Positions 1 to 64,000 of a stretch of 64,000 nt of DNA are shown here, piece by piece; positions within the stretch are counted from its first letter, which is position 1, and every line of letters begins with the position of its first letter. The stretch covers positions 246 to 64,245 of the forward strand of contig DATCDU010000020.1 in NCBI GenBank assembly GCA_036510525.1, in the 5' to 3' direction. The translations under genes were made by a program, and so were the position numbers. The notes under the pieces were generated by a model, which saw only the letters and a list, made by a program, of their open reading frames with translations, did no database searches and was not told the DNA's origin. Source of the DNA: Minisyncoccota bacterium (GTDB lineage Bacteria > Patescibacteriota > Minisyncoccia > UBA6257 > 2-01-FULL-56-20).

Positions 1-1558
1 ATTTGTATTATTGTCCGTATCCACCATCACACCGCCCGACGAGCGACGCGAGAGCAATTGGTTCGCGTCGGGACTCGTCGGGTACGGCGGCCCTTCGCCG
101 TATTGGTCGGTGCCCGTTCCCCACGCGACGGCGTCAATGATGTTCCCCGTCGCGTCCATCAATGCCACGCTGTTATCCGCGGCCAACGTCTCCGTGCTCG
201 ACACGTTCGCGCCGATCGTCTCCGAAAAGCCATCGGTGGAATTCGCCCACGTGAACGATTGCCCCGCGGCCACCGCGCTCCCCGTCGGAAACACCTTTAT
301 GGAGTAATCCGTTCCCGTGCTCGATCGCTTATGAAGCTTCCATCCGCTCATGTCGATCGCGGACGCCGTTGGGTTATAAAGCCTTATAAAATCGTTGGAC
401 GAGGACGCGCCGGCGGTCTGCACCGCGGCAATGAGGACAGGGGTTATGGAAGCGGTACTGTTACTATTGCTTCCGCTATCCGCAGCTCCATCCCCGGTCT
501 CCGGCGCGGATGCGATCAAAGATGTCGGTGTGTTCGTTACTGTCTCAGCTGAAGCGCTCGCGTTCGTATCAGCATTCCCGGATGATGCTTCGTCCGCATC
601 CGGCGCGGTCGGAATATTCGGCGTGATCGAGATCGGTGATTGCGCCGCCGGCGTCGGCGCGGGCGTTGATGTCGCGACCGCGCCTGCGGAATTTTCCGCG
701 CCGGGCGTTCCACCCGGCAACGCGCTCGTGTGCCAACCGATGCCATCCGCGTCGCGCTCGAGCGTTTGCTTCGTCGTGTTGTTCCCGCCAGGCCATCCGT
801 GCGACGCATCAAGATAATCGGACACATCGCATTGCGGATCCATGATCGCAAGCATGTCGCCCGTGTTCACGAGATCGCCGGAATATATCTGCGTCGCCGA
901 AGCGGAGGCCGGCGCACTCCCGCGCGAAAGTATTTGGAATCCCCCGGAGGTGATGACATCGCCCACGGAAAATGATATTTTTATTTTTCCGGAAGCGTTG
1001 AGCAGTTCCCATCCGGAGAGATCGATCGTGCCAGTGGAAATATTTTTTATCTCCATCCATTCCGCGGTGGACGACGTCGGCGATCCCATCCAGGCGATCT
1101 CGTTGAAAATAAGTTTTTTTGTCGTCGTCGATGGCGCGGTGACGGGAAATGGGCATGATGAAGTGGATATCATCATCGTCGCAGTGTCCGATGCATCATC
1201 AATGGTGTTACTCGCGCTCGAAAGAGATGTTGATGTAACTTCGTCGTTCTCTGTAATGGCCGTCGGTGCGCCCGTTGGGGCGATTGCCACGGCGCTACTC
1301 TTCTTTTGCGATGTTTTTTGAGCAGATGTGGGTGTCGGCGCCGCACTATCGATGCCCGTCTGCGAATCGTCTACTGGAAACGATGACGACGCACTGTCGA
1401 TCGCTGACAGATCGGCATCGGAAACGGTATCGATCTGCGCGTTATCGATCCCGATGAGGCTATTGATCGCGACGGGATCGAAATAATACGCGATGCCTCC
1501 GCCGATCGCGATGAGGAGCACAAAAGCACCGACTGCAATATAATTTTTCTTGTTCATG
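1..1558 (-). CDS. Lamin-tail-domain (LTD) repeat surface protein with N-terminal TM anchor; partial, runs off the window start
   Basis: Uninterrupted reverse-strand frame from ATG at 1558 (MNKKNYIAVGAFVLLIAIGGG...) to position 1 with no stop. Repeated LTD-like modules (NEIAWMGSPTSSTAEWMEIKN...LSGWEL; NDFIRLYNP...MSGWKL). Absent from the ORF track because it is truncated by the window edge. Confidence 0.55.
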
Positions 1559-2042
1559 GAGAGACAGTAGCATAATGGCCATTAAAAGGATCTTAAATAA
1601 AATCCCGTCAAGCCCCGGAAGTCGCCCCGCCGTAAGAATTCCACCCGGGGATGTAGCCATAATATAGAGGCCCGGTCGGGTGGGATGACCAGCTCCGAGG
1701 TCACTCCCCCAAATAGAGCTGTTTGTGGTCAAAATTTTCGTTTTTGCGGGGCATTCGCCTAAAAGACCTTTTGAAAATAAATTTTTAAAAGATTTTCGTC
1801 TGTCCGTCCGGAGACCATCCTGATTTTTCAAGGGATTTGAAAATCGCCGGACAAAATGCCCAGCATTTCCGAACATTCGGTCCGGAATGGCCTTGCCCAA
1901 AAACAGCCCGTGGCGGATCGGCCTCGCGATGCCCATTTTTGGAAAAATTGTCCACCCCGCCGCGCCTGCCGGGCGGTTATCCACAGGGCTCTCCAAAAAA
2001 CCAGTGCTAAAATACTTTTACCCCTAACGATGACCTCCCGCT

Positions 2043-2121
2043 CTCCATTCACCAGAAAAAAATATCCGGAGAAACATATCCCGATCGCGAAACGATCGGG
2101 CACGCGTGCGGTGAATGGAGT
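2043..2121 (+). promoter_or_regulatory. Structured nrdA 5' leader: 11-bp perfect long-range inverted repeat enclosing an 8-bp hairpin
   Basis: ctccattcacc (2043-2053) pairs with ggtgaatggag (2111-2121); inner cccgatcg-cgaaa-cgatcggg hairpin; lies 21 nt upstream of the nrdA ATG; a possible extended -10 (TGcTAAAAT) at ~2003-2011. Confidence 0.35.
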
Positions 2122-2142
2122 AAAAAATAATCATACATCATC

Positions 2143-4827
2143 ATGGAGCTGACAATCACAAAAAGAGACGGAACAAAAGAACCATTCAACGCGGATAAGA
2201 TCAACCGCTCCATCGAACGCGCATGCGCGGGACTGCAGGATCCCATCGGTATGGTGACACAGATCGCCACGGAGACGCGACTGACGCTCTATGATGGCAT
2301 CACGACGGAAGAAATGGACCAGGCGACGATCAACGCCGCCGTGCAGAACATAAAAGAGGATATCGAGTACGATAAAGTCGCCGTGCGATTGCTTTTGAAG
2401 ACCATTTATAGAAAAGTCGTCGGCGATTACGAGGATAATGTGGAAATTTTGCGAAAGAAACATCGCGACGGTTTCGCCGCGTGGGTAAAGAAGGGGGTCG
2501 CGGACGGAATTCTCGATCCGCGCATGGCGGAGAAGTTCGACTTGAAGGATCTCGCGAGCGCGCTCGATATCCGTCGCGATGAATTGTTCGTCTACAGCGG
2601 ACTCTCGACCGTCCTTCATCGCTACTCCATCAAGGACGTGAAGAACGATCCCGCGGAGACGCCGCAATATCTTTTCATGCGCATCGCGATGGGACTTTCG
2701 TTCAACGAAAAAGATCCGACGCTCTGGGCAAAACGTTTCTATCAGAAGATGTCGCAGATGAAGTACATCGCCGGCGGTTCCACGAATCTTGGCGCGGGCA
2801 CCACGCGTCCGTCGCTCTCGAATTGTTTCCTTCTTCAGATCGAGGATGACATGGAGCACATCGCAAAATCCGTCGGCGACGTGATGATGCTCTCCAAGGC
2901 ATCGGGCGGCATCGGCGCGAACGTCACGAAGTTGCGCGCGACGGGCTCCCCTCTTAAATCGAACAACACTCCTTCGAGCGGTCCGACGCCGTTCGCAAAA
3001 ATAATAGACACGGCGATCCGTGCCGTGCAACGCGGCGGAAAGAAAAAAGGCGCGCTCTGCTTCTATATGGAAAACTGGCACATCGACTTCCCCGAATTTT
3101 TGGATTGGAAGCACAACGCCGGCGATGACTATATGCGCATGCGCACCGCCGACACCGCGGCATTCATCTCCGACGAGTTCATGAACCGCGTCGCGAACCG
3201 AGATTTCTGGTACATGTTCGACCCGAAGGAAACGCCGGACCTGATCGAGCTTTACGGCAAGGAATTCAGCACGCGCTACGCGGAATATGTGGAAATGGCT
3301 GAAAAGGGCCAGTTCCGGGTGTTCAAGAAGGTCCCTGCGGAGGAATTATATAGACAGATGCTCGGCGCCCTACAGGCGACAGGCCATCCGTGGCTCACGT
3401 GGAAGGATCCGATGAACCTTCGTGCTTTGAATAACAATACCGGCACGATCCATATGTCCAACCTCTGCACGGAGATCTGCCTTCCGCAGGACCGCGAGAA
3501 CATCGCCGTCTGCAATCTCGCCTCGCTCAATCTCGCGAGCCACGTACACAACAAACAGATCGACTGGGAAAACCTGGAAGAGAGCATTCGCTTCGCTATC
3601 CACCAGCTTGATAACTTGATCGACATCAACGTGCTCCCCATCGCAGAAGCGCAGCACTCGGATCAGGAGAATCGCGCGATCGGATTGGGGGTGATGGGAT
3701 TCTCCGACATGCTCGAGCAGGTCGGACTTTCGTACGAGAGCGAGCACGCGCACAACTTCGCGGACAAGGTGTTCGAGTTCGTGAGCTACGTCGCGATCGA
3801 CGAGAGCGCAAACCTCGCGGCAGAGCGCGGAAGCTATAATAATTTTCAGGGATCCGGATGGTCGAAAGGCATGGTGCCGATCGACACGATCAAGACATTG
3901 GAAGACGGCCGCGGTATGACGCTTACCGTCGCGAAGGAACACCGCTATCGCGGATTGAACTGGGACGCGCTCCGCGAAAAAGTGAAGAAAGGAATGCGCA
4001 ACGCGACGCTCATGGCCACCGCGCCGAACGCCAACATCGGGCTCGTCGCCGGCACGACGCCGGGCATCGATCCCCGCTTCGCGCAGGTGTTCTCGCGCAA
4101 TAAGATCTCCGGAAAATATCTGGACCTCAATCACAACCTGGTGAACGATCTCAAGAACATGGGCATCTGGGAAAAAACAAAAGAGCGGATCATCGCCGAC
4201 CAGGGAGACATCTCCGCGATCGACGAGATCCCGCAGCACATCCGCGATATCTATAAGACATCGTTCAGCACGTCGCCGTACGCATTCATCGAAGTGGCCG
4301 CGCGCGCGCAGAAGTGGATGGACCAGTCGCTCTCGCGCAACATGTACCTCGAGACGCGCGACATCGGCGAGATGATGGACATTTATGCGACCGCGTGGAA
4401 GAAAGGGTTGAAGTCCACGTACTACCTGCACATGAAGCCGCGCCACACTGCGGAGCAGTCGACGGTGCGCGTGAACAAAGCGGAGCAGATGGGCAAGCGT
4501 GGATTCGCCGCGGTGATGGAAGCGGCCGCCGAAGCGCCGGTGACGGAATCAGTGGAGGTGACCGTGGCACAACCGGCAGCGCAGCCCTTTGCCGTCGTGG
4601 AGGCCGTCGCATCCTTCGTGAGCGCGCCGGTTACGGCAAGCACCGCGGAAGCCCATACTACGACGACCCCTATCGAGGCAATGCCCGTAAAGGCAGAGAT
4701 GCACATGCATGACGCCTTGGAACCCCATACCCATTCCGTAGCCCAGGGCTCATCCCCCGCCAACGCCCCGCGCATCATGCCGCCGAGCGATCCGATGGAG
4801 CAGTTCATCTGCGACAGCTGCCAGTAG
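2143..4827 (+). CDS. nrdA: Ribonucleoside-diphosphate reductase alpha subunit (class Ia), with an Ala/Pro-rich C-terminal linker before the CxxC tail
   Basis: N-terminal ATP-cone (KRDGTKEPFNADKINRSIERA), active-site NxCxE region (SNLCTEI), C-terminal FICDSCQ redox tail; 894 aa. Confidence 0.95.
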   Translation: MELTITKRDGTKEPFNADKINRSIERACAGLQDPIGMVTQIATETRLTLYDGITTEEMDQATINAAVQNIKEDIEYDKVAVRLLLKTIYRKVVGDYEDNVEILRKKHRDGFAAWVKKGVADGILDPRMAEKFDLKDLASALDIRRDELFVYSGLSTVLHRYSIKDVKNDPAETPQYLFMRIAMGLSFNEKDPTLWAKRFYQKMSQMKYIAGGSTNLGAGTTRPSLSNCFLLQIEDDMEHIAKSVGDVMMLSKASGGIGANVTKLRATGSPLKSNNTPSSGPTPFAKIIDTAIRAVQRGGKKKGALCFYMENWHIDFPEFLDWKHNAGDDYMRMRTADTAAFISDEFMNRVANRDFWYMFDPKETPDLIELYGKEFSTRYAEYVEMAEKGQFRVFKKVPAEELYRQMLGALQATGHPWLTWKDPMNLRALNNNTGTIHMSNLCTEICLPQDRENIAVCNLASLNLASHVHNKQIDWENLEESIRFAIHQLDNLIDINVLPIAEAQHSDQENRAIGLGVMGFSDMLEQVGLSYESEHAHNFADKVFEFVSYVAIDESANLAAERGSYNNFQGSGWSKGMVPIDTIKTLEDGRGMTLTVAKEHRYRGLNWDALREKVKKGMRNATLMATAPNANIGLVAGTTPGIDPRFAQVFSRNKISGKYLDLNHNLVNDLKNMGIWEKTKERIIADQGDISAIDEIPQHIRDIYKTSFSTSPYAFIEVAARAQKWMDQSLSRNMYLETRDIGEMMDIYATAWKKGLKSTYYLHMKPRHTAEQSTVRVNKAEQMGKRGFAAVMEAAAEAPVTESVEVTVAQPAAQPFAVVEAVASFVSAPVTASTAEAHTTTTPIEAMPVKAEMHMHDALEPHTHSVAQGSSPANAPRIMPPSDPMEQFICDSCQ

Positions 4828-4852
4828 AAATTCTCAATCTCAGAAACGGATT

Positions 4853-4880
4853 AAAAATGGCGCTCCGGTGCGCCATTTTT
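4853..4880 (+). terminator. Intrinsic terminator after nrdA
   Basis: aaaaatggcgc-tccggt-gcgccattttt, an 11-bp perfect stem beginning 26 nt after the stop; the 3' arm ends in a T-run. Confidence 0.7.
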
Positions 4881-5131
4881 AACACCACAACACTTTGAAT
4901 ATTTGTTCTTCCGTATATCCGCACTTCCCTTGAAGAAAGCTCCTTACAAAATCCCAGACTAAACCCGCTTTCAAGGGTTTGTGATTCGGCACTACGGTGG
5001 CTTCATTCGTCGCGCTGTAGGTTATTTTATAACATGCTTACTTGCGCGTTTAATGGTACATCTACCCAACTTATTACAAGCCTTAACTAAATCCTCAAAA
5101 GAACAATTTACTAATTTTGGATAATCCACGA

Positions 5132-5527
5132 TTAAGAAACTCTCTGTAATTGACGGATTTGATCGAGATTCTGTTTCGGCAAAATATCTTCCAAGGTATA
5201 TTTCTCCGGAGGATTTTCTTCCGCAACGATATTTTTTACGGATTCCACGGGTAAATAATGTCCGAGTTCTGGAATTAATTTTTCAGGAGCATTGTAATAG
5301 GCATAAACCGCTCTCGTAAGAATATCAAAAAGCTCAGAGAAGGTCTCTCCCTGGGAATAGCAAGGGATCTCTATCGCCTTTGCCCAATAACCACCCTCTT
5401 CGGCTTTGTTAACTTGTACACTTAACAAGCTCGGGAGGACGGCTTGGAAAAGTAATTTTTCTTCGTTTTTTTCAGCCATATAATATATTAACGATTTAAG
5501 TATCCCACTTGTTGCAACCACACACAA
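5132..5527 (-). CDS. HicB-like (UPF0150) antitoxin-domain protein; no cognate HicA recognised
   Basis: ...EGGYWAKAIEIPCYSQGETFSELFDILTRAVYAY resembles the HicB/UPF0150 fold signature; lies in an AT-rich insertion between nrdA and nrdB; alternative start at 5479 (MAEKNEEK). Confidence 0.5.
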   Translation of the reverse strand: MCVVATSGILKSLIYYMAEKNEEKLLFQAVLPSLLSVQVNKAEEGGYWAKAIEIPCYSQGETFSELFDILTRAVYAYYNAPEKLIPELGHYLPVESVKNIVAEENPPEKYTLEDILPKQNLDQIRQLQRVS

Positions 5528-5610
5528 GGACAGTATTATAACATAGTTAAAATGTAGGTCAAATCAATATCTATTGGGAGAATTATCCACAGATAAACCC
5601 TCGAAACCTA

Positions 5611-5770
5611 CGATCTCTTACGGAGCTCACGGGACGGCACCCACTCATCGTAACGCGTTCGATGCCGGCAAGCCGGTCTAATTGCGACCCGCAGTAGAGC
5701 CGAAAGATGGCGAAGCCACCTCGGGGGAATTAGCTCCCCTTTTCTGCGCTTTCAGTTCCGTAAGAGATTG
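5611..5770. other. GC-rich structured non-coding segment closed by a 12-14-bp long-range inverted repeat
   Basis: cgatctcttacgga (5611-5624) pairs with tccgtaagagattg (5757-5770), enclosing ~132 nt with internal hairpins (e.g. gggggaattagctcccc); no ORF; function unknown. Confidence 0.3.
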
Positions 5771-5811
5771 CAACTTTTATGACTGATTTAAGTTTAACAA
5801 TCCGACCAAGC

Positions 5812-5857
5812 AAGTCAAAAGCTATTTAATGATTTTTTAATAATATCGTCTTACTTA
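5812..5857. repeat. 44-nt AT-rich conserved motif, copy a
   Basis: AAGTCAAAAGCTATTTAATGATTTTTTAATAATATCGTCTTAC; ~40 of 44 positions identical to copy b at 57292-57336. Confidence 0.6.
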
Positions 5858-5977
5858 GATTCCTCCACATTCCGCCTACTTTCCTGATCCCCTGTCAACG
5901 TTGTTGACCGCGCCATTTTCACCTATAATCTTTTTACCCTCGTCCTGGGAATCTGTAAAAATAATAGAACATAAACC

Positions 5978-6973
5978 ATGTTGATCGGCAAAGCATCCCC
6001 GGAGGATATGAACCTCCACCCAATTCAATATCAGTGGGCATACGACCTCTATCAACAGGCGGTACGCAACACGTGGTTCCCTCACGAGATCGCGCTCAAG
6101 GAAGACCTCTATGATTGGGAGAAGATGACGGAGGACGAACGCCACGCGGTGAAGTTCCTGATGGCATTCTTCAATCCGGGCGAGCTCATCGTCAACCGCT
6201 CGATTGCGCTCGGCATCTATCCTTATTTGAAGTCGCCGGAGTGCCATCTCTACCTTGCGAAGCAGATGTGGGAAGAAGCAAATCACTGCGTTGCCTTTGA
6301 ATACGTTTTGGAAACATTCCCGCTTGATCGCACGAACGTGTTCAACCTGCACCTCGACACGCCGTCGATGAAAGCCAAGGAAGATTACATCAATAAGTAC
6401 ATGCGCCGCATGACGGAAGACACGCTTGACGTCGAGACGCCGGAGGGCAAGAAAGATTTCATCCGCAACCTCGTGGCGACGAACATCGTGATGGAGGGCA
6501 TCTGGTTCTACAGCGGCTTCATGGTGGTGCTCTCGTTCCGCCAACGCAACCAGCTCCGCAACTTCGGCTCAATGATCAACTGGGTGATCCGCGACGAATC
6601 GCTCCACCTCAAGTTCGGCATGAACCTCATTCAGAATATTTTAGAAGAGAATGCCGAATTGCTCACGAAAGAATTTGCGAACGAGATCAAACAGATCGTG
6701 ATCGACGGTGTGGACCTTGAGGTGGCCTACAACAAAGATCTTTTCCCGCGTGGCATCCTCGGCCTGAATGCCGACTATGTGAACCAGTACGTGCAGTACG
6801 TCGCCGACCGGCGCCTGGAAGAGCTCGGCATCGGCCCGCACTACGGCGCGAAGAATCCCGCTAAGTGGATGGCGGGCGCGACCGACGTCCTCGAGCTCGT
6901 CAATTTCTTCGAGGCGCAGAACACGTCGTACGAAGTGGACAGCCACGCCGCCGATAAAAAGAAGGAAGCATAA
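5978..6973 (+). CDS. nrdB: Ribonucleoside-diphosphate reductase beta subunit (class Ia)
   Basis: Ferritin-like di-iron R2 motifs (..WEEANHCVAFEY..; ..DESLHLKF..); 331 aa. Confidence 0.95.
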   Translation: MLIGKASPEDMNLHPIQYQWAYDLYQQAVRNTWFPHEIALKEDLYDWEKMTEDERHAVKFLMAFFNPGELIVNRSIALGIYPYLKSPECHLYLAKQMWEEANHCVAFEYVLETFPLDRTNVFNLHLDTPSMKAKEDYINKYMRRMTEDTLDVETPEGKKDFIRNLVATNIVMEGIWFYSGFMVVLSFRQRNQLRNFGSMINWVIRDESLHLKFGMNLIQNILEENAELLTKEFANEIKQIVIDGVDLEVAYNKDLFPRGILGLNADYVNQYVQYVADRRLEELGIGPHYGAKNPAKWMAGATDVLELVNFFEAQNTSYEVDSHAADKKKEA

Positions 6974-7036
6974 CAATAAAAACAGCCTCTCGCCTCCAGG
7001 CAGATGACCGTTCGGCGAGAGGCTGTTTTTATTGTT
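6972..7036. repeat. Family-A palindromic element copy 1 (23-bp perfect arms, conserved 19-nt core TCCAGGCAGATGACCGTTC); doubles as the nrdB terminator
   Basis: Arms aacaataaaaacagcctctcgcc (6972-6994) and ggcgagaggctgtttttattgtt (7014-7036); the left arm starts inside the TAA stop codon; the core is identical to the one at 56976-56994. Confidence 0.65.
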
Positions 7037-7045
7037 TGGTATAAT
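7037..7045 (+). promoter_or_regulatory. Extended -10 promoter (TGgTATAAT) for the 7057 gene, giving a near-leaderless transcript
   Basis: tggtataat ends 11 nt before the ATG at 7057; no good -35. Confidence 0.35.
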
Positions 7046-7056
7046 AGAAAGACGTT

Positions 7057-7725
7057 ATGAATCTGAAGAATATCCTTATCACGTTGTCCATCGTCGCGGT
7101 GGTGATTGTATGCGTGGCGTTCTACGTCGTGTTCTATAGCGGCGGAGGGACGTACGTCGTGAGCTCTCTCACCGGCCCGAATGCGGACATCTTTGGCGCG
7201 GGGACCGAAAATACCAGCACCTTGGGCGCAAGCTCGACCGCCAGCTCTACGGCGTTCGCGTCGTCATCCGCGCTTGACGACACCGGCGCGTCCTCTTCCG
7301 CAAGTTCCACCGCCTCATCGTCGCTTACGACCACACCGGGCAACACGACGGTCGTCTCGTGGACCCAGGGCAATGAGGCGCTTTTGATCACCGGCGCCCT
7401 GATCTCGGGCGATCAGCTCACACTCGGCGTCCAGGTGGCGATGGGCAGCGTCAGCGAATGCGTGCCGCTTAACCTCCGCCTGATCGCCGACGAACAGGGC
7501 GATCTTTCGCCACCGATCACATCGCAGTTCACCTTTCCGGACACCGGCACCTGCAACGGTACCGCGGGCGAGACCTACAGCGCCCAGCCGATCGTCTTCA
7601 CGCTCAGCGATCCCAGCGCCTTCCCCATCGTCCTCACGACTGGCGGCACGGCCAACATCCTCTTTGAGGTCGTGCAGGATCCCGACGGCAGGCTGAGCGC
7701 CCAACTGCCGCCGAGCTCGGATTAA
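7057..7725 (+). CDS. Membrane-anchored Ser/Thr-rich hypothetical protein
   Basis: N-terminal TM helix (ILITLSIVAVVIVCVAFYVVF), low-complexity S/T/A region; 222 aa. Confidence 0.5.
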   Translation: MNLKNILITLSIVAVVIVCVAFYVVFYSGGGTYVVSSLTGPNADIFGAGTENTSTLGASSTASSTAFASSSALDDTGASSSASSTASSSLTTTPGNTTVVSWTQGNEALLITGALISGDQLTLGVQVAMGSVSECVPLNLRLIADEQGDLSPPITSQFTFPDTGTCNGTAGETYSAQPIVFTLSDPSAFPIVLTTGGTANILFEVVQDPDGRLSAQLPPSSD

Positions 7726-7791
7726 AAATTGATTAAATGACCGCTATTGAAAATCCACCCCCGTCTGCTACAATAGTATTCGTATTGTAAT

Positions 7792-8072
7792 TCCGCGATA
7801 GCTCAATGGTAGAGCGGCGCCCTGTCAGCAAGGCAGCTCGCATCGGAAACGGTGCGATGATAAAAATCTTGGGATAACGGTGAATGCTAAGTCCGCAAGG
7901 ATATGCGAATACCGTGGGAACCCTCCGCACGGGAGGGGCACCGTAGAGACTAGATACCGAGATGCCTAACACCCGCAATGGGCGGGTCATGGCAATGATA
8001 TAGTCCACGCCTCTTGGAAACATTAGGAAACGTGTAAGGCGATGGTTCCAGGTTCGAGTCCTGGTCGCGGAG
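7792..8072 (+). tRNA. tRNA-Asn(GUU) interrupted by a group I intron in the anticodon loop (alternative reading Thr-UGU)
   Basis: 5' exon TCCGCGA-TA-GCTC-AATGGTA-GAGC-G-GCGCC-CTGT (7792-7825); 3' exon TAA-GGCGA-TGGTT-CCAGG-TTCGAGT-CCTGG-TCGCGGA-G (8035-8072). Spliced product has anticodon loop CUGUUAA, U1-A72 and G73 as in E. coli tRNA-Asn. Confidence 0.75.
7826..8034 (+). ncRNA. Group I self-splicing intron (~209 nt) in tRNA-Asn
   Basis: Contains group I conserved R element GTAGAGACTAGA (ccgtagagactagatacc) and S element GATATAGTCC; 5' exon ends in U; intron ends in G before the 3' exon. Confidence 0.7.
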
Positions 8073-8138
8073 CAGTCAATATCTTTTATCGGACAGACCG
8101 AGAGGCATCGATTTTTGCTATCTTTTTTGATGCTAAAA

Positions 8139-8162
8139 GTTCGAGTCCTACTCCTATGGCAT
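8139..8162 (+). repeat. Degenerate second copy of the tRNA-Asn 3' end (T-loop and acceptor-like)
   Basis: gttcgagtcct identical to 8052-8062; continues ...actcctatggca versus the native ...ggtcgcggagca. Confidence 0.45.
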
Positions 8163-8309
8163 CTAGGACACCGAACTCAGCGCTTTAACTTGAATTTAAG
8201 TCGCGGAATTTTAATTGACATTTATATTAAAATATGTTTTACTCACACTAGCTACTCACAACTGAAAACTAGGTTGGAGAGGTGGCAAATTTCTGAAAGG
8301 AGATAGCGC

Positions 8310-8858
8310 ATGAACTTCTTTGTTTGTATCGAAGGTGTCGATTGTGTCGGAAAAACCTCCGTTGCTGAATTGCTAGCCAGCCGGGTCAACGCTGTCTACT
8401 ATAAAAGTCCCGGCGGCATGTATGCTAAGGAACGAAAGATCGTAGATGGATCGATTGAACCTTTGCGACGGTATTTCTTTTACCGGGCGGCTACCCAGTA
8501 CGACTCGGGGATTATTGGCGGATTACTCAAACATTCGCCCGTTGTCTGCGATAGGTATATCTATTCAACCTTTGCCATGCACGCGGCAATGGACGAAAAG
8601 ATCCGATCTCTCTTTGAAATCACTGGCCTCGTCATGCCGGACTACGTTTTTCTTTTGACCGCCGATGAGGCGATCCGAAGAAAACGTCTAGCCGAACGCT
8701 TCGATGCCACGACGCTGGAAAGCAATTTTCTGCTTCAGAAAAAGGCAGATGAACTTTTCAAGCTTCAAGGACATCCAACCATCGATACGACAAATACAAA
8801 TGTCGATGAAGTGGTTGAAACAATCTTGTCTCGCTTGCGAGAGAAAGGATCGATATGA
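8310..8858 (+). CDS. Thymidylate-kinase-family P-loop dNMP kinase
   Basis: IEGVDCVGKTS P-loop and CDRYIYST (DRY/DRF motif); 182 aa; ATGA overlap with the next gene (translational coupling). Confidence 0.6.
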   Translation: MNFFVCIEGVDCVGKTSVAELLASRVNAVYYKSPGGMYAKERKIVDGSIEPLRRYFFYRAATQYDSGIIGGLLKHSPVVCDRYIYSTFAMHAAMDEKIRSLFEITGLVMPDYVFLLTADEAIRRKRLAERFDATTLESNFLLQKKADELFKLQGHPTIDTTNTNVDEVVETILSRLREKGSI

Positions 8859-9592
8859 CGCTACGCAGCCCACTGTGGTACGAGAGATTCTTCAAGATTG
8901 CGCTTCTCGAAAGAAAAGAGAAGGCGCAGGCCGTTGCCAGGATGCTGCAAGAAATTGCGCAACCCGGCAACTTGAGAACAATGTTCGATGAATTCTTGTA
9001 TGAAGTGACCACGTCGGTTCACCAAAACACGGATTCATACACCCACGACAATGGCTTCGACAAAATCGTCCTCTTTGAGGATGATAAGACCAAACTGAAG
9101 ATGCGGCTGCATATTTGGCACCCGCTTCTCATTCCTGGTGCCAAACGGCCGCGGCAGAATGTTCACAACCATCGCTGGGACTTCGGCTCTGTCATCTTAC
9201 TCGGACATGCCGACCACCTTACCTACCAGTTCGCCAAACAAAATAGTGAGGGTGAAGAATTCTTCCATTATCGCTATTACGCCCGAGGCAGCAAAGAGCA
9301 CTACGAACTCGAAGAACTCGGGAAAGCCAAGTTAGTGTGCCTTGGAAGCGAACGTTTCGAAGCAGGTCAACTTTACTACATCGACAACGAAGTTCTGCAC
9401 CGCGTGGACATCGATGACAATATCGCGGTGGCGACCCTCATCATCACGCATGAAAACGTTGGCTGGATCACGAACGACCTGCTTTCTGAAAAGAGCATGG
9501 GGTTTGAAAAGGTCCGACTCCAATCTCCCGCCATGGCCAGAGAGCAAATCGTCTCCAAGGTCACGGCATTGCGCGAGTTGCTCCACATCTAA
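8855..9592 (+). CDS. Cupin-fold protein with cysteine-dioxygenase/ADO-like metal-site pattern
   Basis: IPGAKRPRQNVHNHRWDFGSVILLGHADHLTYQF aligns by eye to the CDO PG..S.IHDH....F.K.L.G...E..F region; 245 aa; function inferred only. Confidence 0.4.
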   Translation: MTLRSPLWYERFFKIALLERKEKAQAVARMLQEIAQPGNLRTMFDEFLYEVTTSVHQNTDSYTHDNGFDKIVLFEDDKTKLKMRLHIWHPLLIPGAKRPRQNVHNHRWDFGSVILLGHADHLTYQFAKQNSEGEEFFHYRYYARGSKEHYELEELGKAKLVCLGSERFEAGQLYYIDNEVLHRVDIDDNIAVATLIITHENVGWITNDLLSEKSMGFEKVRLQSPAMAREQIVSKVTALRELLHI

Positions 9593-9604
9593 CAAGGAGG
9601 ATGT

Positions 9605-10114
9605 ATGGCAAGAATCTACGTAAGCGAGGAACGGCTGAAAAAACTTCAGCGGGAACTCGAAGACGCCCATGCTGGCCTCAGTGGATTGCGTAAGGAAAAG
9701 AATCTTGCGTACACCGCTACTGGCGACACGTGGCATGACAACCCCTACTTCAACAAATTAACTCAAGACGAGGAAACGCTGGCTCGGAAGATCGCCGAAA
9801 TCCAGCAAACTATCTCCGAAGCCGAAATCTACAATCCATCCGTACGGAACATCGAACAGGTTCGGCTAGGCTCGATCGTACGCTTCGCGCGACGTTATAA
9901 AAATAACAGCGAAGAGACGGACGAGACCTGGGAGATTGTCGGATTTGGCGAAACCGATGTACCCCAGAATCGCGTCGCATACAATGCTCCACTTGGAGCT
10001 GCGCTGATCGGCATGGGGCCAGGCGATACCAAGCAAGCGACGACGCCTAAAGGTGCTGTTGAGTATGAAGTCATCGATCTGTATCCCGACTGGGATGCGG
10101 TGCCGAAAAAATAA
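9605..10114 (+). CDS. greA: GreA/GreB-family transcript cleavage factor
   Basis: N-terminal coiled coil (EERLKKLQRELEDA), C-terminal FKBP-like domain (...SPLGAALIGMGPGDTKQATTPKGAVEYEVIDL); 169 aa. Confidence 0.6.
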   Translation: MARIYVSEERLKKLQRELEDAHAGLSGLRKEKNLAYTATGDTWHDNPYFNKLTQDEETLARKIAEIQQTISEAEIYNPSVRNIEQVRLGSIVRFARRYKNNSEETDETWEIVGFGETDVPQNRVAYNAPLGAALIGMGPGDTKQATTPKGAVEYEVIDLYPDWDAVPKK

Positions 10115-10200
10115 TAGAATTTGGTTTTGAAGACTCAATCTATGGTCGTTCCTCTTTAAAGGGAGCGGCCATTTTTTTGTGATATCATAAAGATTAACCG

Positions 10201-10875
10201 ATGATAAAAGGCATCATATTCGACTTTGACGGCGTCCTGATTGATTCTGAACACATCAATATTACTGCTGGTATTCAAGCGTTCAAGGAATTTGGTTACG
10301 ACTTATCCAACGCCGACAAAAAATTAATACCGGGCCAGCATTCTGAGAACGTCATATCGCAGATTCTGAAATTGCGAGGATTAGATCTGCCGAAAGAAGC
10401 CTTACGAGAACAATACAGTAAAGCGTACGGGGATATGTGGGAAGATGCAGTTACCGTTATGCCGCAGGCGAAGGAGACATTGCAACGACTAAAGAGCGGT
10501 GGAATCACGCTCGGCCTCGCGACCAATAATTATAGATCGCGGGTCGAAACCTTCCTTAAACAAACCGAGCTCGGAAACATTTTCTCCGTGATCGTAAGCG
10601 GCGAAGATGTAGCGAAGAGGAAACCCGATCCGGAAGTTTATGTAAGAGCAAAGATAAAATTAGGTCTTCCCGACGAGTCAATTCTCGCTATCGAAGACGG
10701 AGCAGTCGGCCTTGCATCGGCAAAGGGTGCGGGACTCCGATGCGCAATCATTCTCAATCAATACAGCGCGGGCCAAGATTTCTCAAATGCGGACTTCGTG
10801 TTTAAATCCCTGGCGGAACTCATAAACCACCTCAGCGAGAATAAACTGATGGATAAAATTTTTTTACCAGCTTAG
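10201..10875 (+). CDS. HAD-superfamily hydrolase (beta-phosphoglucomutase-like subfamily)
   Basis: DxD motif (MIKGIIFDFDGVLIDSE), later K and DD motifs (AIEDGAVG). Confidence 0.8.
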   Translation: MIKGIIFDFDGVLIDSEHINITAGIQAFKEFGYDLSNADKKLIPGQHSENVISQILKLRGLDLPKEALREQYSKAYGDMWEDAVTVMPQAKETLQRLKSGGITLGLATNNYRSRVETFLKQTELGNIFSVIVSGEDVAKRKPDPEVYVRAKIKLGLPDESILAIEDGAVGLASAKGAGLRCAIILNQYSAGQDFSNADFVFKSLAELINHLSENKLMDKIFLPA

Positions 10876-11353
10876 GGAGATCGCTTTTTGATTTGTCGCC
10901 AGTCGCCAATTTTTTAAGAAGTTCTTCTGGTGTGAGCCAATAGTATTCAATGAAATCGCTTTTATTGAAATTTGGAATCGAATCGGATTTTATCTCGTAC
11001 ACATTCATGAAAGCGGACACGCCGTCTTTGTTAGGACTTAGATGCCCAAGGAGCGGATGTGGTGTGGCTTCAGCATTTAAGCCAAGCTCTTCCTCTAATT
11101 CTCTTCCGAATGCTTCTTCATAACTTTCACCGGACGAGACATGCCCCCCCATGCTCATATCAAGGCCAAGCGGGAAAAGACGTTTATTAGCAGCTCGACG
11201 GGGAATCCATATTTTCCCCTCGGAGTTCACAATAAAAGCATTCACGACTCGAAAATTACTTAATCCCTCGGCATAGACTTCTGAGCGCGGTTTTGAGCCA
11301 ACGACCTGATCATTTTCATCCACCAAATCCAAAATTTCTTCGGCGCTAGACAT
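10832..11353 (-). CDS. NUDIX hydrolase
   Basis: Nudix box GGHVSSGESYEEAFGRELEEELGL. Confidence 0.8.
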   Translation of the reverse strand: MSSAEEILDLVDENDQVVGSKPRSEVYAEGLSNFRVVNAFIVNSEGKIWIPRRAANKRLFPLGLDMSMGGHVSSGESYEEAFGRELEEELGLNAEATPHPLLGHLSPNKDGVSAFMNVYEIKSDSIPNFNKSDFIEYYWLTPEELLKKLATGDKSKSDLPKLVKKFYPSVYSR

Positions 11354-11572
11354 TTTTATTTTAAAAATTTTATTCCTATATTTTATCCGGAGGAGTTTCC
11401 TTTCTCACAATTTTATAAAAATATATTCCCTTCGTTCGCCTACTCAATGTACCATTATATATGTATATTTCAAGTGTGCAGCTCAAAAACCTGACCCCAC
11501 TGAGACTCGAACCGGATTTTCAACAAAATCGAAAACAAAAAGTGAGGTTTTTTAATGCTTTTTTGAAACTAG

Positions 11573-11629
11573 TTCGAGTCGAAGTGCCGGAGCAGTCTAG
11601 TTTTAGTATCGGACAGACCGAGGGGCGTC
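11573..11629 (+). repeat. Partial duplicate of the tRNA-Asn 3' end plus downstream 45 nt (attR-like remnant)
   Basis: ttcgagtc-gaag-tgccgga-g-ca-gtctagttttagtatcggacagaccgaggggcgtc aligns with 8053-8109; an inverted, more degenerate copy of the T-loop/acceptor segment lies at 11491-11515. Confidence 0.5.
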
Positions 11630-11630
11630 A

Positions 11631-11664
11631 GTGAAATCCCCGTTCACAGGAACGGGGATTTCAC
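11631..11664. terminator. 15-bp perfect hairpin downstream of dcm (bidirectional terminator candidate)
   Basis: gtgaaatccccgttc-acag-gaacggggatttcac; no clean U-run. Confidence 0.35.
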
Positions 11665-11697
11665 GTTCTGCATGCCCTATATTTAACACCAAGGGGA

Positions 11698-12810
11698 TTA
11701 GGCGAAATATCTCTTAAATTGCTTTGCCCACGCCTCGGCAAGTAAAGGAGGAACAGCATTGCCCACCTGGGCATAATAATTTCTCTTATTGGACGAAGAA
11801 AGGCGGAACCAATCCGGGAATGATTGTATCCGCATGCCCTCCCGTATGGTTATCAAGCGATCAGCGGAATAATGGATGTTGCAACCGACATTCGGTCTAT
11901 TGAAATGGGTGTTCAACGTATAAGGCGTCCGATTGGGATGCAATCTTCCATAGGTAGTCGTACGGCCACCAGTTTTTTTGAAGTTCATGATCCTCTTCGT
12001 CGCTATAGAATCTGGAACGTCCATGTAGTTGCCACCGGGTTTCACTGCTTTAATGATTTCCTTATCCTTGGCACTGGCATACGGCGGGTAATGATGATAA
12101 ACCCCCCGAGATCCAATTCTCATCTTCTCTTGAAATTCACTTGATGGCTTTGAACGATACTGGAGTGGTTCATTGGAGGATGGGCGCGGCAAATCAGATA
12201 GAGCTTCCTTCGCGGTCACCCACTTTTTTAATCCATCGCCGCCATCTTCACTATGGGTAGGTTTAGGCAGTGGTATCTTCAAGCCCGAAGAAGTGCCGAT
12301 AATAAATACCCGCCTGCGTCTTTGCGGAACGCCGTAATCGGCGGCATTCAAAACGTGCGTCTCTATCCTGTAACCAGCAGCACCAAATGCCTCGCGGAGG
12401 TCGTCAATGACAGACTCACCTCTTTCATTTTCCGCCGAACGGAGACCGAGAACGTTTTCGAATAGGAATGCAGCTGGCCTAACTGCCTTCAAGACATCTA
12501 AGTAGTTCCACACAAGGCGGCTTCTAATGTCATCGGATTTGCGTTTACCAACAAGGGAAAAGGATTGGCATGGAGGACCGCCAATAACTAAATCGGCTTT
12601 CGGTATGCTTTTGAAATTCACGCCCCCTATGTCGGCACACAACGTATCAGCTTTAAAATTATTTCTGAAGGTTGTGCAAAAATCTTCAACGACATCATTG
12701 GCCCAGAGAACCTTAAATCCTTGTTCGTGAAAGCCGAGGTCTAAGCCGCCGCATCCAGAGAATAAGCTGACAATCGTTGGTTTAGCCATTTTGGTTTGAT
12801 CTGTCATCAA
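11698..12810 (-). CDS. dcm: DNA cytosine-5 methyltransferase
   Basis: Motif I FSGCGGLDLGF, motif IV GGPPCQSFS, motif VI FLFENV; 370 aa. Confidence 0.9.
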   Translation of the reverse strand: MMTDQTKMAKPTIVSLFSGCGGLDLGFHEQGFKVLWANDVVEDFCTTFRNNFKADTLCADIGGVNFKSIPKADLVIGGPPCQSFSLVGKRKSDDIRSRLVWNYLDVLKAVRPAAFLFENVLGLRSAENERGESVIDDLREAFGAAGYRIETHVLNAADYGVPQRRRRVFIIGTSSGLKIPLPKPTHSEDGGDGLKKWVTAKEALSDLPRPSSNEPLQYRSKPSSEFQEKMRIGSRGVYHHYPPYASAKDKEIIKAVKPGGNYMDVPDSIATKRIMNFKKTGGRTTTYGRLHPNRTPYTLNTHFNRPNVGCNIHYSADRLITIREGMRIQSFPDWFRLSSSNKRNYYAQVGNAVPPLLAEAWAKQFKRYFA

Positions 12811-14348
12811 CTAGATCTTTCAAGAACAACTCAGCGAAGTCGGCCAATTTCGCATTGTTTTCAAATCCACCGATTCCATGATTGATTAATACCGAAGCCA
12901 TCGCTAGATCTAAATCTCGCCTTGGAGTTTCTATTCCTTCGTCACCCTTGACGCTCTCGCCTAAAGCATCGAACTGTTCGAGCGCGGCGCACAACGAATC
13001 AACCTCTTCGGATTTAAGTTCGTCGGGATCAATGGATTTCATCCCTCTCACCATGAAAGCTTCTATTTTTAGCATGCCCTCTTGGTTACCACCCTCGAGT
13101 TCGAACTGTAATTGACCGAAAGCGGACATAAGGTATGACGCTATCACCTTCAAAGATTTGTCGTTACCAAACTTGCGACGCAACAGTCCGCTCGTATAAC
13201 AAAAATTCGTCGATAGTAAAATTCCCTGCTCAGGCGATGCTACATAAATCGCATGCTTTTCCCTAGCTGCCCGGGGGATCAATAATTCCGCCTTTACCTT
13301 GCTGTGGTATGCCGCGTCGACGACCTTCTTCCATTTAGCACGCCCGATGCGTGCCTGCGCTTCCAGAAAAAGCTTGCCAAGGCCGGTGTTTTGGAACACT
13401 TTAAGAGATGATGGCATCGACATCATTTTCTATTGCACGCTTCAGATGTTCGCCATCCTGGTTGCTTAAGAATTTTTCCATCAAAATCACACCTGCACGT
13501 CCTCGCTCCTTCAAATAGTGCCCTATCCAATCCATAAAATAGAAATAAAGGTTCGGCTGCTTCGCCTCCTCCACAATCGTTTTCCCACCATTCGCGGACT
13601 TGAGCGCCTTAATCATGGCTTGTTTGCGGCTGTCAGGTATTGGGTTCTCCGGATCGTCGTTTCGTAGAAAAGGTGGATTCATCAGCACGGCGTTAAATTG
13701 TGCCGGACGCGGATTTGAGAATACGTCCCCGTTAATGAAGTCGATTTCCGTAGAGCTGTCTACTGCATTTAGATTCTTGGCAAGTAACCGGAATGCTGCA
13801 AGCTGGTTTCCGGTCGGCGCTTGGCCCGGCCAGAGTCCCATCTCGACCCGCGTTCTGAGTCCCCGCTTCACATTCACGCTCTTATTATCGTTCTCCAGTT
13901 TTGCCTGCGAGCATAAGATCATCAGCAGAAATTTATCGCTGGGCGAATTCTTGAATCCCTGCCCGAACGTTTTTATCTCCACCAATGATTTTTGATCCAT
14001 CAGGTCCACAAGTGCCCCGAGGTCGCCCGCGTTCCTGCTCAGCCGGTCCGGCGCCCACGTGAGAATACCGTTGAACCGCGCCGCCTTCAGATCATTCACT
14101 ATTTCATTGAAGACCGGACGCTGGTTGGAATCTTTTGCCGAATGGGACTCCCGCCGGATATCGGCGACTTCCAGCCCTTCCCGCTCGGCGATCTGGAGCA
14201 TCTCCTTAACCTGCGAATCGATGGACAGCACCTGCTTCTCCTCGCTTTCGCTCGATTTCCGCGCGTAGAGCACGTATTTGACCTTTATTGGCACCTGCAC
14301 CGCTATTTGGGTTCCGCTCCCCGGCGACCCCATGGTTTGGTTTGTCAT
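12782..14348 (-). pseudogene. Chimeric, frameshifted remnant: large-serine-recombinase catalytic domain fused in frame to a gamma-class N6-adenine MTase (HsdM-like) that lacks motif I
   Basis: ORF 13401-14348 has resolvase N-terminus (YARKSSESEEKQVLSIDSQ...DRLSRN...GLWPGQAPTG), then the MTase motif IV region (IDFINGDVFSNPRPAQFNAVLMNPPF...GRAGVILMEKFL...VDAIIS). ORF 12782-13426 continues the MTase in another frame (LPSSLKVFQNTGLG...). No FxGxG AdoMet motif anywhere. Confidence 0.55.
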
Positions 14349-14435
14349 ACATCAATGAATGACGCACCTCTCCTGGCAAGTCCAGACCTCACTACAAGGC
14401 GACGAAGTTACCCATTTGCCTAGTTAGATACGATC

Positions 14436-15002
14436 CTAAGCCGTTGGAAGAGCCTTTGGCGGATCAAACTTGCACCGCTCGCCATTCACTAGGCCGAAAC
14501 CGGTGAGATGGATAAAGAACAGGTCCCAATCGTCGCCGCCATCGGTCGTACTCACGCATTCGTCGTTGATGTACTTTGTTGCGCTATACTTTTTATCTTT
14601 GTCGTCGTAGCCGATTATGAGATGACAATTGTCTCCGTAGACGTTGCGATATCTCATGCAGCTCAAATAGCCATCTTTTTTGTAAGTATGGAATTCCGGT
14701 TCATAGAGAGCGCTACCGGTTACCTGTCGCCCATTGTCAATCCGTGTGCCCATATAGAGGACATTGAAGGGAAAGCGGTTCAGCTCTGGATTCCAGGAAA
14801 TCTCCAAACGCTGCGGCACGAAAGCGAATCTCGTTTTTGCGTCTTTCTTGAGTATTGCTTTTTCTTCTTTGTTAAATTGTCTCATAAAATTGCGAAACCC
14901 TGCCGCGAGGCAGGGATGATAAATGTTTGCTTCGACCTTTATCTTTCCCTTGCGGGCTGGATGTAGCACCGTATCGTTTCCGATTGGTTGCCGGTGGGTC
15001 AT
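14436..15002 (-). CDS. Hypothetical protein (188 aa), no recognisable domain
   Basis: ORF only; low-GC island context. Confidence 0.4.
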   Translation of the reverse strand: MTHRQPIGNDTVLHPARKGKIKVEANIYHPCLAAGFRNFMRQFNKEEKAILKKDAKTRFAFVPQRLEISWNPELNRFPFNVLYMGTRIDNGRQVTGSALYEPEFHTYKKDGYLSCMRYRNVYGDNCHLIIGYDDKDKKYSATKYINDECVSTTDGGDDWDLFFIHLTGFGLVNGERCKFDPPKALPTA

Positions 15003-15194
15003 TGAGCCAGTGCTCTCGCCACACTCTTGATAACTATTCAGTTGTGCTTACCATTCCATTCTAGCAAATGCTTCAAACAATACAAGCGACTTTCTCCGGT
15101 GTAAGCTTCATTTTTCCCGACCCAATGTATCTTGTATTGTTTCGCATCGCGCGGCCGATCGACGAGAAGACGAGGCGTGAAGTCGTGTATCAGT

Positions 15195-15831
15195 CTAGGC
15201 ACCATACCGCTGCATAATTTTATCAGCGATTTCTCTTCTTTCGCCCAATTTCATTTTTGAGTCATGGTTCGGCAATTTGTTGACCTTCGCAACATATACC
15301 TCGCTTGCTTTTAAAAATTGACTCCACGATAATCGTATAACCTTCCCTTTCTTTACAAAAAAAACATATTTCATTTTTAGGATTTGCCCATAGCTGCGCC
15401 AGAAAGCCATATTACGCCCTATGTAATCGAACAATAACTGATAAATATTCCGGCTCGCATAAGAGGAACCAATCGCCCAACACACATAAGCGCACCAACT
15501 GCGGTATTTTGTTTTGATAGATTTTTGCTTCCTATGCGTAAGCGGCGCAGTCACCAATCCAGAGAACGAACCGATGAACGATCCCCTCTTTTGAGTGCCT
15601 AGAGAAGAGCGAGTAAAATTTCTTGCGCCACTCCTCATTCCTCCTTACCTGATAAAAATAATTGAACTTTCTTTGATACTCTGCGGAAATATCTGCAGCG
15701 TCTGCCTGGAATAAATTCTCACGGAGAAAAATATAAACACCGAGAACTTTCTCCCATTTTTTTGAGTCTCGCTCGGCAAAAATGTCATCGATCTCCTCCC
15801 GGGTGAGTTCTATAGTTATTTCATTAGTCAT
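15195..15831 (-). CDS. Hypothetical protein in two overlapping frames (15532-15831 and 15195-15638); possible frameshifted single gene
   Basis: Two same-strand ORFs overlapping by ~107 nt; no recognisable domain. Confidence 0.3.
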
Positions 15832-15924
15832 ACCTTATAGACTATTCAATGCTTGCTATCACTTTATTTCTATCACGTTAAGCAACTTTCGGCAAAATTG
15901 GCTCTATTATTGTAAAATTGACGC

Positions 15925-16224
15925 ATGAAGAAAAAGCCCAAGAAAATTAAGCTGGAGGATGTCATCCAAAAATATACACTCGATGATGTTGTCGAGTCTG
16001 AGGAATACAAGGAAGAGACGGAACAAGCGGAAAATGAGATTGAACAGCATCTTGAACTTCTTCAAGAATATATTGGGAGAGAACTTGTCGAAATCGAAAG
16101 ACGAGCCGTTCTTGATATCGTGGGCGAATATAGTACGAAGGATGACGATGGATATATCGTCTTATATTTCTCCTTCATCCAGGCGTGGAAGATTTATGAG
16201 CACCAGCGCAAGAAACTTTCATAA
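15925..16224 (+). CDS. Small acidic hypothetical protein
   Basis: 99-aa ORF rich in E/D; convergent with terL. Confidence 0.3.
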   Translation: MKKKPKKIKLEDVIQKYTLDDVVESEEYKEETEQAENEIEQHLELLQEYIGRELVEIERRAVLDIVGEYSTKDDDGYIVLYFSFIQAWKIYEHQRKKLS

Positions 16225-16236
16225 CGCCACACCGTC

Positions 16237-17415
16237 TTATTCCCCATAGCGTTTTTTGTCCTCAGTTATCCTCTTTTCGAGGTCTTCTTTCTTCGGATAG
16301 AAATACATATCATCCAAAAACTTGAAATACTTCGGATCATCAAGGCTCTCGAAAATCGGCATCGAGTGTCTCGGCGCATCGATCGCAAATTCTTTCATCT
16401 GGGACACGAGCGCTTTTTGATAGGGACTTACTCTTTTGTATCCATCTTTTAGACGATTGTTTTCTATCCTTTCCAATAAATCTCGCATTGAATCATCGGT
16501 CAAGAATTTTATGTTCGGTCCGTCCTCATTATTCTGCCCGTAGGATTTGAGGAGGTATTCCCGTATCCATATGCCAAGCGATACGCGCGTACGGAGTGCG
16601 AGCACTGCTTTGTGGTTTGGATATCGACTTTCCCATAAGTTCTTCCCTCGGTCGTCAATCAACGGATAGGCCCGAAATATACCTTGAATCTTTCCAGTGA
16701 GAATCTCGAGACGGAGCCGCAAAATAAATGAGTCCCGATTCATTGTGGGATCACCCCAGTAATGCGACAGGAGATTCCCAAGAACAATGACCTTCGTATC
16801 CGCATTTCCAAGCGGGAGTATCTCACTTTCAAACCATTGCCCAAGCGCCGCAGCAAGCGTTCGGTCTTCCACTGACACGCTGTCTTCGAGATCGTCACAA
16901 ATAATGAGATCCGGCCGGTACTGGTTGTGCTTTAACCCTCGCACCCGTTGGTCGCGGGAGATGGAGAGAATTTTCGCGCCACAGTAATCGAGCTCAAGCG
17001 ACAATCGATTCCATGCGGCCTCGTTTTCTGTGAACGGACCGAAATCTTCCCTAAGCGCCTCATTGCCTTCGAGTTCTGCTTTAATATTCAAGAAGTGGTT
17101 CTTTGCCTGCTCTTGGGTATTGCTTACGATGATCACGAATTTCTTCCCCGGCTTGCCGAGGATAGACCAGAGAACATTTGCCATATTCATGATTGTCGAT
17201 TTGCCGGATTCGCGGAATGCCATCACGACCACAAAGTTGTATTTCTCTTCCTGGATCAAATGAAACATCTCCATATGGAAGGCTGCCAGCGGAGCGCTCA
17301 AATGATGACGCAGATACAATAAGGTGAACCAAAACGGGCTTTCGTATGCAAGCCGCTGACGTACCCGTTTATTTCCCCGTATCTTTTCGAGTTCGTTTGC
17401 GGTGATCTTTTTCAT
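16237..17415 (-). CDS. Phage terminase large subunit
   Basis: Walker A-like AFRESGKST, Walker B LIICDDLED, C-terminal nuclease-like region; 392 aa. Confidence 0.8.
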   Translation of the reverse strand: MKKITANELEKIRGNKRVRQRLAYESPFWFTLLYLRHHLSAPLAAFHMEMFHLIQEEKYNFVVVMAFRESGKSTIMNMANVLWSILGKPGKKFVIIVSNTQEQAKNHFLNIKAELEGNEALREDFGPFTENEAAWNRLSLELDYCGAKILSISRDQRVRGLKHNQYRPDLIICDDLEDSVSVEDRTLAAALGQWFESEILPLGNADTKVIVLGNLLSHYWGDPTMNRDSFILRLRLEILTGKIQGIFRAYPLIDDRGKNLWESRYPNHKAVLALRTRVSLGIWIREYLLKSYGQNNEDGPNIKFLTDDSMRDLLERIENNRLKDGYKRVSPYQKALVSQMKEFAIDAPRHSMPIFESLDDPKYFKFLDDMYFYPKKEDLEKRITEDKKRYGE

Positions 17416-17827
17416 TGGTTTTTCCTGCGGCGAGGTTCAGAGCGTCAAGCACCAGTTTTTCTTCTTCGGGAGAAAGCTCGTCCGCCGATGCGATAGGAAC
17501 GTACGGCTGACTCTTCGAACCGTACCGCGCGTGATGGTGCTTCAGCCACAACGTAATCGCCGGCATCTTTTTTTCTTTGATGAGCGCGATGAGTTGCGTT
17601 TCGCTCATGTCATTCACGAATTCGATGCCGCGATCCATGGCATCCCGACTTTGCCGCATGAAGTCCTTGTCCTCCTGCCGCCAGCGATAGTACGTAGCAG
17701 AACTCACTCCCGCGCGTTTGCACGCCACGGTGATGACAGGCATCTCTTTCAAGAATTCGACGAGCCCTTGTTTATTGTCGTCCCGCCGCTCTATAACCGA
17801 GGGATTCTCCGCCGGATTAACAGGCAT
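17369..17827 (-). CDS. Phage terminase small subunit-like HTH protein
   Basis: HTH (ACKRAGVSSATYYRWRQ) directly upstream of, and overlapping, terL. Confidence 0.55.
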   Translation of the reverse strand: MPVNPAENPSVIERRDDNKQGLVEFLKEMPVITVACKRAGVSSATYYRWRQEDKDFMRQSRDAMDRGIEFVNDMSETQLIALIKEKKMPAITLWLKHHHARYGSKSQPYVPIASADELSPEEEKLVLDALNLAAGKTNEKDHRKRTRKDTGK

Positions 17828-17923
17828 TGATTCTTACGGCGGTAAGACCGGTCAGTTTCTCCCAGCGCCTCTTTATCACTTCGGCATACACCGGCGACTT
17901 TTCCATGAGGTAGCACCGGCGTT

Positions 17924-18004
17924 GCATCCCCTCCTCCGACCGACCCCTCTGGGACGCCCATGAAACCTCGCTACACGGGATTCAAGTCCGAGGTGGGGAG
18001 CAAA
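17924..18004 (+). repeat. ~80-bp direct repeat, copy A
   Basis: gcatcccctcctccgaccgacccctctgggacgcccatgaaacctcgctacacgggattcaagtccgaggtggggagcaaa; ~90% identical to 19067-19151; 3' part resembles a tRNA T-loop/acceptor end (ttcaagtcc...ggagca). Confidence 0.6.
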
Positions 18005-18033
18005 TCTTATTTTCTGTGTGTTAAGCTGTTTGT

Positions 18034-18105
18034 GATGCGGTAGCCAAGTGGTTAAGGCATTTGTCTGCAAAGCAAATCTCGTAGGTTCGACTCCTACCCG
18101 CATCT
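18034..18105 (+). tRNA. tRNA-Cys(GCA)
   Basis: GATGCGG-TA-GCCA-AGTGGTTA-AGGC-A-TTTGT-CTGCAAA-GCAAA-TCTCG-TAGGT-TCGACTC-CTACC-CGCATC-T; clean cloverleaf. Confidence 0.85.
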
Positions 18106-18106
18106 C

Positions 18107-19051
18107 ATGACTGCAAAAGAATACATCGAGCAGAGGTTGGAGGGCATGAAAGATAAAAGTATTGAGCCAAATATGAAACTGGCCGACTTTATTTTTGCGA
18201 GCATAATGTCAAAGAAGTTCAGAAAATATAGCGTGAACCCCGCAACCAACGACACGGTTCGTAAAGCCATCGAATTGAACATCGGGAATAACGAGCCCAT
18301 AAAAATCGCCATCCCGTTCGGTACCTATAAATTATGGAGGTTGGAGGAAAGCCCCGAACCGGACTGGGCTGAATTGTTCACGATGATCTATTACGCTTAC
18401 TGGCTAAAGCCCATAACGACCGTATACGAACCAGGGGTATGGTTTGATTTTTGCGGAGACGATGCAATCTTGGAATTGATGAATAATATTCCTGAAGTGG
18501 ATACTGAAAGATATAAAAAAGTTTTTAGAGAGCTGATAAATTTTATGGGGCGTTACCTGCCGGAAAATTTTAAATACACCCTCAGTCCCGTAGGTGAAAG
18601 ATACAGTTCACGAGAAGAATTTCTTGCCGACCTTAATGAAAAGATCAAAACACTAGAGCAGAATGGCGGTATCACACTGACTGAACGGGATATTGAAATG
18701 ATGAGGTTCAATATAATACCAAAAGCCGACACGGAGACAGATTTTAAAAAGAATCGGGTCTTACACGATGCATATATGGCGGTAAGCAAACGAAGAGCTC
18801 ATCATAAACGGCCAGATAAAATTCTTATATCAGCAACCCCTTTTGGCGATAGAACGAGCATCCCCCTGGGGACCACAAAAGCTTCTGTTGTTAAATTCCA
18901 AACAGGTGCGGGTGTTTTAAAAAGAAACAACGATAGTTTTGTGGAATATATCTATTCACCCTCACAACTAGAAGGCGGCAAGTTTCAATGGGAAGATATT
19001 CAAATCGAGGGGTTAACGGGAAAGAACTTCAGCCGAATAAGAATCGCATAG
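18107..19051 (+). CDS. Hypothetical protein (314 aa), no recognisable domain; starts 2 nt after tRNA-Cys
   Basis: ORF only; AT-rich; sits between the two 80-bp direct repeats. Confidence 0.5.
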   Translation: MTAKEYIEQRLEGMKDKSIEPNMKLADFIFASIMSKKFRKYSVNPATNDTVRKAIELNIGNNEPIKIAIPFGTYKLWRLEESPEPDWAELFTMIYYAYWLKPITTVYEPGVWFDFCGDDAILELMNNIPEVDTERYKKVFRELINFMGRYLPENFKYTLSPVGERYSSREEFLADLNEKIKTLEQNGGITLTERDIEMMRFNIIPKADTETDFKKNRVLHDAYMAVSKRRAHHKRPDKILISATPFGDRTSIPLGTTKASVVKFQTGAGVLKRNNDSFVEYIYSPSQLEGGKFQWEDIQIEGLTGKNFSRIRIA

Positions 19052-19066
19052 ATTCTTCGACTGAGG

Positions 19067-19151
19067 TGCATCGTTCCCCTCCACCGACCGACCCTCTGGG
19101 ACGCCCACGAAACCTCGCTCCATGGGATTCAAGTCCGAGGTGGGGAGCAAA
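19067..19151 (+). repeat. ~80-bp direct repeat, copy B (ends in the SD of the EEP gene)
   Basis: Aligns with 17924-18004; ends ...ggtggggagcaaag immediately before the ATG at 19153. Confidence 0.6.
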
Positions 19152-19152
19152 G

Positions 19153-19686
19153 ATGAAAATAGTATTTCTGAACACTTGGAACGGAAAAGTTCAGGATGGA
19201 ATATCCGACTTCATCAAAGAACAATCCACCGATACAGATGTTTTTTGTTTGCAAGAAGTATACGAGGAGATGAGACTACTCTGTAAAAAGCTTCTTCCGG
19301 ATTACAAAGAGGTCGTCGCGTATAAACGCATAGGCATAGAGAATGATTTTCCGCAGGCAACCTATTTAAAGAAAGGGTTACATCTACTATCTTCTGAAAT
19401 AGTGCTGGACAACCAGCCGGGCAAGGCCAATCCCAGCGACAAGAGTAGCTGGCAAAGTGGCGACCACCACCTACCGAAAAATGAGCGTAAGCTCTGGGGC
19501 GGGGCAATCGACGCCCATGGCCTGATTCTCTCTTTCACTGGCGCCCCCGAACTCGGCGATGAAGCCGCAATGCTCCTTGCTGCTGTGCGGATGGGGCTCC
19601 TTGATGAGGGTGAGGCGCTTGAGATCGCAACCATCAGCATCAATACGGTGTACACATCGGTCATTCGTTTATACCCCTACGAATGA
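19153..19686 (+). CDS. Endonuclease/exonuclease/phosphatase (EEP) family protein, apparently truncated
   Basis: MKIVFLNTWNG...DVFCLQEV N-terminal EEP motifs; only ~178 aa versus ~250-300 expected; the ORF-track start at 18988 runs through the repeat and is probably not the real start. Confidence 0.5.
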   Translation: MKIVFLNTWNGKVQDGISDFIKEQSTDTDVFCLQEVYEEMRLLCKKLLPDYKEVVAYKRIGIENDFPQATYLKKGLHLLSSEIVLDNQPGKANPSDKSSWQSGDHHLPKNERKLWGGAIDAHGLILSFTGAPELGDEAAMLLAAVRMGLLDEGEALEIATISINTVYTSVIRLYPYE

Positions 19687-19700
19687 TCACCGGCGCCAAT

Positions 19701-19739
19701 GGCAACAATCTCACTACGAGGTTGTTGCCTATTTTTTTA
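19701..19739 (+). terminator. Intrinsic terminator after the EEP gene
   Basis: ggcaacaa-(13 nt)-ttgttgcc followed by tatttttttat. Confidence 0.6.
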
Positions 19740-19832
19740 TCCTCTCTTTAAATAAGTTCGAACACTTTCCACGATTCGGAGTAGTCACTGATATAAGTTT
19801 ACGGACGGAATTTTAATTGATATACTGAACCC

Positions 19833-20051
19833 ATGCAAAAGATAGCCACCCGCGTATTCATCTATTCGTCGATTGTTTTTGGGATCATAGGGATCCTGGT
19901 GGTCTTCACGTTGCCCGGTACCGGCACCGATGCAGACAGCCCGTATTTCGGTATCCATATTCTCCTCATGAAGCTTTTGTTCGCGACCGTCTGTATCATA
20001 CTGCCCTCCTTCGCCTTGAGCATTGCGGGCAAGTATCTGAACGGCAAATAA
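19833..20051 (+). CDS. Small membrane protein (2 TM)
   Basis: 72-aa hydrophobic ORF. Confidence 0.35.
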   Translation: MQKIATRVFIYSSIVFGIIGILVVFTLPGTGTDADSPYFGIHILLMKLLFATVCIILPSFALSIAGKYLNGK

Positions 20052-20063
20052 TTCGCGGGGCAG

Positions 20064-20474
20064 ATGAAGAAACGCATTTCCAAATACACGCCGCGCGGGT
20101 ATAAGCTCTCGGTTCGGCGGGGCTTGAACGGCAAGGGGCTCTTCACTGAAGAAGATATCCCGAAGGGAGTCTGTGTTATTGAGTACGTTGGGCGTGTGGT
20201 CAGCCAGAAAGAGGCGGAGAATGACGAGGGCAGATATCTTTTCGACGTGAACGCGAAGAAAACGATCGACGGGAACATCCCCTCCAATCGGGCGCGATAC
20301 ATCAATCACTCCTGCAGGCCGAACTGCGAGGCCACCGGCCCGCACGACAAAGTGTTCATCTTTTCCCGCACGCGCATCAAGGCGGGAACCGAGCTCACCT
20401 ACGATTACGGAAAGGAATATTTCAATAAGTTCATCAAGCCGAAAGGTTGCCGATGCGAGAAGCACGGTGCCTGA
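20064..20474 (+). CDS. Bacterial SET-domain protein (putative lysine methyltransferase)
   Basis: RYINHSCRPNCE (NHSC motif), ELTYDYG, C-terminal Cys cluster (CRCEKHG); 136 aa. Confidence 0.8.
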   Translation: MKKRISKYTPRGYKLSVRRGLNGKGLFTEEDIPKGVCVIEYVGRVVSQKEAENDEGRYLFDVNAKKTIDGNIPSNRARYINHSCRPNCEATGPHDKVFIFSRTRIKAGTELTYDYGKEYFNKFIKPKGCRCEKHGA

Positions 20475-21253
20475 CGACCCATTATATGACCCCTCAGAAA
20501 ATAGGCATCACCCTTTTTGGATTATCGGTTCTCGCCATAGCGTTGTTGTTCGGTGTCGGCGGTAAAAAGGGGTTCAAGTCATTGATCTCGCTTGCGTTGA
20601 CGATCATCATATTGATGTCGGTGATCATCCCCTTGATAGCGAACGGCTATGATCCCGCCTGGGTCACCTTTATTGCCGCCATACCGATCACCGTCCTTAT
20701 TATTTATCTGACGGAGGGATTCACGGTCCTGTCGAACATTTCGATCGTCGCCATCCTCTTTAATTTTTCCCTCGTGAGCCTCCTCGCGTATTTTTCCATA
20801 TCGTTTGCAGGTTTCACCGGGGTCATTTCAGATGCGGCGAGCGTGGTCGGCGGAGAGGTCGGGATCAATCTTCAGTCCCTGCTCATTGCAGGGATCATGT
20901 TGGGCACCCTCGGCGCTATCATCGAGATGGTCGTGACCCAGGTGGCCACCGTCATCGAATTCATAGAAGCGTCTCCGCATGCGGATAAAAAATATATTTA
21001 TAAACAATCTTATAACGTCGGCGTTGCCCATCTTGGATCGATCATCAATACGCTCTTCCTTATCTATGCCGGGATCCTCCTGCCGTTGCTCATTGTTTCG
21101 ATAGGATCCCCCAACCCACTTTCCGAAATCATTGGCTATGAGCCGCTTTCCAGTGAGATCGTGAGGACCCTTGCCGGTACCATCGGCTTGATCATCGCCA
21201 TGCCGACCTCTACGTTCCTGGCAATATTCTGGCTGAAGAGGAAACATGAGTGA
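20447..21253 (+). CDS. YibE/F-family integral membrane protein
   Basis: Multi-TM protein with the YibE/F-like pattern. Confidence 0.6.
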   Translation: MPMREARCLTTHYMTPQKIGITLFGLSVLAIALLFGVGGKKGFKSLISLALTIIILMSVIIPLIANGYDPAWVTFIAAIPITVLIIYLTEGFTVLSNISIVAILFNFSLVSLLAYFSISFAGFTGVISDAASVVGGEVGINLQSLLIAGIMLGTLGAIIEMVVTQVATVIEFIEASPHADKKYIYKQSYNVGVAHLGSIINTLFLIYAGILLPLLIVSIGSPNPLSEIIGYEPLSSEIVRTLAGTIGLIIAMPTSTFLAIFWLKRKHE

Positions 21254-23174
21254 GGTGCGAAGACGCGTACGCCAATATCTTCTTGCGCACTGGCTCCCCT
21301 TCGCGCTTATCGTTCTTTTTGTACTGCAAAATTATCTCTTTGACGTGTGGCTGAAGATCTATCCGAATACCAACCTCGGCAGCCTTATCGCCGGATCCGC
21401 AGGCCTTGCAATCATTCTTTTTGCTCCGGCGTTACTGTTTCGAAAACGAACCGGATATGTATATCTCGGCATCGCCTCGATCGTCGCCGCGCTTATCTTC
21501 GTCTCTCAATACCTCTACTACGCGTATTCGGGGGGCTTCCTGCAGGCTTCGTCACTTTTTTATGCAGGGCAAGGAACCGACGAAATTGCCACGATCATAA
21601 CGTTGCTCAATTATAATCTGCTGCTCTTTGTTCTGGGGCCCGTGCTCGTCCTCGTGCATTGGGTAGTGTGCCGCCGCAACCGGACGGAAGTCGTGAAACT
21701 TTCCCGGAAAAAGAAGGTTGTCATTGGCATTATCATCGTGCTTATCGCCGCGCTGTGTTATGGATATGTCTTCGGAAAAGAACGCATCCAAAACGGGAGC
21801 GACACTCAGCTTTATAACTACAACAGGGTCTACGATGTGAATCAGCTGGTGAGCAAGATCGGTATCGTAAATTTTTATATCGGCGACATCATTACCGCAA
21901 TCGCCGAAAACAACCAGATCACTCCCGCGGATGTGGCCTTTGTGCAATCATGGGTCAAACAGAAACCGCCGATGCCACCTCCCGGCAGCGATTTCGGGAT
22001 AGCAAAAGGGCGAAATCTTATTTTCATCCAAGTGGAATCGCTGGAGAACGCCGTCATCAACACAAAAATAAATGGTCAAGAAATAACGCCCAACCTGAAC
22101 GCGCTCGCGAGCGAAGGGCTTTATTTCCCCAACTATTATTCCGAAGTAGGCCCCGGCACCACCGCCGACGCGGAATTCACGACTTTGAATTCCCTCTATG
22201 CCCTGCCGGACCAGGTCGCTTTCATCTCCTATCCCGACGATACTTGTTCCGCATTGCCAAGCCTGCTAAAAAATAACGGGTACAGCACCTGTTCGCTCCA
22301 CGGTGATGTCGCGAGCTTCTGGAACCGCGCGAATATTTATCCAAACCTTGGATACCAACAATGGTTCAGCCGCCCGGACTTTGCCATCCCGCGGGACATC
22401 GGCGCTTTCGATCTGGGAGACGAGGACTTCTTTGATCAGGCCGCGCCCAAACTGGAGTCATTCCCTCAGCCCTTCATGGCCACGCTCATCACGTTAAGCT
22501 CGCATACCCCATTCCAAATACCGGCGGACCTTGAGACGCTCAACATCCCCTCTTCGACCAACCTCACGTGGATCCAATACCAATATTTGGAGAGTGTTCA
22601 CTATACCGATCAGGCCATCGGCAATTTTATCAATGAACTCAAGCAAGATGGTCTCTATAATAATTCGCTGATCGTCATTTACGGCGATCATAGTAGCTAC
22701 ACGGATATTGCGAGCGCTCTCGGAGTGAACAACACTCCCTTTTCCAATTTCAGCCTGCAGAACACGCAGGTTCCACTGATCATTCTTGAGCCCGGCTCGT
22801 CAACGTTGCCGAATAAGATAGACGAAACCCCGGGAAGCCATCTTGATCTCTATCCCACCGTAGCGGATATGCTCGGCGTCGCTCCGCCCTCCACGGTGCT
22901 CGGCCAGGATCTGCTCACCACCAAAACTCCGGTCGTGGTGGCACGCAATCTCGTATCGGGAACCGTGAATACGATCCTTACCAACGATCTCGCCTATCAG
23001 GCATCTCCCGACGGGATATACGCCGACGGCACGTGCATCACATTACCGAGCAAAGCGCCGCTTCCTGTAACGGCCTGCGCCGCCCTATATAACGATGAGT
23101 CGAGCACGGTAAAGGCATCCGACCTCATGATCGAAGGAAATATGATCGGAGGCATCGTCCATACATCGCCCTAA
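21246..23174 (+). CDS. LTA-synthase/phosphoglycerol-transferase family membrane sulfatase
   Basis: N-terminal 5 TM, extracellular alkaline-phosphatase-superfamily domain (...QVESLENAVIN..., ...SLHGDVASFWNRANIYP...). Confidence 0.8.
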   Translation: MSEVRRRVRQYLLAHWLPFALIVLFVLQNYLFDVWLKIYPNTNLGSLIAGSAGLAIILFAPALLFRKRTGYVYLGIASIVAALIFVSQYLYYAYSGGFLQASSLFYAGQGTDEIATIITLLNYNLLLFVLGPVLVLVHWVVCRRNRTEVVKLSRKKKVVIGIIIVLIAALCYGYVFGKERIQNGSDTQLYNYNRVYDVNQLVSKIGIVNFYIGDIITAIAENNQITPADVAFVQSWVKQKPPMPPPGSDFGIAKGRNLIFIQVESLENAVINTKINGQEITPNLNALASEGLYFPNYYSEVGPGTTADAEFTTLNSLYALPDQVAFISYPDDTCSALPSLLKNNGYSTCSLHGDVASFWNRANIYPNLGYQQWFSRPDFAIPRDIGAFDLGDEDFFDQAAPKLESFPQPFMATLITLSSHTPFQIPADLETLNIPSSTNLTWIQYQYLESVHYTDQAIGNFINELKQDGLYNNSLIVIYGDHSSYTDIASALGVNNTPFSNFSLQNTQVPLIILEPGSSTLPNKIDETPGSHLDLYPTVADMLGVAPPSTVLGQDLLTTKTPVVVARNLVSGTVNTILTNDLAYQASPDGIYADGTCITLPSKAPLPVTACAALYNDESSTVKASDLMIEGNMIGGIVHTSP

Positions 23175-23364
23175 CAAATTGACGAACTGGCATTTTGCTG
23201 CTATGCTTATGGAAAATAAACCAATCATAGAAATGGCAAAACGAGGAACCTGGATAACGGGTCAGCGATCGCATTCTAAGAAAACGAAGAAGCGGCTTGA
23301 GGCGAAAAAAGTCATGTTGGCCGCAAAAGCAGCAAAGCGACGCAGCAAATAATCGCACATAACG

Positions 23365-24264
23365 ATGCCCACGAATAGAAAAATACGAAAAGCCATCATT
23401 CCGGCGGCAGGCTTCGGGACACGATTTTTACCGGCCACAAAAGCTCAGCCAAAAGAGATGCTGCCGGTCGTCGATAAACCGATCATCCAGTACGTGGTTG
23501 AAGACGCCGTCGCGGCGGGCATCGAGGACATCATCATCGTCACCGGATCCTTAAAGCGCAGCATTGAAGATCATTTCGATTATCCCTATGAACTCGAGCG
23601 GCGCCTGGAGGCTTCGGGAAAGACCGCAGAGCTGGATGAGATCCGCAAGATCGCCGATCTGGCAAACTTTTATTTCGTGCGACAAAAAGGCCCCGTCGGC
23701 AGTGCGACGGCCATTTGGAATGCGCGCGCGGTCATCGGCGATGAACCGTTCCTCGTGCTCTGGGGAGACGAATTCATGGACGCGACGCCCACCCGTTCAC
23801 AGCAATTGGTGAAGGCATTCGCGGAGTCCGACGCCGGCGTCATGCTCGCGAGCGTTACCAGAAACAGGCGCAGAGATTATGACCGGTATGGATATGCCAC
23901 GGGAAAAGAGATCAAGCCCGGGCTACTGGACGTCAAAGAGATCGTGGAGAAACCGGGCATGGGCAACATAGATTCGGATTACGCGATCATCGGCGGTTCT
24001 GTATATGAACCGGAAATGTTCAACGCCATCGAGGAAGCGATGAAACACCATGACCCGAGCAACGGGCGCGAACTGATCTATATCGATGCCATCAAGATCC
24101 TCCTCGAACGCGGTAAGCGATGCGAGGCCCTCAAGATCCTAAATGGCGAATTTTATGATTGCGGAAGCAAATTGGAATATCTTAAAGCGGTCGTCACGTT
24201 CGGCTTGCGGCATGAGGATCTGCGTGAGGACTTTGAGGCGTATATAAAAAGTTTGACGAAATAA
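23365..24264 (+). CDS. galU: UTP--glucose-1-phosphate uridylyltransferase
   Basis: KAIIPAAGFGTRFLPATKAQPKEMLPVVDKPIIQY. Confidence 0.85.
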   Translation: MPTNRKIRKAIIPAAGFGTRFLPATKAQPKEMLPVVDKPIIQYVVEDAVAAGIEDIIIVTGSLKRSIEDHFDYPYELERRLEASGKTAELDEIRKIADLANFYFVRQKGPVGSATAIWNARAVIGDEPFLVLWGDEFMDATPTRSQQLVKAFAESDAGVMLASVTRNRRRDYDRYGYATGKEIKPGLLDVKEIVEKPGMGNIDSDYAIIGGSVYEPEMFNAIEEAMKHHDPSNGRELIYIDAIKILLERGKRCEALKILNGEFYDCGSKLEYLKAVVTFGLRHEDLREDFEAYIKSLTK

Positions 24265-24303
24265 AGAGTCGTGCACGATAGTGCCCGACTCTTTATTTAT
24301 TGG
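24261..24303 (+). terminator. Intrinsic terminator after galU
   Basis: ataaagagtcg-(14 nt)-cgactctttat; a 9-11-bp stem followed by a T-rich tract. Confidence 0.6.
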
Positions 24304-24361
24304 TATAATGGAAGAATATGAAGATTTCCGGGGTATATAACAAGGTATTGGGTGGGTAATC

Positions 24362-25642
24362 ATGAAAAAAATACTTTTAGCTTCCTTCTCAGCGGTGTTT
24401 GTGGCCGCGATCTTTACCGTAATGGCCGCGCGACAGCTTCCCGCTGCCTACGCACAGGCCATCGCCGCATCCACAAGTACGCCCACGAGCAGCAGTTCCC
24501 TGCAGGCCCAGCTTGACGCCAATAACGCGGCGATGGCTACCCTTAATGCTCAGATCGCCCAATATCAGGCGGAGCTTCAGCAGGTCGGCGCGAACAAGAA
24601 GACGCTCCAGGCAGCGATCAACTCGCTCGACCTCCAAAAGAACAAGGTACAGACGCAAATCACGCTCACGCAGACGCAGATCAAGAACACCCAGATCCAG
24701 ATCCAGCAGCTCGGTGGCGAGATCACAAACGCCCAACAAACGATCGCGTCTGAACAAACGGCGCTCGGGGCATATCTGCTCAGCTTGCAGAAGGCGGACG
24801 CCAAGCCGCTCATCCAGCAGATGCTCTCGTCCGGCGGCCTCGTGCAGTCGTGGAGCGACCTGAACCAAACATTGCAGATCCAAGAGGGCATCCAGAACGA
24901 GATGCAGACGCTCAAGTCGCAGGAAAGCACGCTTACCGATACGCAGACCGCTTCGGAACAGAAACAAAGCACGCTGACGGCGCAACAGCAATCGCTCACG
25001 GCACAACAGCAGTCGCTCGTCTCAACGGAGCAATCCAAGTCCCAGCTTTTGACCGAGACGAACGCGCAGGAGGCGACATACGAGAAGCTGCTCGCGGCGG
25101 CGAACGCACAGCTGAACAGCTTTTCGGCATTCGCTGCGGCCGCCGGCGGATCAAAACTGCTCGGCAATCAGACCATCTGCGATTCGTGGGGCTGTTATTA
25201 TAATCAGCGCGACAGTGCCTGGGGCAGTGATCCCCTCGACGGCACGAGTTACTCCATGGCAGCCGACGGATGCCTTGTTACCGCCATGGCGATGGTGCTC
25301 ACCCATTACGGCTACAAGGATGTGACGCCGGTCACGATCAATTCCAATCCGAACGATTTTGCGGCATACCAACCGGCATATTTATTGACGACCATCAACG
25401 TGGACGGCGTGACCGCGGCACGCAAGACCACTACCATTGACGCTACGCTCGCCACCGGCAATCCGGTGATCGTGGGCATCAATGCCTACGGCGGCACGCA
25501 CTTCGTGGTGCTCATAAGCGGCAGCAAAGGAAGCTATATTATGAAAGATCCGTACATTGTGGACGGCAATAATGTCAGTTTTACCTCGAAGTATACCATC
25601 AGAAGTATCTACGCGATCTCGAAGGTGATAATCGGCAGCTAA
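24362..25642 (+). CDS. Secreted coiled-coil protein with C-terminal papain-like (peptidase C39-like/CHAP-like) domain; PcsB-like cell-wall hydrolase architecture
   Basis: Signal/TM, Q-rich coiled coil, then DGCLVTAMAMVLTHYG (Cys) ... GGTHFVVL (His). Confidence 0.55.
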   Translation: MKKILLASFSAVFVAAIFTVMAARQLPAAYAQAIAASTSTPTSSSSLQAQLDANNAAMATLNAQIAQYQAELQQVGANKKTLQAAINSLDLQKNKVQTQITLTQTQIKNTQIQIQQLGGEITNAQQTIASEQTALGAYLLSLQKADAKPLIQQMLSSGGLVQSWSDLNQTLQIQEGIQNEMQTLKSQESTLTDTQTASEQKQSTLTAQQQSLTAQQQSLVSTEQSKSQLLTETNAQEATYEKLLAAANAQLNSFSAFAAAAGGSKLLGNQTICDSWGCYYNQRDSAWGSDPLDGTSYSMAADGCLVTAMAMVLTHYGYKDVTPVTINSNPNDFAAYQPAYLLTTINVDGVTAARKTTTIDATLATGNPVIVGINAYGGTHFVVLISGSKGSYIMKDPYIVDGNNVSFTSKYTIRSIYAISKVIIGS

Positions 25643-25651
25643 GCGGCCGCA

Positions 25652-26542
25652 TCATACGATCGCGCCGAGCGCGATTGTAATGAAAAGCACCACCATGACG
25701 ATGAGCGACAGGAAGAACATTTGACGTGCCCAACTTCGGTTTGCGTTGCTCGCGCTATCCGTTATCCAAAATCCCCGTAGTCCGTCCGCGAGCCACACAA
25801 GGCCGAGCACGAGTGCGATGACGAGATAGACAATTCCCGCATAACCGAACATAAAAAGCAGTGATGCGGCGAGCGCGAACTCTATGATGTAAATGAGCAT
25901 ACTGAACTTCGTGCGCCGGAGGCCGTTCTTGACCGGCATCACCGGGACTCCCGCAGCGGCGTAATCGTCATGCCGCCGGATCGCGATCGCAAAAAAATGC
26001 GGCATCTGCCACGCGAGCATGATGAGAAATAAGATCGCCGCCGCCATATCGATCCGCCCGCTCGCCGCGGCGTAACCGACCACCGGCGGCGTGGCGCCCG
26101 CGATCGCCCCGATGAACGTGCCGTATACGGAATTGCGTTTCCCCCACAGCGTATATACGCACACGTAGAAGATGAATCCCACGACCGCCGCAAGCGTGGC
26201 AAGAAGATTAGTGCACAGGATAAGAACGAGGAATCCGACAATGCCGAGCACGCTTGCAAAAACGAACGCGTCGCGCCCGGAGACGTGCGATTTGACGAGC
26301 GCGCGTTGCTTCGTGCGATCCATCTTTATATCAATATCGCGGTCGATATAGTTATTGAACACGCATCCCGATGCCATCACGAGGGCGATGCCGACAACGG
26401 TCGCGAGCAGCAACCCCCAGTTGATGGGTAATATACCGAGTATCCCGTGCACGATCCGTGCACCGAGCAAAAATCCCGCGATCACGGTGACGAGATTGCC
26501 GAACACCAATCCCGACTTAGTGAGTTCGTAATAATATTTCAT
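25652..26542 (-). CDS. cyoE: Protoheme IX farnesyltransferase (heme O synthase)
   Basis: UbiA-family NNYIDRDIDIKMDRTKQRALV; multi-TM. Confidence 0.85.
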   Translation of the reverse strand: MKYYYELTKSGLVFGNLVTVIAGFLLGARIVHGILGILPINWGLLLATVVGIALVMASGCVFNNYIDRDIDIKMDRTKQRALVKSHVSGRDAFVFASVLGIVGFLVLILCTNLLATLAAVVGFIFYVCVYTLWGKRNSVYGTFIGAIAGATPPVVGYAAASGRIDMAAAILFLIMLAWQMPHFFAIAIRRHDDYAAAGVPVMPVKNGLRRTKFSMLIYIIEFALAASLLFMFGYAGIVYLVIALVLGLVWLADGLRGFWITDSASNANRSWARQMFFLSLIVMVVLFITIALGAIV

Positions 26543-26554
26543 GATGGTCAGTCC

Positions 26555-26923
26555 TTAGAATCCATCCTGACTTTGAATGTAGGTGTTCATGTCCGCTGGC
26601 GATGCCATCATATTGTAGTTCAGATGGTTCATGATCCAGATGGAGCCGACGACCACGATGAGGATGATGCCCACGGCGGAGACGAGCGCGCCAAGCTTCC
26701 AGCGCGGCCCGGATTCGTCTGCGAGGTGCATGAAAAATATGAGCTGGACAAAAAGCTGGACGATCGCGAGGGCAAGCAGGATGCCGATGAGCATATCCGG
26801 CGTGAACATCGCGCGGCTGGAACTGCCAGAACTGATATAGGCCGAGACGAGCCATGCTGCCCCGAGCGTGAGCACGAGTGAAAGCACGAATCCGGTGATG
26901 TATGACTTGAGTGAAGCTTTCAT
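26555..26923 (-). CDS. cyoD: Cytochrome o ubiquinol oxidase subunit IV
   Basis: 122-aa 3-TM protein in the operon position. Confidence 0.65.
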   Translation of the reverse strand: MKASLKSYITGFVLSLVLTLGAAWLVSAYISSGSSSRAMFTPDMLIGILLALAIVQLFVQLIFFMHLADESGPRWKLGALVSAVGIILIVVVGSIWIMNHLNYNMMASPADMNTYIQSQDGF

Positions 26924-26927
26924 TGGT

Positions 26928-27539
26928 TTACATTATTCCCATAAGATAGACCGTCGTAAAGATGAATATCCAGACGATATCGAGGAAGTGCCAGAAGAGT
27001 GTGAAGCGATCCAGCTTTGAGACGACGCTCGGCGTAAGCCCCTTCACTTTGAGCTGCACGATCGCGACCGCGATCCAGAGCAGGCCAACGGCAATGTGAA
27101 GACCATGCGTTCCAACGAGCGTGAAGAACGCGGAAAGGAACGCGCTCCTCTGCCAGCTCGCGCCGGCGCTCATGAACCGCGAGAACTCACTGAGCTCCAG
27201 AGTGAGGAACGTTGCGCCGAGCATGAACGTGACGGCAAGCCACGCGATCGTCTGGTTCAATTTCTTCGACCACGCGGCGAGCGTGGCGAGTCCGCACGTG
27301 AAGCTTGAGGTGAGCAGCACGATCGTATTCGTAAGCGCCGTCGAGAGACTAAAAAGATCGTTGGACGATGGGCCACCGAACGTGCTCGCCTTGAGCACAT
27401 AATATACCGCGAACAGCACGCCGAAGATCACGAGATCGGTCATTAGATAGACCCAGAATCCGAATGCGTGTCTATCGGCTTGGGCAGCTTGGGCGGCGGT
27501 TGCGTTGGTCTCGTTCATCTTTTCCATTATTTTTTCCAT
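26928..27539 (-). CDS. cyoC: Cytochrome o ubiquinol oxidase subunit III
   Basis: Heme-copper oxidase subunit III-like 5-TM protein. Confidence 0.8.
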   Translation of the reverse strand: MEKIMEKMNETNATAAQAAQADRHAFGFWVYLMTDLVIFGVLFAVYYVLKASTFGGPSSNDLFSLSTALTNTIVLLTSSFTCGLATLAAWSKKLNQTIAWLAVTFMLGATFLTLELSEFSRFMSAGASWQRSAFLSAFFTLVGTHGLHIAVGLLWIAVAIVQLKVKGLTPSVVSKLDRFTLFWHFLDIVWIFIFTTVYLMGIM

Positions 27540-29530
27540 GCCAGTGTTTCCATTTTCTCGACCTCCGCGGCGGGGATCACATATTCCGTATCATCATCAA
27601 ACGAACGGATGATGACGCACGCGATGCAGCCCACGAACCCAAGTGCCATGAGCCAGATGATGTGCCACACCGCGCCGAACGAGAACAGGAAGAAGAATCC
27701 GGAAAGATAGATCGCCATGCCCGTGTTCTTGGACAACTCAATGTCTTCGTACTCCGTGCGCGCGGTGGCGCGCGGCCACTCCCCTCGTTTCTTCATCTCC
27801 CAAAACGCGTCACGGCTGTCCGCCTCCGGCTTTTTTGCAAAATCATAGAATGGCACCGGCGATGACGTTGCCCACTCAAGCGTGCGGCCGTCCCACGGGT
27901 CGCCCGTCGTGTCCATGTTGTCCTTGCGCTCGCGCACGCTCACGACCACCTGCCACACCTGCATGAGCACGCCGGCAGCGATGATGCAGACGCCGATGCC
28001 GGCGGTGATGAAAAATGGCTGATAGCCGGTCGCGGTAGCGTAGTAATCAAGCCGGCGTGTGGCGCCCATGAACCCCAATATATAGAGTGGCGTGAACGAC
28101 ACAAAGAATCCCACGATCCACAACCAGAACGCGCGGCGGCCGATCTTTTCGTTCAATTTGAACCCCATGATCTTGGGGAACCAGTATGTGATGCCGGCGA
28201 ATATGCCGAAAAGCGCGGCGCTCACGATCATGGTGTGGAAGTGCGCCACGAGGAAGAGCGAGTTGTGCAGCTCAAAGTCCGCGCCCGGGATGGAAAGCAG
28301 TACGCCCGCCATGCCGCCGAACGTGAACAAGCTCACGAATCCCATGAAATACATCATCGGCGTCGTGAAGCGGATGCGCCCGCGGAACATTGTGGCGATC
28401 CAGTTGAAGATCTGCACCGCCGTCGGAATGGCGATGATCCCCGTCATGATGCCGAAGAACGCGTCCACGTCCGCGCCGGCACCCATCGTAAAGAAGTGGT
28501 GCAGCCACACCATGAACGAGAGCAGGGTGATGCAAATCACGGCGCATACCATGGAGACGTATCCGAATATTTTCTTGCCGGAGAACGTGGCGACGATCTC
28601 CGAAAATATTCCGAACGCGGGGATTACGAGGATGTACACCTCCGGATGGCCCCACATCCAGATGAGGTTCACGTAGAGCATCGGATTGCCGCCGGCCGTC
28701 GTCGTAAAGAAATGCATACCGAAGAAGCGATCATACCAGAGCAGTAGGGTCGTGATGGTGAGCACCGGGAACGCGGCGACCACGAGCGCCATACTGCAGA
28801 GCGACGTCCAGGTGAAGAGCGGCATCTTCATCAGCGTCATCCCCTTTACGCGCATCTTGATGATTGTCACGATGAAGTTGATGCCACCGAGCAACGATCC
28901 GAGGCCGGAGAGCTGTAAGCTCCATATCCAATAGTCCACGCCGGTGCCCGGGCTGTACATGATCTCCGAAAGCGGGGGCAACGACAGCCATCCCGACGCG
29001 GCGAACTCGCCGCCGATTACGAAGAACATATTGATGAACACCGCGCCCGCCACGTAGAGCCAGAACCCGAGCGAGTTGAGGAACGGGAACGCGAGGTCCC
29101 GCGCGCCGATCTGCAGCGGCACGATCAGGTTCATGAGGCCAAAGAAGAACCCCATCGTCACAAAGAACACCATGATATCGCCATGCGACGTGAAGATCTG
29201 CTGGAAGTGGCTCGCGTCAAGGTAGCCGCTTGGAGCGCCGAGGTAGCCCGGGGCGTTGCCGACGGAGATCGATTGCTGCAGCCAGATCATCATTGCGTCC
29301 AATCCCCCGCGGAAGAGCATAACCGACGCCATCACGATGTACATGATCCCGATCTTCTTCGGGTCCGTCGAAGTGAACCACTCCTTCCAGAGCCATTTCC
29401 ATTTTTTGTAATACGTGATGACCGCCATAACGACGATCCCGCCGACAAAAATGGTCCCCGTCGCGCCGATCGTATACCACGCGTGCGGGAGCGCTGCCCA
29501 GGTGAGATCTCCAAGAATAAAGTGGGTCAT
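27527..29530 (-). CDS. cyoB: Cytochrome o ubiquinol oxidase subunit I (heme-copper oxidase catalytic subunit)
   Basis: 667 aa, multi-TM, conserved His ligand regions (…WGHPEVYILV…, …HHFFTMG…). Confidence 0.9.
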   Translation of the reverse strand: MTHFILGDLTWAALPHAWYTIGATGTIFVGGIVVMAVITYYKKWKWLWKEWFTSTDPKKIGIMYIVMASVMLFRGGLDAMMIWLQQSISVGNAPGYLGAPSGYLDASHFQQIFTSHGDIMVFFVTMGFFFGLMNLIVPLQIGARDLAFPFLNSLGFWLYVAGAVFINMFFVIGGEFAASGWLSLPPLSEIMYSPGTGVDYWIWSLQLSGLGSLLGGINFIVTIIKMRVKGMTLMKMPLFTWTSLCSMALVVAAFPVLTITTLLLWYDRFFGMHFFTTTAGGNPMLYVNLIWMWGHPEVYILVIPAFGIFSEIVATFSGKKIFGYVSMVCAVICITLLSFMVWLHHFFTMGAGADVDAFFGIMTGIIAIPTAVQIFNWIATMFRGRIRFTTPMMYFMGFVSLFTFGGMAGVLLSIPGADFELHNSLFLVAHFHTMIVSAALFGIFAGITYWFPKIMGFKLNEKIGRRAFWLWIVGFFVSFTPLYILGFMGATRRLDYYATATGYQPFFITAGIGVCIIAAGVLMQVWQVVVSVRERKDNMDTTGDPWDGRTLEWATSSPVPFYDFAKKPEADSRDAFWEMKKRGEWPRATARTEYEDIELSKNTGMAIYLSGFFFLFSFGAVWHIIWLMALGFVGCIACVIIRSFDDDTEYVIPAAEVEKMETLAWKK

Positions 29531-29534
29531 GTTT

Positions 29535-30356
29535 TTACATTGTCATCCCCGGCATATTGGCGGGTGGCGTGCTTGTTGGCGGGATCATATACTTCATAAG
29601 AATCGTATCATACAAACCTGGGTCCACCGACGAATAGGTGGACGATGGGGCGTATGTGCTCGGTGGCAGAAGCACACTATTATATTCGGCTAATGTAAGC
29701 GTATTGGAAGAATTTTTGACGGACGCGAGCCATGCGTTAAAGTCGTTTTGTGAAACCGACTTGGCGGTAAATGTCATCCCCGCATATCCCGCGCCATTGA
29801 TCTCCGTGTCCTTGCCGATGTACTCCCCCGTCGAGCTCGCCTCCAAGCTGAGCTGGGTCTGCATCGCCGACATCGCGTAGATCTGGCTGCCGAGCTCCGG
29901 GATCCAGAATGAGCTCATCGGCGCGTCCGCCGTCAGTATAAAGTGCACCGGTGTCTGTTCCGGAAATTCCAAAAAGTTCACGGTCGCGATCCCCTGTGCA
30001 GGATAGATGAAGAGCCACTTCCACTGGAGCGCCACCACCTCCACGGTGAGCGGCGGATTGTTGGAGGCGATCGGCTTGAACGGATCAAGCGCGTGCGTGC
30101 TTTGCCAGTTAATGATCGCGATCGCCACGATGATCACCGCCGGTATCGCCCACCAAAGAAGCTGACGCCACGCACCACCCACATGTTCCGGATCGTATTT
30201 TGCCTTTTTGTTCCCCGCGCGATATTTCCACGCGAATGTGTATAGCAAAATGAGCATCGGGATCGCAACGAGGAGCATGAGCGCCACGGCCAGAATGATC
30301 AGATTCCGTTCGTATAGCGCGATGGGCCCTTGTGGATCGAAGACACCGCCTGGCAT
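29535..30356 (-). CDS. cyoA: Cytochrome o ubiquinol oxidase subunit II
   Basis: 2-TM N-terminus and cupredoxin-like periplasmic domain; first gene of the cyoABCDE operon. Confidence 0.75.
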   Translation of the reverse strand: MPGGVFDPQGPIALYERNLIILAVALMLLVAIPMLILLYTFAWKYRAGNKKAKYDPEHVGGAWRQLLWWAIPAVIIVAIAIINWQSTHALDPFKPIASNNPPLTVEVVALQWKWLFIYPAQGIATVNFLEFPEQTPVHFILTADAPMSSFWIPELGSQIYAMSAMQTQLSLEASSTGEYIGKDTEINGAGYAGMTFTAKSVSQNDFNAWLASVKNSSNTLTLAEYNSVLLPPSTYAPSSTYSSVDPGLYDTILMKYMIPPTSTPPANMPGMTM

Positions 30357-30427
30357 TTTCTTATTGTACCACGTAGGGAGGGTAGCTGAGACGCTTACAA
30401 AAACGTTAAAAAATCATTAATTAGCTT

Positions 30428-30456
30428 TTGACTTTGCAAAGAAATCTAGTATTATA
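30428..30456 (+). promoter_or_regulatory. Near-consensus sigma70-type promoter (TTGACT-16/17 nt-TATTAT), divergent from cyoA
   Basis: ttgact (30428-33) ... tattat (30450-55). Confidence 0.45.
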
Positions 30457-30460
30457 GTTC

Positions 30461-30550
30461 ATGAAAGCGGTGATCCGTTAGAAGACGGATTCCATCTCCG
30501 TTTTGGCACAGAAACGACCACCCCACCGTGGTCGTTTCTGTTTAAATAGT
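30461..30550 (+). ncRNA. Candidate leader/attenuator or small RNA: 6-codon mini-ORF, hairpin, 14-bp terminator
   Basis: ATGAAAGCGGTGATCCGTTAG (MKAVIR*); gacgga-ttccatc-tccgt hairpin; acagaaacgaccac-cccacc-gtggtcgtttctgt then tttaaatagtttt; ends ~160 nt upstream of the response regulator. Confidence 0.25.
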
Positions 30551-30712
30551 TTTAATCCCTCTTGTGATACGGTGGTCTTGCCTGTGGATCGTGGGGCCCG
30601 TCGTCTATGAAGTAGGACACCGCTTTTGCCAAAACGGAAAACCGGGCGCAAGTTCCGGCGGGTCCACAGGTTCGGCCGATTAGTGTATACTAAGAAAAAT
30701 CTTATTCATTCC

Positions 30713-31387
30713 ATGAGGATCCTTGTGGTCGAAGACGAGGAAGAAACGGCGGCAACGTTGAAGCGAAAACTTGAGGCCGAATGCTACGCGGTGGATATTG
30801 AACGCGATGGTGAGCGTGGATTTTATAAAGCGCGCACCAACGACTATGACTTGATCCTGCTCGACAAAGGTCTGCCTGGAAAAGATGGCTATGAGATCTG
30901 CTCCGGACTCCGTGAATATAAAATCGCGACGCCAGTCCTTATATTGAGCGTTGCTGCGGAAATCGAGGATAAGGTCAGCCTGCTCGAATGTGGAGCGGAC
31001 GATTACCTTACGAAACCCTATGCGTTCAGCGAACTCGCCGCACGCGTGAAAGCGCTGCTCCGCCGGCCGGCGCAGGTTGAAGGAAAAATACTCACCGTCG
31101 GGGATCTGTCGCTTGACCGGGAAACGTATTCATTCACGTTCCATAAGCGAACGGAGAATCTTACGTCCAAGGAATTCGCCCTGCTGGAATATCTCATGAA
31201 AAATGCCGGGCGTGTTGCCTCTCGTGGGATGATCATGGAACACGTATGGGACGAGAGCGGCGATCAATTCTCAAAGAGCATCGAGACCCATATTATGAAT
31301 CTCCGTAAGAAGATCGACCCGCGCAACAAGGATATTTTTATCCGTAACGTCCCGGGGCGCGGCTTTATCGTCGGGAAAACGCCGTAA
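30713..31387 (+). CDS. OmpR-family two-component response regulator
   Basis: REC (MRILVVEDEE...DLILLDKGLPGKDG) plus winged-helix output (trans_reg_C). The start at 30713 is preferred to the ORF-track start at 30626. Confidence 0.85.
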   Translation: MRILVVEDEEETAATLKRKLEAECYAVDIERDGERGFYKARTNDYDLILLDKGLPGKDGYEICSGLREYKIATPVLILSVAAEIEDKVSLLECGADDYLTKPYAFSELAARVKALLRRPAQVEGKILTVGDLSLDRETYSFTFHKRTENLTSKEFALLEYLMKNAGRVASRGMIMEHVWDESGDQFSKSIETHIMNLRKKIDPRNKDIFIRNVPGRGFIVGKTP

Positions 31388-31582
31388 TTTCATATTTAAG
31401 ATCTATTTAATGTGCGGTGAGTATAATGCGTGGGAAAGGTCGAATAATATTCCACACAACATTATCATGAACACTTTATTGGAAAAAATTCTCACCGAAC
31501 GGTCGGCGCGCGGAGCGGAGCAAATGGAAACGCTCGCGGTAGCACAGAATGAATTCCTTTCCTGGGACGGAGCGTAGCAGCT

Positions 31583-32953
31583 ATGGATGAAGATCTGCAG
31601 AGGAGAAAGAACATCCTGAACATCATCCTTATCGGATCGATAGGAATGCTCACGATCCTCGATGCCTTCGTTCTTTTTCATTCCCTGGAGAGCGGCGCCG
31701 CGTACCGCGGAATCTCATTCGAGCTCTTCTCCGTATTGCCAGCATTCTTTATCTTCCTCTACGTCCTCTCGCGAAGAGGGTACTCCGATCTCGCCTCCTA
31801 TTTTGTGATAGGAATCTATCTTGTGAGCGATAGCTACGCCGTATACCGATGGGGCGTCATGATGCCGATCACGCTGATCGCCTATGCGCTTATCATCGTC
31901 ATGGCCACGATCCTTCGGGGAACGAGGTTTGGATTTTTGGTGACGGGCGTCATCGCCGCATTCATCGTGCCGGTATGGTATGCCCAATTCCATGGCATGC
32001 TCACCGTGCAGGTGCAGCGGGAGCAGAATACCGATGCCGTCGTCTTCTCGGTACTTTATTTCCTCATCATGACCGTCGCGTGGCTCTATGATCGCGAGAT
32101 CCAAGGATCACTGCGTCGCGCCCGCGGCTCGGAGAAAGCCCTCAAGGAGGAACGGGATCTGCTGGAAGTGAAGGTTGAGGAACGCACCGACGAACTCCGC
32201 CGGACCCAGCTTGAAAAAGTGCAGCAACTGAACCGCCTCGCCGAGCTTGGACAGCTATCCTCCGGTCTGTTTCATGACCTTCTCAACCTCCTGAACGCCC
32301 TTTCCCTCCGGACGGATGATGTGGCCGATCCTTCGCTCGCGAATGCTTTCGATACCACAAAGCAGATCGAGGAATTCATGCAGGCGGTACGAAAACAGAT
32401 AGGCGGGTCCGGCAGCCCCGAATCATTCTCCCTCATACGGGGAATAGATCAGGCCATCCAGCTCGTAAATTACAAAGCGAACAAAGAACATGTCCGGATT
32501 TTGTTCCAGCACGATCCGCATGCGAATATCACGTACTACGGCGCGCCGTTCAAATTCCAGGAGATCGTCATCAACCTGCTGCTCAACGCCATTGAATCGT
32601 ACGGAGGGATTCCCCGTTCGGATACACGCGCACGGAAGATCGATATCTCGATCGAAAGACGTGATGCCATTGCAACGCTTCGTGTCACCGACGACGGATG
32701 CGGCATGACACCCGGGGTCCGAGCGCGGTTGTTCGAACCTTTCTTTACCACTAAAGGCGCCTCAAAAGGAATCGGGATTGGCCTCGCGACGATAAAGAAA
32801 ATAATAGAAGAGGATCTGTCCGGAACGATCACCGTACAGAGCGAGCCGGGCGACGGGTCCTCATTTACCGTTACATTTCCCATACGACATGAACCGATAT
32901 CAGGCAGTGATCGAGCGGGCAATCGACCACATCAGGAGCCAGCAATCCCCTGA
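31583..32953 (+). CDS. Membrane sensor histidine kinase
   Basis: N-terminal multi-TM, H-box LSSGLFHDLLNLLNAL, HATPase_c (TDDGCGMTPG...GIGIGLATIKK). Confidence 0.85.
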   Translation: MDEDLQRRKNILNIILIGSIGMLTILDAFVLFHSLESGAAYRGISFELFSVLPAFFIFLYVLSRRGYSDLASYFVIGIYLVSDSYAVYRWGVMMPITLIAYALIIVMATILRGTRFGFLVTGVIAAFIVPVWYAQFHGMLTVQVQREQNTDAVVFSVLYFLIMTVAWLYDREIQGSLRRARGSEKALKEERDLLEVKVEERTDELRRTQLEKVQQLNRLAELGQLSSGLFHDLLNLLNALSLRTDDVADPSLANAFDTTKQIEEFMQAVRKQIGGSGSPESFSLIRGIDQAIQLVNYKANKEHVRILFQHDPHANITYYGAPFKFQEIVINLLLNAIESYGGIPRSDTRARKIDISIERRDAIATLRVTDDGCGMTPGVRARLFEPFFTTKGASKGIGIGLATIKKIIEEDLSGTITVQSEPGDGSSFTVTFPIRHEPISGSDRAGNRPHQEPAIP

Positions 32954-34823
32954 CGGGGGCTTTGTAAACCTTTCCGGCTTTTCACCAACCGCTTTTTCGG
33001 ATGCCATCCCGCGGCGGACGACGTTCTTTACTTCCAATATCCTGGCCTGCCTGCAAAATATCCCGGGCCGCACGATGGAAATACGAACGGCCGCAGTCAA
33101 GTTCTTGCTTTTAGAAAAAAGCGAGCGTTGGTCATTCAACTATTGGGCACGCAACAAAAGCCATCAAAGCAGAGTGCCATATCCGCCTTATCCGGACGAC
33201 CTTGACGACACCTTTGCCGCGCTCGCGGCGCTTATGCGCCATGATCAGAGCCTGATCGACGCCCGGGCATTTTCCGCGATCGCAAAAATACTGATCGTGC
33301 GCGAGGTTCGCGAAGGAGGGCCCTATCGGACATGGCTTGTGGCCGACGATACCGCTCCGGCGTGGCAAGATCTGGATATCGTGGTTAACAGTACCATCGG
33401 CTATGCCCTTTCGCTCATCGGCGTGCACCTTCCGAAACTCGAAAGTTTTATAAGCGAGGCCGTGCGGCAAAACCGATTGGTATCGCCCTACTATCCCGGC
33501 ATACTCCATGTCGGTTATTTTCTTTCCCGATTTTATAGTAAGAACGGCACGCGAGAAAATGCCGATGCGCGCGCCAAACTAGCGGACATCATTATCGACC
33601 GCCTTCAAGACGATGATACTGGAAGCATCACTGCCCTTGAGCACGCGATGGGTATTTCGTCGCTCATTAATCTTGAACATACCGACCAGGTACCTCGAAT
33701 GGCGGATCTACTCGTAAAGCGGTTGGATCGTGAAGGATTTTGTTCCTATGCCTTCTGCATCGATCCAACGCGTGATGGCCGCCGATGTTATGCCGGAGCC
33801 TCCGCGCTCACCGCCGCGTTCTGTGCTGAGGCTCTCGCGCGATATTCCGCACTCGCCTTCCCTGCAACGATCGATGATCATGTTCGTTCTCTCGCGCGAA
33901 TAGCCTGTCGACCGATTGGCATGGAACTCCGCGAGGCGGCAACGGCGCAAATAGAAAAGATGACCGATAAGAAGATCACCGCACTCCCTTATGAGCTCCG
34001 GGACGCACTGTATAAACAGGGCAGCATCGTTCCTTTAGATATCGTCGAGCAGCTTTCCTTGGCAAACCTCTACGGCTGGATGGCATATGAGATCTACGAT
34101 GATGCGCTCGATGGCGATGGAGGCCACGCATCCATTCCCTGCGGTAATTTCTTTCTCCGTTCACTCACGGAAATCTACGCCGGGCTTGCCACGCATGCCC
34201 CGGAGATCAAAAAACTTTTTGCCGATACGATGGATCGCGTTGATAACGCGAATGCCTGGGAACAAAAGTACTGTCGCTTGGAAGTACACGACACGCCCCT
34301 CTGCGAACTTCCAGATTTCGGCGACTACCGCACGCTCGCCGACCGGAGCATCGGCCACGCGATGGGCCCGCTCGCCGAACTGCTGTTCGCCGGATACGGC
34401 ACCGATTCAGAAGAGTACAAAAACTGCGAATCGTTCTTCCGGCACTATCTCATCGCCCGCCAGCTCCACGACGATGCACACGACTGGGTGGACGACCTCC
34501 TGCATCGCCGCGTGAACAGCGTTGCGGCCCTCGTTCTCACCCGTTTTAAAGAAAAATATTCCGAAGATGGGACGACCCCGAACGCGGCCATCGCCATCAT
34601 ACTTCCGCAGCTCCGTAAAATATTTTGGGAAGGGATCATTGATGAAGCCGTCAACACGATAATATCTCACATCGCACAGGCACGGCGCACGCGACAAAAA
34701 TCCTCCCTTCTTGATCGCGTTGACTTCATGGAAAGTGAACTGCGCAAACTCGAGTCCGGCGCCCAACATGCAATAAAAGAGCGCAATGAGGCCCTCGTTT
34801 TTCTTAGCGATTATATGGCATAA
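32889..34823 (+). CDS. Alpha/alpha-toroid terpenoid-cyclase/prenyltransferase-like protein (QxxDGGF repeat, DLDDTF and DDALD motifs)
   Basis: QQSPDGGFVNLSG, PDDLDDTFAALAAL (resembles the class II DxDDTA motif), YDDALDGDG (DDxxD-like); 644 aa; function inferred from motifs only. Confidence 0.35.
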   Translation: MNRYQAVIERAIDHIRSQQSPDGGFVNLSGFSPTAFSDAIPRRTTFFTSNILACLQNIPGRTMEIRTAAVKFLLLEKSERWSFNYWARNKSHQSRVPYPPYPDDLDDTFAALAALMRHDQSLIDARAFSAIAKILIVREVREGGPYRTWLVADDTAPAWQDLDIVVNSTIGYALSLIGVHLPKLESFISEAVRQNRLVSPYYPGILHVGYFLSRFYSKNGTRENADARAKLADIIIDRLQDDDTGSITALEHAMGISSLINLEHTDQVPRMADLLVKRLDREGFCSYAFCIDPTRDGRRCYAGASALTAAFCAEALARYSALAFPATIDDHVRSLARIACRPIGMELREAATAQIEKMTDKKITALPYELRDALYKQGSIVPLDIVEQLSLANLYGWMAYEIYDDALDGDGGHASIPCGNFFLRSLTEIYAGLATHAPEIKKLFADTMDRVDNANAWEQKYCRLEVHDTPLCELPDFGDYRTLADRSIGHAMGPLAELLFAGYGTDSEEYKNCESFFRHYLIARQLHDDAHDWVDDLLHRRVNSVAALVLTRFKEKYSEDGTTPNAAIAIILPQLRKIFWEGIIDEAVNTIISHIAQARRTRQKSSLLDRVDFMESELRKLESGAQHAIKERNEALVFLSDYMA

Positions 34824-34833
34824 TGAGTGGGAT

Positions 34834-35571
34834 ATGAAATCAAAACGATTTGGAGCGGAAGGGCCACAACCCGAGGCGACCGCCGAAGAGCTCAAAGAAC
34901 AGCTCGAAGCGGCGCTCGCGGAAAATATCGCCCTGAAGGCGGAGATCGCGGATCTAAAGATCGATTCCGTTACTGGCCTTCCTACGCGGCGCGAACTCGA
35001 TAAGCGTATCGCCGAATCACGGTCAAAAGAAAAGATGAACGGAGGACAAGAAGGCGGCCCGGAAAAAGAGCTTTCCAATGAAACGGCGGTCCTCATGCTC
35101 GATATTGATAATTTCAAGGTGGTCAACGATCTCTATGGACATCCGAATGCCGACATCATATTGCGGGCGGTCGCGGATAAATTAAGAGAGATGTTCCGGA
35201 AAGAAGACAGCGTCATGCGCTACGGGGGCGAGGAGATCGCCGTCATTCTCCAAAAGACGGATGCAAAACGGCTCATACACAAGTTCTACGATTCCAAAGC
35301 GGGAAAACCCCGCCTGACGGTTAAAACGACGATCATACATAAAGGCAAAGAGGAGGAGGTTGAGGTGACGCTGAGTGGCGGCCTTGCGTCGTTCGGGCCG
35401 GACGGTGACCTGCATACCGCACTTACCCAAGCAGATGAAGCACTCTACGTGGCAAAAAATGGTGTTAAGACGAAAGATGGCAACATGGTGACGCCGGAGC
35501 GGGATCGTATCGTTCTCTATTCGGAGGACATGGGAAAAGAACAGGCTTCGGAAATGGAGCCTGCGGCCTAA
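34834..35571 (+). CDS. GGDEF-domain diguanylate cyclase
   Basis: N-terminal coiled coil; RYGGEEI active-site motif. Confidence 0.8.
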   Translation: MKSKRFGAEGPQPEATAEELKEQLEAALAENIALKAEIADLKIDSVTGLPTRRELDKRIAESRSKEKMNGGQEGGPEKELSNETAVLMLDIDNFKVVNDLYGHPNADIILRAVADKLREMFRKEDSVMRYGGEEIAVILQKTDAKRLIHKFYDSKAGKPRLTVKTTIIHKGKEEEVEVTLSGGLASFGPDGDLHTALTQADEALYVAKNGVKTKDGNMVTPERDRIVLYSEDMGKEQASEMEPAA

Positions 35572-35583
35572 CTATTTTTAAAA

Positions 35584-36771
35584 TCAGTTGAGGGAGCCCC
35601 AGATCGCCGGATCTATATCCCCGTCCAATTTGAAGAACATCACGCCGCGCAGGCCGTATTGCTTTGCGAGCGCCACTTTTTGCAGTTCGGACATGGCGTC
35701 GGGGAACGAAACAAAGAACGTGGTGGATGCGTTCGGGTTCACCGTGTCCAGTACCGCCGGCTCCGTGGATGAAACAAAAGATGTAAGATCAAGCGGCTCC
35801 TGGATGTATGTGGATGACGTGAAGGTAAAGCTCAATTCCCCCGCGTTGTCGCGCACCGGAGTGATGCCAAGCGAATCCGCGCGGTCCATCGCGCCGAAGT
35901 AATCCCACGCGCGCACCTCCTGATACGTCGTCACATCATTGTTCCATGAGACCTCGTATTCGTACCCGTACGTCGGAATGCCCAACATGATCTTCTTAGG
36001 GTTGATGTATTGGATCGCGTACTGAATGATCTTCGTCGTCCAGTCCGGATCCGCGACCGGCGCGTAAAGCTGTCCCTCGCCGCCCTTGCTCGCGTCAAGT
36101 TTGAGATCCGTCGTTCCCTGATCGTATGCCTCTAACCGTACTTCGTCGCAATATTGGTTGAGCACGCTGTAATTCTCGGCGTAGGTCAGGGTTGACGGCA
36201 CGACCACGTAAACCGAGCTTGGCTGGTCCCGCGGCACAACAGAACACGTGAGCACTTTGTTCTCGGCATGAAGCCGGTCCGAAAGTCCCTCTATGAATAA
36301 CGAATAATATGGACGCGTTGACGTGGACATCGCTTCGAAATCGATATCGATGCCGTTGAAATCATTCGCTTTTGCAAGTTGTGCAATGCTCGTCTCTTCC
36401 GCCTGACGGGCCTTGGCATTGGAAAGTAATTTATAGATGCCGCCCGTATCGAACCATGCGATCGTCGGAATGGCTTTGACGTTCGCCGATTGGACGGCGG
36501 ATATCCAGCCGGTCCAAAGTCCCTTATTGATGCCAAGATCATCCTTGATGGTGCCCGTGCCCACGAGCTCGTACGAGAACGGGCTTACCTCGTTAAGCGA
36601 GTCAAGGTTAACCGCGATCTGCTGCTCGCCCGCGGTGCTCGTCCAGTACGGCACCCACGCGCCGTAGTAAAATGGGGCCTTCGCAGCCGCGGTCGTTGCC
36701 GCGAGCGCCAAAAATGGCATCGCGCCCATGACGAATCCGGCGACCGTCACTTTAATAAGAAATTTCTGCAT
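35584..36771 (-). CDS. Secreted glycoside hydrolase family 18 (chitinase-like) protein
   Basis: Signal peptide; catalytic DxxDxDxE motif FNGIDIDFE. Confidence 0.7.
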   Translation of the reverse strand: MQKFLIKVTVAGFVMGAMPFLALAATTAAAKAPFYYGAWVPYWTSTAGEQQIAVNLDSLNEVSPFSYELVGTGTIKDDLGINKGLWTGWISAVQSANVKAIPTIAWFDTGGIYKLLSNAKARQAEETSIAQLAKANDFNGIDIDFEAMSTSTRPYYSLFIEGLSDRLHAENKVLTCSVVPRDQPSSVYVVVPSTLTYAENYSVLNQYCDEVRLEAYDQGTTDLKLDASKGGEGQLYAPVADPDWTTKIIQYAIQYINPKKIMLGIPTYGYEYEVSWNNDVTTYQEVRAWDYFGAMDRADSLGITPVRDNAGELSFTFTSSTYIQEPLDLTSFVSSTEPAVLDTVNPNASTTFFVSFPDAMSELQKVALAKQYGLRGVMFFKLDGDIDPAIWGSLN

Positions 36772-36777
36772 GATCGG

Positions 36778-37641
36778 TTATTGTTTAATACAAATATAAT
36801 CTCCTTTTCTAACGATAAAACCTTCCCGTTCGAGGCCGCCGAGGACTTTTATAAATCTTTCTGATGTAGCCGCAACAATTCTCAACACCTTATCAATGCT
36901 CATTTTATTCTTTTTCGCGGCCAGGATCGAGCGCACGATCTTTCCCCGTAGCTCCCGGTCGGATCCCGCAAAGGCGGTCTGTTTTTTATAGTGCGCGCTC
37001 CGGTGATTGGGGTTCACATGGTTCATCGGCGCGCCTGTGGCCTGCATCACTGCTCCGTAATCCATGAGCGCCCAATACCATTCCCGCGGATTCTTCTTAT
37101 CAATGCTACTCTCGATATAACGTTCCAACTCCGCATCCGTTACCTTCCGACGTTTTGGAAAGAAAAAATGGATGAACACACGGCGGATGTTCGTCTCTAT
37201 GAACACTTCCGGCTTGTTGAACGCGAACGCCATGAGCGAGCCCGATGTTCCCTTCCCAATGCCAGGCAACGTCTCAAGCACTGCGCGATCGCATGGCAAT
37301 CGACCGTCATATTGTTTAACGACGATCTCCGCAGCGCGCTTCAAGAACATCGCGCGGCGATTGTAGCCGAGTCCCTGCCACGCTTTCAGCACATCACCAT
37401 TTTTTGCCCGGGCAAGCTTGCGGAAATCCGGAAATTGTTTGAGAAATTTTTTATAGTATCCCTCCACGCGCGAGACCTGCGTCTGCTGGAGCATGATCTC
37501 GGAGACCAGGATCGCATAGGGATCCCGCGTGTGGCGCCATGGGAGCGCCCCACGCCCGGCGCGGCGGTAATGCGCCCGGATCGTCCTCTTAAAGTCGCCG
37601 ACGGCCCTCATTTGAGACATTAAATCTATATTAACCGCCAT
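36778..37641 (-). CDS. mutY: HhH-GPD adenine DNA glycosylase (MutY-like, no C-terminal Nudix domain)
   Basis: DPYAILVSEIMLQQTQV ... GLGYNRRAMFLKRAA HhH-GPD pattern. Confidence 0.65.
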   Translation of the reverse strand: MAVNIDLMSQMRAVGDFKRTIRAHYRRAGRGALPWRHTRDPYAILVSEIMLQQTQVSRVEGYYKKFLKQFPDFRKLARAKNGDVLKAWQGLGYNRRAMFLKRAAEIVVKQYDGRLPCDRAVLETLPGIGKGTSGSLMAFAFNKPEVFIETNIRRVFIHFFFPKRRKVTDAELERYIESSIDKKNPREWYWALMDYGAVMQATGAPMNHVNPNHRSAHYKKQTAFAGSDRELRGKIVRSILAAKKNKMSIDKVLRIVAATSERFIKVLGGLEREGFIVRKGDYICIKQ

Positions 37642-37745
37642 TTGCGCTTTTGGGAAAGCGTATGGTATAGTGATTGCGATGTAAGTGTTCTTAGTAAGTT
37701 TCCACTGAGGAGAAGCAGGTCGCCTTACACATCATTAGCAATTGA

Positions 37746-38057
37746 ATGGCTACAAAATTATACGTTGGAGGTTTACCGTACTCGACGACTCAGGACGAGC
37801 TCCAGACAGCGTTCGCTAAGGCGGGCGCAGTTGTGTCTACGAGCATCATCATGGACAAGATGACCGGCCGCTCGCGCGGTTTCGGTTTCGTCGAGATGGG
37901 TTCCGATGACGATGCGCAGAAAGCGATCGAAATGTGGAACGGCCAAGACTTCGATGGGCGCAAGCTCACCGTGAACGAGGCCAAGCCTCTCGAAGCCCGT
38001 CCTCCTCGCCGCGAAGGCGGCTTTGGCGGTGGCGGTGGCGGACGCGACTGGCAGTAA
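37746..38057 (+). CDS. RRM-type RNA-binding protein with Gly-rich tail
   Basis: RNP-2 KLYVGGL and RNP-1 RGFGFVEM; ~90-nt 5' UTR. Confidence 0.85.
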   Translation: MATKLYVGGLPYSTTQDELQTAFAKAGAVVSTSIIMDKMTGRSRGFGFVEMGSDDDAQKAIEMWNGQDFDGRKLTVNEAKPLEARPPRREGGFGGGGGGRDWQ

Positions 38058-38078
38058 ATCGCCGGTTTGTTAACCTCA

Positions 38079-38106
38079 AAAATACCCCCGAAGGGGTATT
38101 TTTGTT
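38079..38106 (+). terminator. Intrinsic terminator after the RRM gene
   Basis: aaaatacccc-cgaa-ggggtatttt-tg. Confidence 0.7.
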
Positions 38107-38136
38107 TCACTCGTAATCAGAGTAAAATCTATCTAT

Positions 38137-39189
38137 ATGGAGATTGCGCTTCTCATCATCATCGCCGTCCTCTTCGCCGCGATCGCGTGGCGGCTTTGGC
38201 GGCCCTCGGTGGCCAAGAAAGAAGACACAGGGGCTCTTGTTATTCTTCAAAACCAGATTCAAGATCAACAAAAGCAGATGCAACAGCAAATGCAGGAACT
38301 TACCAGGACCCTTAACGCGGGATTGAATAATTCTACGAACACCGTCCTCTCACAAGCCAGCGAAAACAATAAAATAATAAAAGATATAACGGGCGAAATT
38401 ACCAAAGTAACAGAGGGTCAGAAACAGATCACCGCCATTACCGAACAATTAAAAAACCTTAACGATGTTTTAAAGAACACTAAGCAGCGCGGTATTTTAG
38501 GAGAATCTCTTTTGCAAAACACCCTTGAAAATGCCCTTTCTCCAGGGCAGTACCAATTGCAATATCCATTCAGTGATAATTCAAAGGTGGATGCAGTGAT
38601 TTTTTATCAAGAAAAAGTGATACCTATCGACTCAAAATTCAGTATGGAAAACTATAACCGGCTCGCCAGCCCGACAATAACTGATGAGGAGAAAAAACGA
38701 TACACGGATGCGTTGCGTGCGGATCTAAAAACTCGAATCGATGAGACCGCAAAATATATAAAGCCGAGTGAAAACACGGTTGATTTTGCATTTATGTTCA
38801 TCCCTTTTGAAGCCCTTTATTATGATCTTCTTGTTAATAAGATCGGCATGACCGCTGAGCGCGACCTCATTCAATATGCAGGGGAGAAACATGTGTATCC
38901 CGTGTCCCCTACAACATTCTATGTTTATCTTCAAATGGTTATTCAAGGTCTTCGTCAAATGCAAATCAATAAGTCAGCCCAGCAAATCATTAAAGGGGTG
39001 GACGAACTTCAGCGTCATCTTAATAAATATGAAGAATACCTCGAAAAAATCGGTACTCATCTTCAAACAACCGTGAATGCACACACCACCGCTTCAAAGG
39101 AATTCGGCAAGATTGAAAAGGATATTTTAAGAATCGGGAAAATACCCGGAGAAACTCCTGCGCTCACAGAAGGATCCGAAGGGGAATAA
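38137..39189 (+). CDS. rmuC: DNA recombination protein RmuC
   Basis: N-terminal TM, long coiled coil, RmuC core (KQRGILGESLLQNTLE...). Confidence 0.8.
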   Translation: MEIALLIIIAVLFAAIAWRLWRPSVAKKEDTGALVILQNQIQDQQKQMQQQMQELTRTLNAGLNNSTNTVLSQASENNKIIKDITGEITKVTEGQKQITAITEQLKNLNDVLKNTKQRGILGESLLQNTLENALSPGQYQLQYPFSDNSKVDAVIFYQEKVIPIDSKFSMENYNRLASPTITDEEKKRYTDALRADLKTRIDETAKYIKPSENTVDFAFMFIPFEALYYDLLVNKIGMTAERDLIQYAGEKHVYPVSPTTFYVYLQMVIQGLRQMQINKSAQQIIKGVDELQRHLNKYEEYLEKIGTHLQTTVNAHTTASKEFGKIEKDILRIGKIPGETPALTEGSEGE

Positions 39190-39191
39190 TA

Positions 39192-40526
39192 CTAGCGCTT
39201 CCTTCTCCTCAAGAATGCCGGGATGTCCCACGCGTCATTGTCCTTTCCTGCCTGCTTTGCCGGTTCCGGCTTCTTATCCAAATTGCTCGGCGCAAGGTTC
39301 TTTTGCGCCATCATTTCGTCTGCCGATTCCTCACCACGGGCGTGGACGACGGGGGTCTTCGCGCTCGTGCCCGGTTCGCGCATAGGCGTGGATTGCTTGT
39401 TGACGATCATCGAGGCACCGCCGCTCGCGCTGGCCGATCCTTCGGCGGCCGCGCGGCCGAACATAACGCCGCCCTGCCTGCCCTCAAAATGTCCGGCGCC
39501 AAAGAGCGCGCCCGGCTGGCTGCCGTTGAAGCCTGCGGCTACGATCGTCACTTTGAGCTCGCCCGGCTTCATGTTGCGGTCGTGGTAAGCGCCGAAGATG
39601 ATCCGCGCGCCAGGGTCGGCGGTCTGCGCGACGATCTTTGCCGCATCGTTCACCTCCGTCATCCTGAGATCGCGGCTGCCCGTGATGCCGAGCAACACCG
39701 CTTTTGCACCTTCGGGGTTCGTCTCGAGGAGCGGCGAATGGAGCGCGGCGTTGACGGCTTTCACCGCACGGTCCGGGCCGCTCGCTTTGCCAACGCCGAC
39801 GATCGCGATTCCCGCATCCTGCATAATATTTTTCACGTCAGCGAAATCCACGTTGATGATACCCGGCATCGCGATGATTTCCACGAGACCCTTCAGCGCG
39901 TTGCGCAAAATTTCGTCGATCGCCTCAAACGCCTTCACGATCGGCGTATCCTTGCTGATGACGGTGAAGATCCGATCATTCGGCACGACGATGATCGCGT
40001 CCACTTTATCGCGCAACTTCATCAAGCTCTCATTTGCGATCCGCTCGCGCTGACTGCCTTCAAAGGTGAACGGCTTCGTGACGACCGCGATGGTGAGCGC
40101 GCCCGATTGCTTCGCCGCTTCGGCGACGATCGGCGTCGCGCCGGAGCCGGTGCCGCCGCCAAGTCCCGCGGCGAGGAACACAAGGTCCGCGCCCTGAACC
40201 GCTTCTGTGATCTCCGAGCGATTCTCTTCCGCAGCCTGGCGGCCAAGATCCGGATTCATGCCGGTTCCCAATCCACGCGTCAAACTTTTTCCAATATACA
40301 ATTTTGTCTTGACGTCACACTCATCCAAATCCTGATGGTCTGTGTTGATCGCGATGAAATCAACGCCGCGCGTGAAATCCTTCGCCATGCGCGCGACTGC
40401 GTTCCCGCCGCCGCCGCCGATGCCGATCACCTTTACGTTTGCTGATAACGGCTGAAACTTCTCACCTTGTTTTCTCGGTCTGCTGCTGCTCCCCGACCGA
40501 TGTGCTTTGCGCTTGGCCTTTTTCAT
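39192..40526 (-). CDS. ftsZ: Cell division GTPase FtsZ (with basic N-terminal extension and long C-terminal linker)
   Basis: VIGIGGGGGNAV tubulin signature. Confidence 0.9.
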   Translation of the reverse strand: MKKAKRKAHRSGSSSRPRKQGEKFQPLSANVKVIGIGGGGGNAVARMAKDFTRGVDFIAINTDHQDLDECDVKTKLYIGKSLTRGLGTGMNPDLGRQAAEENRSEITEAVQGADLVFLAAGLGGGTGSGATPIVAEAAKQSGALTIAVVTKPFTFEGSQRERIANESLMKLRDKVDAIIVVPNDRIFTVISKDTPIVKAFEAIDEILRNALKGLVEIIAMPGIINVDFADVKNIMQDAGIAIVGVGKASGPDRAVKAVNAALHSPLLETNPEGAKAVLLGITGSRDLRMTEVNDAAKIVAQTADPGARIIFGAYHDRNMKPGELKVTIVAAGFNGSQPGALFGAGHFEGRQGGVMFGRAAAEGSASASGGASMIVNKQSTPMREPGTSAKTPVVHARGEESADEMMAQKNLAPSNLDKKPEPAKQAGKDNDAWDIPAFLRRRKR

Positions 40527-40592
40527 ATTAGTTCATGGAGTTTTAATGTTTCTACAATGGTAACAGAAATGACATCAATGGTTAAGTGCCAA

Positions 40593-41840
40593 TTACGGCG
40601 TAAAATAGCGGAAGAACTTCTTGAGGCCGGCGCCCGACGGCGTCCTGTCCCCGCCCCTGCCCTCGCTCTCCATTCCCCATAAAACAAGGCCAAAAGCGCT
40701 CACGAACTCCGGGTCTTCCAGATACTCCTTGAATCCACCGCCACGCCCTTCCCACTCATCGGCAAGCGTGAAGCCGATCTGCGCCGCCAACTTCATTTCT
40801 TGCTTGACGAGATCCGTAAGGCCCGGCAATTTCGCGCCGCCACCGACGAGCACCACGCCACCGGGCAGTTGTCCGAATTTCTCCATGAGCTTCAGCTCGT
40901 TGTTCACGAGATCAAAAATTTCCTCAAGCCGCGATTCCACGATCTCCGCGATGAACTTGCGCGAGACGGAACCCTTCGCGTCGTCGGCAAACTTTTTCAT
41001 ATCAACCGATTCCTTCGACGGCACTTCCTTTGAATATGCATATCCGTAATGGATCTTTATTTCCTCCGCCGCGTCAACAGGAACTTTCAACCCCACCGCG
41101 AGGTCGTTTGAAATATTTGCCGCGCCGACAGGGAATTTTGATACGCCGACCAGACGATCCTCTTCGTATACCGCGAGTCCGGTCGTGCCGAATCCGAGAT
41201 CTACGATCGCGGTGCCGAGATCGCGCTGGCGTTTGGATAGCGCAGCCTGCGCGGCGATGATCGGACCATAGCCAAGGCCGCTGATGTCGCCGCCAGAAAG
41301 TTCGATCGCGCGGATGAGCGTCTTGATATGCGGCGCAAACGCATCAATGATCAAGCTCTGCACTTCGAGACGGCTTCCGGAGAGTCCGAGCGGGTCGAGG
41401 ATATCTCCCACGCCGTCCACCATATATTCCTTCACGATCGTGTGGACGATAGTGCGATTCTGTGGGAGGTTCACCGCCTGGCTTGCACGGACGGCGCGGT
41501 CCATGTCGTCCTTCGCGATCTCCGCGTCCGCGCGCGAGACGGCGACGATGCCCCGCGAGGTCTGCATTTTGGCCTGCGGCGTGCCAATGCTCACATAAAT
41601 ATTGCGCAACGCCGCCTTTGAGATCTTTTTAACTTCCGAAAGCGCGCGATTGATCGCCTGCGAGGCCTCGCCAAGGTCAACGACAGCGCCTTTACGAATA
41701 CCAAACGACGGCTCCTCCCGGGCATACACAATAACGGGCTTGGCGTTGCGGCATTCCGCCACTACAATTTTGAGTGACGAAGTTCCCACGTCCAATCCCG
41801 TGATGAAATCCCCGCCTCCACCGATTCCCTTGAGCTTCAT
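40593..41840 (-). CDS. ftsA: Cell division protein FtsA
   Basis: Actin-like ATPase (GLDVGTSSLKIVVAE...). Confidence 0.9.
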   Translation of the reverse strand: MKLKGIGGGGDFITGLDVGTSSLKIVVAECRNAKPVIVYAREEPSFGIRKGAVVDLGEASQAINRALSEVKKISKAALRNIYVSIGTPQAKMQTSRGIVAVSRADAEIAKDDMDRAVRASQAVNLPQNRTIVHTIVKEYMVDGVGDILDPLGLSGSRLEVQSLIIDAFAPHIKTLIRAIELSGGDISGLGYGPIIAAQAALSKRQRDLGTAIVDLGFGTTGLAVYEEDRLVGVSKFPVGAANISNDLAVGLKVPVDAAEEIKIHYGYAYSKEVPSKESVDMKKFADDAKGSVSRKFIAEIVESRLEEIFDLVNNELKLMEKFGQLPGGVVLVGGGAKLPGLTDLVKQEMKLAAQIGFTLADEWEGRGGGFKEYLEDPEFVSAFGLVLWGMESEGRGGDRTPSGAGLKKFFRYFTP

Positions 41841-41994
41841 ATGCTCTCATTCTATCAAGAAAACCCGGCTAAAGGAACTGTGTATACCTTACCGGTCAAC
41901 GTTGGCACGGAACCTCAATTTGACATTCATAGAGCACCGAGTACTATGGATATCAAGCTGGCAAGATGACGGGTGCCGCGAGCACCATTAAACA

Positions 41995-42024
41995 AAATCC
42001 GCTTGAAAGAGCGGTTTTTGTTTT
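41995..42024 (-). terminator. Hairpin plus T/A-run between ybeY and ftsA (terminator for ybeY)
   Basis: ccgct-tgaaag-agcgg flanked by aaaacaaaa / tttttgtttt. Confidence 0.4.
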
Positions 42025-42029
42025 CTTGC

Positions 42030-42431
42030 TTATAGTTTCGCCAAAATCTTTTTCTCCAATCCCTCCATTTTCACTATATCTGACTTCTTTTTATGATCGT
42101 ATCCAAGCAGGTGCAGGACGCCATGCAGTAATAGACCTTTCGCACGCCCCGGCGATTTTTTTAGAATGTCACGGTTCAGGTAGACTTCACCCAGATATCT
42201 CTTTTTTGTCTCGGGATGTGGAAAGTGCGCGGGCTCGGGGAATGAGAGCACATTCGGCTCCGTACGCTGCTTTATAAAGCGCGCCTTCAGTGCTGCGATC
42301 TTTACATTGTTCAAAAGTATAATATCCAAAGTCGCGCCGTGAATCTTGAGCGTCTTCAGAATCTTTTGCGCCAGGCGCGAAAGCTTAGGCTCGTTCCACA
42401 TCGCGGATGACGTCCCCCACTGCCTTACCAT
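42030..42431 (-). CDS. ybeY: rRNA maturation RNase YbeY
   Basis: HGVLHLLGYDH zinc-binding motif. Confidence 0.8.
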   Translation of the reverse strand: MVRQWGTSSAMWNEPKLSRLAQKILKTLKIHGATLDIILLNNVKIAALKARFIKQRTEPNVLSFPEPAHFPHPETKKRYLGEVYLNRDILKKSPGRAKGLLLHGVLHLLGYDHKKKSDIVKMEGLEKKILAKL

Positions 42432-42834
42432 CGGCGCGTCCTTTTGCGAGCTTCATCACTTCTTTCATGATCGAGCTAAAGTCATTCGCACCATTCTCTT
42501 TTGCCGCCTTCACCATTGCGACGATCTCGTCATGCGAAAGCTCTGCGGGTAAATATTCAAAGAGCACTTTCAGATCACCCTCTTCTTTCGCTACCAGGTC
42601 GTCGCGCTTTCCCTGCTTAAAGAGCTCTATCGAATCCTTGCGCTTCTTGGCTTCTTTTTGGAGGATCGTTATCACTTCTTCATCGCTCAACGTTGCCTGC
42701 GGATCCTTCAGCGTCTTTTCTTTCTGCGCAGGGTTCAAACTGGCGAGAGTAAAACGCAACACCTCAAGGCGCGTCTTATCACCGCTTTTCATGGCGGCCT
42801 TCATGTCATCGTTTATTTTTTGGAAGAGGGGCAT
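42385..42834 (-). CDS. GatB/YqeY-domain protein
   Basis: YqeY-like KAAMKSGDKTRLEVLRFTL. Confidence 0.7.
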   Translation of the reverse strand: MPLFQKINDDMKAAMKSGDKTRLEVLRFTLASLNPAQKEKTLKDPQATLSDEEVITILQKEAKKRKDSIELFKQGKRDDLVAKEEGDLKVLFEYLPAELSHDEIVAMVKAAKENGANDFSSIMKEVMKLAKGRADGKAVGDVIRDVERA

Positions 42835-43050
42835 TTATATCAAACCAAGCTTCTTCTGGCGTTCCACATCGGCCTTCTTTTCCTCGCGGTGGATCGCCGA
42901 GGAGCGGCGCTTGATGCGGCTGATCGTCCGGGTGTGGAACTTGCGATGGCGGACCTCTTTAACGATGCCGCTCCGCTTCACTTTGCGCGTGAAGGTATAC
43001 AAAAGCGACTGGCCCGACTCCCCTTCTTTCTTCCGTGCTTCTATTGCCAT
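42835..43050 (-). CDS. rpsU: 30S ribosomal protein S21
   Basis: VKRSGIVKEVRHRKFHTRTISRIKRR resembles S21; start set at MAIEAR (43050) rather than the upstream M. Confidence 0.65.
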   Translation of the reverse strand: MAIEARKKEGESGQSLLYTFTRKVKRSGIVKEVRHRKFHTRTISRIKRRSSAIHREEKKADVERQKKLGLI

Positions 43051-43171
43051 GGAAGACAGTATATCCAATAAGAAGCACCTTTGCAAGTAGACGAGGACGA
43101 GTGCCTAAAAATCATTAAATATCGATTAAAAACTTTTTGACATTCGTACTGCGCGACGTATCCTTAGTGGC

Positions 43172-43492
43172 ATGATAAAAACAAAAAGGAAGGGTGATGA
43201 AATGGTCACGAAGGAAATGTTCCAGAAAGTCTTTCATAAGGGAATCGGCGATCTTGCGATCCTTATTAACAAGAGCTTCGTCGGGATAGAATCCCGTATG
43301 GCTAAGCAGGAGGACCTGCTTGAACTCACGAGGCGAGTGGATAAATTGGAAAAATATGCGGAAAACCGTTTTGACGATCTTGCGCGCGAATTGAGAGAGA
43401 TCCGTCACGAAATTAAGGAGGTGGACACTCGCGCAGATGTCGTGGATTTACAACTCCGCGTCAATAAACTAGAGAAGAAAATGGGCATGTAG
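43172..43492 (+). CDS. Coiled-coil hypothetical protein
   Basis: 106-aa ORF; competes with antisense ORF 43115-43408. Confidence 0.3.
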   Translation: MIKTKRKGDEMVTKEMFQKVFHKGIGDLAILINKSFVGIESRMAKQEDLLELTRRVDKLEKYAENRFDDLARELREIRHEIKEVDTRADVVDLQLRVNKLEKKMGM

Positions 43493-43506
43493 AAATAAGT
43501 GCACGG

Positions 43507-44829
43507 TTATTTCTGCCGCTTTTTTATTTCCTCCGCCAGCTTCTCCAGTGGCACGGCTTCCTGTAAACCGTTCACGAGGTCACGGACGATGATGCTGTTC
43601 TCGTAGATCTCCTTCTGGCCAAGGATCAGCGCGAGCGCGATCCCTTCACGGTCCGCCACTTTCAACTGCGCGGCGAGCGATTCCTTCGAGAGCGACTCGG
43701 ACACCAAAAATCCGCGGCCGCGAAGATCCTTCAAAATAGCGAACGCTTTTTTCTTGGCAAGGTCGCCCGCGTGCGCGAGGAATACGCGCTTGCCGGACTT
43801 CCCATTCATCGGGATCTCCTTGGCGCGCATGACGGCGATCAGCCGCTCCACGCCGCACGCGCCGCCGACGGCGGGCGTCAGGTGGCCACCGATCGTTTCC
43901 ATAAGATAGTCGTAGCGGCCGCCGGCAGGCAGGGCGCCGATCTGCGCCTCGGTCCCTTCGGCGTACATCTCGAACACCGTGCGGCTGTAGTAGTCCAACC
44001 CGCGCACCAGATGATGGTCAAGCTCGTACGGAATGTTCACTTCGTCCAGATATTCCAGCACCAATTTGAAGTGCGCGCTGCAGGTCACGCAGATCTTGTC
44101 GAGAAAATTCGGCGCTTTCGCTTTCAGCTCGACACACCCGGGTTCTTTGCAATCCAACAGTTTGAGCGGGTTGACCTTCAACCGGCGCTGACAATCCTCG
44201 CAGAGCTGTTTTTCATGATTCTTATAATAGGTCGTGAGCTGCTTTTTATAGATCGGGCGGCAGATGCGGCAGCCGATCGAATTGATCTTTACAAGCGATC
44301 CTTTGATCTTGAGCTCGTTCAGTAAGTCCCAAAAAAATGCGATGATCTCCGCATCGTAGATCGGATCATTCACGCCGCCCAGCGTCTCAAGATTGATTTG
44401 AGTGAACTGCCGCAGGCGGCCGAGTTGGGGACGCTCGTGGCGGAAGAGTGGTCCCATCGCAAACAGTTTCTGTGGCTGGCCAAGCCGCGAGAGCCCGTGC
44501 TGCATGTACGCGCGCGAAATGCCCGGCGTGTATTCCGGCCGCAGCGCCAGAAAATCGCCGCCCTTTGTTTTGAGCGTATACATCTCTTTTTGCACCACGT
44601 CGCTCTCCTCACCCGAGGTCTTATTATAGAGCTCCGCGAACTCAAGTATCGGGGGCTCGATCCGTGAGAATCCGTATGAAGTGGCGAGTGATCGCGCCAC
44701 GCTCTCGATTTTATCCCAGTAGGGCTCGTCGGAGGGCAGCACGTCGTGCATCCCTTTCGCCGACTGGAAGGTGCGAATCACTTCCTTAGGTTCCCTAGGC
44801 TTTTCTTTTTCTTGTTTAGGTGTGGGCAT
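43507..44829 (-). CDS. hisS: Histidine--tRNA ligase
   Basis: Class II aaRS motifs; HisRS N-terminal pattern (GMHDVLPSDEPYW...). Confidence 0.9.
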   Translation of the reverse strand: MPTPKQEKEKPREPKEVIRTFQSAKGMHDVLPSDEPYWDKIESVARSLATSYGFSRIEPPILEFAELYNKTSGEESDVVQKEMYTLKTKGGDFLALRPEYTPGISRAYMQHGLSRLGQPQKLFAMGPLFRHERPQLGRLRQFTQINLETLGGVNDPIYDAEIIAFFWDLLNELKIKGSLVKINSIGCRICRPIYKKQLTTYYKNHEKQLCEDCQRRLKVNPLKLLDCKEPGCVELKAKAPNFLDKICVTCSAHFKLVLEYLDEVNIPYELDHHLVRGLDYYSRTVFEMYAEGTEAQIGALPAGGRYDYLMETIGGHLTPAVGGACGVERLIAVMRAKEIPMNGKSGKRVFLAHAGDLAKKKAFAILKDLRGRGFLVSESLSKESLAAQLKVADREGIALALILGQKEIYENSIIVRDLVNGLQEAVPLEKLAEEIKKRQK

Positions 44830-44837
44830 AATGATCG

Positions 44838-45389
44838 CTACTGATATTGAGGAGCGCTGAATATTTTGATCGCGTTGAGAGGCCAGAGGCGGAAGCGCAC
44901 GAGTCCCACGATATCACTTGCCGGGAGCGGACCCCAACTGCGGGAGTCATAGCTCACCGCGCGGTTATCGCCCATCATAAAGTACGAGCTCGATGAAAGC
45001 GTGACGGTCTCATCCCCCGCCGTGATCGTGCCCGGGGGCAGATAGGTCTCGTTCAACACGAATCCATTCGGGTTCTGCTTGTTCTCGATGGTGACCGTGT
45101 TGTTCTTGATGATCACGGTCTCGCCGGGCAGGCCGATGACGCGCTTGATAAGATAGGTGGACGGGTCGCTCACATCATGGAACACCACGACCTCACCGCG
45201 CTCCGGCGGCCGGATGCGGAAGGTCAGTTCGTCGGTCAGCACGTAATCGCCGTTGGAGAACGTGGGAACCATGCTCGTACCGCTCACGAGGAATGGCTGC
45301 ACCAAGAATGTCCGGACGATGAACACTGCCGCAACGGCAATGATGGCGATCTCCAATACCTCAAGCAGCGACGCGAAGAACTTTCTCAT
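44838..45389 (-). CDS. lepB: Signal peptidase I
   Basis: GTSMVPTF (Ser) ... YLIKRVIGLPG (Lys) ... GDNRAVSYDSR. Confidence 0.85.
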   Translation of the reverse strand: MRKFFASLLEVLEIAIIAVAAVFIVRTFLVQPFLVSGTSMVPTFSNGDYVLTDELTFRIRPPERGEVVVFHDVSDPSTYLIKRVIGLPGETVIIKNNTVTIENKQNPNGFVLNETYLPPGTITAGDETVTLSSSSYFMMGDNRAVSYDSRSWGPLPASDIVGLVRFRLWPLNAIKIFSAPQYQ

Positions 45390-45436
45390 GGGTTAAGTGT
45401 ACTCATTATATAGAAGATGTAATACAATAATCAAGC

Positions 45437-45976
45437 ATGGATCAAACACTCATTATCGGGCTCGGAAATCCCGATCCGGCACTCGAGAGCACCTACCATA
45501 ACGTGGGCACCCTTGCGGTGCAATGGATCGCAGAGCACGCGGATGTGGATGGGCCCGGAATGCCCGCACTAAAGTTCCGTGCCCACAAAGATATTTTTGA
45601 ATATGCCAAGACGAGAGACGGCATACTGATCCGGCCGCTCGTCTTCATGAACGAATCAGGTCGGGCGGTAAAGGATGCGATGCATGTTTTCGGGGCGAGC
45701 ACAAAAGATATCATCATCATCCACGACGACAGCGACATCCCGGTCGGCGAGTTCAAGCGTGCGGAGGGTGGCGGTTCGGCCGGACACAACGGCATTAATT
45801 CCATCATCGATCACCTCCATACCGAGGACTTCGCACGCATCCGCATCGGCATCCGGGAGAAGGACGAGGGGCACCGCAAAAAAGCCGGTGACTTCGTATT
45901 GTCACCCATCACCCCCGCAGACAAAAAAACCTTCGAGGAGGTTTTCGGAAAAATAGCCGTGTCGTTGCGGGGCTAG
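45437..45976 (+). CDS. pth: Peptidyl-tRNA hydrolase
   Basis: LIIGLGNPDPALESTYHNVG. Confidence 0.9.
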   Translation: MDQTLIIGLGNPDPALESTYHNVGTLAVQWIAEHADVDGPGMPALKFRAHKDIFEYAKTRDGILIRPLVFMNESGRAVKDAMHVFGASTKDIIIIHDDSDIPVGEFKRAEGGGSAGHNGINSIIDHLHTEDFARIRIGIREKDEGHRKKAGDFVLSPITPADKKTFEEVFGKIAVSLRG

Positions 45977-47499
45977 AATGATCTTCCCAACGGGAACGTC
46001 ATGGAGAACGTATATCCGCTCCCTCCGGTGTTCTGTTGGATGTTAAGCAGTGGAAGGGTCACTGTGCCGAAATGCGGATCGTTCTGGATCGCGTTCTTGA
46101 ATGAAGCGATGTCACTCGTCGTCGGAGCCAGCCCGGAAACGAGGATGGGCGTGCCCGCTGATTGGAAGGAGATCTGATTGATGTTTATACTGTTCGCCGA
46201 TGCGATGGTGTTGATATCGGCGATCAATAGATAATTATTGCTGATCTGGCCTTCGGCGTTCGCCGCCAGCGCGACCGACTGGTTGAACACCGTCGAGGAG
46301 GCCTCAAGGGCCCCCACCTGCGAGGCCTCCGCGCCCGCCTGCGTGAACGCCGACTCCGCCTCGATGCCGGAACGTATCGTATTCAAGAAACTGTCGGCAA
46401 GAATGAGCACGATGACGAGGAATCCCAATACCGTGGGGACGAGCACGCGCCACAAGTTCATAAAATTCACCAACCGCTCCTCGTGGAAAGTATCAAGGGC
46501 GCCGTCGCCGGAGAGGTTGATCTCTTTATCCCTCATGTTCGCGTTGATCCCCCGCAAAGCGCATCCGAGCGCCACGAACCACTCCGGAGACGCTTCTGTT
46601 CCCGCTGGCATGGCCAAGGGAACGACCGGCAGCGGTATCGATGCCGCAACCGCTTCCGCCGCTTCCTTCTCAAACGCCACCGCGGAAATGACGACCCCGG
46701 CGAGCGGATCGGGCCACCGCTGGCCATAAAAATTCACCACCTGCCTCAGGCTTGCCGCAAGAACATCCTCGAATTTTTTCACCGATATCTGTCCTTTCTC
46801 GTCGGCAATATCGCCCCACTGGTTTGCATATTCAAAATACAGATGGCCTTTCCGCACGATGAGAAAGTCTATTCCGGAATTGTCGATGTCGAGCAAAAGG
46901 TACGACTTGCCCGCCTGCATCTCCGTCGTTTTTTCACGTATGTAGCGCACGAGCGCGAGCGCGCGGGACTCTACACCAACCGTCACAAAACCTCCAGCGT
47001 AGAGTGCCTGCACCATCTCATCCACAATGCCCTTATCCGCGAACGCGGCGACGATCTCCAGCCGGAGGCCCGACTCGTCATGCCCCAAAAGCTGCCACCC
47101 GTAATACATATGAGCTACGTCCGCCGGGGAGACCATCTGCACGTTCAGGCCGATCGCCTTATCAAGATCGTCGCCTTCTGCCATGAGCGGCAGCGTGAAC
47201 ACCTGGCTGTACATATTGACGGAGCTCAAAGAAACGATGACGTTCATCTTCTTATCTTTCTTCCGCCCAGACGGCACCTTGGAGCGCAACTCCTTGAGCG
47301 CCGCGCCGAACGCGGCGGCGTCAAGTATCTTTCCTTTTTCAAGCACGCCCGGCGCAAGGCGCACGGCCTCCGTTTTCCATTTGCCCCCTTCGTCATAGAC
47401 GAACCGCAGCACCTGATCGCTCACCTCAAGGCCGCCGGCGGTCGAGCGGATCCGTAGGATGGAAAGTAATTTTTGAAAATACGATTTGATGAGTTGCAT
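45973..47499 (-). CDS. pilM: Type IV pilus assembly PilM (actin-like) fused to PilN/PilO-like membrane region
   Basis: PilM N-terminal ATPase-like domain; internal TM (LVPTVLGFLVIVLILA) followed by a PilN-like region; 508 aa. Confidence 0.65.
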   Translation of the reverse strand: MQLIKSYFQKLLSILRIRSTAGGLEVSDQVLRFVYDEGGKWKTEAVRLAPGVLEKGKILDAAAFGAALKELRSKVPSGRKKDKKMNVIVSLSSVNMYSQVFTLPLMAEGDDLDKAIGLNVQMVSPADVAHMYYGWQLLGHDESGLRLEIVAAFADKGIVDEMVQALYAGGFVTVGVESRALALVRYIREKTTEMQAGKSYLLLDIDNSGIDFLIVRKGHLYFEYANQWGDIADEKGQISVKKFEDVLAASLRQVVNFYGQRWPDPLAGVVISAVAFEKEAAEAVAASIPLPVVPLAMPAGTEASPEWFVALGCALRGINANMRDKEINLSGDGALDTFHEERLVNFMNLWRVLVPTVLGFLVIVLILADSFLNTIRSGIEAESAFTQAGAEASQVGALEASSTVFNQSVALAANAEGQISNNYLLIADINTIASANSININQISFQSAGTPILVSGLAPTTSDIASFKNAIQNDPHFGTVTLPLLNIQQNTGGSGYTFSMTFPLGRSF

Positions 47500-47517
47500 G
47501 GGATCTTATCAGATGAT

Positions 47518-47934
47518 CTATTGAACCTCGGTCCACGAGACGATGTTGATCGCCCCCGTGGAAGCATTCTCCGAAACTATGATTTGGATCTTTTTTGTAT
47601 GAAAGCTGACGGTCGCCGCGGAAAGGATCGTTGCCTCTCCCGACGCGGGCGAATTCTGCGTCACCGTAACCTCTGCCGTCGTGGATGTGCCGACAGCCAC
47701 TGAATATCCCGATGGGTTGGAAAATTGTGAATCCCGATCGAGCTGCAGTAGACCGTCCTCGGCGCCCGCCGTCGCTGCGGATTCCGCGTTGAACGCCGCC
47801 GCGACGCCATATCCCGTATCCAATGACGTTACCGCAAAGAACGCGATCAGGAGTCCCGCCACCGTGACGATTCCTCCGATGAACAACACAACAGCTAAAA
47901 ACGTCTGGCCCTTGTTAAAGGATAGATGCTCCAT
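47518..47934 (-). CDS. Pilin-like/pseudopilin-like protein
   Basis: N-terminal KGQTFLAVVLFIGGIV hydrophobic helix; lacks a canonical E5. Confidence 0.4.
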   Translation of the reverse strand: MEHLSFNKGQTFLAVVLFIGGIVTVAGLLIAFFAVTSLDTGYGVAAAFNAESAATAGAEDGLLQLDRDSQFSNPSGYSVAVGTSTTAEVTVTQNSPASGEATILSAATVSFHTKKIQIIVSENASTGAINIVSWTEVQ

Positions 47935-47965
47935 CCCTATTATTATACCCTATGATCCCCTAGGA

Positions 47966-49990
47966 TCAGTAGATATAGATGGCGTTGAACTTGGTGGCGG
48001 TCGGCGTTGTCGCGGTGGCAGCACATTCATCAATGGTGACGGTATTCAAAGCGGAGACATACCCTTGCCAAGTGACACCACTCCCGGGGTTTTTCTGTGG
48101 CATGACAAACACCGAACCCGTGGATGATACGGCACCCGTGATCGTGACGGTAGCTGTATTACAAGCACCAAGCACCATTGCTGAACCGCCTATCGTTGAC
48201 GCAGTTGATGCGCCGGAAGTTATATTCATAGATGCCGCGGTGATGTTTCCGGTGCTCGTCGTGTTACCCAGCGCGGAGAAGGAGAATGCCGCCGCCTGGT
48301 TGATCGCGGGCGCGCCGTCGGAGCGCATGAAGGTGGTCGCTGAACCGTTGACGGCGCTCGTGCCGATCGAAGCGCTCGGGTTAGCGCCGCTCGGGGTCGA
48401 CGGCCACGCCGTGATGCAGTTCGCGCCATTGATGCAGTAGGCGGCAGCGCTCGAAGATCCGTTTACCGTAAGCGGGAAGGAAGGCGTTGACGTCCCGATG
48501 CCGACTTTGCCGGAAGCACTCACGTCAAAATACACGGAGTTCGAACTGCTCGTGATCTGGAAAATATCACCCGTTTGCCCCGCGGCCCCCAACATTTGGA
48601 AACCGATCGTCGAGGTATCCCCTCTCTCGTTGAAATACGAAGTTCCCCCGCCATTCGCAAATTGTAAGTACGCAGCGGTTTGTGTCGGGTCTTGATAATA
48701 CTGCGAATTCACAACATTGGTGCCTATGATGCCGCTTCCGCTGCCTACCGTCAAAGTTCCAGTTATGCCGACGTTGCCATTACTGCCAATGGTAACCCGA
48801 CTTCCATACAGATAGAGATTCGGAGATGACGTGCCGGCATCCACCGAAATGGTTGGCCCCGCGGTATAGCTGTTTGAAAAAATCAGAGTAGGAGCGGTAG
48901 AATAATTATTTATTTGCACATTACCGCTCTGAGTAGTAAAATTGCCTCCCACACTCAGTGCATTACCTGATATGGGCGCCGTCCCGATGCCAACGCCACC
49001 ACCGTTATAATAGATGCCAGTGCTCGTCGTGGTCCACTGGCTTGATCCGCCACCACCGCACGTTCCCCCGCATGTGATGTTGCCCGTGGCGTAAATATTG
49101 CCGACTACCGTGAGCGGTGACGCCGGCGTCGTCGTCCCGATGCCGACGAAGCCGTATCTATTAACGGAAAGATATTCCGTCATAGGACATCCACCGCTGC
49201 AATCACCAGAGATGGAGATCCTTTCGTTCGCCGTATTGACGGAAGAACTCGGCACCGAAATTTCGAACCGTTCGCTCTGATCATCGACCCTAAAGCCAAT
49301 TGCGGGACTCCCCACACCGCTGGCTCCGTCATATCCTACCCGAATACCGGTGCCATAGTTAGCGCCATTGTCATTATCTCTTACTAAAAGCTGTCCGCCA
49401 TATACATCCAATGAGCTCAGTGGATTCGACGCTCCGATGCCGATGAAGCCGCTTGTGGCAATCACGAGAGTCGCATAGGCGTCCGCGCGGGCGTTAATGT
49501 CGATATTACCGGCGCCCCAGTCGGAAATTATAAAATCACCGGGGTTATCGTTCACGAGAAATGTGTTGGCACCACCAGGTTCAACACCCAGAACACCAAA
49601 GCCGCCTGTGTTATTCCCTGAGTCATAAATTAAAAGATACGTCTCATTGCCGTCGCCGGTGGAACTCGCACCGATACTGACCGTGCCAGGAAAGTCATAT
49701 TCCCCACCACCCGTATTGTCGCCAAATTTGCCTTCGGAAACGTTCGCGGCGCTTATCAATGAACCACCAAGGCCGCTCGCCGAGATAGTGCCTGTCACGT
49801 TAAGGTTTCCGCCAATGTAAACGTTGTTCGAACTATCGGTGCCGATCGCGCCATTGCCCCCGGAAGGATTCTGCGTTGGGCCGTTGAACGCGGATGCGCC
49901 GAGTGTGGACCAAAAGAATATCCCGACAAGGAGAACGCCGGCCGCGATCGCGAAGATGTGGATTTTTTTAAACGATGGCGGCTGGTTCAT
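47966..49990 (-). CDS. Large Gly-rich surface repeat protein (tail-fibre-like VGIGTxxP repeats), N-terminal TM
   Basis: Repeated IGIGASNPLSSLDV / VGIGTTTPASPLTV / VGIGTSTPSFPLTV units; 674 aa. Confidence 0.55.
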   Translation of the reverse strand: MNQPPSFKKIHIFAIAAGVLLVGIFFWSTLGASAFNGPTQNPSGGNGAIGTDSSNNVYIGGNLNVTGTISASGLGGSLISAANVSEGKFGDNTGGGEYDFPGTVSIGASSTGDGNETYLLIYDSGNNTGGFGVLGVEPGGANTFLVNDNPGDFIISDWGAGNIDINARADAYATLVIATSGFIGIGASNPLSSLDVYGGQLLVRDNDNGANYGTGIRVGYDGASGVGSPAIGFRVDDQSERFEISVPSSSVNTANERISISGDCSGGCPMTEYLSVNRYGFVGIGTTTPASPLTVVGNIYATGNITCGGTCGGGGSSQWTTTSTGIYYNGGGVGIGTAPISGNALSVGGNFTTQSGNVQINNYSTAPTLIFSNSYTAGPTISVDAGTSSPNLYLYGSRVTIGSNGNVGITGTLTVGSGSGIIGTNVVNSQYYQDPTQTAAYLQFANGGGTSYFNERGDTSTIGFQMLGAAGQTGDIFQITSSSNSVYFDVSASGKVGIGTSTPSFPLTVNGSSSAAAYCINGANCITAWPSTPSGANPSASIGTSAVNGSATTFMRSDGAPAINQAAAFSFSALGNTTSTGNITAASMNITSGASTASTIGGSAMVLGACNTATVTITGAVSSTGSVFVMPQKNPGSGVTWQGYVSALNTVTIDECAATATTPTATKFNAIYIY

Positions 49991-49994
49991 TGCT

Positions 49995-50471
49995 TCATTT
50001 TAATGACGATGAGGCCGTGGAAGTTGAGGTCGGGGTCGGGGGTTGCTGCGTGGGAGCGCCGTTCGGCTGCTGCGCCGCGGCACCCGCCGCCGGATTCGCC
50101 ATTGCTTCCGCCACACTGCTCGTGCTCGAGAGTCGCGTCCACCAAACGATGTCCTGGGAGTTGAAATACACCGCGTCCGACGGTCCCCACGCCACCTGGC
50201 TGAACGGATATACGCCGGCGGTTGCCTGACCTTGCGCGTTCGTGCCGCTCTGGAGGAACCACGGATCTTCTATATGCGGCGAAGGAGACCAATCAAGTAT
50301 GCCGAAGTACACCGCGCCCGTAGAAAGGTATACTGCGGAATACGGCGAAAGCGAAGCGCCGTTTGTCGGCGTGCCGCCGCTCACGTGCGTTCCAACCAGA
50401 ACGCCAACGCCTATCAGAAATGCTGCGACCACGACGATTATAATGATAGCGGTACTCTTTGAAAGGTGCAT
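49995..50471 (-). CDS. Membrane-anchored hypothetical protein
   Basis: N-terminal TM; 158 aa. Confidence 0.4.
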   Translation of the reverse strand: MHLSKSTAIIIIVVVAAFLIGVGVLVGTHVSGGTPTNGASLSPYSAVYLSTGAVYFGILDWSPSPHIEDPWFLQSGTNAQGQATAGVYPFSQVAWGPSDAVYFNSQDIVWWTRLSSTSSVAEAMANPAAGAAAQQPNGAPTQQPPTPTSTSTASSSLK

Positions 50472-50504
50472 ATTTTTTAATTAATTATTTATTTTAATTA
50501 TACC

Positions 50505-51083
50505 TTAATCCGCCGTCACGATGAGATGCCCGACGGGACCTTTGGATGGACCGCCGCATGACCCGCAATAGAAGGTGAAATCGCCGACCCCTGACGCCTG
50601 GAATTGGATGGTCTGCGTCTTTCCCTTTGCGATCGGATCGTTGAAGTGATACTGCGGCAGAGTGAACGCGTAGTTCGCATCCACGGCGGTCATTTCAAGA
50701 TTCACCGTATCCCCCGTTTTCACGATCACCGTATTTGGGGAATACGCGCTGCCGTCAATGCTGATATTGAAACTGCGGTAACTCACATCTCCGGATGGAC
50801 TTCCCGGGCCCTGCACCACGGGAACGGCGACGTTCGAAGGAGTGCTTGTCGAACCCTTGTTGGGGGCAACGGTGCCCGCGGGAACCGCCGCTGTCGTTGA
50901 AGACGTCAGGGCGGCCAACCTGGCGAGCGGTGTGCTCGTGGATTGTGCCCGGTTTGAAGGCTGGGTTGCATTCGAAACCGCACCGCCTTTCCCATGCAAT
51001 GCATATACGATGATCACGACAACAACGATCAGTACCACCACTCCGACGACGACCTCTATTATTATCTTCTTCTTCTCATCCAT
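50505..51083 (-). CDS. Membrane-anchored cupredoxin-like protein
   Basis: TM helix, then a beta-rich domain ending in a FYCGSCGGPSKGPVGHL Cys/His cluster. Confidence 0.45.
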   Translation of the reverse strand: MDEKKKIIIEVVVGVVVLIVVVVIIVYALHGKGGAVSNATQPSNRAQSTSTPLARLAALTSSTTAAVPAGTVAPNKGSTSTPSNVAVPVVQGPGSPSGDVSYRSFNISIDGSAYSPNTVIVKTGDTVNLEMTAVDANYAFTLPQYHFNDPIAKGKTQTIQFQASGVGDFTFYCGSCGGPSKGPVGHLIVTAD

Positions 51084-51107
51084 AAAATTATTATAGCATT
51101 CCCTCTA

Positions 51108-51914
51108 TTAATAGATCGTTCGCCAAGCGACCGTTCCCGACGCGTTCGAGGCGCAGAGATAGAGGTCATCCTTTGAACCGCCGTTGTTTGCGAACCACAG
51201 CGTCCCGCGGATGGAGGTGCTGCACGTCGGCTCGGAAACGCCGGTCGGATTGAGGCGGAAGCCGCCGTTCACTTCCAGTGGCTGCGAGGGGCTCGTGTCC
51301 CCGCTCCCGATCCCGACATTGTTCCCGCTGAAGTTGATGACACCATTGATGGGATTCCAATAATACGTGGAGTTTCCCAAGGGCTCTCCTCCCGCCGACG
51401 GCAGGACGCTCGTATCAAACGTCGCGGCGGAAACATGTTCCACCGTGGATTGAAAGAGTTGGCTGAACGCCTGCTCCGCGTTCAGGGTGTTGTAGGCCAT
51501 CGTGAACGAGACGCTCACCGTGTCGTGCCCCGGAGGATTCGTGTTGCGCGTGAAAGAAAGATTTGTGACGTTCACTTTCGGCGACGTGAGCGCCTGCAAA
51601 GTTCCGGTCGCCGTTTGCTGCAAATACACCGTCCCGCTCGAGAGCGTGATGTACGACGGATCGAGCGACGAGCTCGCTACATAGAATACCAGCGTGGATG
51701 GCGTAGAGGTAGGAGTGATCACGCTTGCCGACTCCACATAATATTGCACCTTCTGCAAGAGGAACTGGCTCTCCTGATTCACCGCCTGCGAGGAGGACGA
51801 CTGCGCCTGTATCTGGAGGATCACCACCAGTATGCCAATGAATGCAACGATGATCACGGAGAAGATCGCTATCGAAACCAGCATTTCAACCAGCGTGAAT
51901 CCTTTCTTGTTCAT
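51108..51914 (-). CDS. Type IV pilin-like protein
   Basis: Prepilin N-terminus MNKKGFTLVEMLVSIAIFSVII. Confidence 0.7.
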   Translation of the reverse strand: MNKKGFTLVEMLVSIAIFSVIIVAFIGILVVILQIQAQSSSSQAVNQESQFLLQKVQYYVESASVITPTSTPSTLVFYVASSSLDPSYITLSSGTVYLQQTATGTLQALTSPKVNVTNLSFTRNTNPPGHDTVSVSFTMAYNTLNAEQAFSQLFQSTVEHVSAATFDTSVLPSAGGEPLGNSTYYWNPINGVINFSGNNVGIGSGDTSPSQPLEVNGGFRLNPTGVSEPTCSTSIRGTLWFANNGGSKDDLYLCASNASGTVAWRTIY

Positions 51915-51942
51915 TACTATTGATTATATCATGCTCGCACGA

Positions 51943-54579
51943 TCACTTGCTCCAGTTCACTTGAATGCCCGTCACCGTGGGTGTTGCTGACCCGGTCTGG
52001 TCGGTGGAGAGAATGGCGCGGTAGCGGAAATATCTTCCGTTGAGCACGGGGTAATTGGTGAGTGGGACCGGGACGCCGGGGATGCCGGTGTACGTGGTGG
52101 CCGAAGTGCCGTCGGGGCCCACAAAATTCCACGGGCCGCTTGAGCTGCTGGCTACGGCGAACTGGAACCCGACCGCGGTGGACGACGGCGCGGAGCCCTG
52201 CCACGTCACCGAGTTGAGCTGCGCCCCGCTCGTGACGCCCGTGTCGAACGTTGCCGAATCAAGCGTGCCCGTCGCCTCCACTCCGGCGGCGGTCCACGTG
52301 GTCACGACATCGTATTGAGACGTGCCGCAATTAGACGTGTTGCTACAATTGAACGATATCCAGCCGAGCGTGTCGTTCCATGCCCATCCGGAGAAGACTC
52401 CGGTAGAAGGATTGATGACAACCTGATACGTCGGACTCGACGGACACACCCATGTCGATCCGCTCAACGTGGAACCTCCGCCGGATGAGTTGCCACAGAA
52501 CGAGATCCAGCCATACGTGTCGTTCCACGCCCATCCCGCGAGGTTACCACTGCCGTCGTTGCTCACGCCGTAGTTACTCGTCCCGCAAATATTCCCGCCT
52601 GGAGAGGTAGTGCAATCCAGTGAGATATTTCCCGCCGAGGAGCTGGCGTATCCGGTAAGCTTTGTGGCTGACACAATAATATTGTGCGTGTCGTAAAAAT
52701 CCATCCAGCCGATCGCGTCATTCCACGCCCAATGTTGGGAGGATGAGGAGCTGATGTTCGTGCCGCCGGTGGCGGTGCCGGCACCGCCGACGATAGCTAT
52801 GCCAGTAGGTTCATCACCATCAAAAATTGCGTTGCCGAAGGCCCCTTCGATCGTGCCGGTAGAGGAAAATTCGTCGATCGTCACATTGTTTCCGTCCGCC
52901 GTCCATACATTGCCGTTTGCATCAACGGCATCGGCAAAACCATAGGAGGGGGTGTAGCCGGTGGTCTGATTTTCATACGCGCCGGCAGTAGAGAACTCCT
53001 CGAGGCGGTTGTTAGACGCATCAACCACCCAAATATTGCCGCTTGCATCGAAGGTGATGCCGGTTGGATTGTAGAGATAGCCATTACCGGTGCCATAAGA
53101 CCCGAACTGGAAGTGATACGCATACGTGGTGCCACTCGCGATAAACTCCTCGACACGATCATTGCCATCATCCACTGCCCAAAGATCGCCGCTCGAATCG
53201 AAAGCCAGGCCTTCGGGAATATTGAATTGGCCAGTGCTGCTGCCGTAGGACCCAAACTTGCTCATATACGTGCCGGTAGCGGAGAACTCCTCTATGCGAT
53301 TACTGCCTTGGTCTGAGATTAAGATGTCGCCACTCGAGTTAATGGCGATGCCGTGTGAATTCTCAAACTTTCCATCGGTGGTGCCGTAGGATCCAAAAAG
53401 AACGCTCTCAGTCGTGCCGGTGGCTGAATATTCCTGGACTTTTTCTTCGTTATCCACCCAGAGGTTTCCGCTCGGGTCGATGGCGAGAGTGACAGGGTTG
53501 TCTATTCCTACGGTAAATCCGCCTTCGTAAGTTCCAGTGGCGGAGAATTCATCAAGCTGGTTGCTGAACGGAACCGCCACCCAGATGTTGCCAGCACCAG
53601 CGACGAGGTTGTTATTGTTCGTCGTGAACATGTAATCGCTCGACGTAGCGACGAGTCCGTCGGAGCTCACGACCTGGTAGTGATACGTGGTCGACGGCGT
53701 AAGGCCGGTCAGGGTTACTGAGTGGGCAGTGACGTAACTGCTGTTGTAAGTGGAAGAATTGGTATAGGTCGTGCTCGTGCCAAAGTTCACCAAGGAGTCG
53801 GCGCCCAGGTTTGTGTTCCAAGTGACGACGGCCGTAAGAATACCGGGAGAGGAAGTGGCATTCGAGATCGCGGCAGTGGAAGATGCATACGCGACGATGA
53901 TGCCGAGTTGTTCCCCCGCCGTCCCGCCATCTGTCATCTTCCCGGTAAAATTGCCCGTTGCGGTACTCGTCTGCATTTCAAGCGCATCGTAATCGTTTGC
54001 TGAACTAGAGGTGGCGTTCTGTAAATGCGACCATCCTGTTCCAGCGGAATAGACACCGTGGGTTGCCGCTCCGCAGAAGTTGACAACAAGGTCATTGGCA
54101 TTCGTCGTTGTGATCTGCGGGGAGGAACAGGTTGTGGTCGCACCGGCATTGTCCAATGATGCCATTTGGTCCACGCCGCATGTCACCCCATGCGCCTCAT
54201 ACAACAACACGTCACCCAGCTCAAAACCACTTCCATTGAAGGTGAAGTGCACCGTGTCCGCGCCCGTTGAGCCAGCCGGAGCACAAGCGACCATCGCCGT
54301 ATCGCCGTCGCCCTCTTGACTCGTAGTCGTTGCGATATGCCATGTATTCCCTTTCGAATCGGAGATTGACAAGGTATCGTTCGCTTCGTATCCATCATAC
54401 ACTGACGCGTAGAGAGTGTCCCCCGCCGTCACGTTGGTGGAAAATGCAACGCCAGTGGTACCCGCCACGTCCGATCCTCCATTGCTTTGCACAAAAGTTA
54501 TCGCCGCGTGCGCGGGCGCGGCCTGGAGTCCAAACGAAAACAGGACGAGCGCGATGAATATAAAAAGATACTTCTTCAT
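51943..54579 (-). CDS. Secreted NHL-repeat (six-bladed beta-propeller) protein with Ig/FN3-like domains
   Basis: Signal peptide; repeated NHL units (GIAIDPSGNLWV.., GIAINSSGDILISDQGSNRIEEF.., GLAFDSSGDLWAVDDGNDRVEEF..); 878 aa. Confidence 0.7.
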   Translation of the reverse strand: MKKYLFIFIALVLFSFGLQAAPAHAAITFVQSNGGSDVAGTTGVAFSTNVTAGDTLYASVYDGYEANDTLSISDSKGNTWHIATTTSQEGDGDTAMVACAPAGSTGADTVHFTFNGSGFELGDVLLYEAHGVTCGVDQMASLDNAGATTTCSSPQITTTNANDLVVNFCGAATHGVYSAGTGWSHLQNATSSSANDYDALEMQTSTATGNFTGKMTDGGTAGEQLGIIVAYASSTAAISNATSSPGILTAVVTWNTNLGADSLVNFGTSTTYTNSSTYNSSYVTAHSVTLTGLTPSTTYHYQVVSSDGLVATSSDYMFTTNNNNLVAGAGNIWVAVPFSNQLDEFSATGTYEGGFTVGIDNPVTLAIDPSGNLWVDNEEKVQEYSATGTTESVLFGSYGTTDGKFENSHGIAINSSGDILISDQGSNRIEEFSATGTYMSKFGSYGSSTGQFNIPEGLAFDSSGDLWAVDDGNDRVEEFIASGTTYAYHFQFGSYGTGNGYLYNPTGITFDASGNIWVVDASNNRLEEFSTAGAYENQTTGYTPSYGFADAVDANGNVWTADGNNVTIDEFSSTGTIEGAFGNAIFDGDEPTGIAIVGGAGTATGGTNISSSSSQHWAWNDAIGWMDFYDTHNIIVSATKLTGYASSSAGNISLDCTTSPGGNICGTSNYGVSNDGSGNLAGWAWNDTYGWISFCGNSSGGGSTLSGSTWVCPSSPTYQVVINPSTGVFSGWAWNDTLGWISFNCSNTSNCGTSQYDVVTTWTAAGVEATGTLDSATFDTGVTSGAQLNSVTWQGSAPSSTAVGFQFAVASSSSGPWNFVGPDGTSATTYTGIPGVPVPLTNYPVLNGRYFRYRAILSTDQTGSATPTVTGIQVNWSK

Positions 54580-54636
54580 ATTATATTAATAGTATAGCCG
54601 ATGTTCAAAAAAGAACTAAATAATTTTCGCATAGTA

Positions 54637-55254
54637 TTAGAGATTGACATAGATCGCCCCGGTCGTCGACGCGTAATCGATGTTGGACGATGACGTGAAT
54701 TGATTGTTGGTAGAGGTCACCGCACTGCTCGCGTTCGGGCCGCCGGACCAGTCGGTCTGACTGAACACCTGGTCATTATTTCTTGTGACATACGTGCTGA
54801 TCGTGCTCGTCACGCCGTGCGGCGTCCAATTGTACACGGCGAAGATCTGCTTGGTAGAGGGATCGTACGTATTGCCGGTCGAGGTCGTCGCGATGACTCC
54901 CCCACTGCGATACACATCGCCGACGTAAAAATAATCGGTGTACGTCGTCGTTGCGATCACGATGGACTGAATCCCCGACGTGGCGGTGTATGGCGAGGAA
55001 GAAGTGACGAGATAATATTGGTTGGCGGTGCCGGTGGCGAGCGAAAGGATATTGTTCCAGTTTCCTTCAGACCACACGCGTACATTATTAAGGAGGCTCT
55101 GCGCGTTCGTCGCGGCGACCTGTATCTTTCCGGCCTGCCCGCTCTCAAGCAACGACGGAGCGATGATCGTCGCCATCCCTCCAAGAAAGATGGCACCGAT
55201 GGCGATGGCGATCATGAGTTCCACGAAAGATTGTCCTGATCGAAGTTGTTTCAT
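54637..55254 (-). CDS. Type IV pilin-like protein
   Basis: GQSFVELMIAIAIGAIFLGG prepilin-type N-terminus. Confidence 0.6.
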   Translation of the reverse strand: MKQLRSGQSFVELMIAIAIGAIFLGGMATIIAPSLLESGQAGKIQVAATNAQSLLNNVRVWSEGNWNNILSLATGTANQYYLVTSSSPYTATSGIQSIVIATTTYTDYFYVGDVYRSGGVIATTSTGNTYDPSTKQIFAVYNWTPHGVTSTISTYVTRNNDQVFSQTDWSGGPNASSAVTSTNNQFTSSSNIDYASTTGAIYVNL

Positions 55255-55258
55255 GGTA

Positions 55259-55729
55259 TTAGTAACTGACGCTACCGGATGATGCGATGGATATAGTGGA
55301 TGAGAATGCGGTGTTTTCCTTCGGCATATACAGCCCGATGCTCGTGGAGACGGATGAGAGGCCGCTCACGGACGAGAAGATCACGTCAAGCGTCGCGCCC
55401 CGCGCAAGCGTAGAGGTGGTGAAGGCCACCGTCGAAGGCAATCGGTACAAGCCGCCGACGACCGTCGCCGTGCTATAACTCGTCTGGAAAAGTGCATAGA
55501 ACGGCGCGGTATTAGTGGCGTTTGAAAAGTGGACCCCCCACGCCACATCTGATTCCTGATCCATCGAGTCCACCTGCGCCTGCCGCAGGAGCGATCCGAT
55601 CTGCTGGTCCGTGACAATGAGGTCGGTCTCGACCTTTCGTGTGCCAAGATTCGAGAACACCACCGCGCCGGTGACGATCACGATCGTGAGGACAATGAGG
55701 AGTTCTATGAGCGTGAATCCTTTCTTCAC
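55259..55729 (-). CDS. Type IV pilin-like protein
   Basis: MKKGFTLIELLIVLTIVIV. Confidence 0.7.
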   Translation of the reverse strand: MKKGFTLIELLIVLTIVIVTGAVVFSNLGTRKVETDLIVTDQQIGSLLRQAQVDSMDQESDVAWGVHFSNATNTAPFYALFQTSYSTATVVGGLYRLPSTVAFTTSTLARGATLDVIFSSVSGLSSVSTSIGLYMPKENTAFSSTISIASSGSVSY

Positions 55730-56937
55730 TAGAATTGCGTGGTCAATTGGTAGATAGGGACGATGATAGAGAGTGCGATCACGGCCACCATGACGCCCAT
55801 CACGAGGAGCATCGCCGGCTCAAGCAACGAGACGAGCGCTTTGATGTTGGCGTCGATGTTGGATTCGTAAAATTGTGCGAGGGTGTCGAGCACCTCTTCA
55901 AGGTGTCCGGCTTTCTCGGAAACCGAGACGAGGTTGGAGACGATCTTGGGGAATACCGTTTCGCGGTGGAACGCTTCGCCGATCGTGAGCCCCTTTGTCA
56001 ACCCGTCGTTCGCGATGCGGAGGAGCGCCGCACGATATGAATCCGAACCGACGGTCTCGGCGGCAATGTTGATCGTCTGCACGATCGGTAACCCGGCGCG
56101 CATGAGCGAACTCATGGTGGACGCCATACGCTGGATGGCAAGCTCCTGATACACCGTCCGCACGAGCGGGAGCATCGTCATGATGTGATTGAACTCCCTC
56201 TTCCCCACCTCCGTCTTCATCACTGCCCATATGAGCGCTCCGACAACGATGAGCACCGCCGGAAGGATGATGAAGATGTTCCCTCCGATAAAAAGTCCCA
56301 CGGTGAACACGACCCGTGAAAACCATGGCGGAGTGATGCCGCTTTGCGAGAACACGTTCGCCACCTTCGGCAGCGCGAACGTGACGAGGAAGATCATGAT
56401 CGCCGAGGCGATGCAGACCAATACGATCGGGTAGATCATCGCAGACCGTATCTTGCTGCGGATCTCTGACTCTTTCTCGAATGAAGTGCTCAAGGTCTCG
56501 AATGTCTTCTGCAAACTCCCCGACTGCTCGGCGGCTTTTACCAGATTGATGACGGTCGGCGAAAAATCCTTCGGGTGGCGGGCGAACGCCTGGTAGAACG
56601 GCTGGCCTTTGCTCAGATCCTCGCGTACCTCCAAAAGGAAATTGCGCATCGCCGGCTTGTCGAAATCAAGGATGAGGATGTTGATGGCAGAAAGCAGGTC
56701 CGTTCCCACCCGCAGCATGAGTGCCAGATATTTCGTGAGGAATACCTTGTCTGCCGTATTGATCCCGCCAAAAAGACCGGCCATAAAACCGATCTTGGTT
56801 TCCTTCATCGGTTTCACGGAAACCGGACGCAGCTGCTTGCTGCCGAGGAACCGCAGGACGTCGTTCAGCGCGTCGGCCTCGTATTCCCCCTCCGTCATCT
56901 TTCCTCCATCATCGGCGGCAACGTAATGGAACAGCAT
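55729..56937 (-). CDS. pilC: Type IV pilus assembly platform protein PilC (GspF family)
   Basis: Two GspF repeats, 3 TM; 402 aa. Confidence 0.85.
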   Translation of the reverse strand: MLFHYVAADDGGKMTEGEYEADALNDVLRFLGSKQLRPVSVKPMKETKIGFMAGLFGGINTADKVFLTKYLALMLRVGTDLLSAINILILDFDKPAMRNFLLEVREDLSKGQPFYQAFARHPKDFSPTVINLVKAAEQSGSLQKTFETLSTSFEKESEIRSKIRSAMIYPIVLVCIASAIMIFLVTFALPKVANVFSQSGITPPWFSRVVFTVGLFIGGNIFIILPAVLIVVGALIWAVMKTEVGKREFNHIMTMLPLVRTVYQELAIQRMASTMSSLMRAGLPIVQTINIAAETVGSDSYRAALLRIANDGLTKGLTIGEAFHRETVFPKIVSNLVSVSEKAGHLEEVLDTLAQFYESNIDANIKALVSLLEPAMLLVMGVMVAVIALSIIVPIYQLTTQF

Positions 56938-56946
56938 ATCTATATA

Positions 56947-64000: not shown

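Follow-up and report, generated by a model that had tools for sequence, protein, structure and literature searches.

Between nrdA and nrdB, in a 64,000-nt stretch of DNA from a Minisyncoccota bacterium (the window), lies an AT-rich motif that an earlier note had also found at a second site, in both places next to a GC-rich segment closed by a long-range inverted repeat. This poses the question of what the motif is, and how it relates to the structured segments beside it. The recurrence itself is real and chance is excluded as its cause. Pattern search and alignment show that 5813-5847 (copy a) and 57291-57326 (copy b) are alike over ~35 nt and share an identical 17-mer, TTTAATGATTTTTTAAT; the two copies fit a degenerate pattern with 2 mismatches, for which 100 shuffles yielded 0 matches. 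Two more copies had been overlooked, namely a third (copy c) on the opposite strand at 30405-30440, with a 17-nt minus-strand match at 30405-30421 (2 mismatches), and a fourth, weaker one (Table 1); the motif is thus not limited to two occurrences in the window. Because it recurs at loci unrelated to nrd, we rejected NrdR-type control of nrdB. A genome-wide search, as the earlier note had proposed, matched 43 loci by exact-pattern scan, ~40 of which belong to Paceibacterota/Parcubacteria/Minisyncoccia MAGs, where a genome of ~0.85 Mb carries several copies and a MAG up to ~10. Viral contigs gave two chance matches only, both in AT-rich phage coding sequence, and a literature search returned no description of either the motif or the RNA pairs discussed below.

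Table 1 Features of the four motif loci in the window; RNAs, promoters and transcription starts are predictions.
Feature	Position	Strand	Details
Unit downstream of RNA a	5132..5562	-	promoter TTGACC-N16-TATAAT 5562-5535; 115-aa hicB-like ORF 5479-5132
RNA a, structured leader RNA	5568..5784	-	closing stem: 5' arm 5773-5757, 3' arm 5624-5608
Copy a core promoter	5791..5818	-	-35 TTGACT 5818-5813; 16-nt spacer; -10 TAAACT 5796-5791; predicted start ~5784
Copy a UP-like block, two A-tracts	5819..5847	-	conserved in 44 relatives
Copy c promoter	30405..30455	+	UP-like 30405-30427; -35 TTGACT 30428-30433; -10 TATTAT 30450-30455; predicted start near 30461
Copy c unit	30461..30678	+	sRNA seed S 30497-30508; terminator 30508-30541; second box 30541-30558; tRNA-like RNA 30594-30666 with S' 30627-30638
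Fourth promoter, same class, weaker	43107..43164	+	nhmmer E = 3e-5
Copy b tRNA-Ala-like RNA	57044..57136	-	5' extension 57136-57131; cloverleaf 57124-57053; S' (positions 34-45) 57091-57080; 3' extension 57049-57044
Copy b second promoter-like box	57140..57171	-	degenerate, AAATTTAATGG ... TATGGT, before tRNA-like RNA
Copy b sRNA	57178..57265	-	anti-seed 57265-57254; P1 hairpin 57255-57234; seed S CUCUGCGUGUCA 57227-57216; terminator hairpin 57214-57184 (14 bp), then UUUU
Copy b promoter	57270..57326	-	UP-like 57298-57326; -35 TTGACT 57297-57292; -10 TAGTAT 57275-57270; predicted start ~57263

Comparison of these loci supports the view that a strong sigma-70-type promoter on the opposite strand, conserved across uncultivated Paceibacteria (CPR), has the motif as its upstream half. 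The reverse complement of the motif reads TTGAC(T/A)-N16-TAnnAT, preceded by two phased A-tracts that resemble an UP element. The suggestion that TTGACT on this strand could belong to an outward-facing promoter is borne out by a -10 box at 16 nt in all window copies, a spacing within the 16-18 nt that defines the class, and by TAnnnT, likewise at 16 nt, in 38 of 44 related sequences, a count that the search pattern did not impose, as it excluded the -10 box. It gains further support from 14 loci in which a leaderless ATG follows the -10 by 6-8 nt and opens an ORF of 80-130 aa. The fourth window copy likewise precedes a leaderless ORF of 106 aa (43172-43492) encoding a coiled-coil protein; for the coiled-coil proteins, Pfam and NCBIfam gave no significant match. 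The promoter class would appear to drive both small RNA genes and genes for leaderless small coiled-coil proteins. Since the promoter is directed along the other strand from that read before, the GC-rich segments would be the motif's transcripts. We put the probability of the whole explanation, in which a housekeeping-type promoter on the opposite strand transcribes the GC-rich segments, as part of an sRNA/tRNA-like switch at copies b and c and as a leader RNA (RNA a) at copy a, at roughly three in four.

The A-tracts are centred near -42 and -52, and a word within the upstream block, ATTAAAAAATCATTAAA, is conserved across the 44 related sequences. This block could contact the RNA polymerase alpha subunit, as an UP element does, or a transcription factor. 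The first option recalls the rrnB P1-type UP promoters of E. coli, which also combine a -35 TTGACt, a 16-nt spacer and a -10 TAnnAT with two A-tracts near -42/-52 and also drive stable or small RNA genes; unlike these, the promoters described here carry a near-fixed word in dozens of copies across genera, drive leaderless mRNAs as well and belong to uncultivated CPR bacteria. The second option, in which the block serves as operator to a dedicated transcription factor controlling a regulon of sRNAs and coiled-coil proteins, is credible but unlikely. It would account for a per-position conservation of at least 90%, far above that of the -10 or the spacer, but this value is mostly imposed by the search pattern. 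The block is also restricted to a subset of promoters, being absent from the tRNA-Ile/Val and tRNA-Cys promoters of the window, and a related word, TTTTAATG, occurs in reversed orientation in a second promoter box (see below). On the other hand, the motif lacks a linked regulator gene, one repeat of the fourth copy is displaced by ~10 bp, which points to helical phasing, and the A-tracts coincide with what we take to be the positions of the proximal and distal UP subsites of E. coli rrnB P1.

The structured segments lie where they had been described, ~40 nt (copy a) and 64 nt (copy b) from the motif, and the inverted repeats are present at both. The notion of a shared layout holds to that extent only, as the segments are different, non-homologous RNAs: copy a corresponds to a separate multi-hairpin RNA, whereas the distal repeat arm of copy b sits within a tRNA-like gene. 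That this arm is the anticodon arm of the tRNA-like gene had previously been overlooked. At copies b and c, a predicted sRNA of ~85 nt that ends in a terminator is followed by a second promoter-like box, which would drive the tRNA-Ala-like RNA that comes next. Homologues of the copy b unit occur at 15 other loci, and nhmmer finds 17 full units in total; the copy c unit, with the same repeat layout, is upstream of an OmpR-type regulator gene starting at 30714. The second box has the consensus TTTAGATAGTTTTAATG-N10/11-TAnnnT and no recognisable -35. A conserved small ORF within the sRNA was considered and rejected on account of early stop codons in copy c and L040. The inverted repeat of copy b (arms 57080-57091, termed S', and 57216-57227, 12/12 complementary) joins the sRNA to the tRNA-like RNA, and what had been regarded as a long-range inverted repeat at b and c amounts to a Watson-Crick helix of 10-14 pairs that links the sRNA seed to positions 34-46 of the tRNA-like RNA.

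Several observations show that this complementarity is specific to each unit. To compare leaders with tRNA-like RNAs we used a matrix of longest helices, replacing an RNAduplex matrix on whole leaders that was uninformative because of spurious long pairings. For 16 of the 17 units, the longest run of Watson-Crick pairs that a leader can form with its own tRNA-like RNA measures 10-14 bp and always connects leader positions ~35-50 with positions 34-46. Cross-pairings of units from different syntenic groups reach 4-7 bp, those of close orthologues and of related groups as many as 13. With shuffled leaders the mean is 5.7 bp, and 0.9% attain 9 bp or more. S:S' pairing in alignment A2 reaches 96.4%, both sides have changed in 9 of 11 pairs, and RNAalifold selects the helix unprompted. 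The helix covaries across 16 units; in A2, its covariation score is 0.417 vs. 0.204 for shuffled alignments (0/500 reach 0.417), and slid controls score 0.10 or less. Folded alone, each sRNA has the 5' half of its seed sequestered and the 3' half open. These data suggest a mechanism in which the anticodon loop of the tRNA-like RNA would first pair with the 3' half of the seed, which is single-stranded; from this nucleus the duplex would spread and open two stems, the weak anticodon stem and the G·U-rich stem that the sRNA forms with its own anti-seed. In this way, the sRNA could toggle the tRNA mimic, which would alternate between a cloverleaf and a form bound by the sRNA, with regulation presumably running from sRNA to mimic, and the switch would presumably govern the processing, alanylation or partner binding of the mimic. 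The sRNA/tRNA-like pair appears to be previously undescribed. Our tentative proposal, which we hold at somewhat less than even odds, is that Paceibacteria possess undescribed RNA-RNA modules, with several orthogonal pairs per genome of an Ala-identity mimic and a private antisense sRNA, in which a co-evolving seed toggles the anticodon arm of the mimic and the AT motif marks the sRNA promoter.

The same pairing could also occur in cis. Copies b and c would then each produce one precursor, in which the leader pairs with the anticodon arm and forms a pseudoknot with the acceptor stem, and the hairpin with its U-run would be an attenuator that sets the amount of tRNA-like RNA, with no separate trans-acting sRNA. 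Indeed, seed and target invariably neighbour each other in 16 units, with a common strand and a constant order; when the whole region is folded, the MFE structure stacks S:S' on the hairpin; and the second box of copy b is weak (nhmmer E = 0.13). However, the hairpins and their U-runs make good intrinsic terminators, and the box that follows has TAnnnT at a fixed spacing and also precedes protein genes and another tRNA-like RNA that have no sRNA upstream. Moreover, L018, L047 and L021 have the reversed order of a tRNA-like RNA, a promoter and then the complementary sRNA; there, the pairing must therefore be in trans. Finally, L020, L021 and L032 keep the sRNA with no tRNA-like RNA downstream. 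We consider a purely cis-acting attenuator improbable, and infer separate transcripts for the sRNA and the tRNA-like RNA, the former ending at its terminator.

What kind of tRNA is the partner in the proposed sRNA/mimic pair? The tRNA-like RNA of copy b escaped the Rfam scan in gathering mode; with relaxed filters (E-value mode) only, it matches the Rfam tRNA model (RF00005) with 38.6 bits, relative to a gathering threshold of 29, and its relatives score 45-50 bits. ARAGORN labels it 'tRNA-Ser(tga)', and the tRNA-like RNA of copy c was not called as a tRNA by the cloverleaf scans. The acceptor stem is 100% paired, with G1-C72, G2-C71 and G3·U70 in 15/15 and A73 in 14/16, and in one MAG it is identical to that of the canonical tRNA-Ala of the same genome. 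The elements expected of an AlaRS substrate (G3·U70, a regular acceptor stem and A73) are thus in place, and the tRNA-like RNA may be alanylated. No CCA is encoded at the 3' ends, and 5' leader and 3' trailer form an extension helix that covaries and might block normal tRNA end-processing. The anticodon stem is only 75.8% paired, with 2-5 of 5 pairs per unit, and is broken in most units; its outer three pairs still covary, and for this reason the cloverleaf is not simply vestigial. That these are ordinary decoding tRNAs (Ser/Leu as called by ARAGORN, or Ala via UGC) with incidental upstream complementarity is very improbable: ARAGORN and the Rfam tRNA model do detect several (38-50 bits) and the acceptor stem, the D and T arms and the elbow are intact, but, besides the broken anticodon stem, position 37 is C in 16/16 units where a decoding tRNA has a purine, the anticodon drifts within one syntenic group (UGA, CGA, UAA, GAG) with the leader compensating each time, the identity elements are those of Ala regardless of anticodon, a canonical tRNA-Ala(UGC) is also present in one MAG, and helices of 10-14 bp against a shuffled mean of 5.7 are more than incidental.

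The copy a promoter, on the other hand, would transcribe RNA a, which differs from the sRNA of copies b and c. Sequence comparison indicates that RNA a is a lineage-restricted, ~193-nt structured insertion with a 17-bp closing stem in the leader of a hicB-like gene; positions 5568-5760 are missing from the closest relative (L059). Its inverted repeat (arms 5604-5627 and 5754-5777, with a 12-bp exact core ATCTCTTACGGA / TCCGTAAGAGAT) encloses four to five internal hairpins, a 3' hairpin is located at 5600-5576, and the fold has a z of -3.3. In a comparison that rests on one informative homologue, from a 97%-related strain (L139), 8 of 8 changes at paired sites preserve pairing, with G·U pairs that are valid on the minus strand only. 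Searches of the 43 motif loci, of the sequence preceding hicB-like homologues found elsewhere and of 80 nrdB-relative loci revealed no other homologue. The hicB-like unit downstream has its own promoter (Table 1) and continues with a broken second ORF and a terminator at 4846-4880. Three homologues of the 115-aa ORF carry the JGI name 'HicB family nuclease', while neither this ORF nor its 83-aa partner has a significant match in Pfam or NCBIfam.

Could the inverted repeats be features of the DNA instead, namely sites for the recombination of a segment that inverts or moves, with the motif as the terminus of an element? At a distance of 118-126 bp from each other, the S:S' arms form perfect Watson-Crick repeats, with G·U confined to the helix ends, and a constraint at the DNA level would give the same near-pure Watson-Crick pattern; copy a is an insertion/deletion polymorphism among close relatives, and L020 lacks the tRNA-like part. 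However, the arms differ between paralogues of the same genome and between orthologues, always changing jointly, which conflicts with the conserved core that a site-specific recombinase requires. In addition, 17/17 assembled units have one orientation and the units are syntenic across genera, upstream of secE, an OmpR-type regulator and a T2SS-F gene. No target-site duplication is visible, RNA a has no second copy, and its stems use G·U pairs that only one strand allows. Recombination sites are therefore scarcely credible, and the proposal of an element terminus finds no support in loci that are syntenic across genera and have repeat arms that vary from locus to locus. A MITE or IS-derived element at copy a was rejected, since the window has one copy of the segment and ~0.9 Mb of related loci have none, and no duplication is visible at the L059 junction; a retron msr-msd was rejected as there is no RT gene among the neighbours (nrdA/nrdB/hicB-like, T2SS-E/F, cyoA-like/OmpR-type). 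The earlier note had rightly set aside a cobalamin riboswitch, and the Rfam comparison that it recommended gave no match at the gathering threshold or at E <= 10 in 4800-6000, which includes RNA a; apart from the weak tRNA match, neither structured segment resembles a Y RNA or another Rfam family.

Several known RNA systems resemble parts of the proposed sRNA/mimic module. With tRNA-Ala and the tRNA-like domain of tmRNA, the mimics share a G3·U70 acceptor, intact T and D arms and an identity to which the anticodon is irrelevant, and as in tmRNA the anticodon-arm region is taken up in a different, longer helix. Unlike these RNAs, they occur as four to five paralogues per ~0.85-Mb genome, do not encode CCA, have no tag reading frame or pseudoknots and would receive the partner strand of the long helix from a separately promoted sRNA. 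Membership of the tmRNA family was rejected, as ARAGORN -m finds none, Rfam gives no tmRNA match and there are at least 4-5 paralogues per MAG. CopA/CopT, RNA I/RNA II and Sok/hok are antisense systems that nucleate at U-turn loops; here too, a short terminated RNA has a stem-loop and a single-stranded seed, the target loop is a 7-nt loop of the anticodon type and 10-14 bp are specific to each cognate pair, but the target is a tRNA mimic and not an mRNA or replication primer, and the genes are chromosomal, tandem on the same strand without overlap and syntenic across genera. In T-box riboswitches, a leader element also base-pairs with a tRNA anticodon just upstream of a terminator. That contact is a 3-nt codon-anticodon interaction, whereas 10-14 bp would unzip the anticodon stem here; the units have no Stem I platform, T-box sequence or antiterminator, and what lies downstream is the gene of the tRNA-like RNA itself. 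A T-box was rejected because there is no RF00230 match at E <= 10, the leader is ~50 nt long and no conserved UGGN antiterminator is seen by eye. Finally, the 3'ETS-leuZ sponge (RyhB/RybB) and YrlA are tRNA-derived RNAs that pair with or mimic a regulatory-RNA partner, YrlA retaining the tRNA elbow with its anticodon arm replaced. The pairing described here differs in targeting the anticodon arm of a dedicated mimic that has a co-evolving private partner, and the units have neither an Rsr/Ro context nor an Rfam match.

Taken by itself, the motif is ordinary, being a promoter. It does provide a search handle with which small-RNA genes of high expression and genes of leaderless small proteins can be found in Paceibacteria; this lineage is large and uncultivated, and we know of no promoter or sRNA biology from it. 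The units also constitute an annotation trap, as gene finders call the tRNA-like genes tRNA-Ser or tRNA-Leu despite their tRNA-Ala identity elements and drifting anticodons. If the proposed toggling is true, it would gate the aminoacylation, processing or extra-translational use of the mimic, and the co-evolving sRNA/tRNA-mimic pairs may represent a new principle, the RNA regulation of a tRNA-shaped RNA in bacteria with minimal genomes.

Both copies of the AT-rich word that the earlier note had reported, one in the nrdA-nrdB spacer (copy a) and one between type II secretion genes (copy b), are present as described, with none expected from 100 shuffles. A looser search with a 17-mer core adds a third (copy c) and a profile search a weaker fourth. 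On the reverse complement, copies a, b and c read as an A-tract block, TTGACT, 16 nt and then TAAACT, TAGTAT or TATTAT. One genome per species was then scanned for exact matches to a pattern made up only of the A-tract word and GTCAAAA and thus excluding the -10 hexamer. The scan returned 43 loci, ~40 of them in Paceibacterota, Parcubacteria or Minisyncoccia MAGs (~0.8-0.9 Mb), at up to ~10 per MAG; three matches (Mesoflavibacter, Staphylococcaceae and Thorarchaeota) look like chance. TAnnnT lies exactly 16 nt past TTGAC(T/A) in 38/44 sequences, and at 14 loci the ATG of an 80-130-aa ORF follows the -10 hexamer by 6-8 nt, the pattern expected of leaderless mRNAs that start at the A of the ATG. 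Since neither distance is imposed by the search pattern, both support the outward-facing promoter that the note had considered from TTGACT on the reverse complement. Judged by its sequence, the motif is an element of an ordinary kind that is new as a definition for this lineage: a putative sigma-70 promoter carrying an UP-like block. Its A-tracts have their centres near -42 and -52, the positions of the proximal and distal UP-element subsites in E. coli rrnB P1, and in the fourth copy one repeat is shifted by ~10 bp, consistent with helical phasing. That the block is an activator site instead of an UP element is the less probable option, compatible with the promoter reading.

The 80-130-aa ORFs behind the promoter encode small coiled-coil proteins for which Pfam gives no significant family, and the fourth promoter, of the same class, is predicted to drive a leaderless 106-aa coiled-coil protein, also with no Pfam match. 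The motif is absent from the canonical tRNA genes of the window. At four loci (L025, L027, L039 and the first match in L047) the promoter leads into short structured transcripts that run convergently into genes looking PemK/MazF-like by eye and share a terminator with them; possibly these transcripts act as antisense RNAs to toxin genes.

Features of the window and of compared loci (L-numbers, from related uncultivated genomes or contigs)
Feature	Coordinates	Strand	Remarks
Motif copy a	5813-5847		nrdA-nrdB spacer, 1.15 kb (nrdA 2143-4827, nrdB 5978-6973), also holding a 115-aa minus-strand ORF
Inverted repeat, copy a	5604-5627 / 5754-5777		exact core 12 bp
RNA a, predicted start	near 5784	-	
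RNA a, closing stem	5773-5757 / 5624-5608	-	17 bp
RNA a, 3' hairpin	5600-5576	-	
Promoter downstream of RNA a	5562-5535	-	TTGACC-N16-TATAAT
Second small reading frame	4890-5131	-	downstream of the hicB-like ORF
Motif copy b	57291-57326		between T2SS-E and T2SS-F genes, both minus-strand
Inverted repeat, copy b	57080-57091 / 57216-57227		12/12 paired; 14-bp hairpin 57184-57214 within
tRNA-like RNA, copy b	57053-57124	-	
Palindromes flanking copy b	56944-57024; 57340-57454		stems ~26 to 40 bp
Motif copy c	30405-30421	-	
Copy c site	30405-30678	+	flanked by a divergent membrane-protein gene and the gene of an OmpR-type response regulator
Inverted repeat, copy c	30497-30508 / 30627-30638		hairpin 30508-30541; arrangement as in copy b
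Fourth motif copy	43107-43164		
Fourth promoter with its ORF	43107-43492	+	
Second box	30541-30575		also L012 ~5797, L024 ~4571, L046 ~5371, L044 ~6833, L047 ~4275, L021 ~3374
Reversed gene order	L018 7177-7570		
Reversed gene order	L047 3950-4290	-	
Reversed gene order	L021 3360-3700	+	
sRNA without tRNA-like RNA	L020 165-250	-	
sRNA without tRNA-like RNA	L032 2840-2960	-	
sRNA without tRNA-like RNA	L021 6850-6949	-	
Intron-split tRNA gene	7790-8075	+	Intron_gpI match 7834-8027
96-aa ORF	7733-8023	-	
SAM-I riboswitch	14936-15036	-	RF00162, 58 bits

The long-range inverted repeats with an inner hairpin noted at copies a and b were located at both, and copy c is alike. The claim that the structured segments share one layout holds superficially, but the promoter of copy a reads into a predicted minus-strand RNA (RNA a) with no similarity to the unit at copies b and c. 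RNA a has four to five internal hairpins within its closing stem, a fold z-score of -3.3 and no Rfam match at E <= 10. Downstream lies a separate strong promoter, then the 115-aa ORF and a broken second one; JGI names three homologues of the former 'HicB family nuclease', and the ORF itself has no Pfam or NCBIfam match. The broken frame, which contains stop codons and has intact 83-85-aa counterparts following the homologues in L052-L054, may be a decayed toxin gene. The window organism is uncultivated, and proteins identical to its NrdB occur only on metagenome contigs. RNA a is never found upstream of the ORF homologues in other contexts, though these contexts are many, nor in 80 loci encoding NrdB relatives (79-96% identity). 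The closest relative, L059, shares the motif promoter and the ORF and lacks exactly window 5568-5760, reading GCAATCTCTTA directly into TGATTTGACC across the junction, so that RNA a is a ~193-nt indel, whose 3' part has its complement in pre-existing leader sequence. A strain with a 97% identical ORF (L139) carries RNA a with 19 differences. Pairing is kept in 8/8 changes at predicted paired sites, one of which is a double change, and several G·U pairs exist on the minus strand alone; this comparison of two sequences supports a structured minus-strand RNA. It most likely serves read-through transcripts into the hicB-like gene, either as a structured leader or as a module for RNase III-type processing.

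The unit at copies b and c is a composite one, found downstream of the motif promoter in 17 loci. It runs from a 5' segment through the P1 hairpin, a 12-14-nt seed (S), a strong hairpin with a U-run, a conserved box TTTAGATAGTTTTAATG-N10/11-TAnnnT and a short 5' extension to a tRNA-like cloverleaf and a 3' extension, the two extensions being complementary. The same box stands ahead of some protein genes and of another tRNA-like RNA with no terminator upstream, which leads us to take it for a second promoter and to infer that the unit is two genes, a ~85-nt terminated sRNA and a tRNA-like RNA. The box has no recognisable -35, is degenerate in copy b and may be read by another sigma factor or need an activator. 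Units occupy conserved sites across genera, upstream of secE, an LTD-protein gene, the OmpR-type regulator gene (as in copy c, also in L031, L033, L040 and L044) and the T2SS-F gene, and L062 carries one inside the nrdA-nrdB spacer. Three sRNAs of the same family, each with seed and terminator, lack a downstream tRNA-like RNA; at the T2SS-F site of L020 the tRNA-like part is cleanly missing relative to L034. Two long near-perfect palindromes flank copy b; the first is also conserved in L036, upstream of its T2SS-F gene, where a different sRNA stands in place of the unit.

S is complementary to a stretch of the tRNA-like RNA (S', positions 34-46) that covers the anticodon, the 3' strand of its stem and the first part of the variable region. 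In an unbiased search the longest Watson-Crick helix was 10-14 bp in 16/17 cognate pairs, in the same two places every time, compared with 4-7 bp for non-cognate pairs from different syntenic groups (up to 13 for close orthologues and related groups) and a mean of 5.7 for shuffled leaders, with >=9 in 0.9%. Within the window, each seed has its perfect match at the cognate site only. The S:S' helix is 96.4% paired with two-sided change in 9/11 pairs (alignment A2), and RNAalifold selects it without guidance, in a stack with the terminator hairpin. The covariation score, taken over the whole structure, is 0.417, compared with 0.204 when shuffled (0/500 as high) and <=0.10 with the partners slid. 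In the fold of each sRNA alone, a G·U-rich stem joins the 5' end to the 5' half of S and leaves the 3' half, which is complementary to the anticodon loop, unpaired between two hairpins. Anti-seed/seed, seed/S' and the weak anticodon stem are thus mutually exclusive, and the intermolecular seed/S' pairing is predicted to be the strongest of the three.

Copies b and c could instead form a single precursor with a cis pseudoknot and attenuator. We regard this as unlikely, because in three loci (L018, L047 and L021) the order is reversed, with the tRNA-like RNA followed by a motif-type promoter and the terminated sRNA, which argues for pairing in trans. There, 11-17 nt of the sRNA are complementary to the D and anticodon arms of the preceding tRNA-like RNA, for example GGTAGCAAACCAGAGCC opposite GGCTCTGGTTTGCTACC in L018. 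Inversion or mobility at the DNA level is very improbable. The near absence of G·U from S:S' is the sole observation that a DNA-level model explains as well as an RNA-level one does.

The tRNA-like RNAs carry the identity elements of tRNA-Ala. In 15/15 aligned units the acceptor stem is fully paired and has G1-C72, G2-C71 and G3·U70 (G3·U70 is absent from the reversed L047 and L021), N73 is A in 14/16, and in one MAG the stem is identical to that of a canonical tRNA-Ala(UGC) of the same MAG. For AlaRS, the major identity element is G3·U70, which tmRNA uses as well. The D and T stems covary, and the co-occurrence by eye of D-loop GG with T-loop UUCGA, and of AG with YGCAAGU, suggests that the elbow is kept. 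The anticodon stem is paired in just 75.8%, its two loop-proximal pairs being broken in 9/15 and 5/15 units; position 37 is C in 16/16, and the anticodon varies inside one syntenic group (UGA, CGA, UAA, GAG; the copy c loop is UUUGCCA). We do not read these RNAs as decoding tRNAs, and that they are ordinary tRNA genes is very improbable. Copy b scores 38.6 bits against the Rfam tRNA model under relaxed filters only; ARAGORN calls it tRNA-Ser(tga) and makes no call for copy c. Because ARAGORN labels these RNAs tRNA-Ser or tRNA-Leu by anticodon, against their tRNA-Ala elements, automatic tRNA inventories of these MAGs are likely wrong. Elsewhere in the window, a ~195-nt group I intron (Rfam Intron_gpI, 26 bits, E = 1.3e-4, under the gathering threshold) splits the anticodon loop of a tRNA gene, which goes undetected by ARAGORN and by Rfam in gathering mode. 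An overlapping 96-aa ORF called on metagenome contigs is probably spurious. A SAM-I riboswitch is the sole known cis-regulatory RNA of the window.

With pairing in trans, the motif promoter would make the sRNA, and the anticodon loop of the tRNA-Ala-like RNA would nucleate pairing with the open seed half. U-turn loops nucleate pairing in classical antisense systems. The duplex would then grow at the expense of the weak anticodon stem and the anti-seed, and a tRNA mimic would be switched by the sRNA. The Ala identity and intact elbow suggest that tRNA enzymes, for instance RNase P, the CCA-adding enzyme and AlaRS, recognise the mimic, although the genes do not encode CCA and the extension helix holds both ends. 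The sRNA/tRNA-mimic pairs resemble antisense systems, the tRNA-like domain of tmRNA and T-boxes in single features each, and the defining tests place them with none of these; the full-text literature searched holds no description of such pairs, an absence of evidence within that scope. The transcripts behind the motif, chiefly the co-evolving sRNA/tRNA-Ala-like pairs, are unexpected and open to direct test.

Follow-up and report, generated by a model that had tools for sequence, protein, structure and literature searches.

A lineage-specific family of terminator-like hairpins with a conserved loop and drifting stems in Patescibacteria

A short sequence that recurs as the loop of otherwise unrelated, perfectly paired hairpins raises the question of what is conserved at such sites, and of how the arms around it come about. 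The window considered here, that is, the whole 64-kb stretch of DNA that was analysed, holds two such hairpins, sites A1 and A2. The 19-mer that they share (TCCAGGCAGATGACCGTTC) has exactly two matches in the window, even with up to 3 mismatches, where 0.01 would be expected by chance; none of 100 shuffles reached two matches. Mapping of the arms and cores bears out the initial annotation in that the two copies are identical and each forms the loop of a perfect hairpin, of 23 bp at A1 and 29 bp at A2. Direct reading likewise agrees with it that the two stems have only the loop-proximal TCGCC/GGCGA in common. Hairpins that carry this loop are referred to below as family A.

Site A1 lies on the plus strand at the 3′ end of nrdB (5978–6973, plus strand; NrdB by PF00268, E=1.4e-78). 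The TAA stop codon of this gene occupies positions 6971–6973, so the arm begins at its second base and the stem does start within the stop codon, as had been described. The 5′ arm (6972–6994, AACAATAAAAACAGCCTCTCGCC) comprises an A-tract, a GC-rich stem and the conserved closing TCGCC (6990–6994). It is followed by the loop (6995–7013), which is sense in the nrdB transcript, and by the 3′ arm (7014–7036), with the closing GGCGA (7014–7018), the stem complement and a T-run (TTTTTATTGTT, 7026–7036) directly after the GC-rich GGCGAGAGGCTG. The 3′ arm had been credited with both the T-run and part of the −10 region of the next gene. It supplies the former but not the latter: the −10-like TGGTATAAT at 7037–7045 starts just beyond the arm, which therefore covers the T-run and the spacer/−35 region and leaves out the −10 hexamer. 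The orthologous site in loci L047, L095 and L106 also carries family A, and tggtataat is kept there. Site A2, also read on the plus strand, has its arms at 56946–56974 and 56994–57022 around a core at 56975–56993, one position away from the earlier placement at 56947–57023; its arms are perfect over 29 bp and match at 94% over 34 bp. The A2 loop is antisense to the only adjoining transcription units, tRNA-Ser(tga) (57052–57124, minus strand, with its 3′ end toward the hairpin at a distance of 29 nt) and pilC, also on the minus strand.

Across public genomes and metagenomes the 19-mer marks a multi-copy family: once redundancy was removed, 88 hairpins were retrieved, and every one comes from related Patescibacteria (CPR). 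The genome scan returned 28 matches, 24 of which are hairpin loops in related patescibacterial MAGs; the other 4 are not hairpins and equal the chance expectation for the collection (about 4). A further 86 loci came from the metagenome scan. At least 12 copies are present in one MAG; the density is about one copy per 30–80 kb and the copy number lies in the tens per genome. Viral contigs gave 0 matches, and there is thus no sign of a phage origin. No Rfam 15 family was found at gathering threshold for the palindromes, and permissive scans gave only hairpin matches to miRNA-like families, the Thr-leader terminator and DUF3800-IX (22.9 vs 36.8 bits). Neither literature on the element and its core sequence nor surveys of CPR non-coding RNAs or tRNA genes yielded a description. 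Family A, which the initial annotation could not place in any described class, comprises terminator-like hairpins of a kind not previously described, in which the loop is almost unchanged while the stems drift.

The conserved unit is larger than the 19 nt originally proposed. It is an apical module, (t)tCGCC-TCCNGGCAGATGANNNTTC-GGCGa(a), in which closing pairs and loop together amount to about 27–31 nt. Beyond pair 6 the arms vary freely and carry no GTAG. A conserved core within locus-specific arms, the reverse of the arrangement in MITEs, REPs and Correia elements, is a property of the family, but the arms are not arbitrary, in that they follow the terminator build of the clade with a weak consensus, aaaaa.a.ccc.ttCGCC. 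Perfect arms, which had been taken as the general pattern, are found in only 18 of the 88 copies, with a median perfect run from the loop of 13 bp. Overall, 95.1% of stem cells are paired, 16 of 18 pairs have changed on both sides, and compensatory cells number 485; at orthologous sites 72 stem pairs are altered on both arms. One-sided stem changes number about 19, vs 76 unpaired cells. The mismatches comprise 20 G.T, 40 A.C and 47 others, and as there is no preference for G.U the stem yields no RNA-specific signal, which removes G.U enrichment as an indicator of the transcribed strand. Several readings of the loop itself were discarded. CAGATGA resembles box C, but box D is absent and the G.A pairs are misplaced, which excludes a K-turn or box C/D motif, and the AT-rich variants do not preserve the small ORF that would begin at the ATG of the loop. 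The stretch AGGCAGAUGAC, which we take to occur also in helix 5 of the E. coli 4.5S/SRP RNA, is treated as a coincidence.

Because every copy was retrieved through the loop sequence, conservation of the loop is partly ascertained, and its rate of change was therefore assessed at loop positions left free by the search, together with inspection of the orthologous sites that lack family A. Across 27 orthologous pairs in which both members carry family A, the four search-free loop positions differ by 5.6%, against 27.9% at stem positions (p=4e-8), so that change in the loop runs at roughly one-fifth of the rate in the stem. Approximately 20 orthologous sites have no intact core, and degenerate cores are seen in only 2 of these. 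These data, together with the 88 copies, effectively refute the scenario in which two copies per genome resemble each other through gene-conversion noise. As far as sequence comparison can indicate, slow loop change at vertically inherited sites favours a loop recognised at the level of the host over a mobile element. The earlier suggestion of a protein-recognised loop is consistent with this constraint.

In position and build, family A resembles bidirectional intrinsic (Rho-independent) terminators, with which it shares a GC-rich stem, a pairing A-tract and T-run, and location at the 3′ ends of genes and tRNAs. The arms have an A-tract upstream and a T-run downstream (the best 8-nt windows average 6.2 A and 6.3 T); the two tracts are symmetric, and an asymmetry of A-run and T-run that might signal the strand is absent from the family. 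A gene end lies within 80 nt of 74 of the 88 copies. The A-tract/GC-stem/T-tract build is shared by the clade's ordinary hairpins, whose loops measure 0–8 nt. Family A hairpins differ from intrinsic terminators in their sequence-conserved 19-nt loop (that of terminators is usually 3–8 nt and free in sequence), in stems that reach 23–34 bp, and in that some copies, such as A2, have no evident co-oriented transcript. At A1, as across the family, the T-run follows a GC stem, and the family stands at the 3′ ends of transcription units, with the orientation of A2 exceptional, but the loop is not short, and a consensus terminator scan called neither A1 nor A2. The family is also concentrated at tRNA genes: 24 of 77 family A hairpins directly follow a tRNA 3′ end, compared with 1 of 28 hairpins with short loops (Fisher p=0.003), and among the non-redundant copies the count is 25 of 88. 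None directly precedes a tRNA 5′ end; three downstream tRNA starts lie within 150 nt, at 45–67 nt. The loop is predominantly sense, both at tRNAs (18:7, p=0.043) and at one-sided gene ends (36:14, p=0.0026), and roughly one copy in four is antisense to its only upstream gene.

The origin of the arms can be followed at sites that are filled in one lineage and empty in another. The A2 site is empty in L089 and L026, and that of L059 is empty in L046. The outer 13 nt of the A2 5′ arm (AATAACATAGCCC, 56946–56958) are ancestral flank, found also at the empty sites of L089 and L026, where the inner 16 nt (AGAAGCTCACTTCGCC) have no counterpart. The outer 13 nt of the 3′ arm (GGGCTATGTTATT, 57010–57022) repeat the left flank in inverted form and do not occur in the empty alleles; in L089 only 15 nt, and no hairpin, separate the same tRNA-Ser from the flank. 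The flank duplication that separates filled from empty alleles is inverted, not direct. Stems overlap the tRNA 3′ end in 10 of 24 tRNA-adjacent copies, by 1–11 nt, and inverted copies of tRNA 3′ ends are seen in L004, L008, L022, L026 and palindrome I1 of the window (see below). The empty sites and the tRNA overlaps thus show outer arms to be flanking DNA copied in inverted orientation, and the proposal that an arm duplicates pre-existing flank in inverted form is thereby upheld in part. The loop can also be reversed on an unchanged stem, as at the collinear orthologous loci L014 and L036.

Template switching is reported to homogenise the arms of inverted repeats, invert their spacers and expand their arms (PMC8604942; PMC13100816; see also PMC10710096), and all three outcomes, the last from inverted flank, are found in family A. 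Judging from these comparisons, ordinary template switching during replication probably explains how the arms grow and become perfect and how the loop is flipped. The notion of an element that generates or perfects palindromes thus holds as regards the copying of flank, but dedicated element-encoded machinery need not be invoked, as ordinary template switching would suffice. The likeness to quasipalindrome correction and to hairpins formed de novo extends to the arms and does not account for a loop common to about 90 sites. The family nevertheless provides a clean natural example of palindromes that are, on this interpretation, built, perfected, extended and flipped by template switching, with empty and filled alleles to compare and with arms that invade stop codons and tRNA ends.

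The explanation that we consider best overall, although it is tentative and we would stop a little short of calling it probable, is that family A is a lineage-specific apical module on bidirectional terminator-type hairpins, with the loop as a recognition site and the arms formed by template switching. The module would take the place of the short loop on long A-tract/GC-stem/T-tract palindromes of the bidirectional intrinsic-terminator type in one clade of Patescibacteria, preferentially just downstream of tRNA genes. At the DNA level, switching between the arms would keep them complementary, lengthen them by copying flank in inverted form and sometimes invert the loop; arms formed in this way would be locus-specific, often perfect, and could encroach on stop codons and the 3′ ends of tRNAs. 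The loop would be kept by purifying selection as the recognition site of a putative trans-acting factor, whose likeliest target is the hairpin in its RNA form at the 3′ ends of transcripts, and it is this role, recognition of the RNA 3′ end, that we favour for the loop. One possibility is that the loop serves as the entry point for an endonuclease or binding protein on exonuclease-resistant trailers that have to be removed from tRNA precursors. Counting against this reading are the antisense copies, A2 among them, the stem mismatches without a G.U preference and a loop longer than is usual for intrinsic terminators. Neither a base-pairing partner for the loop nor a candidate factor was found in 790 kb of related DNA. 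The additional 11–12-mer matches map to conserved coding sequence whose product resembles ribosomal protein L31.

Protein-recognised RNA hairpins may offer the closest analogy for such a mode of action. In the histone mRNA 3′ stem-loop bound by SLBP, the IRE and phage boxB, the loop sequence is constrained and the stem is merely kept helical, and the histone stem-loop shares with family A its position at the transcript 3′ end. These systems are, however, eukaryotic or from phage, have known proteins and adhere strictly to one strand, whereas a quarter of family A is antisense. A resemblance to TIGR-Tas was also considered. TIGRs are tandem stem-loop arrays beside tas genes in phages and parasitic bacteria, with loops that hold two variable spacers flanked by box C/D (PMC12045711); they resemble family A in that palindromic stems of variable sequence enclose a loop carrying short conserved motifs, and in having CPR-type hosts (PMC12045711). 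A TIGR array is ruled out by the dispersed single copies of family A, their invariant loop and the absence of a CTGA box D.

The most serious alternative, which we regard as unlikely, is that family A is a selfish, non-autonomous module of about 30 nt, akin to REPs or MITEs, inserted at hairpin apices or by tRNA 3′ ends by a trans-encoded enzyme that would have to recognise the loop. Turnover of sites speaks for it. The window contains two palindromes of a second type, family B, defined by a three-way-junction centre of approximately 60 nt. One (I3, 57340–57455) has 29-bp perfect arms around a 58-nt centre of two small hairpins, overlaps the pilB stop codon and is missing from the orthologous site in L023. 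The other (I1, 60742–60868) has 33-bp perfect arms and a 61-nt centre, its 3′ arm takes in 8 nt of the tRNA-Ile 3′ end (GCGCACCA), and its site carries family A in L022, L026, L040, L051 and L086. Family B lacks hammerhead-like cores. AT-rich variants of family A and a third, 18-nt loop family were also observed. A single orthologous site may hold family A, family A reversed on an unrelated stem, family B, a loop of the third family, a plain terminator or nothing, so that terminator apices are modular, with exchange among at least four module types at one genomic site. Consistent with insertion, the A2 and L059 sites each gained an entire hairpin de novo, L017 and L090/L092 have the outer stem in common and differ at the apex, and near-identical stems occur in contexts as different as tRNA-Lys, tRNA-Glu and an ORF end. 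The preference for tRNA 3′ ends also matches a classic integration bias.

Inserted copies should decay, however, yet inherited ones keep the loop while their stems diverge by about 28%. The 12 copies of one MAG all differ in stem, giving no sign of a recent burst, and 16 sites at ≥94% flank identity show no presence/absence polymorphism. There is no evident target-site duplication, copies are absent from viral contigs, and close pairs have no transposase-like gene between or next to them, only housekeeping genes or hicAB (hicAB, rplJ and rplL in L006; jag, yidC and rnpA in L018). REP/BIME/REPIN sequences, which RAYT (Y1) transposases mobilise, are like family A in being short, lineage-specific palindromes scattered in many copies outside genes, near gene ends, with a possible effect on termination or RNA stability. 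In REPs, though, conservation lies in the arms and a 5′ GTAG while the middle varies, the opposite of family A, and they number hundreds per genome rather than tens; no RAYT-like gene was seen beside family A copies. MITEs such as Correia of Neisseria, RUP and BOX of Streptococcus and RPE of Rickettsia are also non-coding, dispersed, hairpin-capable intergenic repeats, but their conserved terminal inverted repeats, target-site duplications and length of 100–400 nt have no counterpart in family A.

A second alternative, rather improbable in our estimation, places recognition at the DNA level: the asymmetric 19-bp core, as duplex or cruciform, would be bound in either orientation by a putative host protein, for example one with a nucleoid, roadblock or replication-related function at the ends of highly transcribed genes. 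This would accommodate the tolerance and conservation of both orientations, exemplified by the A2 lineage, where the exact core is kept in four genomes though antisense to both neighbours. It would also suit the palindrome-like stems without G.U bias, the symmetry of A-tract and T-tract, and the arms of L022, L004 and L008, which on direct reading run past the T-run, where a terminated RNA would end. The significant sense bias is unexpected for an orientation-free duplex site, though, and such a site would have no reason always to lie within a hairpin loop; nor is there a known candidate protein. Copies a few kb apart point both ways in L006, L018, L040 and L114, which rules out a replichore-polar signal of the Chi, KOPS or Ter type. 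DUS of Neisseria and USS of Haemophilus similarly pair a conserved short sequence with terminator hairpins in competent lineages, and pilB and pilC are present in the window, but uptake sequences form inverted pairs in the arms about once per kb, whereas family A has a single asymmetric copy in the loop, two in 64 kb. That the hairpins are ordinary terminators whose loops are alike by chance, through occasional gene conversion or as an assembly or adapter artefact is scarcely credible, despite their terminator-like build and the weak alignment of the Rfam Thr-leader terminator to A1, given 88 non-redundant copies from independent assemblies and projects with contig names of both short-read and long-read style, non-hairpin matches that number exactly what chance predicts, compensatory stem changes in orthologous copies, and the apparent implausibility of gene conversion over 19–31 nt between non-homologous stems.

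An apical recognition module on terminator-type hairpins, the explanation preferred here, would have consequences that reach beyond the window. Patescibacteria (CPR) account for a large share of bacterial diversity and are mostly uncultured, and to our knowledge almost nothing is known of how they end, process or degrade their transcripts. Family A is a concrete and abundant cis-element, enriched at tRNAs and with a loop under apparent purifying selection, which makes it a bait for its partner and a candidate for RNA databases. A more far-reaching proposal, which we hold to be less likely than not, is that interchangeable, conserved apical modules (family A, its AT-rich variants, 18-nt loops and family B) mark some of the clade's transcript 3′ ends, tRNA trailers in particular, and would be read by a dedicated, putative RNA-binding or RNA-cleaving factor. 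This would be a bacterial counterpart of the histone stem-loop and SLBP for 3′-end processing or decay in genomes without the usual RNase repertoire. If the loop is indeed a 3′-end processing tag, it would bring to light a further level of RNA metabolism in organisms with reduced genomes.

The 19-nt core TCCAGGCAGATGACCGTTC occurs at two sites in the window, with up to three mismatches allowed and 0.01 matches expected by chance. Each copy is, as first reported, the loop of a perfect hairpin, and direct sequence comparison places a 23-bp stem at site A1 (6972-7036) and a 29-bp stem at site A2; the latter hairpin is real, with its coordinates corrected by one base from 56947-57023 to 56946-57022. 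The two stems have in common only the loop-adjacent TCGCC/GGCGA, which agrees with the earlier description. The first arm of A1 does begin within the TAA stop codon (6971-6973) of the upstream ORF, which encodes NrdB. The second arm does not supply part of a -10 region, as had been proposed, since the -10-like TGGTATAAT (7037-7045) falls immediately beyond it. This extended -10, a motif also kept in L047 (one of the loci, numbered with the prefix L, that were retrieved from public genomes and metagenomes), lies only 11 nt ahead of the start codon (ATG) of the following ORF (7057-7725), which has no Pfam match; with so short a spacing the mRNA would be leaderless or nearly so (window 7037-7057). 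Site A2 is flanked by two minus-strand genes, tRNA-Ser and pilC, and has its core on the plus strand. Elsewhere in the window, a SAM-I riboswitch (14936-15036, minus strand; 58 bits, above the gathering score) is found in this reduced genome.

An exact-match scan for the 19-mer across 185,579 species genomes returned 28 loci. Four are non-palindromic matches in unrelated bacteria, about the number expected by chance for a 19-mer in this collection, and in the remaining 24 loci (25 copies), all from MAGs, the sequence is invariably a hairpin loop. The MAGs are labelled Paceibacterota, Parcubacteria, Minisyncoccia (a class within the CPR phylum Minisyncoccota), Saccharibacteria or 'uncultured bacterium'. 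Several of the genome loci align collinearly with the window, at nucleotide identities of 70-88%, which indicates one related clade whatever the deposited labels say. Those labels are mutually inconsistent; the MAGs of L005, L012, L015, L016, L022 and L028, labelled 'delta proteobacterium' and 'Saccharibacteria', show synteny and 77-88% nucleotide identity both with the window and with Parcubacteria/Minisyncoccia MAGs. A second scan, of JGI metagenomes with a degenerate pattern, added 86 loci, mainly from peat, bog and soil. The viral contigs scanned contained no copies. After removal of redundancy the two scans give 88 hairpin copies (family A), with L087 identical to site A1. The initial annotation had allowed that there might be only two copies genome-wide; with 12 in MAG MFD04780.bin.2.65 alone (10 exact, two variants), family A is a real, multi-copy family, apparently without an earlier description.

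The contrast first drawn with MITE and REP elements, that here the core is conserved and the arms are free, extends to the family as a whole. Even loop positions left free by the search pattern are strongly conserved, with A, G, C and T in descending order of frequency at position 4 and CCG at positions 14-16 in most copies. Conservation continues into the closing pairs (pair 3 is G-C in 85 of the 88 copies, pair 4 C-G in 75, pair 5 T-A in 66 and pair 6 T-A in 53), so that the conserved unit is (t)tCGCC-core-GGCGa(a), about 27-31 nt. Outward of this lie 6-9 bp of variable, GC-rich stem and then tracts of A in the 5' arm and of T in the 3' arm, the best 8-nt windows of the arms holding 6.2 A and 6.3 T. 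Plain hairpins on the same contigs, such as aacaaaaatacccc GAAA ggggtatttttgtt, are built identically, their stems perfect over 14-22 bp and their loops 0-8 nt long, and family-A hairpins thus belong among the clade's bidirectional terminator-type palindromes, to which they add an apical module. Perfect complementarity of the arms fails as a family trait, being complete in just 18/88 stems (median perfect run from the loop, 13 bp). Over the 18 pairs nearest the loop, pairing is intact in 95.1% of cells, against 63.7% when shuffled, and 16 of these pairs have changed on both sides.

A gene end lies within 80 nt of 74/88 copies. Twenty-five are directly 3' of a tRNA and none is directly ahead of a tRNA 5' end; a downstream tRNA starts within 150 nt in three cases, at 45-67 nt. 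In a loop-blind census of every hairpin with a stem of at least 14 bp, a tRNA was directly upstream of 24/77 family-A hairpins versus 1/28 with short loops (Fisher p=0.003). The core is sense rather than antisense to the upstream gene by 18:7 at tRNAs (p=0.043) and by 36:14 at one-sided gene ends (p=0.0026). This bias is incomplete, about a quarter of copies, including the conserved A2 lineage, being antisense, and opposite orientations within a few kb of one contig mean that the signal has no replication polarity. One copy, L006 7290-7360, occupies the L10-leader position upstream of rplJ-rplL rather than a gene end, and has an atypical stem (ccatatggatggtatatcaccatgcc) without A/T tracts.

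Orthologous sites were identified by comparing the 500-nt flanks of all loci against each other. At the nrdB site, L047, L095 and L106 (flank identity 78%) also carry family A, with an identical core, a substantially different stem and the downstream tggtataat kept. Across the 27 A/A pairs at orthologous sites, divergence is 5.6% at the four loop positions left free by the search and 27.9% at stem positions 3-16 (p=4e-8); both arms carry the change at 72 stem pairs and a single arm at 53. All 16 sites compared at >=94% identity are A/A and the stems of 12 copies in one MAG are all different; nothing points to a recent burst of family A. Maintenance is not universal. About 20 orthologous sites lack an intact core, two having decayed cores (13/19 positions matching in L111, one change in L034) and the others being occupied differently. 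The L111 loop, at a site orthologous to L038, sits in an intact stem; other decayed copies have lost the 3' arm (L032 418-440) or have a broken stem (L018 6523). The contents of one orthologous site may be family A, reversed family A with an unrelated stem (L039 vs L072, L064 vs L084, L093 vs L099, L011 vs L062), a palindrome with a 60-nt centre of the type termed family B, a third loop family, a plain terminator (L017, L034, L043) or nothing. At the tRNA-Ile site, five relatives have family A and the window has family B (60742-60868), whose outer stem GCGCACCATAAGAAA is common to L022.

Site A2 also has empty alleles, in L026, where the pilB-pilC gap is 35 nt, and in L089, where tRNA-Ser lies 15 nt from ...ATAACACAGCCC. 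Relative to these, two gains are present in both the window and L040, AGAAGCTCACTTCGCC-core-GGCGAAGTGAGCTTCT and GGGCTATGTTATT, the second being the ancestral left flank copied in inverse orientation. Similarly, GGAACTGTGCAAAG is single in L046 and makes up the outermost 15 bp of each arm in L059. The idea that an arm is an inverted duplication of pre-existing flank thus applies to outer arm parts, not to the whole arm. In 10/24 tRNA-adjacent copies the stem takes in the last 1-11 nt of the tRNA, so the far arm has an inverted copy of them (CCCGCTCCA in L004, GCTCAGCCA in L008, GCGCACCA in L022 and the window copy at 60742-60868); such extensions, beyond the T-run and out of the terminated transcript's reach, would make sense at the DNA level only. 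Stem mismatches show no G.U preference (20 G.T, 40 A.C, 47 other), nor does the covariation count over the 18 loop-proximal pairs (about 19 one-sided changes vs 76 unpaired cells). The collinear orthologous loci L014 and L036, both at tRNA-Pro(ggg), share one stem but carry the loop in opposite orientations.

Template switching by the polymerase between the arms of an inverted repeat is reported to cause arm homogenisation, spacer inversion and arm expansion (PMC8604942, PMC13100816), and has been linked to de novo hairpins (PMC10710096). All three outcomes are matched here, and the locus-specific, often perfect, growing arms can thus be attributed to an ordinary mutational process. The arms would then be products of replication template switching without an element-encoded mechanism, and their DNA-level behaviour appears well explained. 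Whole tRNA genes lie within 14-20 bp inverted repeats at L050 5316-5452, L061 12270-12381, L059 6743-6862 and L036 137-258; these resemble the processing stems around rRNA and may reflect arm growth by template switching or be tRNA processing stems.

The interval between the type IV pilus genes pilB and pilC, which spans about 500 nt in the window (56938-57451) and 35 nt in L026, has been rebuilt repeatedly. In the window version, tRNA-Ser and A2 are accompanied by a family-B palindrome, a minus-strand promoter-like site (57297-57270) and, at 57184-57214, a plain terminator hairpin; that of L023 has a different insert without a tRNA. About 90 nt (57180-57270, minus) separate the promoter-like site from the perfect 14-bp terminator hairpin, a stretch with no ORF, no tRNA and only weak Rfam matches (STnc70, 23.6 bits) that could be a small RNA gene.

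Several other loops are related to that of family A. AT-rich variants, on the sense strand TCCTGAAAGATTAATGTC, TCCTAGAAGATTAATAGTC and TCCCAAAAGATTAATGTC (L050 12002-12081, L077 81-150, L068 1121-1199), have the same ttCGCC/GGCGaa closing, and shorter relatives have 9-10-nt loops, GCAGATTAA (9 nt; L012 2409-2463, L037 9202-9268) and GGAAGATTAA. All of these have TCC...AGAT(G/T)A...(G)TC in common with family A. The third loop family has an 18-nt loop (TCGTGATAAGAATAATTC; L071 1102-1159, L079 1375-1442). Every further loop family combines GCC/GGC closing, a purine-rich AGAT(G/T)A or AAGAA core and TC...TC loop ends, and some of the hairpins lie directly 3' of tRNA-Lys or tRNA-Pro. Read directly on the opposite strand, each loop of family A, the variants and the third family begins and ends with GA adjoining GCC/GGC, and these ends could pair as tandem sheared G.A. 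Family B (at least 12 copies) has perfect arms of 19-35 bp, an inner stem similar to CCTTTTSRGGG and a centre of 56-104 nt forming a three-way junction, in which a 5-bp hairpin, GCCGC-GNNG-GCGGC, covaries between copies and a second hairpin is variable. Its copies (57340-57455 and 60742-60868 in the window; L013 5633-5763, L014 4474-4592, L050 2820-2946, L101 898-1025, L061 11641-11756, L069 5651-5744, L030 3057-3189, L111 1369-1496, L059 2743-2907 and L062 9453-9608) occupy the same site types as family A (tRNA-Ile, tRNA-Arg, gene ends), substitute for it at orthologous sites and have no Rfam match.

The view that family A is not a described element class is borne out: Rfam yielded no family at threshold, the literature searched contained no description, and no repeat or RNA family described to date includes family A. 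REP/BIME, MITEs and uptake sequences have conserved arms, the opposite of a conserved apex, and TIGR stem-loop arrays, unlike family A, are tandem, spacer-bearing and beside tas genes. The closest working likeness would be a bidirectional intrinsic terminator with a protein-type recognition loop added, and the mode of evolution resembles that of template-switching inverted repeats.

A loop common to about 90 sites goes beyond what template switching explains. It is most likely an RNA-level recognition site, to judge from its preference for the sense strand, its location at the ends of transcripts and its strong association with tRNAs. A trailer hairpin of 23-34 bp would obstruct the 3' exonucleases required in tRNA maturation, and a large single-stranded loop of fixed sequence could be an entry or binding site for a putative nuclease or protein. 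The antisense copies, with the conserved A2 lineage among them, count against RNA-level recognition, and one main rival is a DNA-binding site, for which orientation would be free. The other, a selfish module mobilised in trans, predicts neutral decay of its copies, yet the loop evolves slowly at vertically inherited sites, which argues for host-level purifying selection. Family A is a variant of the dispersed palindromes associated with terminators, unusual in having a conserved apex and free arms, and clearly linked to tRNAs; how the arms behave as DNA is already well accounted for, and it is the function of the loop that is of interest.

Follow-up and report, generated by a model that had tools for sequence, protein, structure and literature searches.

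Introduction

The number of bacterial tRNA classes known to be split by introns was raised from 4 to 21 by Williams 2020 (bioRxiv 10.1101/2020.01.27.920355), whose class 'Asn.4Ug', as cited by Nakagawa et al. (mSystems 2026, PMC13011429), corresponds to introns between positions 35 and 36 of tRNA-Asn. Among 4,934 complete genomes, Nakagawa et al. counted 28 introns at 35/36, of which 19 are in Patescibacteria; across 95 complete Patescibacteria genomes they describe such introns in 15 tRNA-Asn(GUU) and 3 tRNA-Asp(GUC) genes. They demonstrated GTP-dependent self-splicing in vitro with two of the introns, one from tRNA-Asn and one from tRNA-Asp, and sequenced the 35/36 junction. The same study reports that ARAGORN and tFind assign many of these genes wrongly to tRNA-Thr(UGU), with an intron at 33/34, by a shift of 2 nt, and it placed no Patescibacteria tRNA intron in subgroup IC.

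The classical IC3 introns (Azoarcus tRNA-Ile, Anabaena/Nostoc tRNA-Leu, tRNA-fMet and tRNA-Arg) are likewise small, ORF-less ribozymes of the anticodon loop, with a U.G wobble in P1 and a terminal omega-G. They are found at 33/34, 34/35 or 36/37 of tRNA-fMet/Ile2, Leu and Arg, whereas the intron described here lies at 35/36 of tRNA-Asn. Its R element, GUAGAGACUAGA, is one that we take to be the same in the Azoarcus intron.

Here we describe a tRNA-Asn gene from an uncultivated member of the Patescibacteria, in which a group I intron of 209 bases separates anticodon position 35 from position 36. The gene lies in a 64-kb window, by which we mean the whole stretch of 64,000 nucleotides that was analysed. 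An earlier, sequence-only reading of this DNA had recognized the split gene and remarked that it knew of no described intron at this position of tRNA-Asn. That remark does not stand, as both of the studies cited above had published such introns, and the intron in the window is a further member of the family described between 2020 and 2026.

Results

Genomic context and host

The window is a segment of a bacterial chromosome. It encodes ribonucleotide reductase (RNR), thymidylate kinase, GreA and HisRS, as well as heme-copper oxidase subunit I and a type II/IV secretion ATPase. The protein encoded directly upstream of the tRNA-Asn gene was found on metagenomic contigs only, and a blastn search of a phage collection with the split gene returned no match. 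The nearest named relatives of the window HisRS are proteins from 'Candidatus Paceibacterota' MAGs (85, 79 and 77% identity). The nearest intron loci belong to Minisyncoccia and Paceibacteria MAGs. Judged by protein similarity, the host is therefore a member of the Patescibacteria (CPR) and falls in the Paceibacteria/Minisyncoccia class.

A tRNA-Asn gene split in the anticodon loop

Both exons were read directly from the sequence: the 5' half-tRNA finishes ...GCGCC-CUGU at 7825, and the 3' half-tRNA opens UAA-GGCGA... at 8035 (Table 1). Joining them at 7825|8035 established the exons as those of a tRNA-Asn of 72 nt, which ARAGORN called on the spliced sequence as tRNA-Asn(gtt) of 73 nt. The product has the U1-A72 pair, discriminator G73, an anticodon loop CUGUUAA and a canonical T arm, in agreement with the canonical tRNA-Asn(GUU) that the sequence-only reading had reconstructed. 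CCA is not encoded after G73, where the next letters are CAG. The sole blemish is a G27.A43 mismatch in the anticodon stem. It is also found in the identical uninterrupted genes described below, and the pair is non-standard in 15 of the 38 family members aligned.

Default ARAGORN reported four other tRNAs in the window and missed the split tRNA-Asn. A caller using anticodon-stem complementarity alone proposed tRNA-Tyr, a result that we rejected as misled by the G.A pair. Comparison of the spliced tRNA with E. coli genomes by blastn gave tRNA-Arg as the best match (74.7%, E=0.5) and was not used for identity. A promoter-like site precedes the first tRNA nucleotide by 17 nt, and its match to the consensus suggests that the tRNA-Asn gene is probably transcribed from it.

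Table 1. Positions of the split tRNA-Asn gene, its intron elements and overlapping or adjacent features in the window
Feature	Positions	Strand	Details
96-aa antisense ORF over exon and intron	7733-8023	-	Annotated as a gene in public assemblies (L001 gene 3677-3967); most likely spurious
Promoter-like site	7747-7774	+	TTGAAA-16 nt-TACAAT (with TG); 10/12 consensus matches
5' exon of tRNA-Asn(GUU), positions 1-35	7792-7825	+	TCCGCGATAGCTCAATGGTAGAGCGGCGCCCTGT; ends C32-U33-G34-U35
P1	7822-7836	+	Exon CUGU (7822-7825) and C7826 with G7832 and GCAG (7833-7836); loop 7827-7831
Group I intron, 209 nt, no homing endonuclease ORF	7826-8034	+	RF00028, covariation, MFE fold, empty-site loci
P2 hairpin	7838-7857	+	7838-7845 / 7850-7857; GAAA tetraloop 7846-7849
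P3, 5' strand	7867-7872	+	UCUUGG; partner 7957-7962
P4, P5 and P5a	7877-7915	+	P4 7877-7882 / 7910-7915, around P5 7885-7887 / 7905-7907 and P5a 7891-7894 / 7899-7902
P6 and P6a	7916-7942	+	P6 GG 7916-7917 / CC 7941-7942; P6a 7921-7926 / 7932-7937
R element	7943-7954	+	GTAGAGACTAGA (GUAGAGACUAGA); holds the P7 5' strand
P3, 3' strand	7957-7962	+	CCGAGA; helix 6; sequence read directly
P8 and P8a	7963-7994	+	P8 7963-7966 / 7991-7994; P8a 7971-7976 / 7982-7987; MFE fold
S element	7997-8006	+	GATATAGTCC (GAUAUAGUCC); P7 3' strand 8001-8006
P9.0 and P9	8007-8033	+	P9.0 ACG 8007-8009 / CGU 8031-8033, around P9 8010-8016 / 8021-8027; helices 11-12
Terminal guanosine (omega-G)	8034	+	Directly 3' of P9.0; G in 38/38 homologues
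3' exon, U36 to discriminator G73	8035-8072	+	TAAGGCGATGG...TCGCGGAG

Exact boundaries and identity of the host tRNA

The two junctions can also be drawn 2 nt further upstream, which would make the gene a tRNA-Thr(UGU) with its intron at 33/34 (7824-8032) and a mature tRNA carrying CCCUGUUAAGG. ARAGORN folds the sequence spliced in this way as tRNA-Thr(tgt), and in its intron mode it calls the window accordingly (tRNA-Thr (tgt), a 209-nt intron at 33). Under this placement, too, the 5' exon would finish on a U and the intron on a G. Nevertheless, three independent lines of evidence agree on an insertion at 35/36 in tRNA-Asn.

The first comes from uninterrupted genes. We scanned metagenomes for the uninterrupted anticodon arm while leaving the two disputed positions free (GCGGCGCCCT-NN-TAAGGCGATGGTTCC). 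At all 71 loci recovered NN was GT, giving the anticodon GTT, and the TG of the Thr reading occurred in none (0/71). The genes at 34 of the 71 loci were identical to the predicted spliced product at 72/72 positions (for example L135).

The second line comes from syntenic loci with an empty site. BLAST alignments of three such loci (L135, L172 and L186) to the window displayed 80.7% identity over 1954 nt upstream (window 5893-7825), ran through the RNR small subunit and a 222-aa ORF to 7825, and resumed without a gap at 8035-8075. The break therefore falls exactly at 7825|8035, within the anticodon loop as first proposed, and not at 7823|8033, where the Thr reading would put it. Across the junction the empty site of L135 reads ...CCCTGTTAAGG..., and since a G precedes 8035, the 209 nt cannot be placed elsewhere and still yield CCCTGTTAAGG.

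The third line is the geometry of the intron. The sites 7825|8035 are flanked exactly by the invariant U.G of P1, at U7825, and by the covarying helix P9.0. Splicing at 33/34 would cut inside both helices, with the 5' cleavage within P1 and the 3' site within P9.0.

The acceptor end also argues against tRNA-Thr. In the Patescibacteria loci retrieved, ARAGORN called 51 tRNA-Thr genes that lack an intron, and all those listed have G1 and U73, unlike the window gene and its split relatives, which have U1-A72 and G73. The same mis-call by ARAGORN and tFind was corrected by sequencing of the spliced products in published relatives (PMC13011429). The exact boundaries and the identity of the host tRNA are thus established. 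The preference for Asn expressed in the sequence-only reading was well placed, and we attach practically no probability to tRNA-Thr(UGU).

Model support and covariation of the intron fold

A search of the whole window against Rfam at the gathering threshold (50 bits) reported no intron. A permissive search of the 501-nt region 7700-8200 matched the full Intron_gpI model (RF00028, positions 1-253) with 26 bits and E=1.2e-4. The search against RF00028 that had been suggested as a check on the group I assignment therefore returned a match over the full length of the model, but one whose score stays under the gathering threshold. Cut-offs of 18-20 bits or E<1e-4 were chosen for group I intron searches by Williams 2020 and Nakagawa 2026 (PMC13011429), because the Rfam seed contains no bacterial tRNA introns.

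The P1-P9 structure was worked out by hand from the window sequence (Table 1). The MFE fold of the 209 nt had a z-score of -3.45, and none of 200 shuffled sequences was as stable. Without constraints, this fold recovered P2, P3, P4, P5, P5a, P6, P6a, P8 and P8a. The R and S elements that had been noticed in the intervening sequence were both located, and its length was confirmed as 209 nt. An intron of this size leaves no room for a homing endonuclease and is hence ORF-less.

We then assessed the structure in a MAFFT alignment of 38 split tRNA-Asn precursors (the window and 37 homologues). Standard pairs occupied 94.8% of the cells, compared with 36-43% when the 3' partners were slid by 1-3 columns, a comparison in which the MAFFT alignment and a structure taken from the window sequence favour the unslid register to some degree. 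Changes on both sides, that is compensatory changes, occurred in 44 of the 71 pairs of P1-P9 and the tRNA structure. The covariation score was 0.481 versus 0.151 in shuffles, and 0 of 500 shuffles reached 0.481. These data establish a conserved P3-P9 core with a P3/P7 pseudoknot; P2, P3, P4, P5, P8, P9 and P9.0 all covary. P7 and the R element were invariant, and P7, R and S carry no covariation information, since they were fixed by the pattern used in the homologue search.

At the 5' splice site the wobble pair U7825.G7833 is UG in 38 of 38 sequences, and the four exon pairs of P1 are equally invariant (38/38). The intron-internal P1 pair (C7826-G7832) covaries, with 17 CG, 13 GC, 7 AU and 1 UG. 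P2 (helix 5) displayed both-side changes in 8/8 pairs with 87% of its cells paired, and it is present in the MFE fold. P3 (helix 6) was 100% paired, with compensatory changes in 4 of 6 pairs. Its 3' strand begins only 4 nt after the 5' strand of P7, and so there is no insertion of the P7.1/P7.2 type. P4-P5 (helix 7), also present in the MFE fold, was 95% paired, and the basal pair of P4 switches between A-U and U-A in a ratio of 31:7. The loop of P5a is GCAA, and the motif GCUAAG...UAUGC in P5 resembles, in its letters, the 11-nt GAAA-tetraloop receptor.

P6 (helix 8) is invariant and hence uninformative on covariation, and P6a was left out of the scoring because of its variable length, although it is present in the MFE fold. 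The 5' strand of P7, presumed to be the guanosine-binding helix, consists of G7946, a bulged A7947 next to a G-C pair, and GACUA at 7948-7952. In P8 (helix 10) 100% of the cells were paired, and compensatory changes occurred in 3 of its 4 pairs. In P9, which closes on a GAAA loop (8017-8020), 6 of 7 pairs changed in a compensatory manner; the window copy has two internal mismatches. The middle pair of P9.0 is CG in 32, UA in 4 and AU in 2 sequences. For P10, a pairing of the 3' exon with the P1 loop, nothing convincing was seen by eye. The intron thus displays the group I hallmarks of a U(-1).G wobble in P1 and an omega-G at its 3' end. The group I assignment made in the sequence-only reading is borne out by the full-length RF00028 match, the covariation in 38 sequences, the MFE fold and the fixed boundaries. 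The first three of these also place the feature well outside what chance would yield.

The same homologues bear on a competing annotation, in which the stretch encodes a 96-aa protein on the minus strand. The ORF exists and is annotated as a gene in an ENA assembly (Table 1). It had no Pfam match, and part of it lies over a tRNA exon. The differences between homologues compensate each other in the helices of the plus-strand RNA, and the peripheral stems vary by indels of arbitrary length, as no conserved reading frame would allow. The ORF is most likely spurious, and the chance that this stretch is a protein-coding gene is negligible.

Comparison with described introns

The intron resides in a tRNA-Asn(GUU) gene at 35/36 in a Patescibacterium and is homologous to published members, the features that define the family of Nakagawa et al. 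(PMC13011429), and its membership is hereby established. Like the Patescibacteria 35/36 introns of that study it shares the tRNA-Asn host, the site, the phylum and the Paceibacteria class, and in addition the pairing of a GCAG guide with CUGU, the ...GUG|UAA 3' junction and the mis-call by ARAGORN as Thr(UGU). The nearest published example is the 205-nt tRNA-Asn 35/36 intron of the Paceibacteria genome GCA_030583765.1 (Table S3, PMC13011429). It has the same compact architecture, is 74% identical overall and has GGGATAACGGTGAA, CCGTAGAGACTAGATACC and GATATAGTCCACGCC in common with the window intron. The two differ at 26% of positions and come from different genomes, that of the window being represented by a metagenomic contig.

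Global identity was 71% to the Tyr intron of GCA_016699995.1, and 58-61% to introns of other types with the same scoring. The two introns spliced in vitro (PMC13011429) were 60% identical to the window intron, which by this measure is no higher than for unrelated subgroups. In one of them (GCA_016700035.1), P7 and P3' are separated by an additional insertion, which the window intron lacks.

Nitrospirota and Bipolaricaulota also have introns at 35/36 of tRNA-Asn, which Table S5 of PMC13011429 labels IA1. In these introns, too, a GCAGCU guide is followed by a GAAA-looped P2, and the R and S elements are similar to those of the window. In contrast, these introns are 248-347 nt long, belong to other phyla, have 60% global identity to the window intron and carry a large extra domain, with ~95 nt from the R element to P3' versus 4 nt in the window. 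An intron labelled IA3 in Table S5 has P3' 4 nt after P7, like the window, which may offer a lead on the subgroup.

Relatives, hosts and possible mobility

A scan of GTDB, in which each species was represented by a single genome, with the pattern GTAGAGACTAGATACC-N15-45-GATATAGTCC recovered at least 120 loci with the same R...S core, almost all of them in Patescibacteria MAGs. Among the matches listed, the hosts were, by approximate count, tRNA-Asp(GUC) in ~43, tRNA-Asn(GUU) in ~37 and tRNA-Tyr(GUA) in at least 13, and within this set the insertion always followed U35. Some hosts were first called 'tRNA-His(gtg)' or 'tRNA-??? (gt)' because the longest possible intron had been chosen; on inspection they proved to be Tyr or Asp genes. 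The closest relative among the matches listed was L119, from a Minisyncoccia MAG, with an intron 92% identical and a mature tRNA 100% identical to those of the window; in a second, L094 from a Paceibacteria MAG, the intron was 84% and the mature tRNA 100% identical.

Among close relatives, the identical tRNA-Asn occurs both with and without the intron. The flanking DNA of the intron-less syntenic relatives was 81-87% identical to the window and thus closer than that of the intron-bearing L119 (~75%), even though the L119 intron is 92% identical. This pattern is compatible with recent mobility, and equally compatible with constraint on the ribozyme combined with repeated precise loss. The exon nucleotides C32-U33-G34-U35, the only ones that take part in P1, are common to the Asp, Asn and Tyr tRNAs. 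We entertain, as a possible but rather doubtful reading, that the compact (~180-230 nt), endonuclease-less sub-family is still mobile and has spread by reverse splicing or recombination instead of by pure vertical descent and loss. The need of P1 for C32-U33-G34-U35 alone would then account for the presence of the intron in all three of the GUN-anticodon tRNAs surveyed.

Proposed splicing and functional state

By analogy with the general group I mechanism and with the relatives that were spliced in vitro, the window copy would catalyse its own excision in two guanosine-dependent transesterifications. P1 is predicted to arise by pairing of the guide GCAG (7833-7836) with C32-U33-G34-U35, so that the 5' splice site is marked by the U7825.G7833 wobble. 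The core would fold from the P3-P8 and P4-P6 domains with the P3/P7 pseudoknot, and the GAAA loops of P2 and P9 would probably dock into receptor-like motifs in P8 and P5. We infer these L2/P8 and L9/P5 tetraloop-receptor contacts from an arrangement that appears to resemble that of Azoarcus. An external guanosine held in P7 would attack after U7825; P9.0 would next move omega-G8034 into the guanosine site, and the freed 3'-OH of U35 would attack after G8034. Ligation of the exons as CCCUGU|UAAGG would restore the anticodon loop CUGUUAA.

Alternatively, the gene could be a dead copy, with a decayed intron that no longer splices while the cell uses another tRNA-Asn. The low Rfam score and the two P9 mismatches would fit such a decay, and our view covers 64 kb of the genome. 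Against decay, the window sequence keeps all core helices intact, the exons are identical at 72/72 positions to 34 uninterrupted genes, a strong promoter-like site lies upstream, and default ARAGORN found no other tRNA-Asn in the 64 kb. Compared with L119, identity is 92% in the intron and ~75% in the flanks, which argues for constraint. Moreover, intron-bearing and intron-less copies of one anticodon rarely share a genome (Nakagawa et al., PMC13011429). We therefore consider a dead copy very improbable. Taken as a whole, a tRNA-Asn(GUU) gene with a compact, ORF-less 35/36 group I intron and ordinary self-splicing is the best explanation of the locus, and one that we hold with high confidence.

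Discussion

The practical value of this finding lies mainly in annotation, and it opens no new kind of biology. The gene goes unseen by default tRNA finders and at the Rfam gathering threshold, intron-aware ARAGORN calls it Thr, and a spurious ORF is annotated on top of it. When a split tRNA-Asn is overlooked in this way, the MAG seems to be without tRNA-Asn, and its estimated completeness is lowered.

For the family, the scan indicates that the compact 35/36 intron is far commoner in Patescibacteria drafts, with at least 120 species, than the 19 cases in complete genomes. The intron-plus and intron-minus alleles lend themselves to studies of how group I introns that have no endonuclease are gained and lost.

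Distribution of the compact intron

A compact intron core of the kind found in the window's tRNA-Asn splits tRNA-Asp(GUC), tRNA-Asn(GUU) and tRNA-Tyr(GUA), in each case after U35, and was recovered from at least 120 species-representative genomes (loci L003-L122). This greatly exceeds the 19 Patescibacteria cases reported from complete genomes (PMC13011429). Several of the records carry titles from other phyla: Gammaproteobacteria (L009, L045, L050, L076 and L081), Bdellovibrionales (L097 and L101), Bdellovibrio (L034), Ignavibacteriota (L100) and Bacteroidetes (L060). Both the intron and the tRNA body are of the Patescibacteria type in all of them. Mislabelling or mis-binning of MAG contigs could account for these records; alternatively, they may be genuine occurrences outside the Patescibacteria.

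Among the metagenome loci with an uninterrupted tRNA-Asn anticodon arm (L123-L193), 34 tRNA-Asn genes were identical to the spliced product of the window at 72 of 72 positions, and part of these occupy the syntenic position. In the closest intron-bearing relatives, L119 and L094, the flanks are more divergent, yet the intron is still 84-92% identical to that of the window. Judged from these sequence comparisons, the tRNA-Asn intron is polymorphic for presence and absence, the L123-L193 loci standing against the window, L119 and L094.

Surroundings of the split tRNA gene

Synteny with most relatives ends directly after tRNA-Asn, at about 8075, and over 8-12 kb of the window the GC content drops from 0.56 to 0.45-0.49. 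A short piece just downstream (GTTCGAGTCCTACTCCTATGGCA) resembles the T loop, the 3' strands of the T stem and acceptor stem, and the discriminator of another tRNA; no 5' part matching it was found. It may be a relic of integration or rearrangement at a tRNA gene. On the opposite strand, the public gene calls place a hypothetical protein antisense to a tRNA-Asn exon and the intron. This ORF had no match to a Pfam family and is most likely spurious, hiding the RNA gene.

Features of the window discussed in the text, with coordinates
Feature	Position	Strand	Remark
96-aa hypothetical protein ORF	7733-8023 (L001, matching public contig, 3677-3967)	-	public gene calls
tRNA 3'-end-like piece	8139-8161	+	~65 nt downstream of tRNA-Asn
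C5 cytosine DNA methylase	11698-12810	-	downstream of SAM riboswitch, same strand
Resolvase/N6-adenine-methylase-like fusion	13401-14348	-	downstream of SAM riboswitch, same strand
ORF without Pfam match	14436-15002	-	downstream of SAM riboswitch, same strand
SAM riboswitch (RF00162)	14936-15036	-	Rfam 58 bits, above gathering score
Heme-copper oxidase subunit I (COX1)	27527-29530	-	E=5e-136
tRNA-Ser(tga)	57053-57124	-	ARAGORN; atypical tRNA

Other features of the window

The tRNA that ARAGORN calls tRNA-Ser(tga) is just 72-73 nt long and without a long variable arm; its anticodon stem is closed by a mismatch and its T loop (GUUCAGACAC) is non-canonical. The Rfam tRNA model scored 38.6 bits here in a local search, and the tRNA was absent from the list of the whole-window Rfam run at gathering.

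Members of the Patescibacteria are fermentative in most descriptions, which makes the presence of a heme-copper oxidase subunit I gene in an otherwise Patescibacteria genome noteworthy. This genome also contains a SAM riboswitch. SAM-consuming DNA methylases behind a SAM riboswitch would be an unusual combination.

Follow-up and report, generated by a model that had tools for sequence, protein, structure and literature searches.

A probable genomic islet without a recombinase at a tRNA-Asn integration hot spot in a Paceibacteria bacterium

Copies of the 3′ end of a tRNA-Asn gene bracket five genes in the genome of a tiny, uncultured Paceibacteria (CPR) bacterium (Patescibacteria). A first-pass annotation of the whole stretch of DNA analysed here (64,000 nucleotides, hereafter the window) read the region as the result of repeated site-specific integrations at one tRNA and later loss of the integrase, and listed a direct repeat, a degenerate copy of the tRNA end, an inverted copy and a hairpin. 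All four are indeed present, and the arrangement of the window is found again in separate assemblies.

The tRNA-Asn(GTT) gene is not the plain intact gene that had been annotated: a 209-nt group I intron (7826-8034, plus strand) splits it between anticodon positions 35 and 36. Exon 1 (7792-7825, plus strand) stops after anticodon position 35, and exon 2 (8035-8073, plus strand) does not encode CCA. Joined, the exons (7792-7825 + 8035-8073) give a 73-nt tRNA-Asn(gtt) in ARAGORN; the unspliced gene was missed by ARAGORN and by Rfam at the gathering threshold. The intron is matched by RF00028 at 7834-8027, with E = 1.3e-4 and a score of 26 bits where the gathering score is 50. The intron is variable among relatives: it is present in L011 and L088 and absent from L008-L010, L089 and L091, and in the intron-less orthologues (L008, L009, L010, L089 and L091) the equivalent of 7825 is joined directly to that of 8035. 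tRNA group I introns of the same class have already been published (PMC13011429). The tRNA and its trailer occur as in the window in L011, L088, L089, L091 and L100, and the trailer motif is not found behind the four other tRNAs of the window.

The proximal, attL-like repeat (8052-8109, plus strand) is made of the T-loop, the 3′ strands of the T-stem and acceptor, and a 36-nt trailer with TATCGGACAGACCGAG. The distal, attR-like copy (copy (ii), 11572-11629, plus strand) aligns to it without gaps at a spacing of 3520 and is identical at 45 of 58 nt, which agrees with the imperfect direct repeat of the tRNA 3′ end that had been described. When 200 first-order Markov 64-kb sequences were searched on both strands with the 58-mer, the best match had a mean of 30.4 and a maximum of 33, versus the 45 observed. 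Identity is blockwise, with GTTCGAGTC (9/9), GGAGCAGTC (9/9) and TATCGGACAGACCGAG (16/16) fully conserved and the divergence located in the T-stem/acceptor part and a 12-nt spacer. The 9-mer GTTCGAGTC occurs five times in the window, four of them in the repeat region (chance expectation 0.63; five occurrences were reached in 0/100 shuffles). The degenerate copy (copy (i), 8139-8162) has the exact 11-mer GTTCGAGTCCT in common with tRNA-Asn and matches it at 16/23 positions overall, being marginally closer to the 3′ end of tRNA-Cys (18034-18106; 17/23). The inverted copy (copy (iii), 11491-11515), which agrees with the tRNA 3′ end at 15/25 positions, has GTTCGAGTC at 11504-11512 on the minus strand.

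The annotation had treated these copies as serially decayed. They are not decay products private to this genome: copy (i), and copies (iii) and (ii) together, are conserved flank modules common to relatives. The left flank module (8110-8213, plus strand) consists of a T-rich leader and copy (i) (8135-8177), and ends in 36 nt that are unique to this genome and include GTCGCGGA (8200-8207). Copy (i) and the tRNA trailer are conserved through window position 8177, at 95% in L089 and 90% in L090; in L011 they are part of a longer tract that matches window 7438-8176 at 75%. The left module is present in L095 too, where the comparison beyond window 8124 was by eye only. The right flank module (11491-11571, plus strand) is formed by copy (iii) and an AT-rich spacer. 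Copies (iii) and (ii) make up a sharply bounded module of ~135 nt that is 87-91% identical in L092, L095 and L103, where it adjoins quite different genes and keeps a sharp left edge. The leader CTTTTTTGAnnCTA followed by GTTCGAGTC is common to the left flank module and the distal module. Beyond the distal copy lies the perfect 15-bp hairpin (11631-11664; two 15-nt arms, 100% complementary, and a 4-nt loop), 33 nt past the stop codon of a convergent C5-methylase gene, with a folding energy of -29.7 kcal/mol (z = -8.3). No T-run follows it on either strand, and it is therefore not a canonical intrinsic terminator. L095 and L096 have hairpins of other sequence at the same position behind the repeat core.

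The cargo block (8214-11491) begins with a promoter and leader, followed by five genes, whose domains were matched in Pfam, NCBIfam, PHROGs and PADLOC: a dTMP-kinase-like gene (8310-8858, plus strand), a cupin-like protein of 245 aa (8855-9592, plus strand), a GreA/Rnk-like gene (9605-10114, plus strand), a HAD phosphatase (10201-10875, plus strand) in an extra 668-nt segment (10182-10849), and a Nudix hydrolase (10832-11353, minus strand). None of the five ORFs has a recombinase domain, so 8.1-11.6 kb is free of an integrase, as annotated. The 80 NrdB-anchored loci lack all five genes. The GC content of 8214-11491 is 0.466, versus 0.539 in the left flank and 0.543 in the right. The DNA between the repeats is thus lower in GC, as had been noted for these 3.4 kb (~0.47 vs ~0.54), but low GC is not confined to them: the tract runs from ~8.1 to 19.8 kb.

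Relatives with 92-96% identical NrdB keep the order nrdA-nrdB-p222-tRNA-Asn and differ immediately downstream. In L009, an intact element of ~9 kb with a large serine recombinase (LSR) is inserted precisely at the 3′ end of the tRNA. Its recombinase, a Resolvase+Recombinase+Zn-ribbon protein, abuts the tRNA; the far end, ~9 kb off, reads ...CCATTCT|GCGGAGCAGTCAACATTTAGTATCGGACAGACCGAG, where the native trailer resumes. The crossover lies within GCGGAGC and the duplication is only 7 bp. This insertion is the one certain serine-recombinase event.

A search of the relatives for an empty attB returned one: the metagenome contig L088 links window position 8106 to 14393 via only 43 nt, which cannot be traced in the window. 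The matches on either side are 89.6% (L088 1465-1858 to window 7720-8106) and 92.6% (L088 1902-2103 to window 14393-14594). The relatives therefore do not present one shared gene order with no empty site anywhere, and the variable DNA downstream of tRNA-Asn together with this site bears out the annotated integration hot spot and the 3.5 kb as inserted DNA. The extent of the unit is different from that proposed, since the DNA absent from L088 covers 6,286 bp (8107-14392) and not 8.1-11.6 kb. Homology to the L011 recombinase element ends at the same right edge (14392). We found no excised circle and no exact empty site for the 3.5-kb unit by itself.

To the right of the distal repeat is the remnant of a serine-recombinase element (11698-14348, minus strand). 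It encodes, all on the minus strand and with matches in Pfam and PADLOC, a C5 DNA methylase (11698-12810), a BpuSI-type specificity-domain ORF (12782-13426) and a chimeric ORF (13401-14348) in which recombinase residues 1-180 are fused to an Eco57I-type methylase fragment. Over these residues, identity to the L011 recombinase (447 aa) is 87%. In the sister strain L109, DNA with 91.6% identity to window 14663-13805 runs on into an intact recombinase; the gene is intact at the same place in both L011 and L109. The annotated absence of an integrase thus holds inside 8.1-11.6 kb but not 1.8 kb to the right, where this truncated gene lies. No tyrosine-recombinase box emerged from a rough motif scan of the window, nor did any of the loci examined show a tyrosine integrase; three scans of viral contigs gave no matching attP.

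Further right, the outermost att-like unit (19755-19823, plus strand) marks the right edge of the low-GC tract, and conserved host DNA resumes at ~19826. It belongs to the units that are 5 nt longer between the T-loop-like motif and GGAG; its GTTCGAACACTTTCCACGATTCGGAG matches units of L101 and L090 at 23-24/26 positions, with a unit-profile nhmmer E of only 0.15. A 78-nt element ending in GGATTCAAGTCCGAGGTGGGGAGCA (17927-18004, plus strand) has a second, 95% identical copy at 19075-19151, and the pair brackets tRNA-Cys and a 314-aa ORF. This element, which has no Rfam match, is also found in L092, L095 and, with a tRNA-Asn-type trailer behind it, L099.

The operon of dTMP-kinase-like, cupin-like and GreA-like genes recurs after tRNA-His in L104 and after tRNA-Gln in L111. 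Window 8214-10181 and 10850-11491 are ~80% identical to L104 7363-9930, which is without the HAD segment; the final 74 nt of the match (11418-11491) are only 72% identical. In L104, T-loop-anchored tRNA-His repeats bracket the operon: three occurrences of the tRNA-His T-loop 9-mer were counted against 0.30 expected, one within the tRNA, one inverted and one direct, and the trailer repeat keeps the same register. In L111 the operon is bracketed by a 58-nt tRNA-Gln repeat, 55/58 identical, with a second copy at 44/58. Neither these two islets, the young L111 copy included, nor the 5-8 kb examined around each contain a recombinase, which makes the annotated later loss of the integrase doubtful and movement in trans the likelier course. 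The operon lies directly downstream of a tRNA in 3/8 genomes; in four others it sits among housekeeping genes with no tRNA, and is therefore not always mobile cargo.

We consider it probable that a recombinase-less 3.5-kb islet in a multi-slot tRNA-Asn hot spot has the two 58-nt copies as its left and right attachment sites. As shown by comparison of the loci, the attachment sequence runs from the tRNA T-loop to ~36 nt past its 3′ end; DNA inserted here leaves an undamaged tRNA on its left and, on its right, a further copy of that sequence that is not functional. Relative to L088, the window holds two adjacent insertions. The first is the islet (8110-11571), with conserved flank modules of ~70-100 nt per side and a cargo of nucleotide-related enzymes and a GreA-like factor; the second is the LSR element remnant with its restriction-modification genes (about 11630-14392). 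Older att-like units extend up to 19.8 kb, and so the site was used repeatedly.

The islet probably moved in trans rather than losing an integrase, and would then resemble a cis-mobilizable element served by a recombinase encoded elsewhere. The leading candidate for the mover would be a large serine recombinase of the hot-spot kind; a tyrosine integrase specific for the tRNA, or RecA acting on the two repeats, could also have been responsible. T-loop-anchored repeats of 58 nt are typical of tyrosine integrases. With an identity of only 78% between the window copies, either the insertion happened long ago or the distal copy was inherited as a module and did not arise from it.

A doubtful alternative is tandem accretion by serine recombinases, on the model of SCC or the Dehalococcoides ssrA islands, in which all tRNA-end-like units are LSR attachment sites with a crossover in GGAGCA, the 5-nt-longer units are attP-derived half-sites joined to the host trailer (attR), and the islet is a recombinase-less member of the array. 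Serine recombinases are the only ones seen at the hot spot (L009, L011, L109 and the window remnant), their family is very large in CPR (1471 matches), and the best NCBIfam name for the remnant is CcrB. The L009 crossover inside GCGGAGC would fit such a mechanism, but duplications of 7 bp there and 20 bp in Dehalococcoides compare poorly with a 58-nt repeat. The blockwise conservation of the repeat, with two outer motifs and a central GGAGCAGTC, is likewise in keeping with it, as is the series of units in L101 (three full units 1.1-1.5 kb apart and, at 4050, a fourth left arm without trailer). MAFFT separates two classes of unit, which differ by a 5-nt indel separating the T-loop-like motif from GGAGCA; this is the displacement of the zinc-ribbon-domain motif that Rutherford et al. 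(2013, PMC3783163) reported for attP relative to attB. However, the spacing in the two window copies is tRNA-like (attB-type) on either side, which is not expected of a serine attL/attR pair, and several of the 5-nt-longer units adjoin ordinary-looking genes rather than recognisable elements. Recombinase-less islands have a precedent in the Dehalococcoides analogue (PMC3146451), but the absence of a recombinase within 5-8 kb of the tRNA-His and tRNA-Gln islets argues against accretion.

We give similarly limited credence to replacement of cargo, in which the tRNA trailer with copy (i), and copies (iii) and (ii), are old, vertically inherited flanks of one slot, and the five genes replaced an ancestral ABC-transporter pair by flank recombination after DNA uptake; the repeat would then not record the arrival of the five-gene cargo. 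L095 has both modules around this pair, L092 (its contig starting inside the pair) has the pair and then immediately the window-type right module, and L011 has the left module, the pair and then its intact recombinase. The pair is orthologous between L010 and L011 at 91-92%, a divergence similar to that of NrdB, and is absent from the window. The homology between window and L104 ends exactly at the inner module edges, 8214 and 11491, and the two window copies are less alike (78%) than are the flank modules between genomes (87-95%). As the modules hold different cargo in relatives, homologous replacement explains the window equally well as fresh integration. It leaves unexplained, however, the origin of the flanking repeat and the bracketing of the operon by the repeats of two other tRNAs, one pair being 95% identical; furthermore, the flanks in L104 are of tRNA-His type and not tRNA-Asn type, and so no homologous flanks are evident in a known donor.

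It is very improbable that the copies, instead of being recombination sites, are relics of duplicated tRNAs or functional tRNA-like RNA elements (processing or termination signals) in ordinary chromosome. Their conservation in relatives, the small hairpin formed by the trailer (TCGG-ACAGA-CCGA), the hairpin behind the distal copy and possible co-transcription of the operon with the tRNA speak for this reading. Against it, similarity begins only in the T-loop and does not reach the tRNA 5′ end, which prevents the copies from folding as a T-arm, the distal module shows no significant folding (z = -2.2), the trailer motif is restricted to tRNA-Asn among the window's tRNAs, the units are missing from ~75 more distant relatives and the whole block from L088, composition is atypical, and recombinase genes or remnants lie at the boundaries.

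Among known systems, the islet resembles classical tRNA-gene islands and islets in adjoining a tRNA, in having a distal direct repeat that spans the tRNA 3′ end from the T-loop onwards, in its GC below that of the flanks, in its absence from close relatives and in the repeated use of the site. Unlike these, the islet and its tRNA-His and tRNA-Gln counterparts have no integrase, the repeat reaches 36 nt past the tRNA with its best-conserved block outside the gene, and no tyrosine integrase was seen in the loci examined here. The ssrA islands of Dehalococcoides have serine recombinases and tandem islands, the recombinase-less members of which were read as cis-mobilizable (McMurdie et al. 2011, PMC3146451). 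The present locus shares with them tandem insertions downstream of one small-RNA gene (here tRNA-Asn), bounded by 3′-end repeats, and with staphylococcal SCC composite islands a tandem arrangement bounded by the repeat of a gene 3′ end (rlmH in SCC). As in both, the CcrB-like LSR of L009 adjoins attL on the reverse strand, and ParB-like genes lie near (in L011 and L104). In contrast to both, a tRNA of a CPR bacterium is targeted, the repeat has a length of 58 nt versus 15-20 bp, the window recombinase is truncated, and the role of a serine recombinase in moving the 3.5-kb islet is only putative.

Like the CIMEs of Streptococcus ICESt1/ICESt3, the islet has att-like bounds, no recombination or transfer genes, a tandem partner element and conserved ends around variable cargo, but no parental element with the islet's ends and an integrase was found, and mobilization here is putative. 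Integron cassette arrays have similarly short cassettes of one to a few genes between recurring ~60-nt units (as in L101), with the same flanks around different cargo; here, however, there is no IntI-type tyrosine recombinase and no attI, and the units mimic tRNA 3′ ends rather than attC-type imperfect palindromes.

Because it lies between two copies of the tRNA-Asn end, where relatives have other inserts or nothing, the 3.5-kb five-gene block can be classed as an ordinary tRNA-linked genomic islet, whose one unusual trait is that it lacks its own recombinase. In this genome, it is probably now fixed.

The window carries a canonical 73-nt tRNA-Asn(GTT) gene, called by ARAGORN on the joined exons 7792-7825 and 8035-8073, which neither ARAGORN nor Rfam at its gathering threshold reported in the window itself. 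Standard tRNA finders miss it because of its intron: the intervening 209 nt (7826-8034) match the RF00028 group I model weakly (26 bits, E = 1.3e-4). Intron-less orthologues in relatives fuse exactly 7825 to 8035, which places the intron between anticodon positions 35 and 36. Among the related loci, L011 and L088 have the intron, and L008-L010, L089 and L091 lack it; this intron class has already been described in Patescibacteria (PMC13011429).

The tRNA gene stays intact at the edge of a five-gene islet, and inserted DNA starts after 8106-8109. The segment 8052-8109, which runs from the T-loop into the trailer past the tRNA 3' end, recurs at 11572-11629 as an ungapped 58-nt direct repeat with 45/58 identical positions; none of 200 simulated 64-kb sequences matched this 58-mer at more than 33/58. 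The 9-mer GTTCGAGTC has five copies in the window against a chance expectation of 0.63, and four of them lie here (8052, 8139, 11504 on the minus strand and 11572). A hairpin with two perfect 15-nt arms at 11631-11664 (-29.7 kcal/mol, z = -8.3) is followed by no T-run, and GC content is 0.466 in 8214-11491 vs 0.54 in either flank. The four features of the first-pass annotation (the degenerate copy, the direct repeat, the inverted copy and the perfect hairpin) thus hold, as does the lower GC. By sequence comparison, the T-loop-to-trailer segment of the tRNA is demonstrably duplicated at the far end of inserted DNA. The trailer is not the general 3' flank of this genome's tRNAs: It is missing at tRNA-Cys, -Ser, -Ile and -Val. 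An assembly artefact is ruled out, as independently deposited ENA and JGI assemblies have contigs with the same arrangement.

Of the five islet ORFs, one encodes a dTMP-kinase-like P-loop protein that scores under the TIGR00041 cut-off, and another a 245-aa protein whose cupin/cysteine-dioxygenase-like PHROG matches are weak; the remaining three encode a GreA/Rnk-like protein, a HAD phosphatase and a Nudix hydrolase. Domain searches found no recombinase domain in any of them. The gene for the HAD phosphatase is part of a 668-nt segment (10182-10849) directly preceded by a terminator-like hairpin (10142-10172); the segment is missing from the otherwise collinear cargo blocks of three homologous loci (L104, L105 and L106) and is a secondary insertion within the islet.

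Relatives were found with NrdB, encoded 1 kb left of tRNA-Asn. This returned 80 loci, almost all of which carry a Patescibacteria/CPR label (Paceibacteria and allies), and all five cargo genes are absent from every one. The five closest (NrdB identity 92-96%) all keep nrdA-nrdB-p222, followed by tRNA-Asn in four and by no tRNA in L007; downstream they have nothing in common with the window except a recombinase N-terminus in L011. Of the four, L008 ends inside the tRNA, and L009, L010 and L011 carry other DNA at the islet position. L009 is a complete 0.88-Mb chromosome, whose intron-less tRNA-Asn is abutted by a Resolvase + Recombinase + zinc-ribbon protein, a large serine recombinase; the native trailer resumes ~9 kb on, at ...CCATTCT|GCGGAGCAGTCAACATTTAGTATCGGACAGACCGAG, and the duplication is GCGGAGC only. 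L011 has the intron-bearing tRNA, the trailer and a tRNA-like copy, then an ABC-transporter pair and a 447-aa serine recombinase. L010 has unrelated DNA after the tRNA, and the same ABC pair 4 kb away. The comparison shows that each relative has a different occupant at this site, which in L009 is used by a serine recombinase element.

Scanning metagenome contigs with the pattern GGAGCA-N10-13-TATCGGACAGACCGAG gave 17 loci. One of these, L088, matches 7720-8106 at 89.6% and, after 43 nt, 14393-14594 at 92.6%; 6,286 bp of the window (8107-14392) are therefore absent from it. The outcome that would have spoken for a fixed region, the same order and repeats everywhere and no empty site, is thus not what the relatives display. 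None of the relatives compared has an exact empty site that corresponds to 8110-11629 only, and a search of the window for the origin of the 43 nt, made to place the left junction of the neighbouring recombinase element, gave no trace.

Homology to the L011 recombinase element ends at 14390-14392, which coincides with the right edge of the DNA missing from L088 and lies 44 nt outside the start codon of an ORF at 13401-14348 on the minus strand. This ORF is an in-frame chimera with a breakpoint at ~13805-13809: residues 1-180 are serine recombinase, 87% identical to that of L011, and the rest is an Eco57I/type IIG methylase fragment. In the sister strain L109, which shares 91.6% DNA identity over 14663-13805, the recombinase is intact past the breakpoint, so the window gene results from a recent deletion or fusion. 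Downstream of the chimera, at lower coordinates on the minus strand, domain matches identify a BpuSI-type specificity-domain ORF and a C5 methylase. The segment 11630-14392 is therefore the remnant of a serine-recombinase element with restriction-modification genes, and the 3,520-bp repeat-to-repeat island is a separate unit to its left. The initial statement that the region has no integrase stands for the islet but overlooks this truncated recombinase gene, the nearest one to the islet, which lies outside the repeats at the far edge of the neighbouring element. Beyond that edge (14436-15036, minus strand), a SAM riboswitch (RF00162, 58 bits) precedes a 188-aa ORF that Pfam, PHROG, PADLOC and NCBIfam all fail to match; the ORF directly adjoins tRNA-Asn in L088.

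The sequences flanking the islet are shared with relatives. On the left, the trailer plus the tRNA-like copy at 8139-8162 continue to 8177 in L089 (95%) and L090 (90%) and lie within a 75% match of L011 to 7438-8176; L095 also has both, compared by eye only beyond 8124. On the right, the inverted copy (11491-11515) and the distal repeat form a single ~135-nt module (11491-11629) that L092, L095 and L103 share at 87-91% identity; its edges are sharp and adjoin different genes. As a structured RNA this module is unconvincing (z = -2.2), with no compensatory changes in four aligned copies. In L095 an ABC-transporter pair lies between the left and right modules; L092, whose contig begins within the pair, displays the pair and then the right module only. 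L010 and L011 carry orthologous pairs and the window has none, so the flanks are shared while the cargo differs. Serine-recombinase elements use the same tRNA (L009) or adjoin the distal module (L011, L109 and the window), and none shares the flank modules. The extra copies had been taken for private decay products, but they are conserved in relatives at 87-95% (75% in the longer tract of L011). The copy at 8139-8162 has a T-rich leader in common with the distal repeat and matches the tRNA-Cys 3' end at 17/23 positions vs 16/23 for tRNA-Asn; it is best read as an older decayed unit that the whole sub-clade inherited.

We find the cargo operon beside other tRNA genes as well. The 245-aa protein has only ~60 homologues. 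In L104 a block 80% identical in DNA to 8214-10181 plus 10850-11491 (72% over the last 74 nt, 11418-11491), without the HAD segment, follows tRNA-His. The T-loop 9-mer of that tRNA, GTCCGATTC, occurs three times in L104 (expected 0.30): once within the tRNA itself, once inverted (9941) and once direct (9976), with a trailer repeat in the same register. Just outside the distal tRNA-His repeat, the start of the L104 GreA-like gene is duplicated exactly over at least 159 nt (8739-8897 and 10242-10400, 1.5 kb downstream). In L111 the operon follows tRNA-Gln and is bracketed by a 58-nt T-loop-to-trailer repeat with 55/58 identical positions; a second copy matches at 44/58. That second copy (7644-7701) has CCCGACAGGG in place of CCCTGTCGGG, so that the centre of a quasi-palindrome is switched exactly to its reverse complement. 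No recombinase was found in the L111 islet or within 5 kb, and the tRNA-His and tRNA-Gln islets, like that of the window, lack recombination and transfer genes. Four other genomes have the operon among housekeeping genes with no tRNA. Three of the eight operon contexts are thus directly downstream of a tRNA, each with repeats of the local tRNA that start in the T-loop. This is far above chance positioning, and no other evidence speaks as strongly for the window repeat as a mark of recombination.

The low-GC tract extends from 8.1 to 19.8 kb, and together with the DNA missing from L088 this makes the inserted DNA larger than the first-pass annotation proposed. Aligned units of T-loop motif, GGAGCA and trailer motif fall into two classes, one with tRNA-like spacing, to which both window repeat copies belong, and one in which the T-loop-like motif and GGAGCA stand 5 nt further apart. 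A unit of the longer class (19755-19823) forms the right edge of the tract, and conserved host DNA resumes at ~19826. An 18-nt repeat, CGGAATTTTAATTGAYAT (8204 and 19806), was considered as the edges of one large island, but its 17/18 identity is within chance for AT-rich DNA and it is better read as a piece of the degenerate trailer of this unit. Longer units also occur in L090, L096 and L101; in L101 (2184-4890), three full ones follow one another at intervals of 1.1-1.5 kb, separated by one or two ORFs in a cassette-like array, and a further left arm, at 4050, has no trailer, all arms lying within 2.7 kb. Units are not present in ~75 more distant relatives. A second direct repeat, a 78-nt element ending ...GGGGAGCA (17927-18004 and 19075-19151, 95% identical), brackets tRNA-Cys (18034-18106) and a 314-aa ORF without family match; its second copy is the 5' leader of an ORF starting at 19153. 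The element's end resembles a tRNA 3' end (..GGATTCAAGTCCGAGGTGGGGAGCA), and it recurs in L092, L095 and L099, followed in L099 by a tRNA-Asn-type trailer; it has no Rfam match, and its folding is not significant (z = -1.4). At 16237-17827, on the minus strand, a terminase large-subunit fragment (phrog_38 positions 254-452 of 760) and a small-terminase/HTH ORF are a prophage remnant. From the units, the 78-nt pair and the terminase fragments, the whole 8.1-19.8 kb tract is therefore a stack of element remnants. Outside it, a 23-bp perfect terminator-like hairpin after nrdB (6972-7036) shares an identical 29-35 nt stretch with 56966-57000, next to tRNA-Ser, and with L101 7825-7859.

The empty site and the differing occupants bear out the proposed integration hot spot and island, whose details of integrase loss, private decay and extent need correcting. 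The islet has an intact tRNA at its edge, a distal repeat of the tRNA 3' segment and no counterpart in close relatives, as do tRNA-linked integrative islands, but unlike them it encodes no integrase next to the att site. Its att-like bounds and its lack of recombination and transfer genes resemble a cis-mobilizable element (CIME). We infer that the islet, rather than having later lost its integrase, was probably inserted in the manner of such elements, by site-specific recombination with a recombinase made elsewhere.

Homologous recombination that swapped cargo between inherited flanks explains the window equally well, but leaves the origin of the repeats unexplained. If the islet moved by site-specific recombination in trans, a serine recombinase is one candidate: It is the only recombinase kind seen at these loci, the 5-nt difference between the two spacing classes resembles how the zinc-ribbon motif is displaced from attB to attP (PMC3783163), and the Dehalococcoides ssrA islands are a close published analogue (PMC3146451). 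The arrangement of ssrA-GI and SCC islands, a large serine recombinase at the island edge by the target gene, is seen in L009; what the window has is a truncated gene at the far edge of the neighbouring element. However, both window copies have tRNA-like spacing, whereas the attL/attR of such islands would be attB/attP hybrids whose outer motif is displaced outwards by 5 bp on the attP half, and the repeat is 58 nt long. The trailer contains, at 11601-11609, the 9-mer TTTAGTATC, also found in units of L089, L091, L092, L095 and L009 and reported as the zinc-ribbon-domain recognition motif of a Listeria A118-family serine integrase (PMC3783163). This match is a lead only and may be coincidence; the way it is oriented would suit a crossover where the 16-nt core ends, but a matching right half-site is absent. 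Three scans of viral contigs (trailer pattern, 5-nt-longer arm, distal-module spacer) gave 0 matches each. Long T-loop-anchored repeats, such as that of the window, fit tyrosine integrases, and an enzyme of this kind is the other candidate; a rough motif scan found none, which is weak evidence and applies to the window only. The locus does not resemble an integron: the units are not attC-like, a rough six-frame scan of the window found no tyrosine-recombinase box II motif, and no IntI gene is among the annotated ORFs.

A broader reading, to which we give little credence, is that the units (T-loop motif, GGAGCA and TATCGGACAGACCGAG trailer) could be the recombination sites of a Paceibacteria cassette system, in which large serine recombinases acting in trans would insert, stack and swap short recombinase-less cassettes, alike in their arms but interchangeable in cargo, at tRNA genes. 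The L101 unit array, the ABC pair and five-gene block between the same arms and the operon at three tRNAs are consistent with it. If true, genomes that are otherwise regarded as poor in mobile elements would have a tRNA-anchored analogue of integron-like gene capture that works with serine recombinases.

The islet itself is of a known type, a tRNA-linked islet in tandem with other elements, and is of moderate interest for its CPR host and for a recombinase-less family seen at three different tRNAs. Island callers anchored on tRNA annotations would overlook it, since standard finders miss its tRNA-Asn. In three genomes the operon lies between repeats of three different tRNAs, of which one pair is 95% identical, which makes it a testable case of movement in trans; its sites and the candidate recombinases (of the L009, L011 and L109 types) are sufficiently defined for recombination to be assayed in vitro. 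How Patescibacteria, with their very small genomes, gain genes is poorly understood. This locus offers a concrete route: One tRNA gene has been used repeatedly as a landing site, and at tRNA-Asn a recombinase-less islet and a decayed serine-recombinase/restriction-modification element are stacked, with phage terminase remnants behind.
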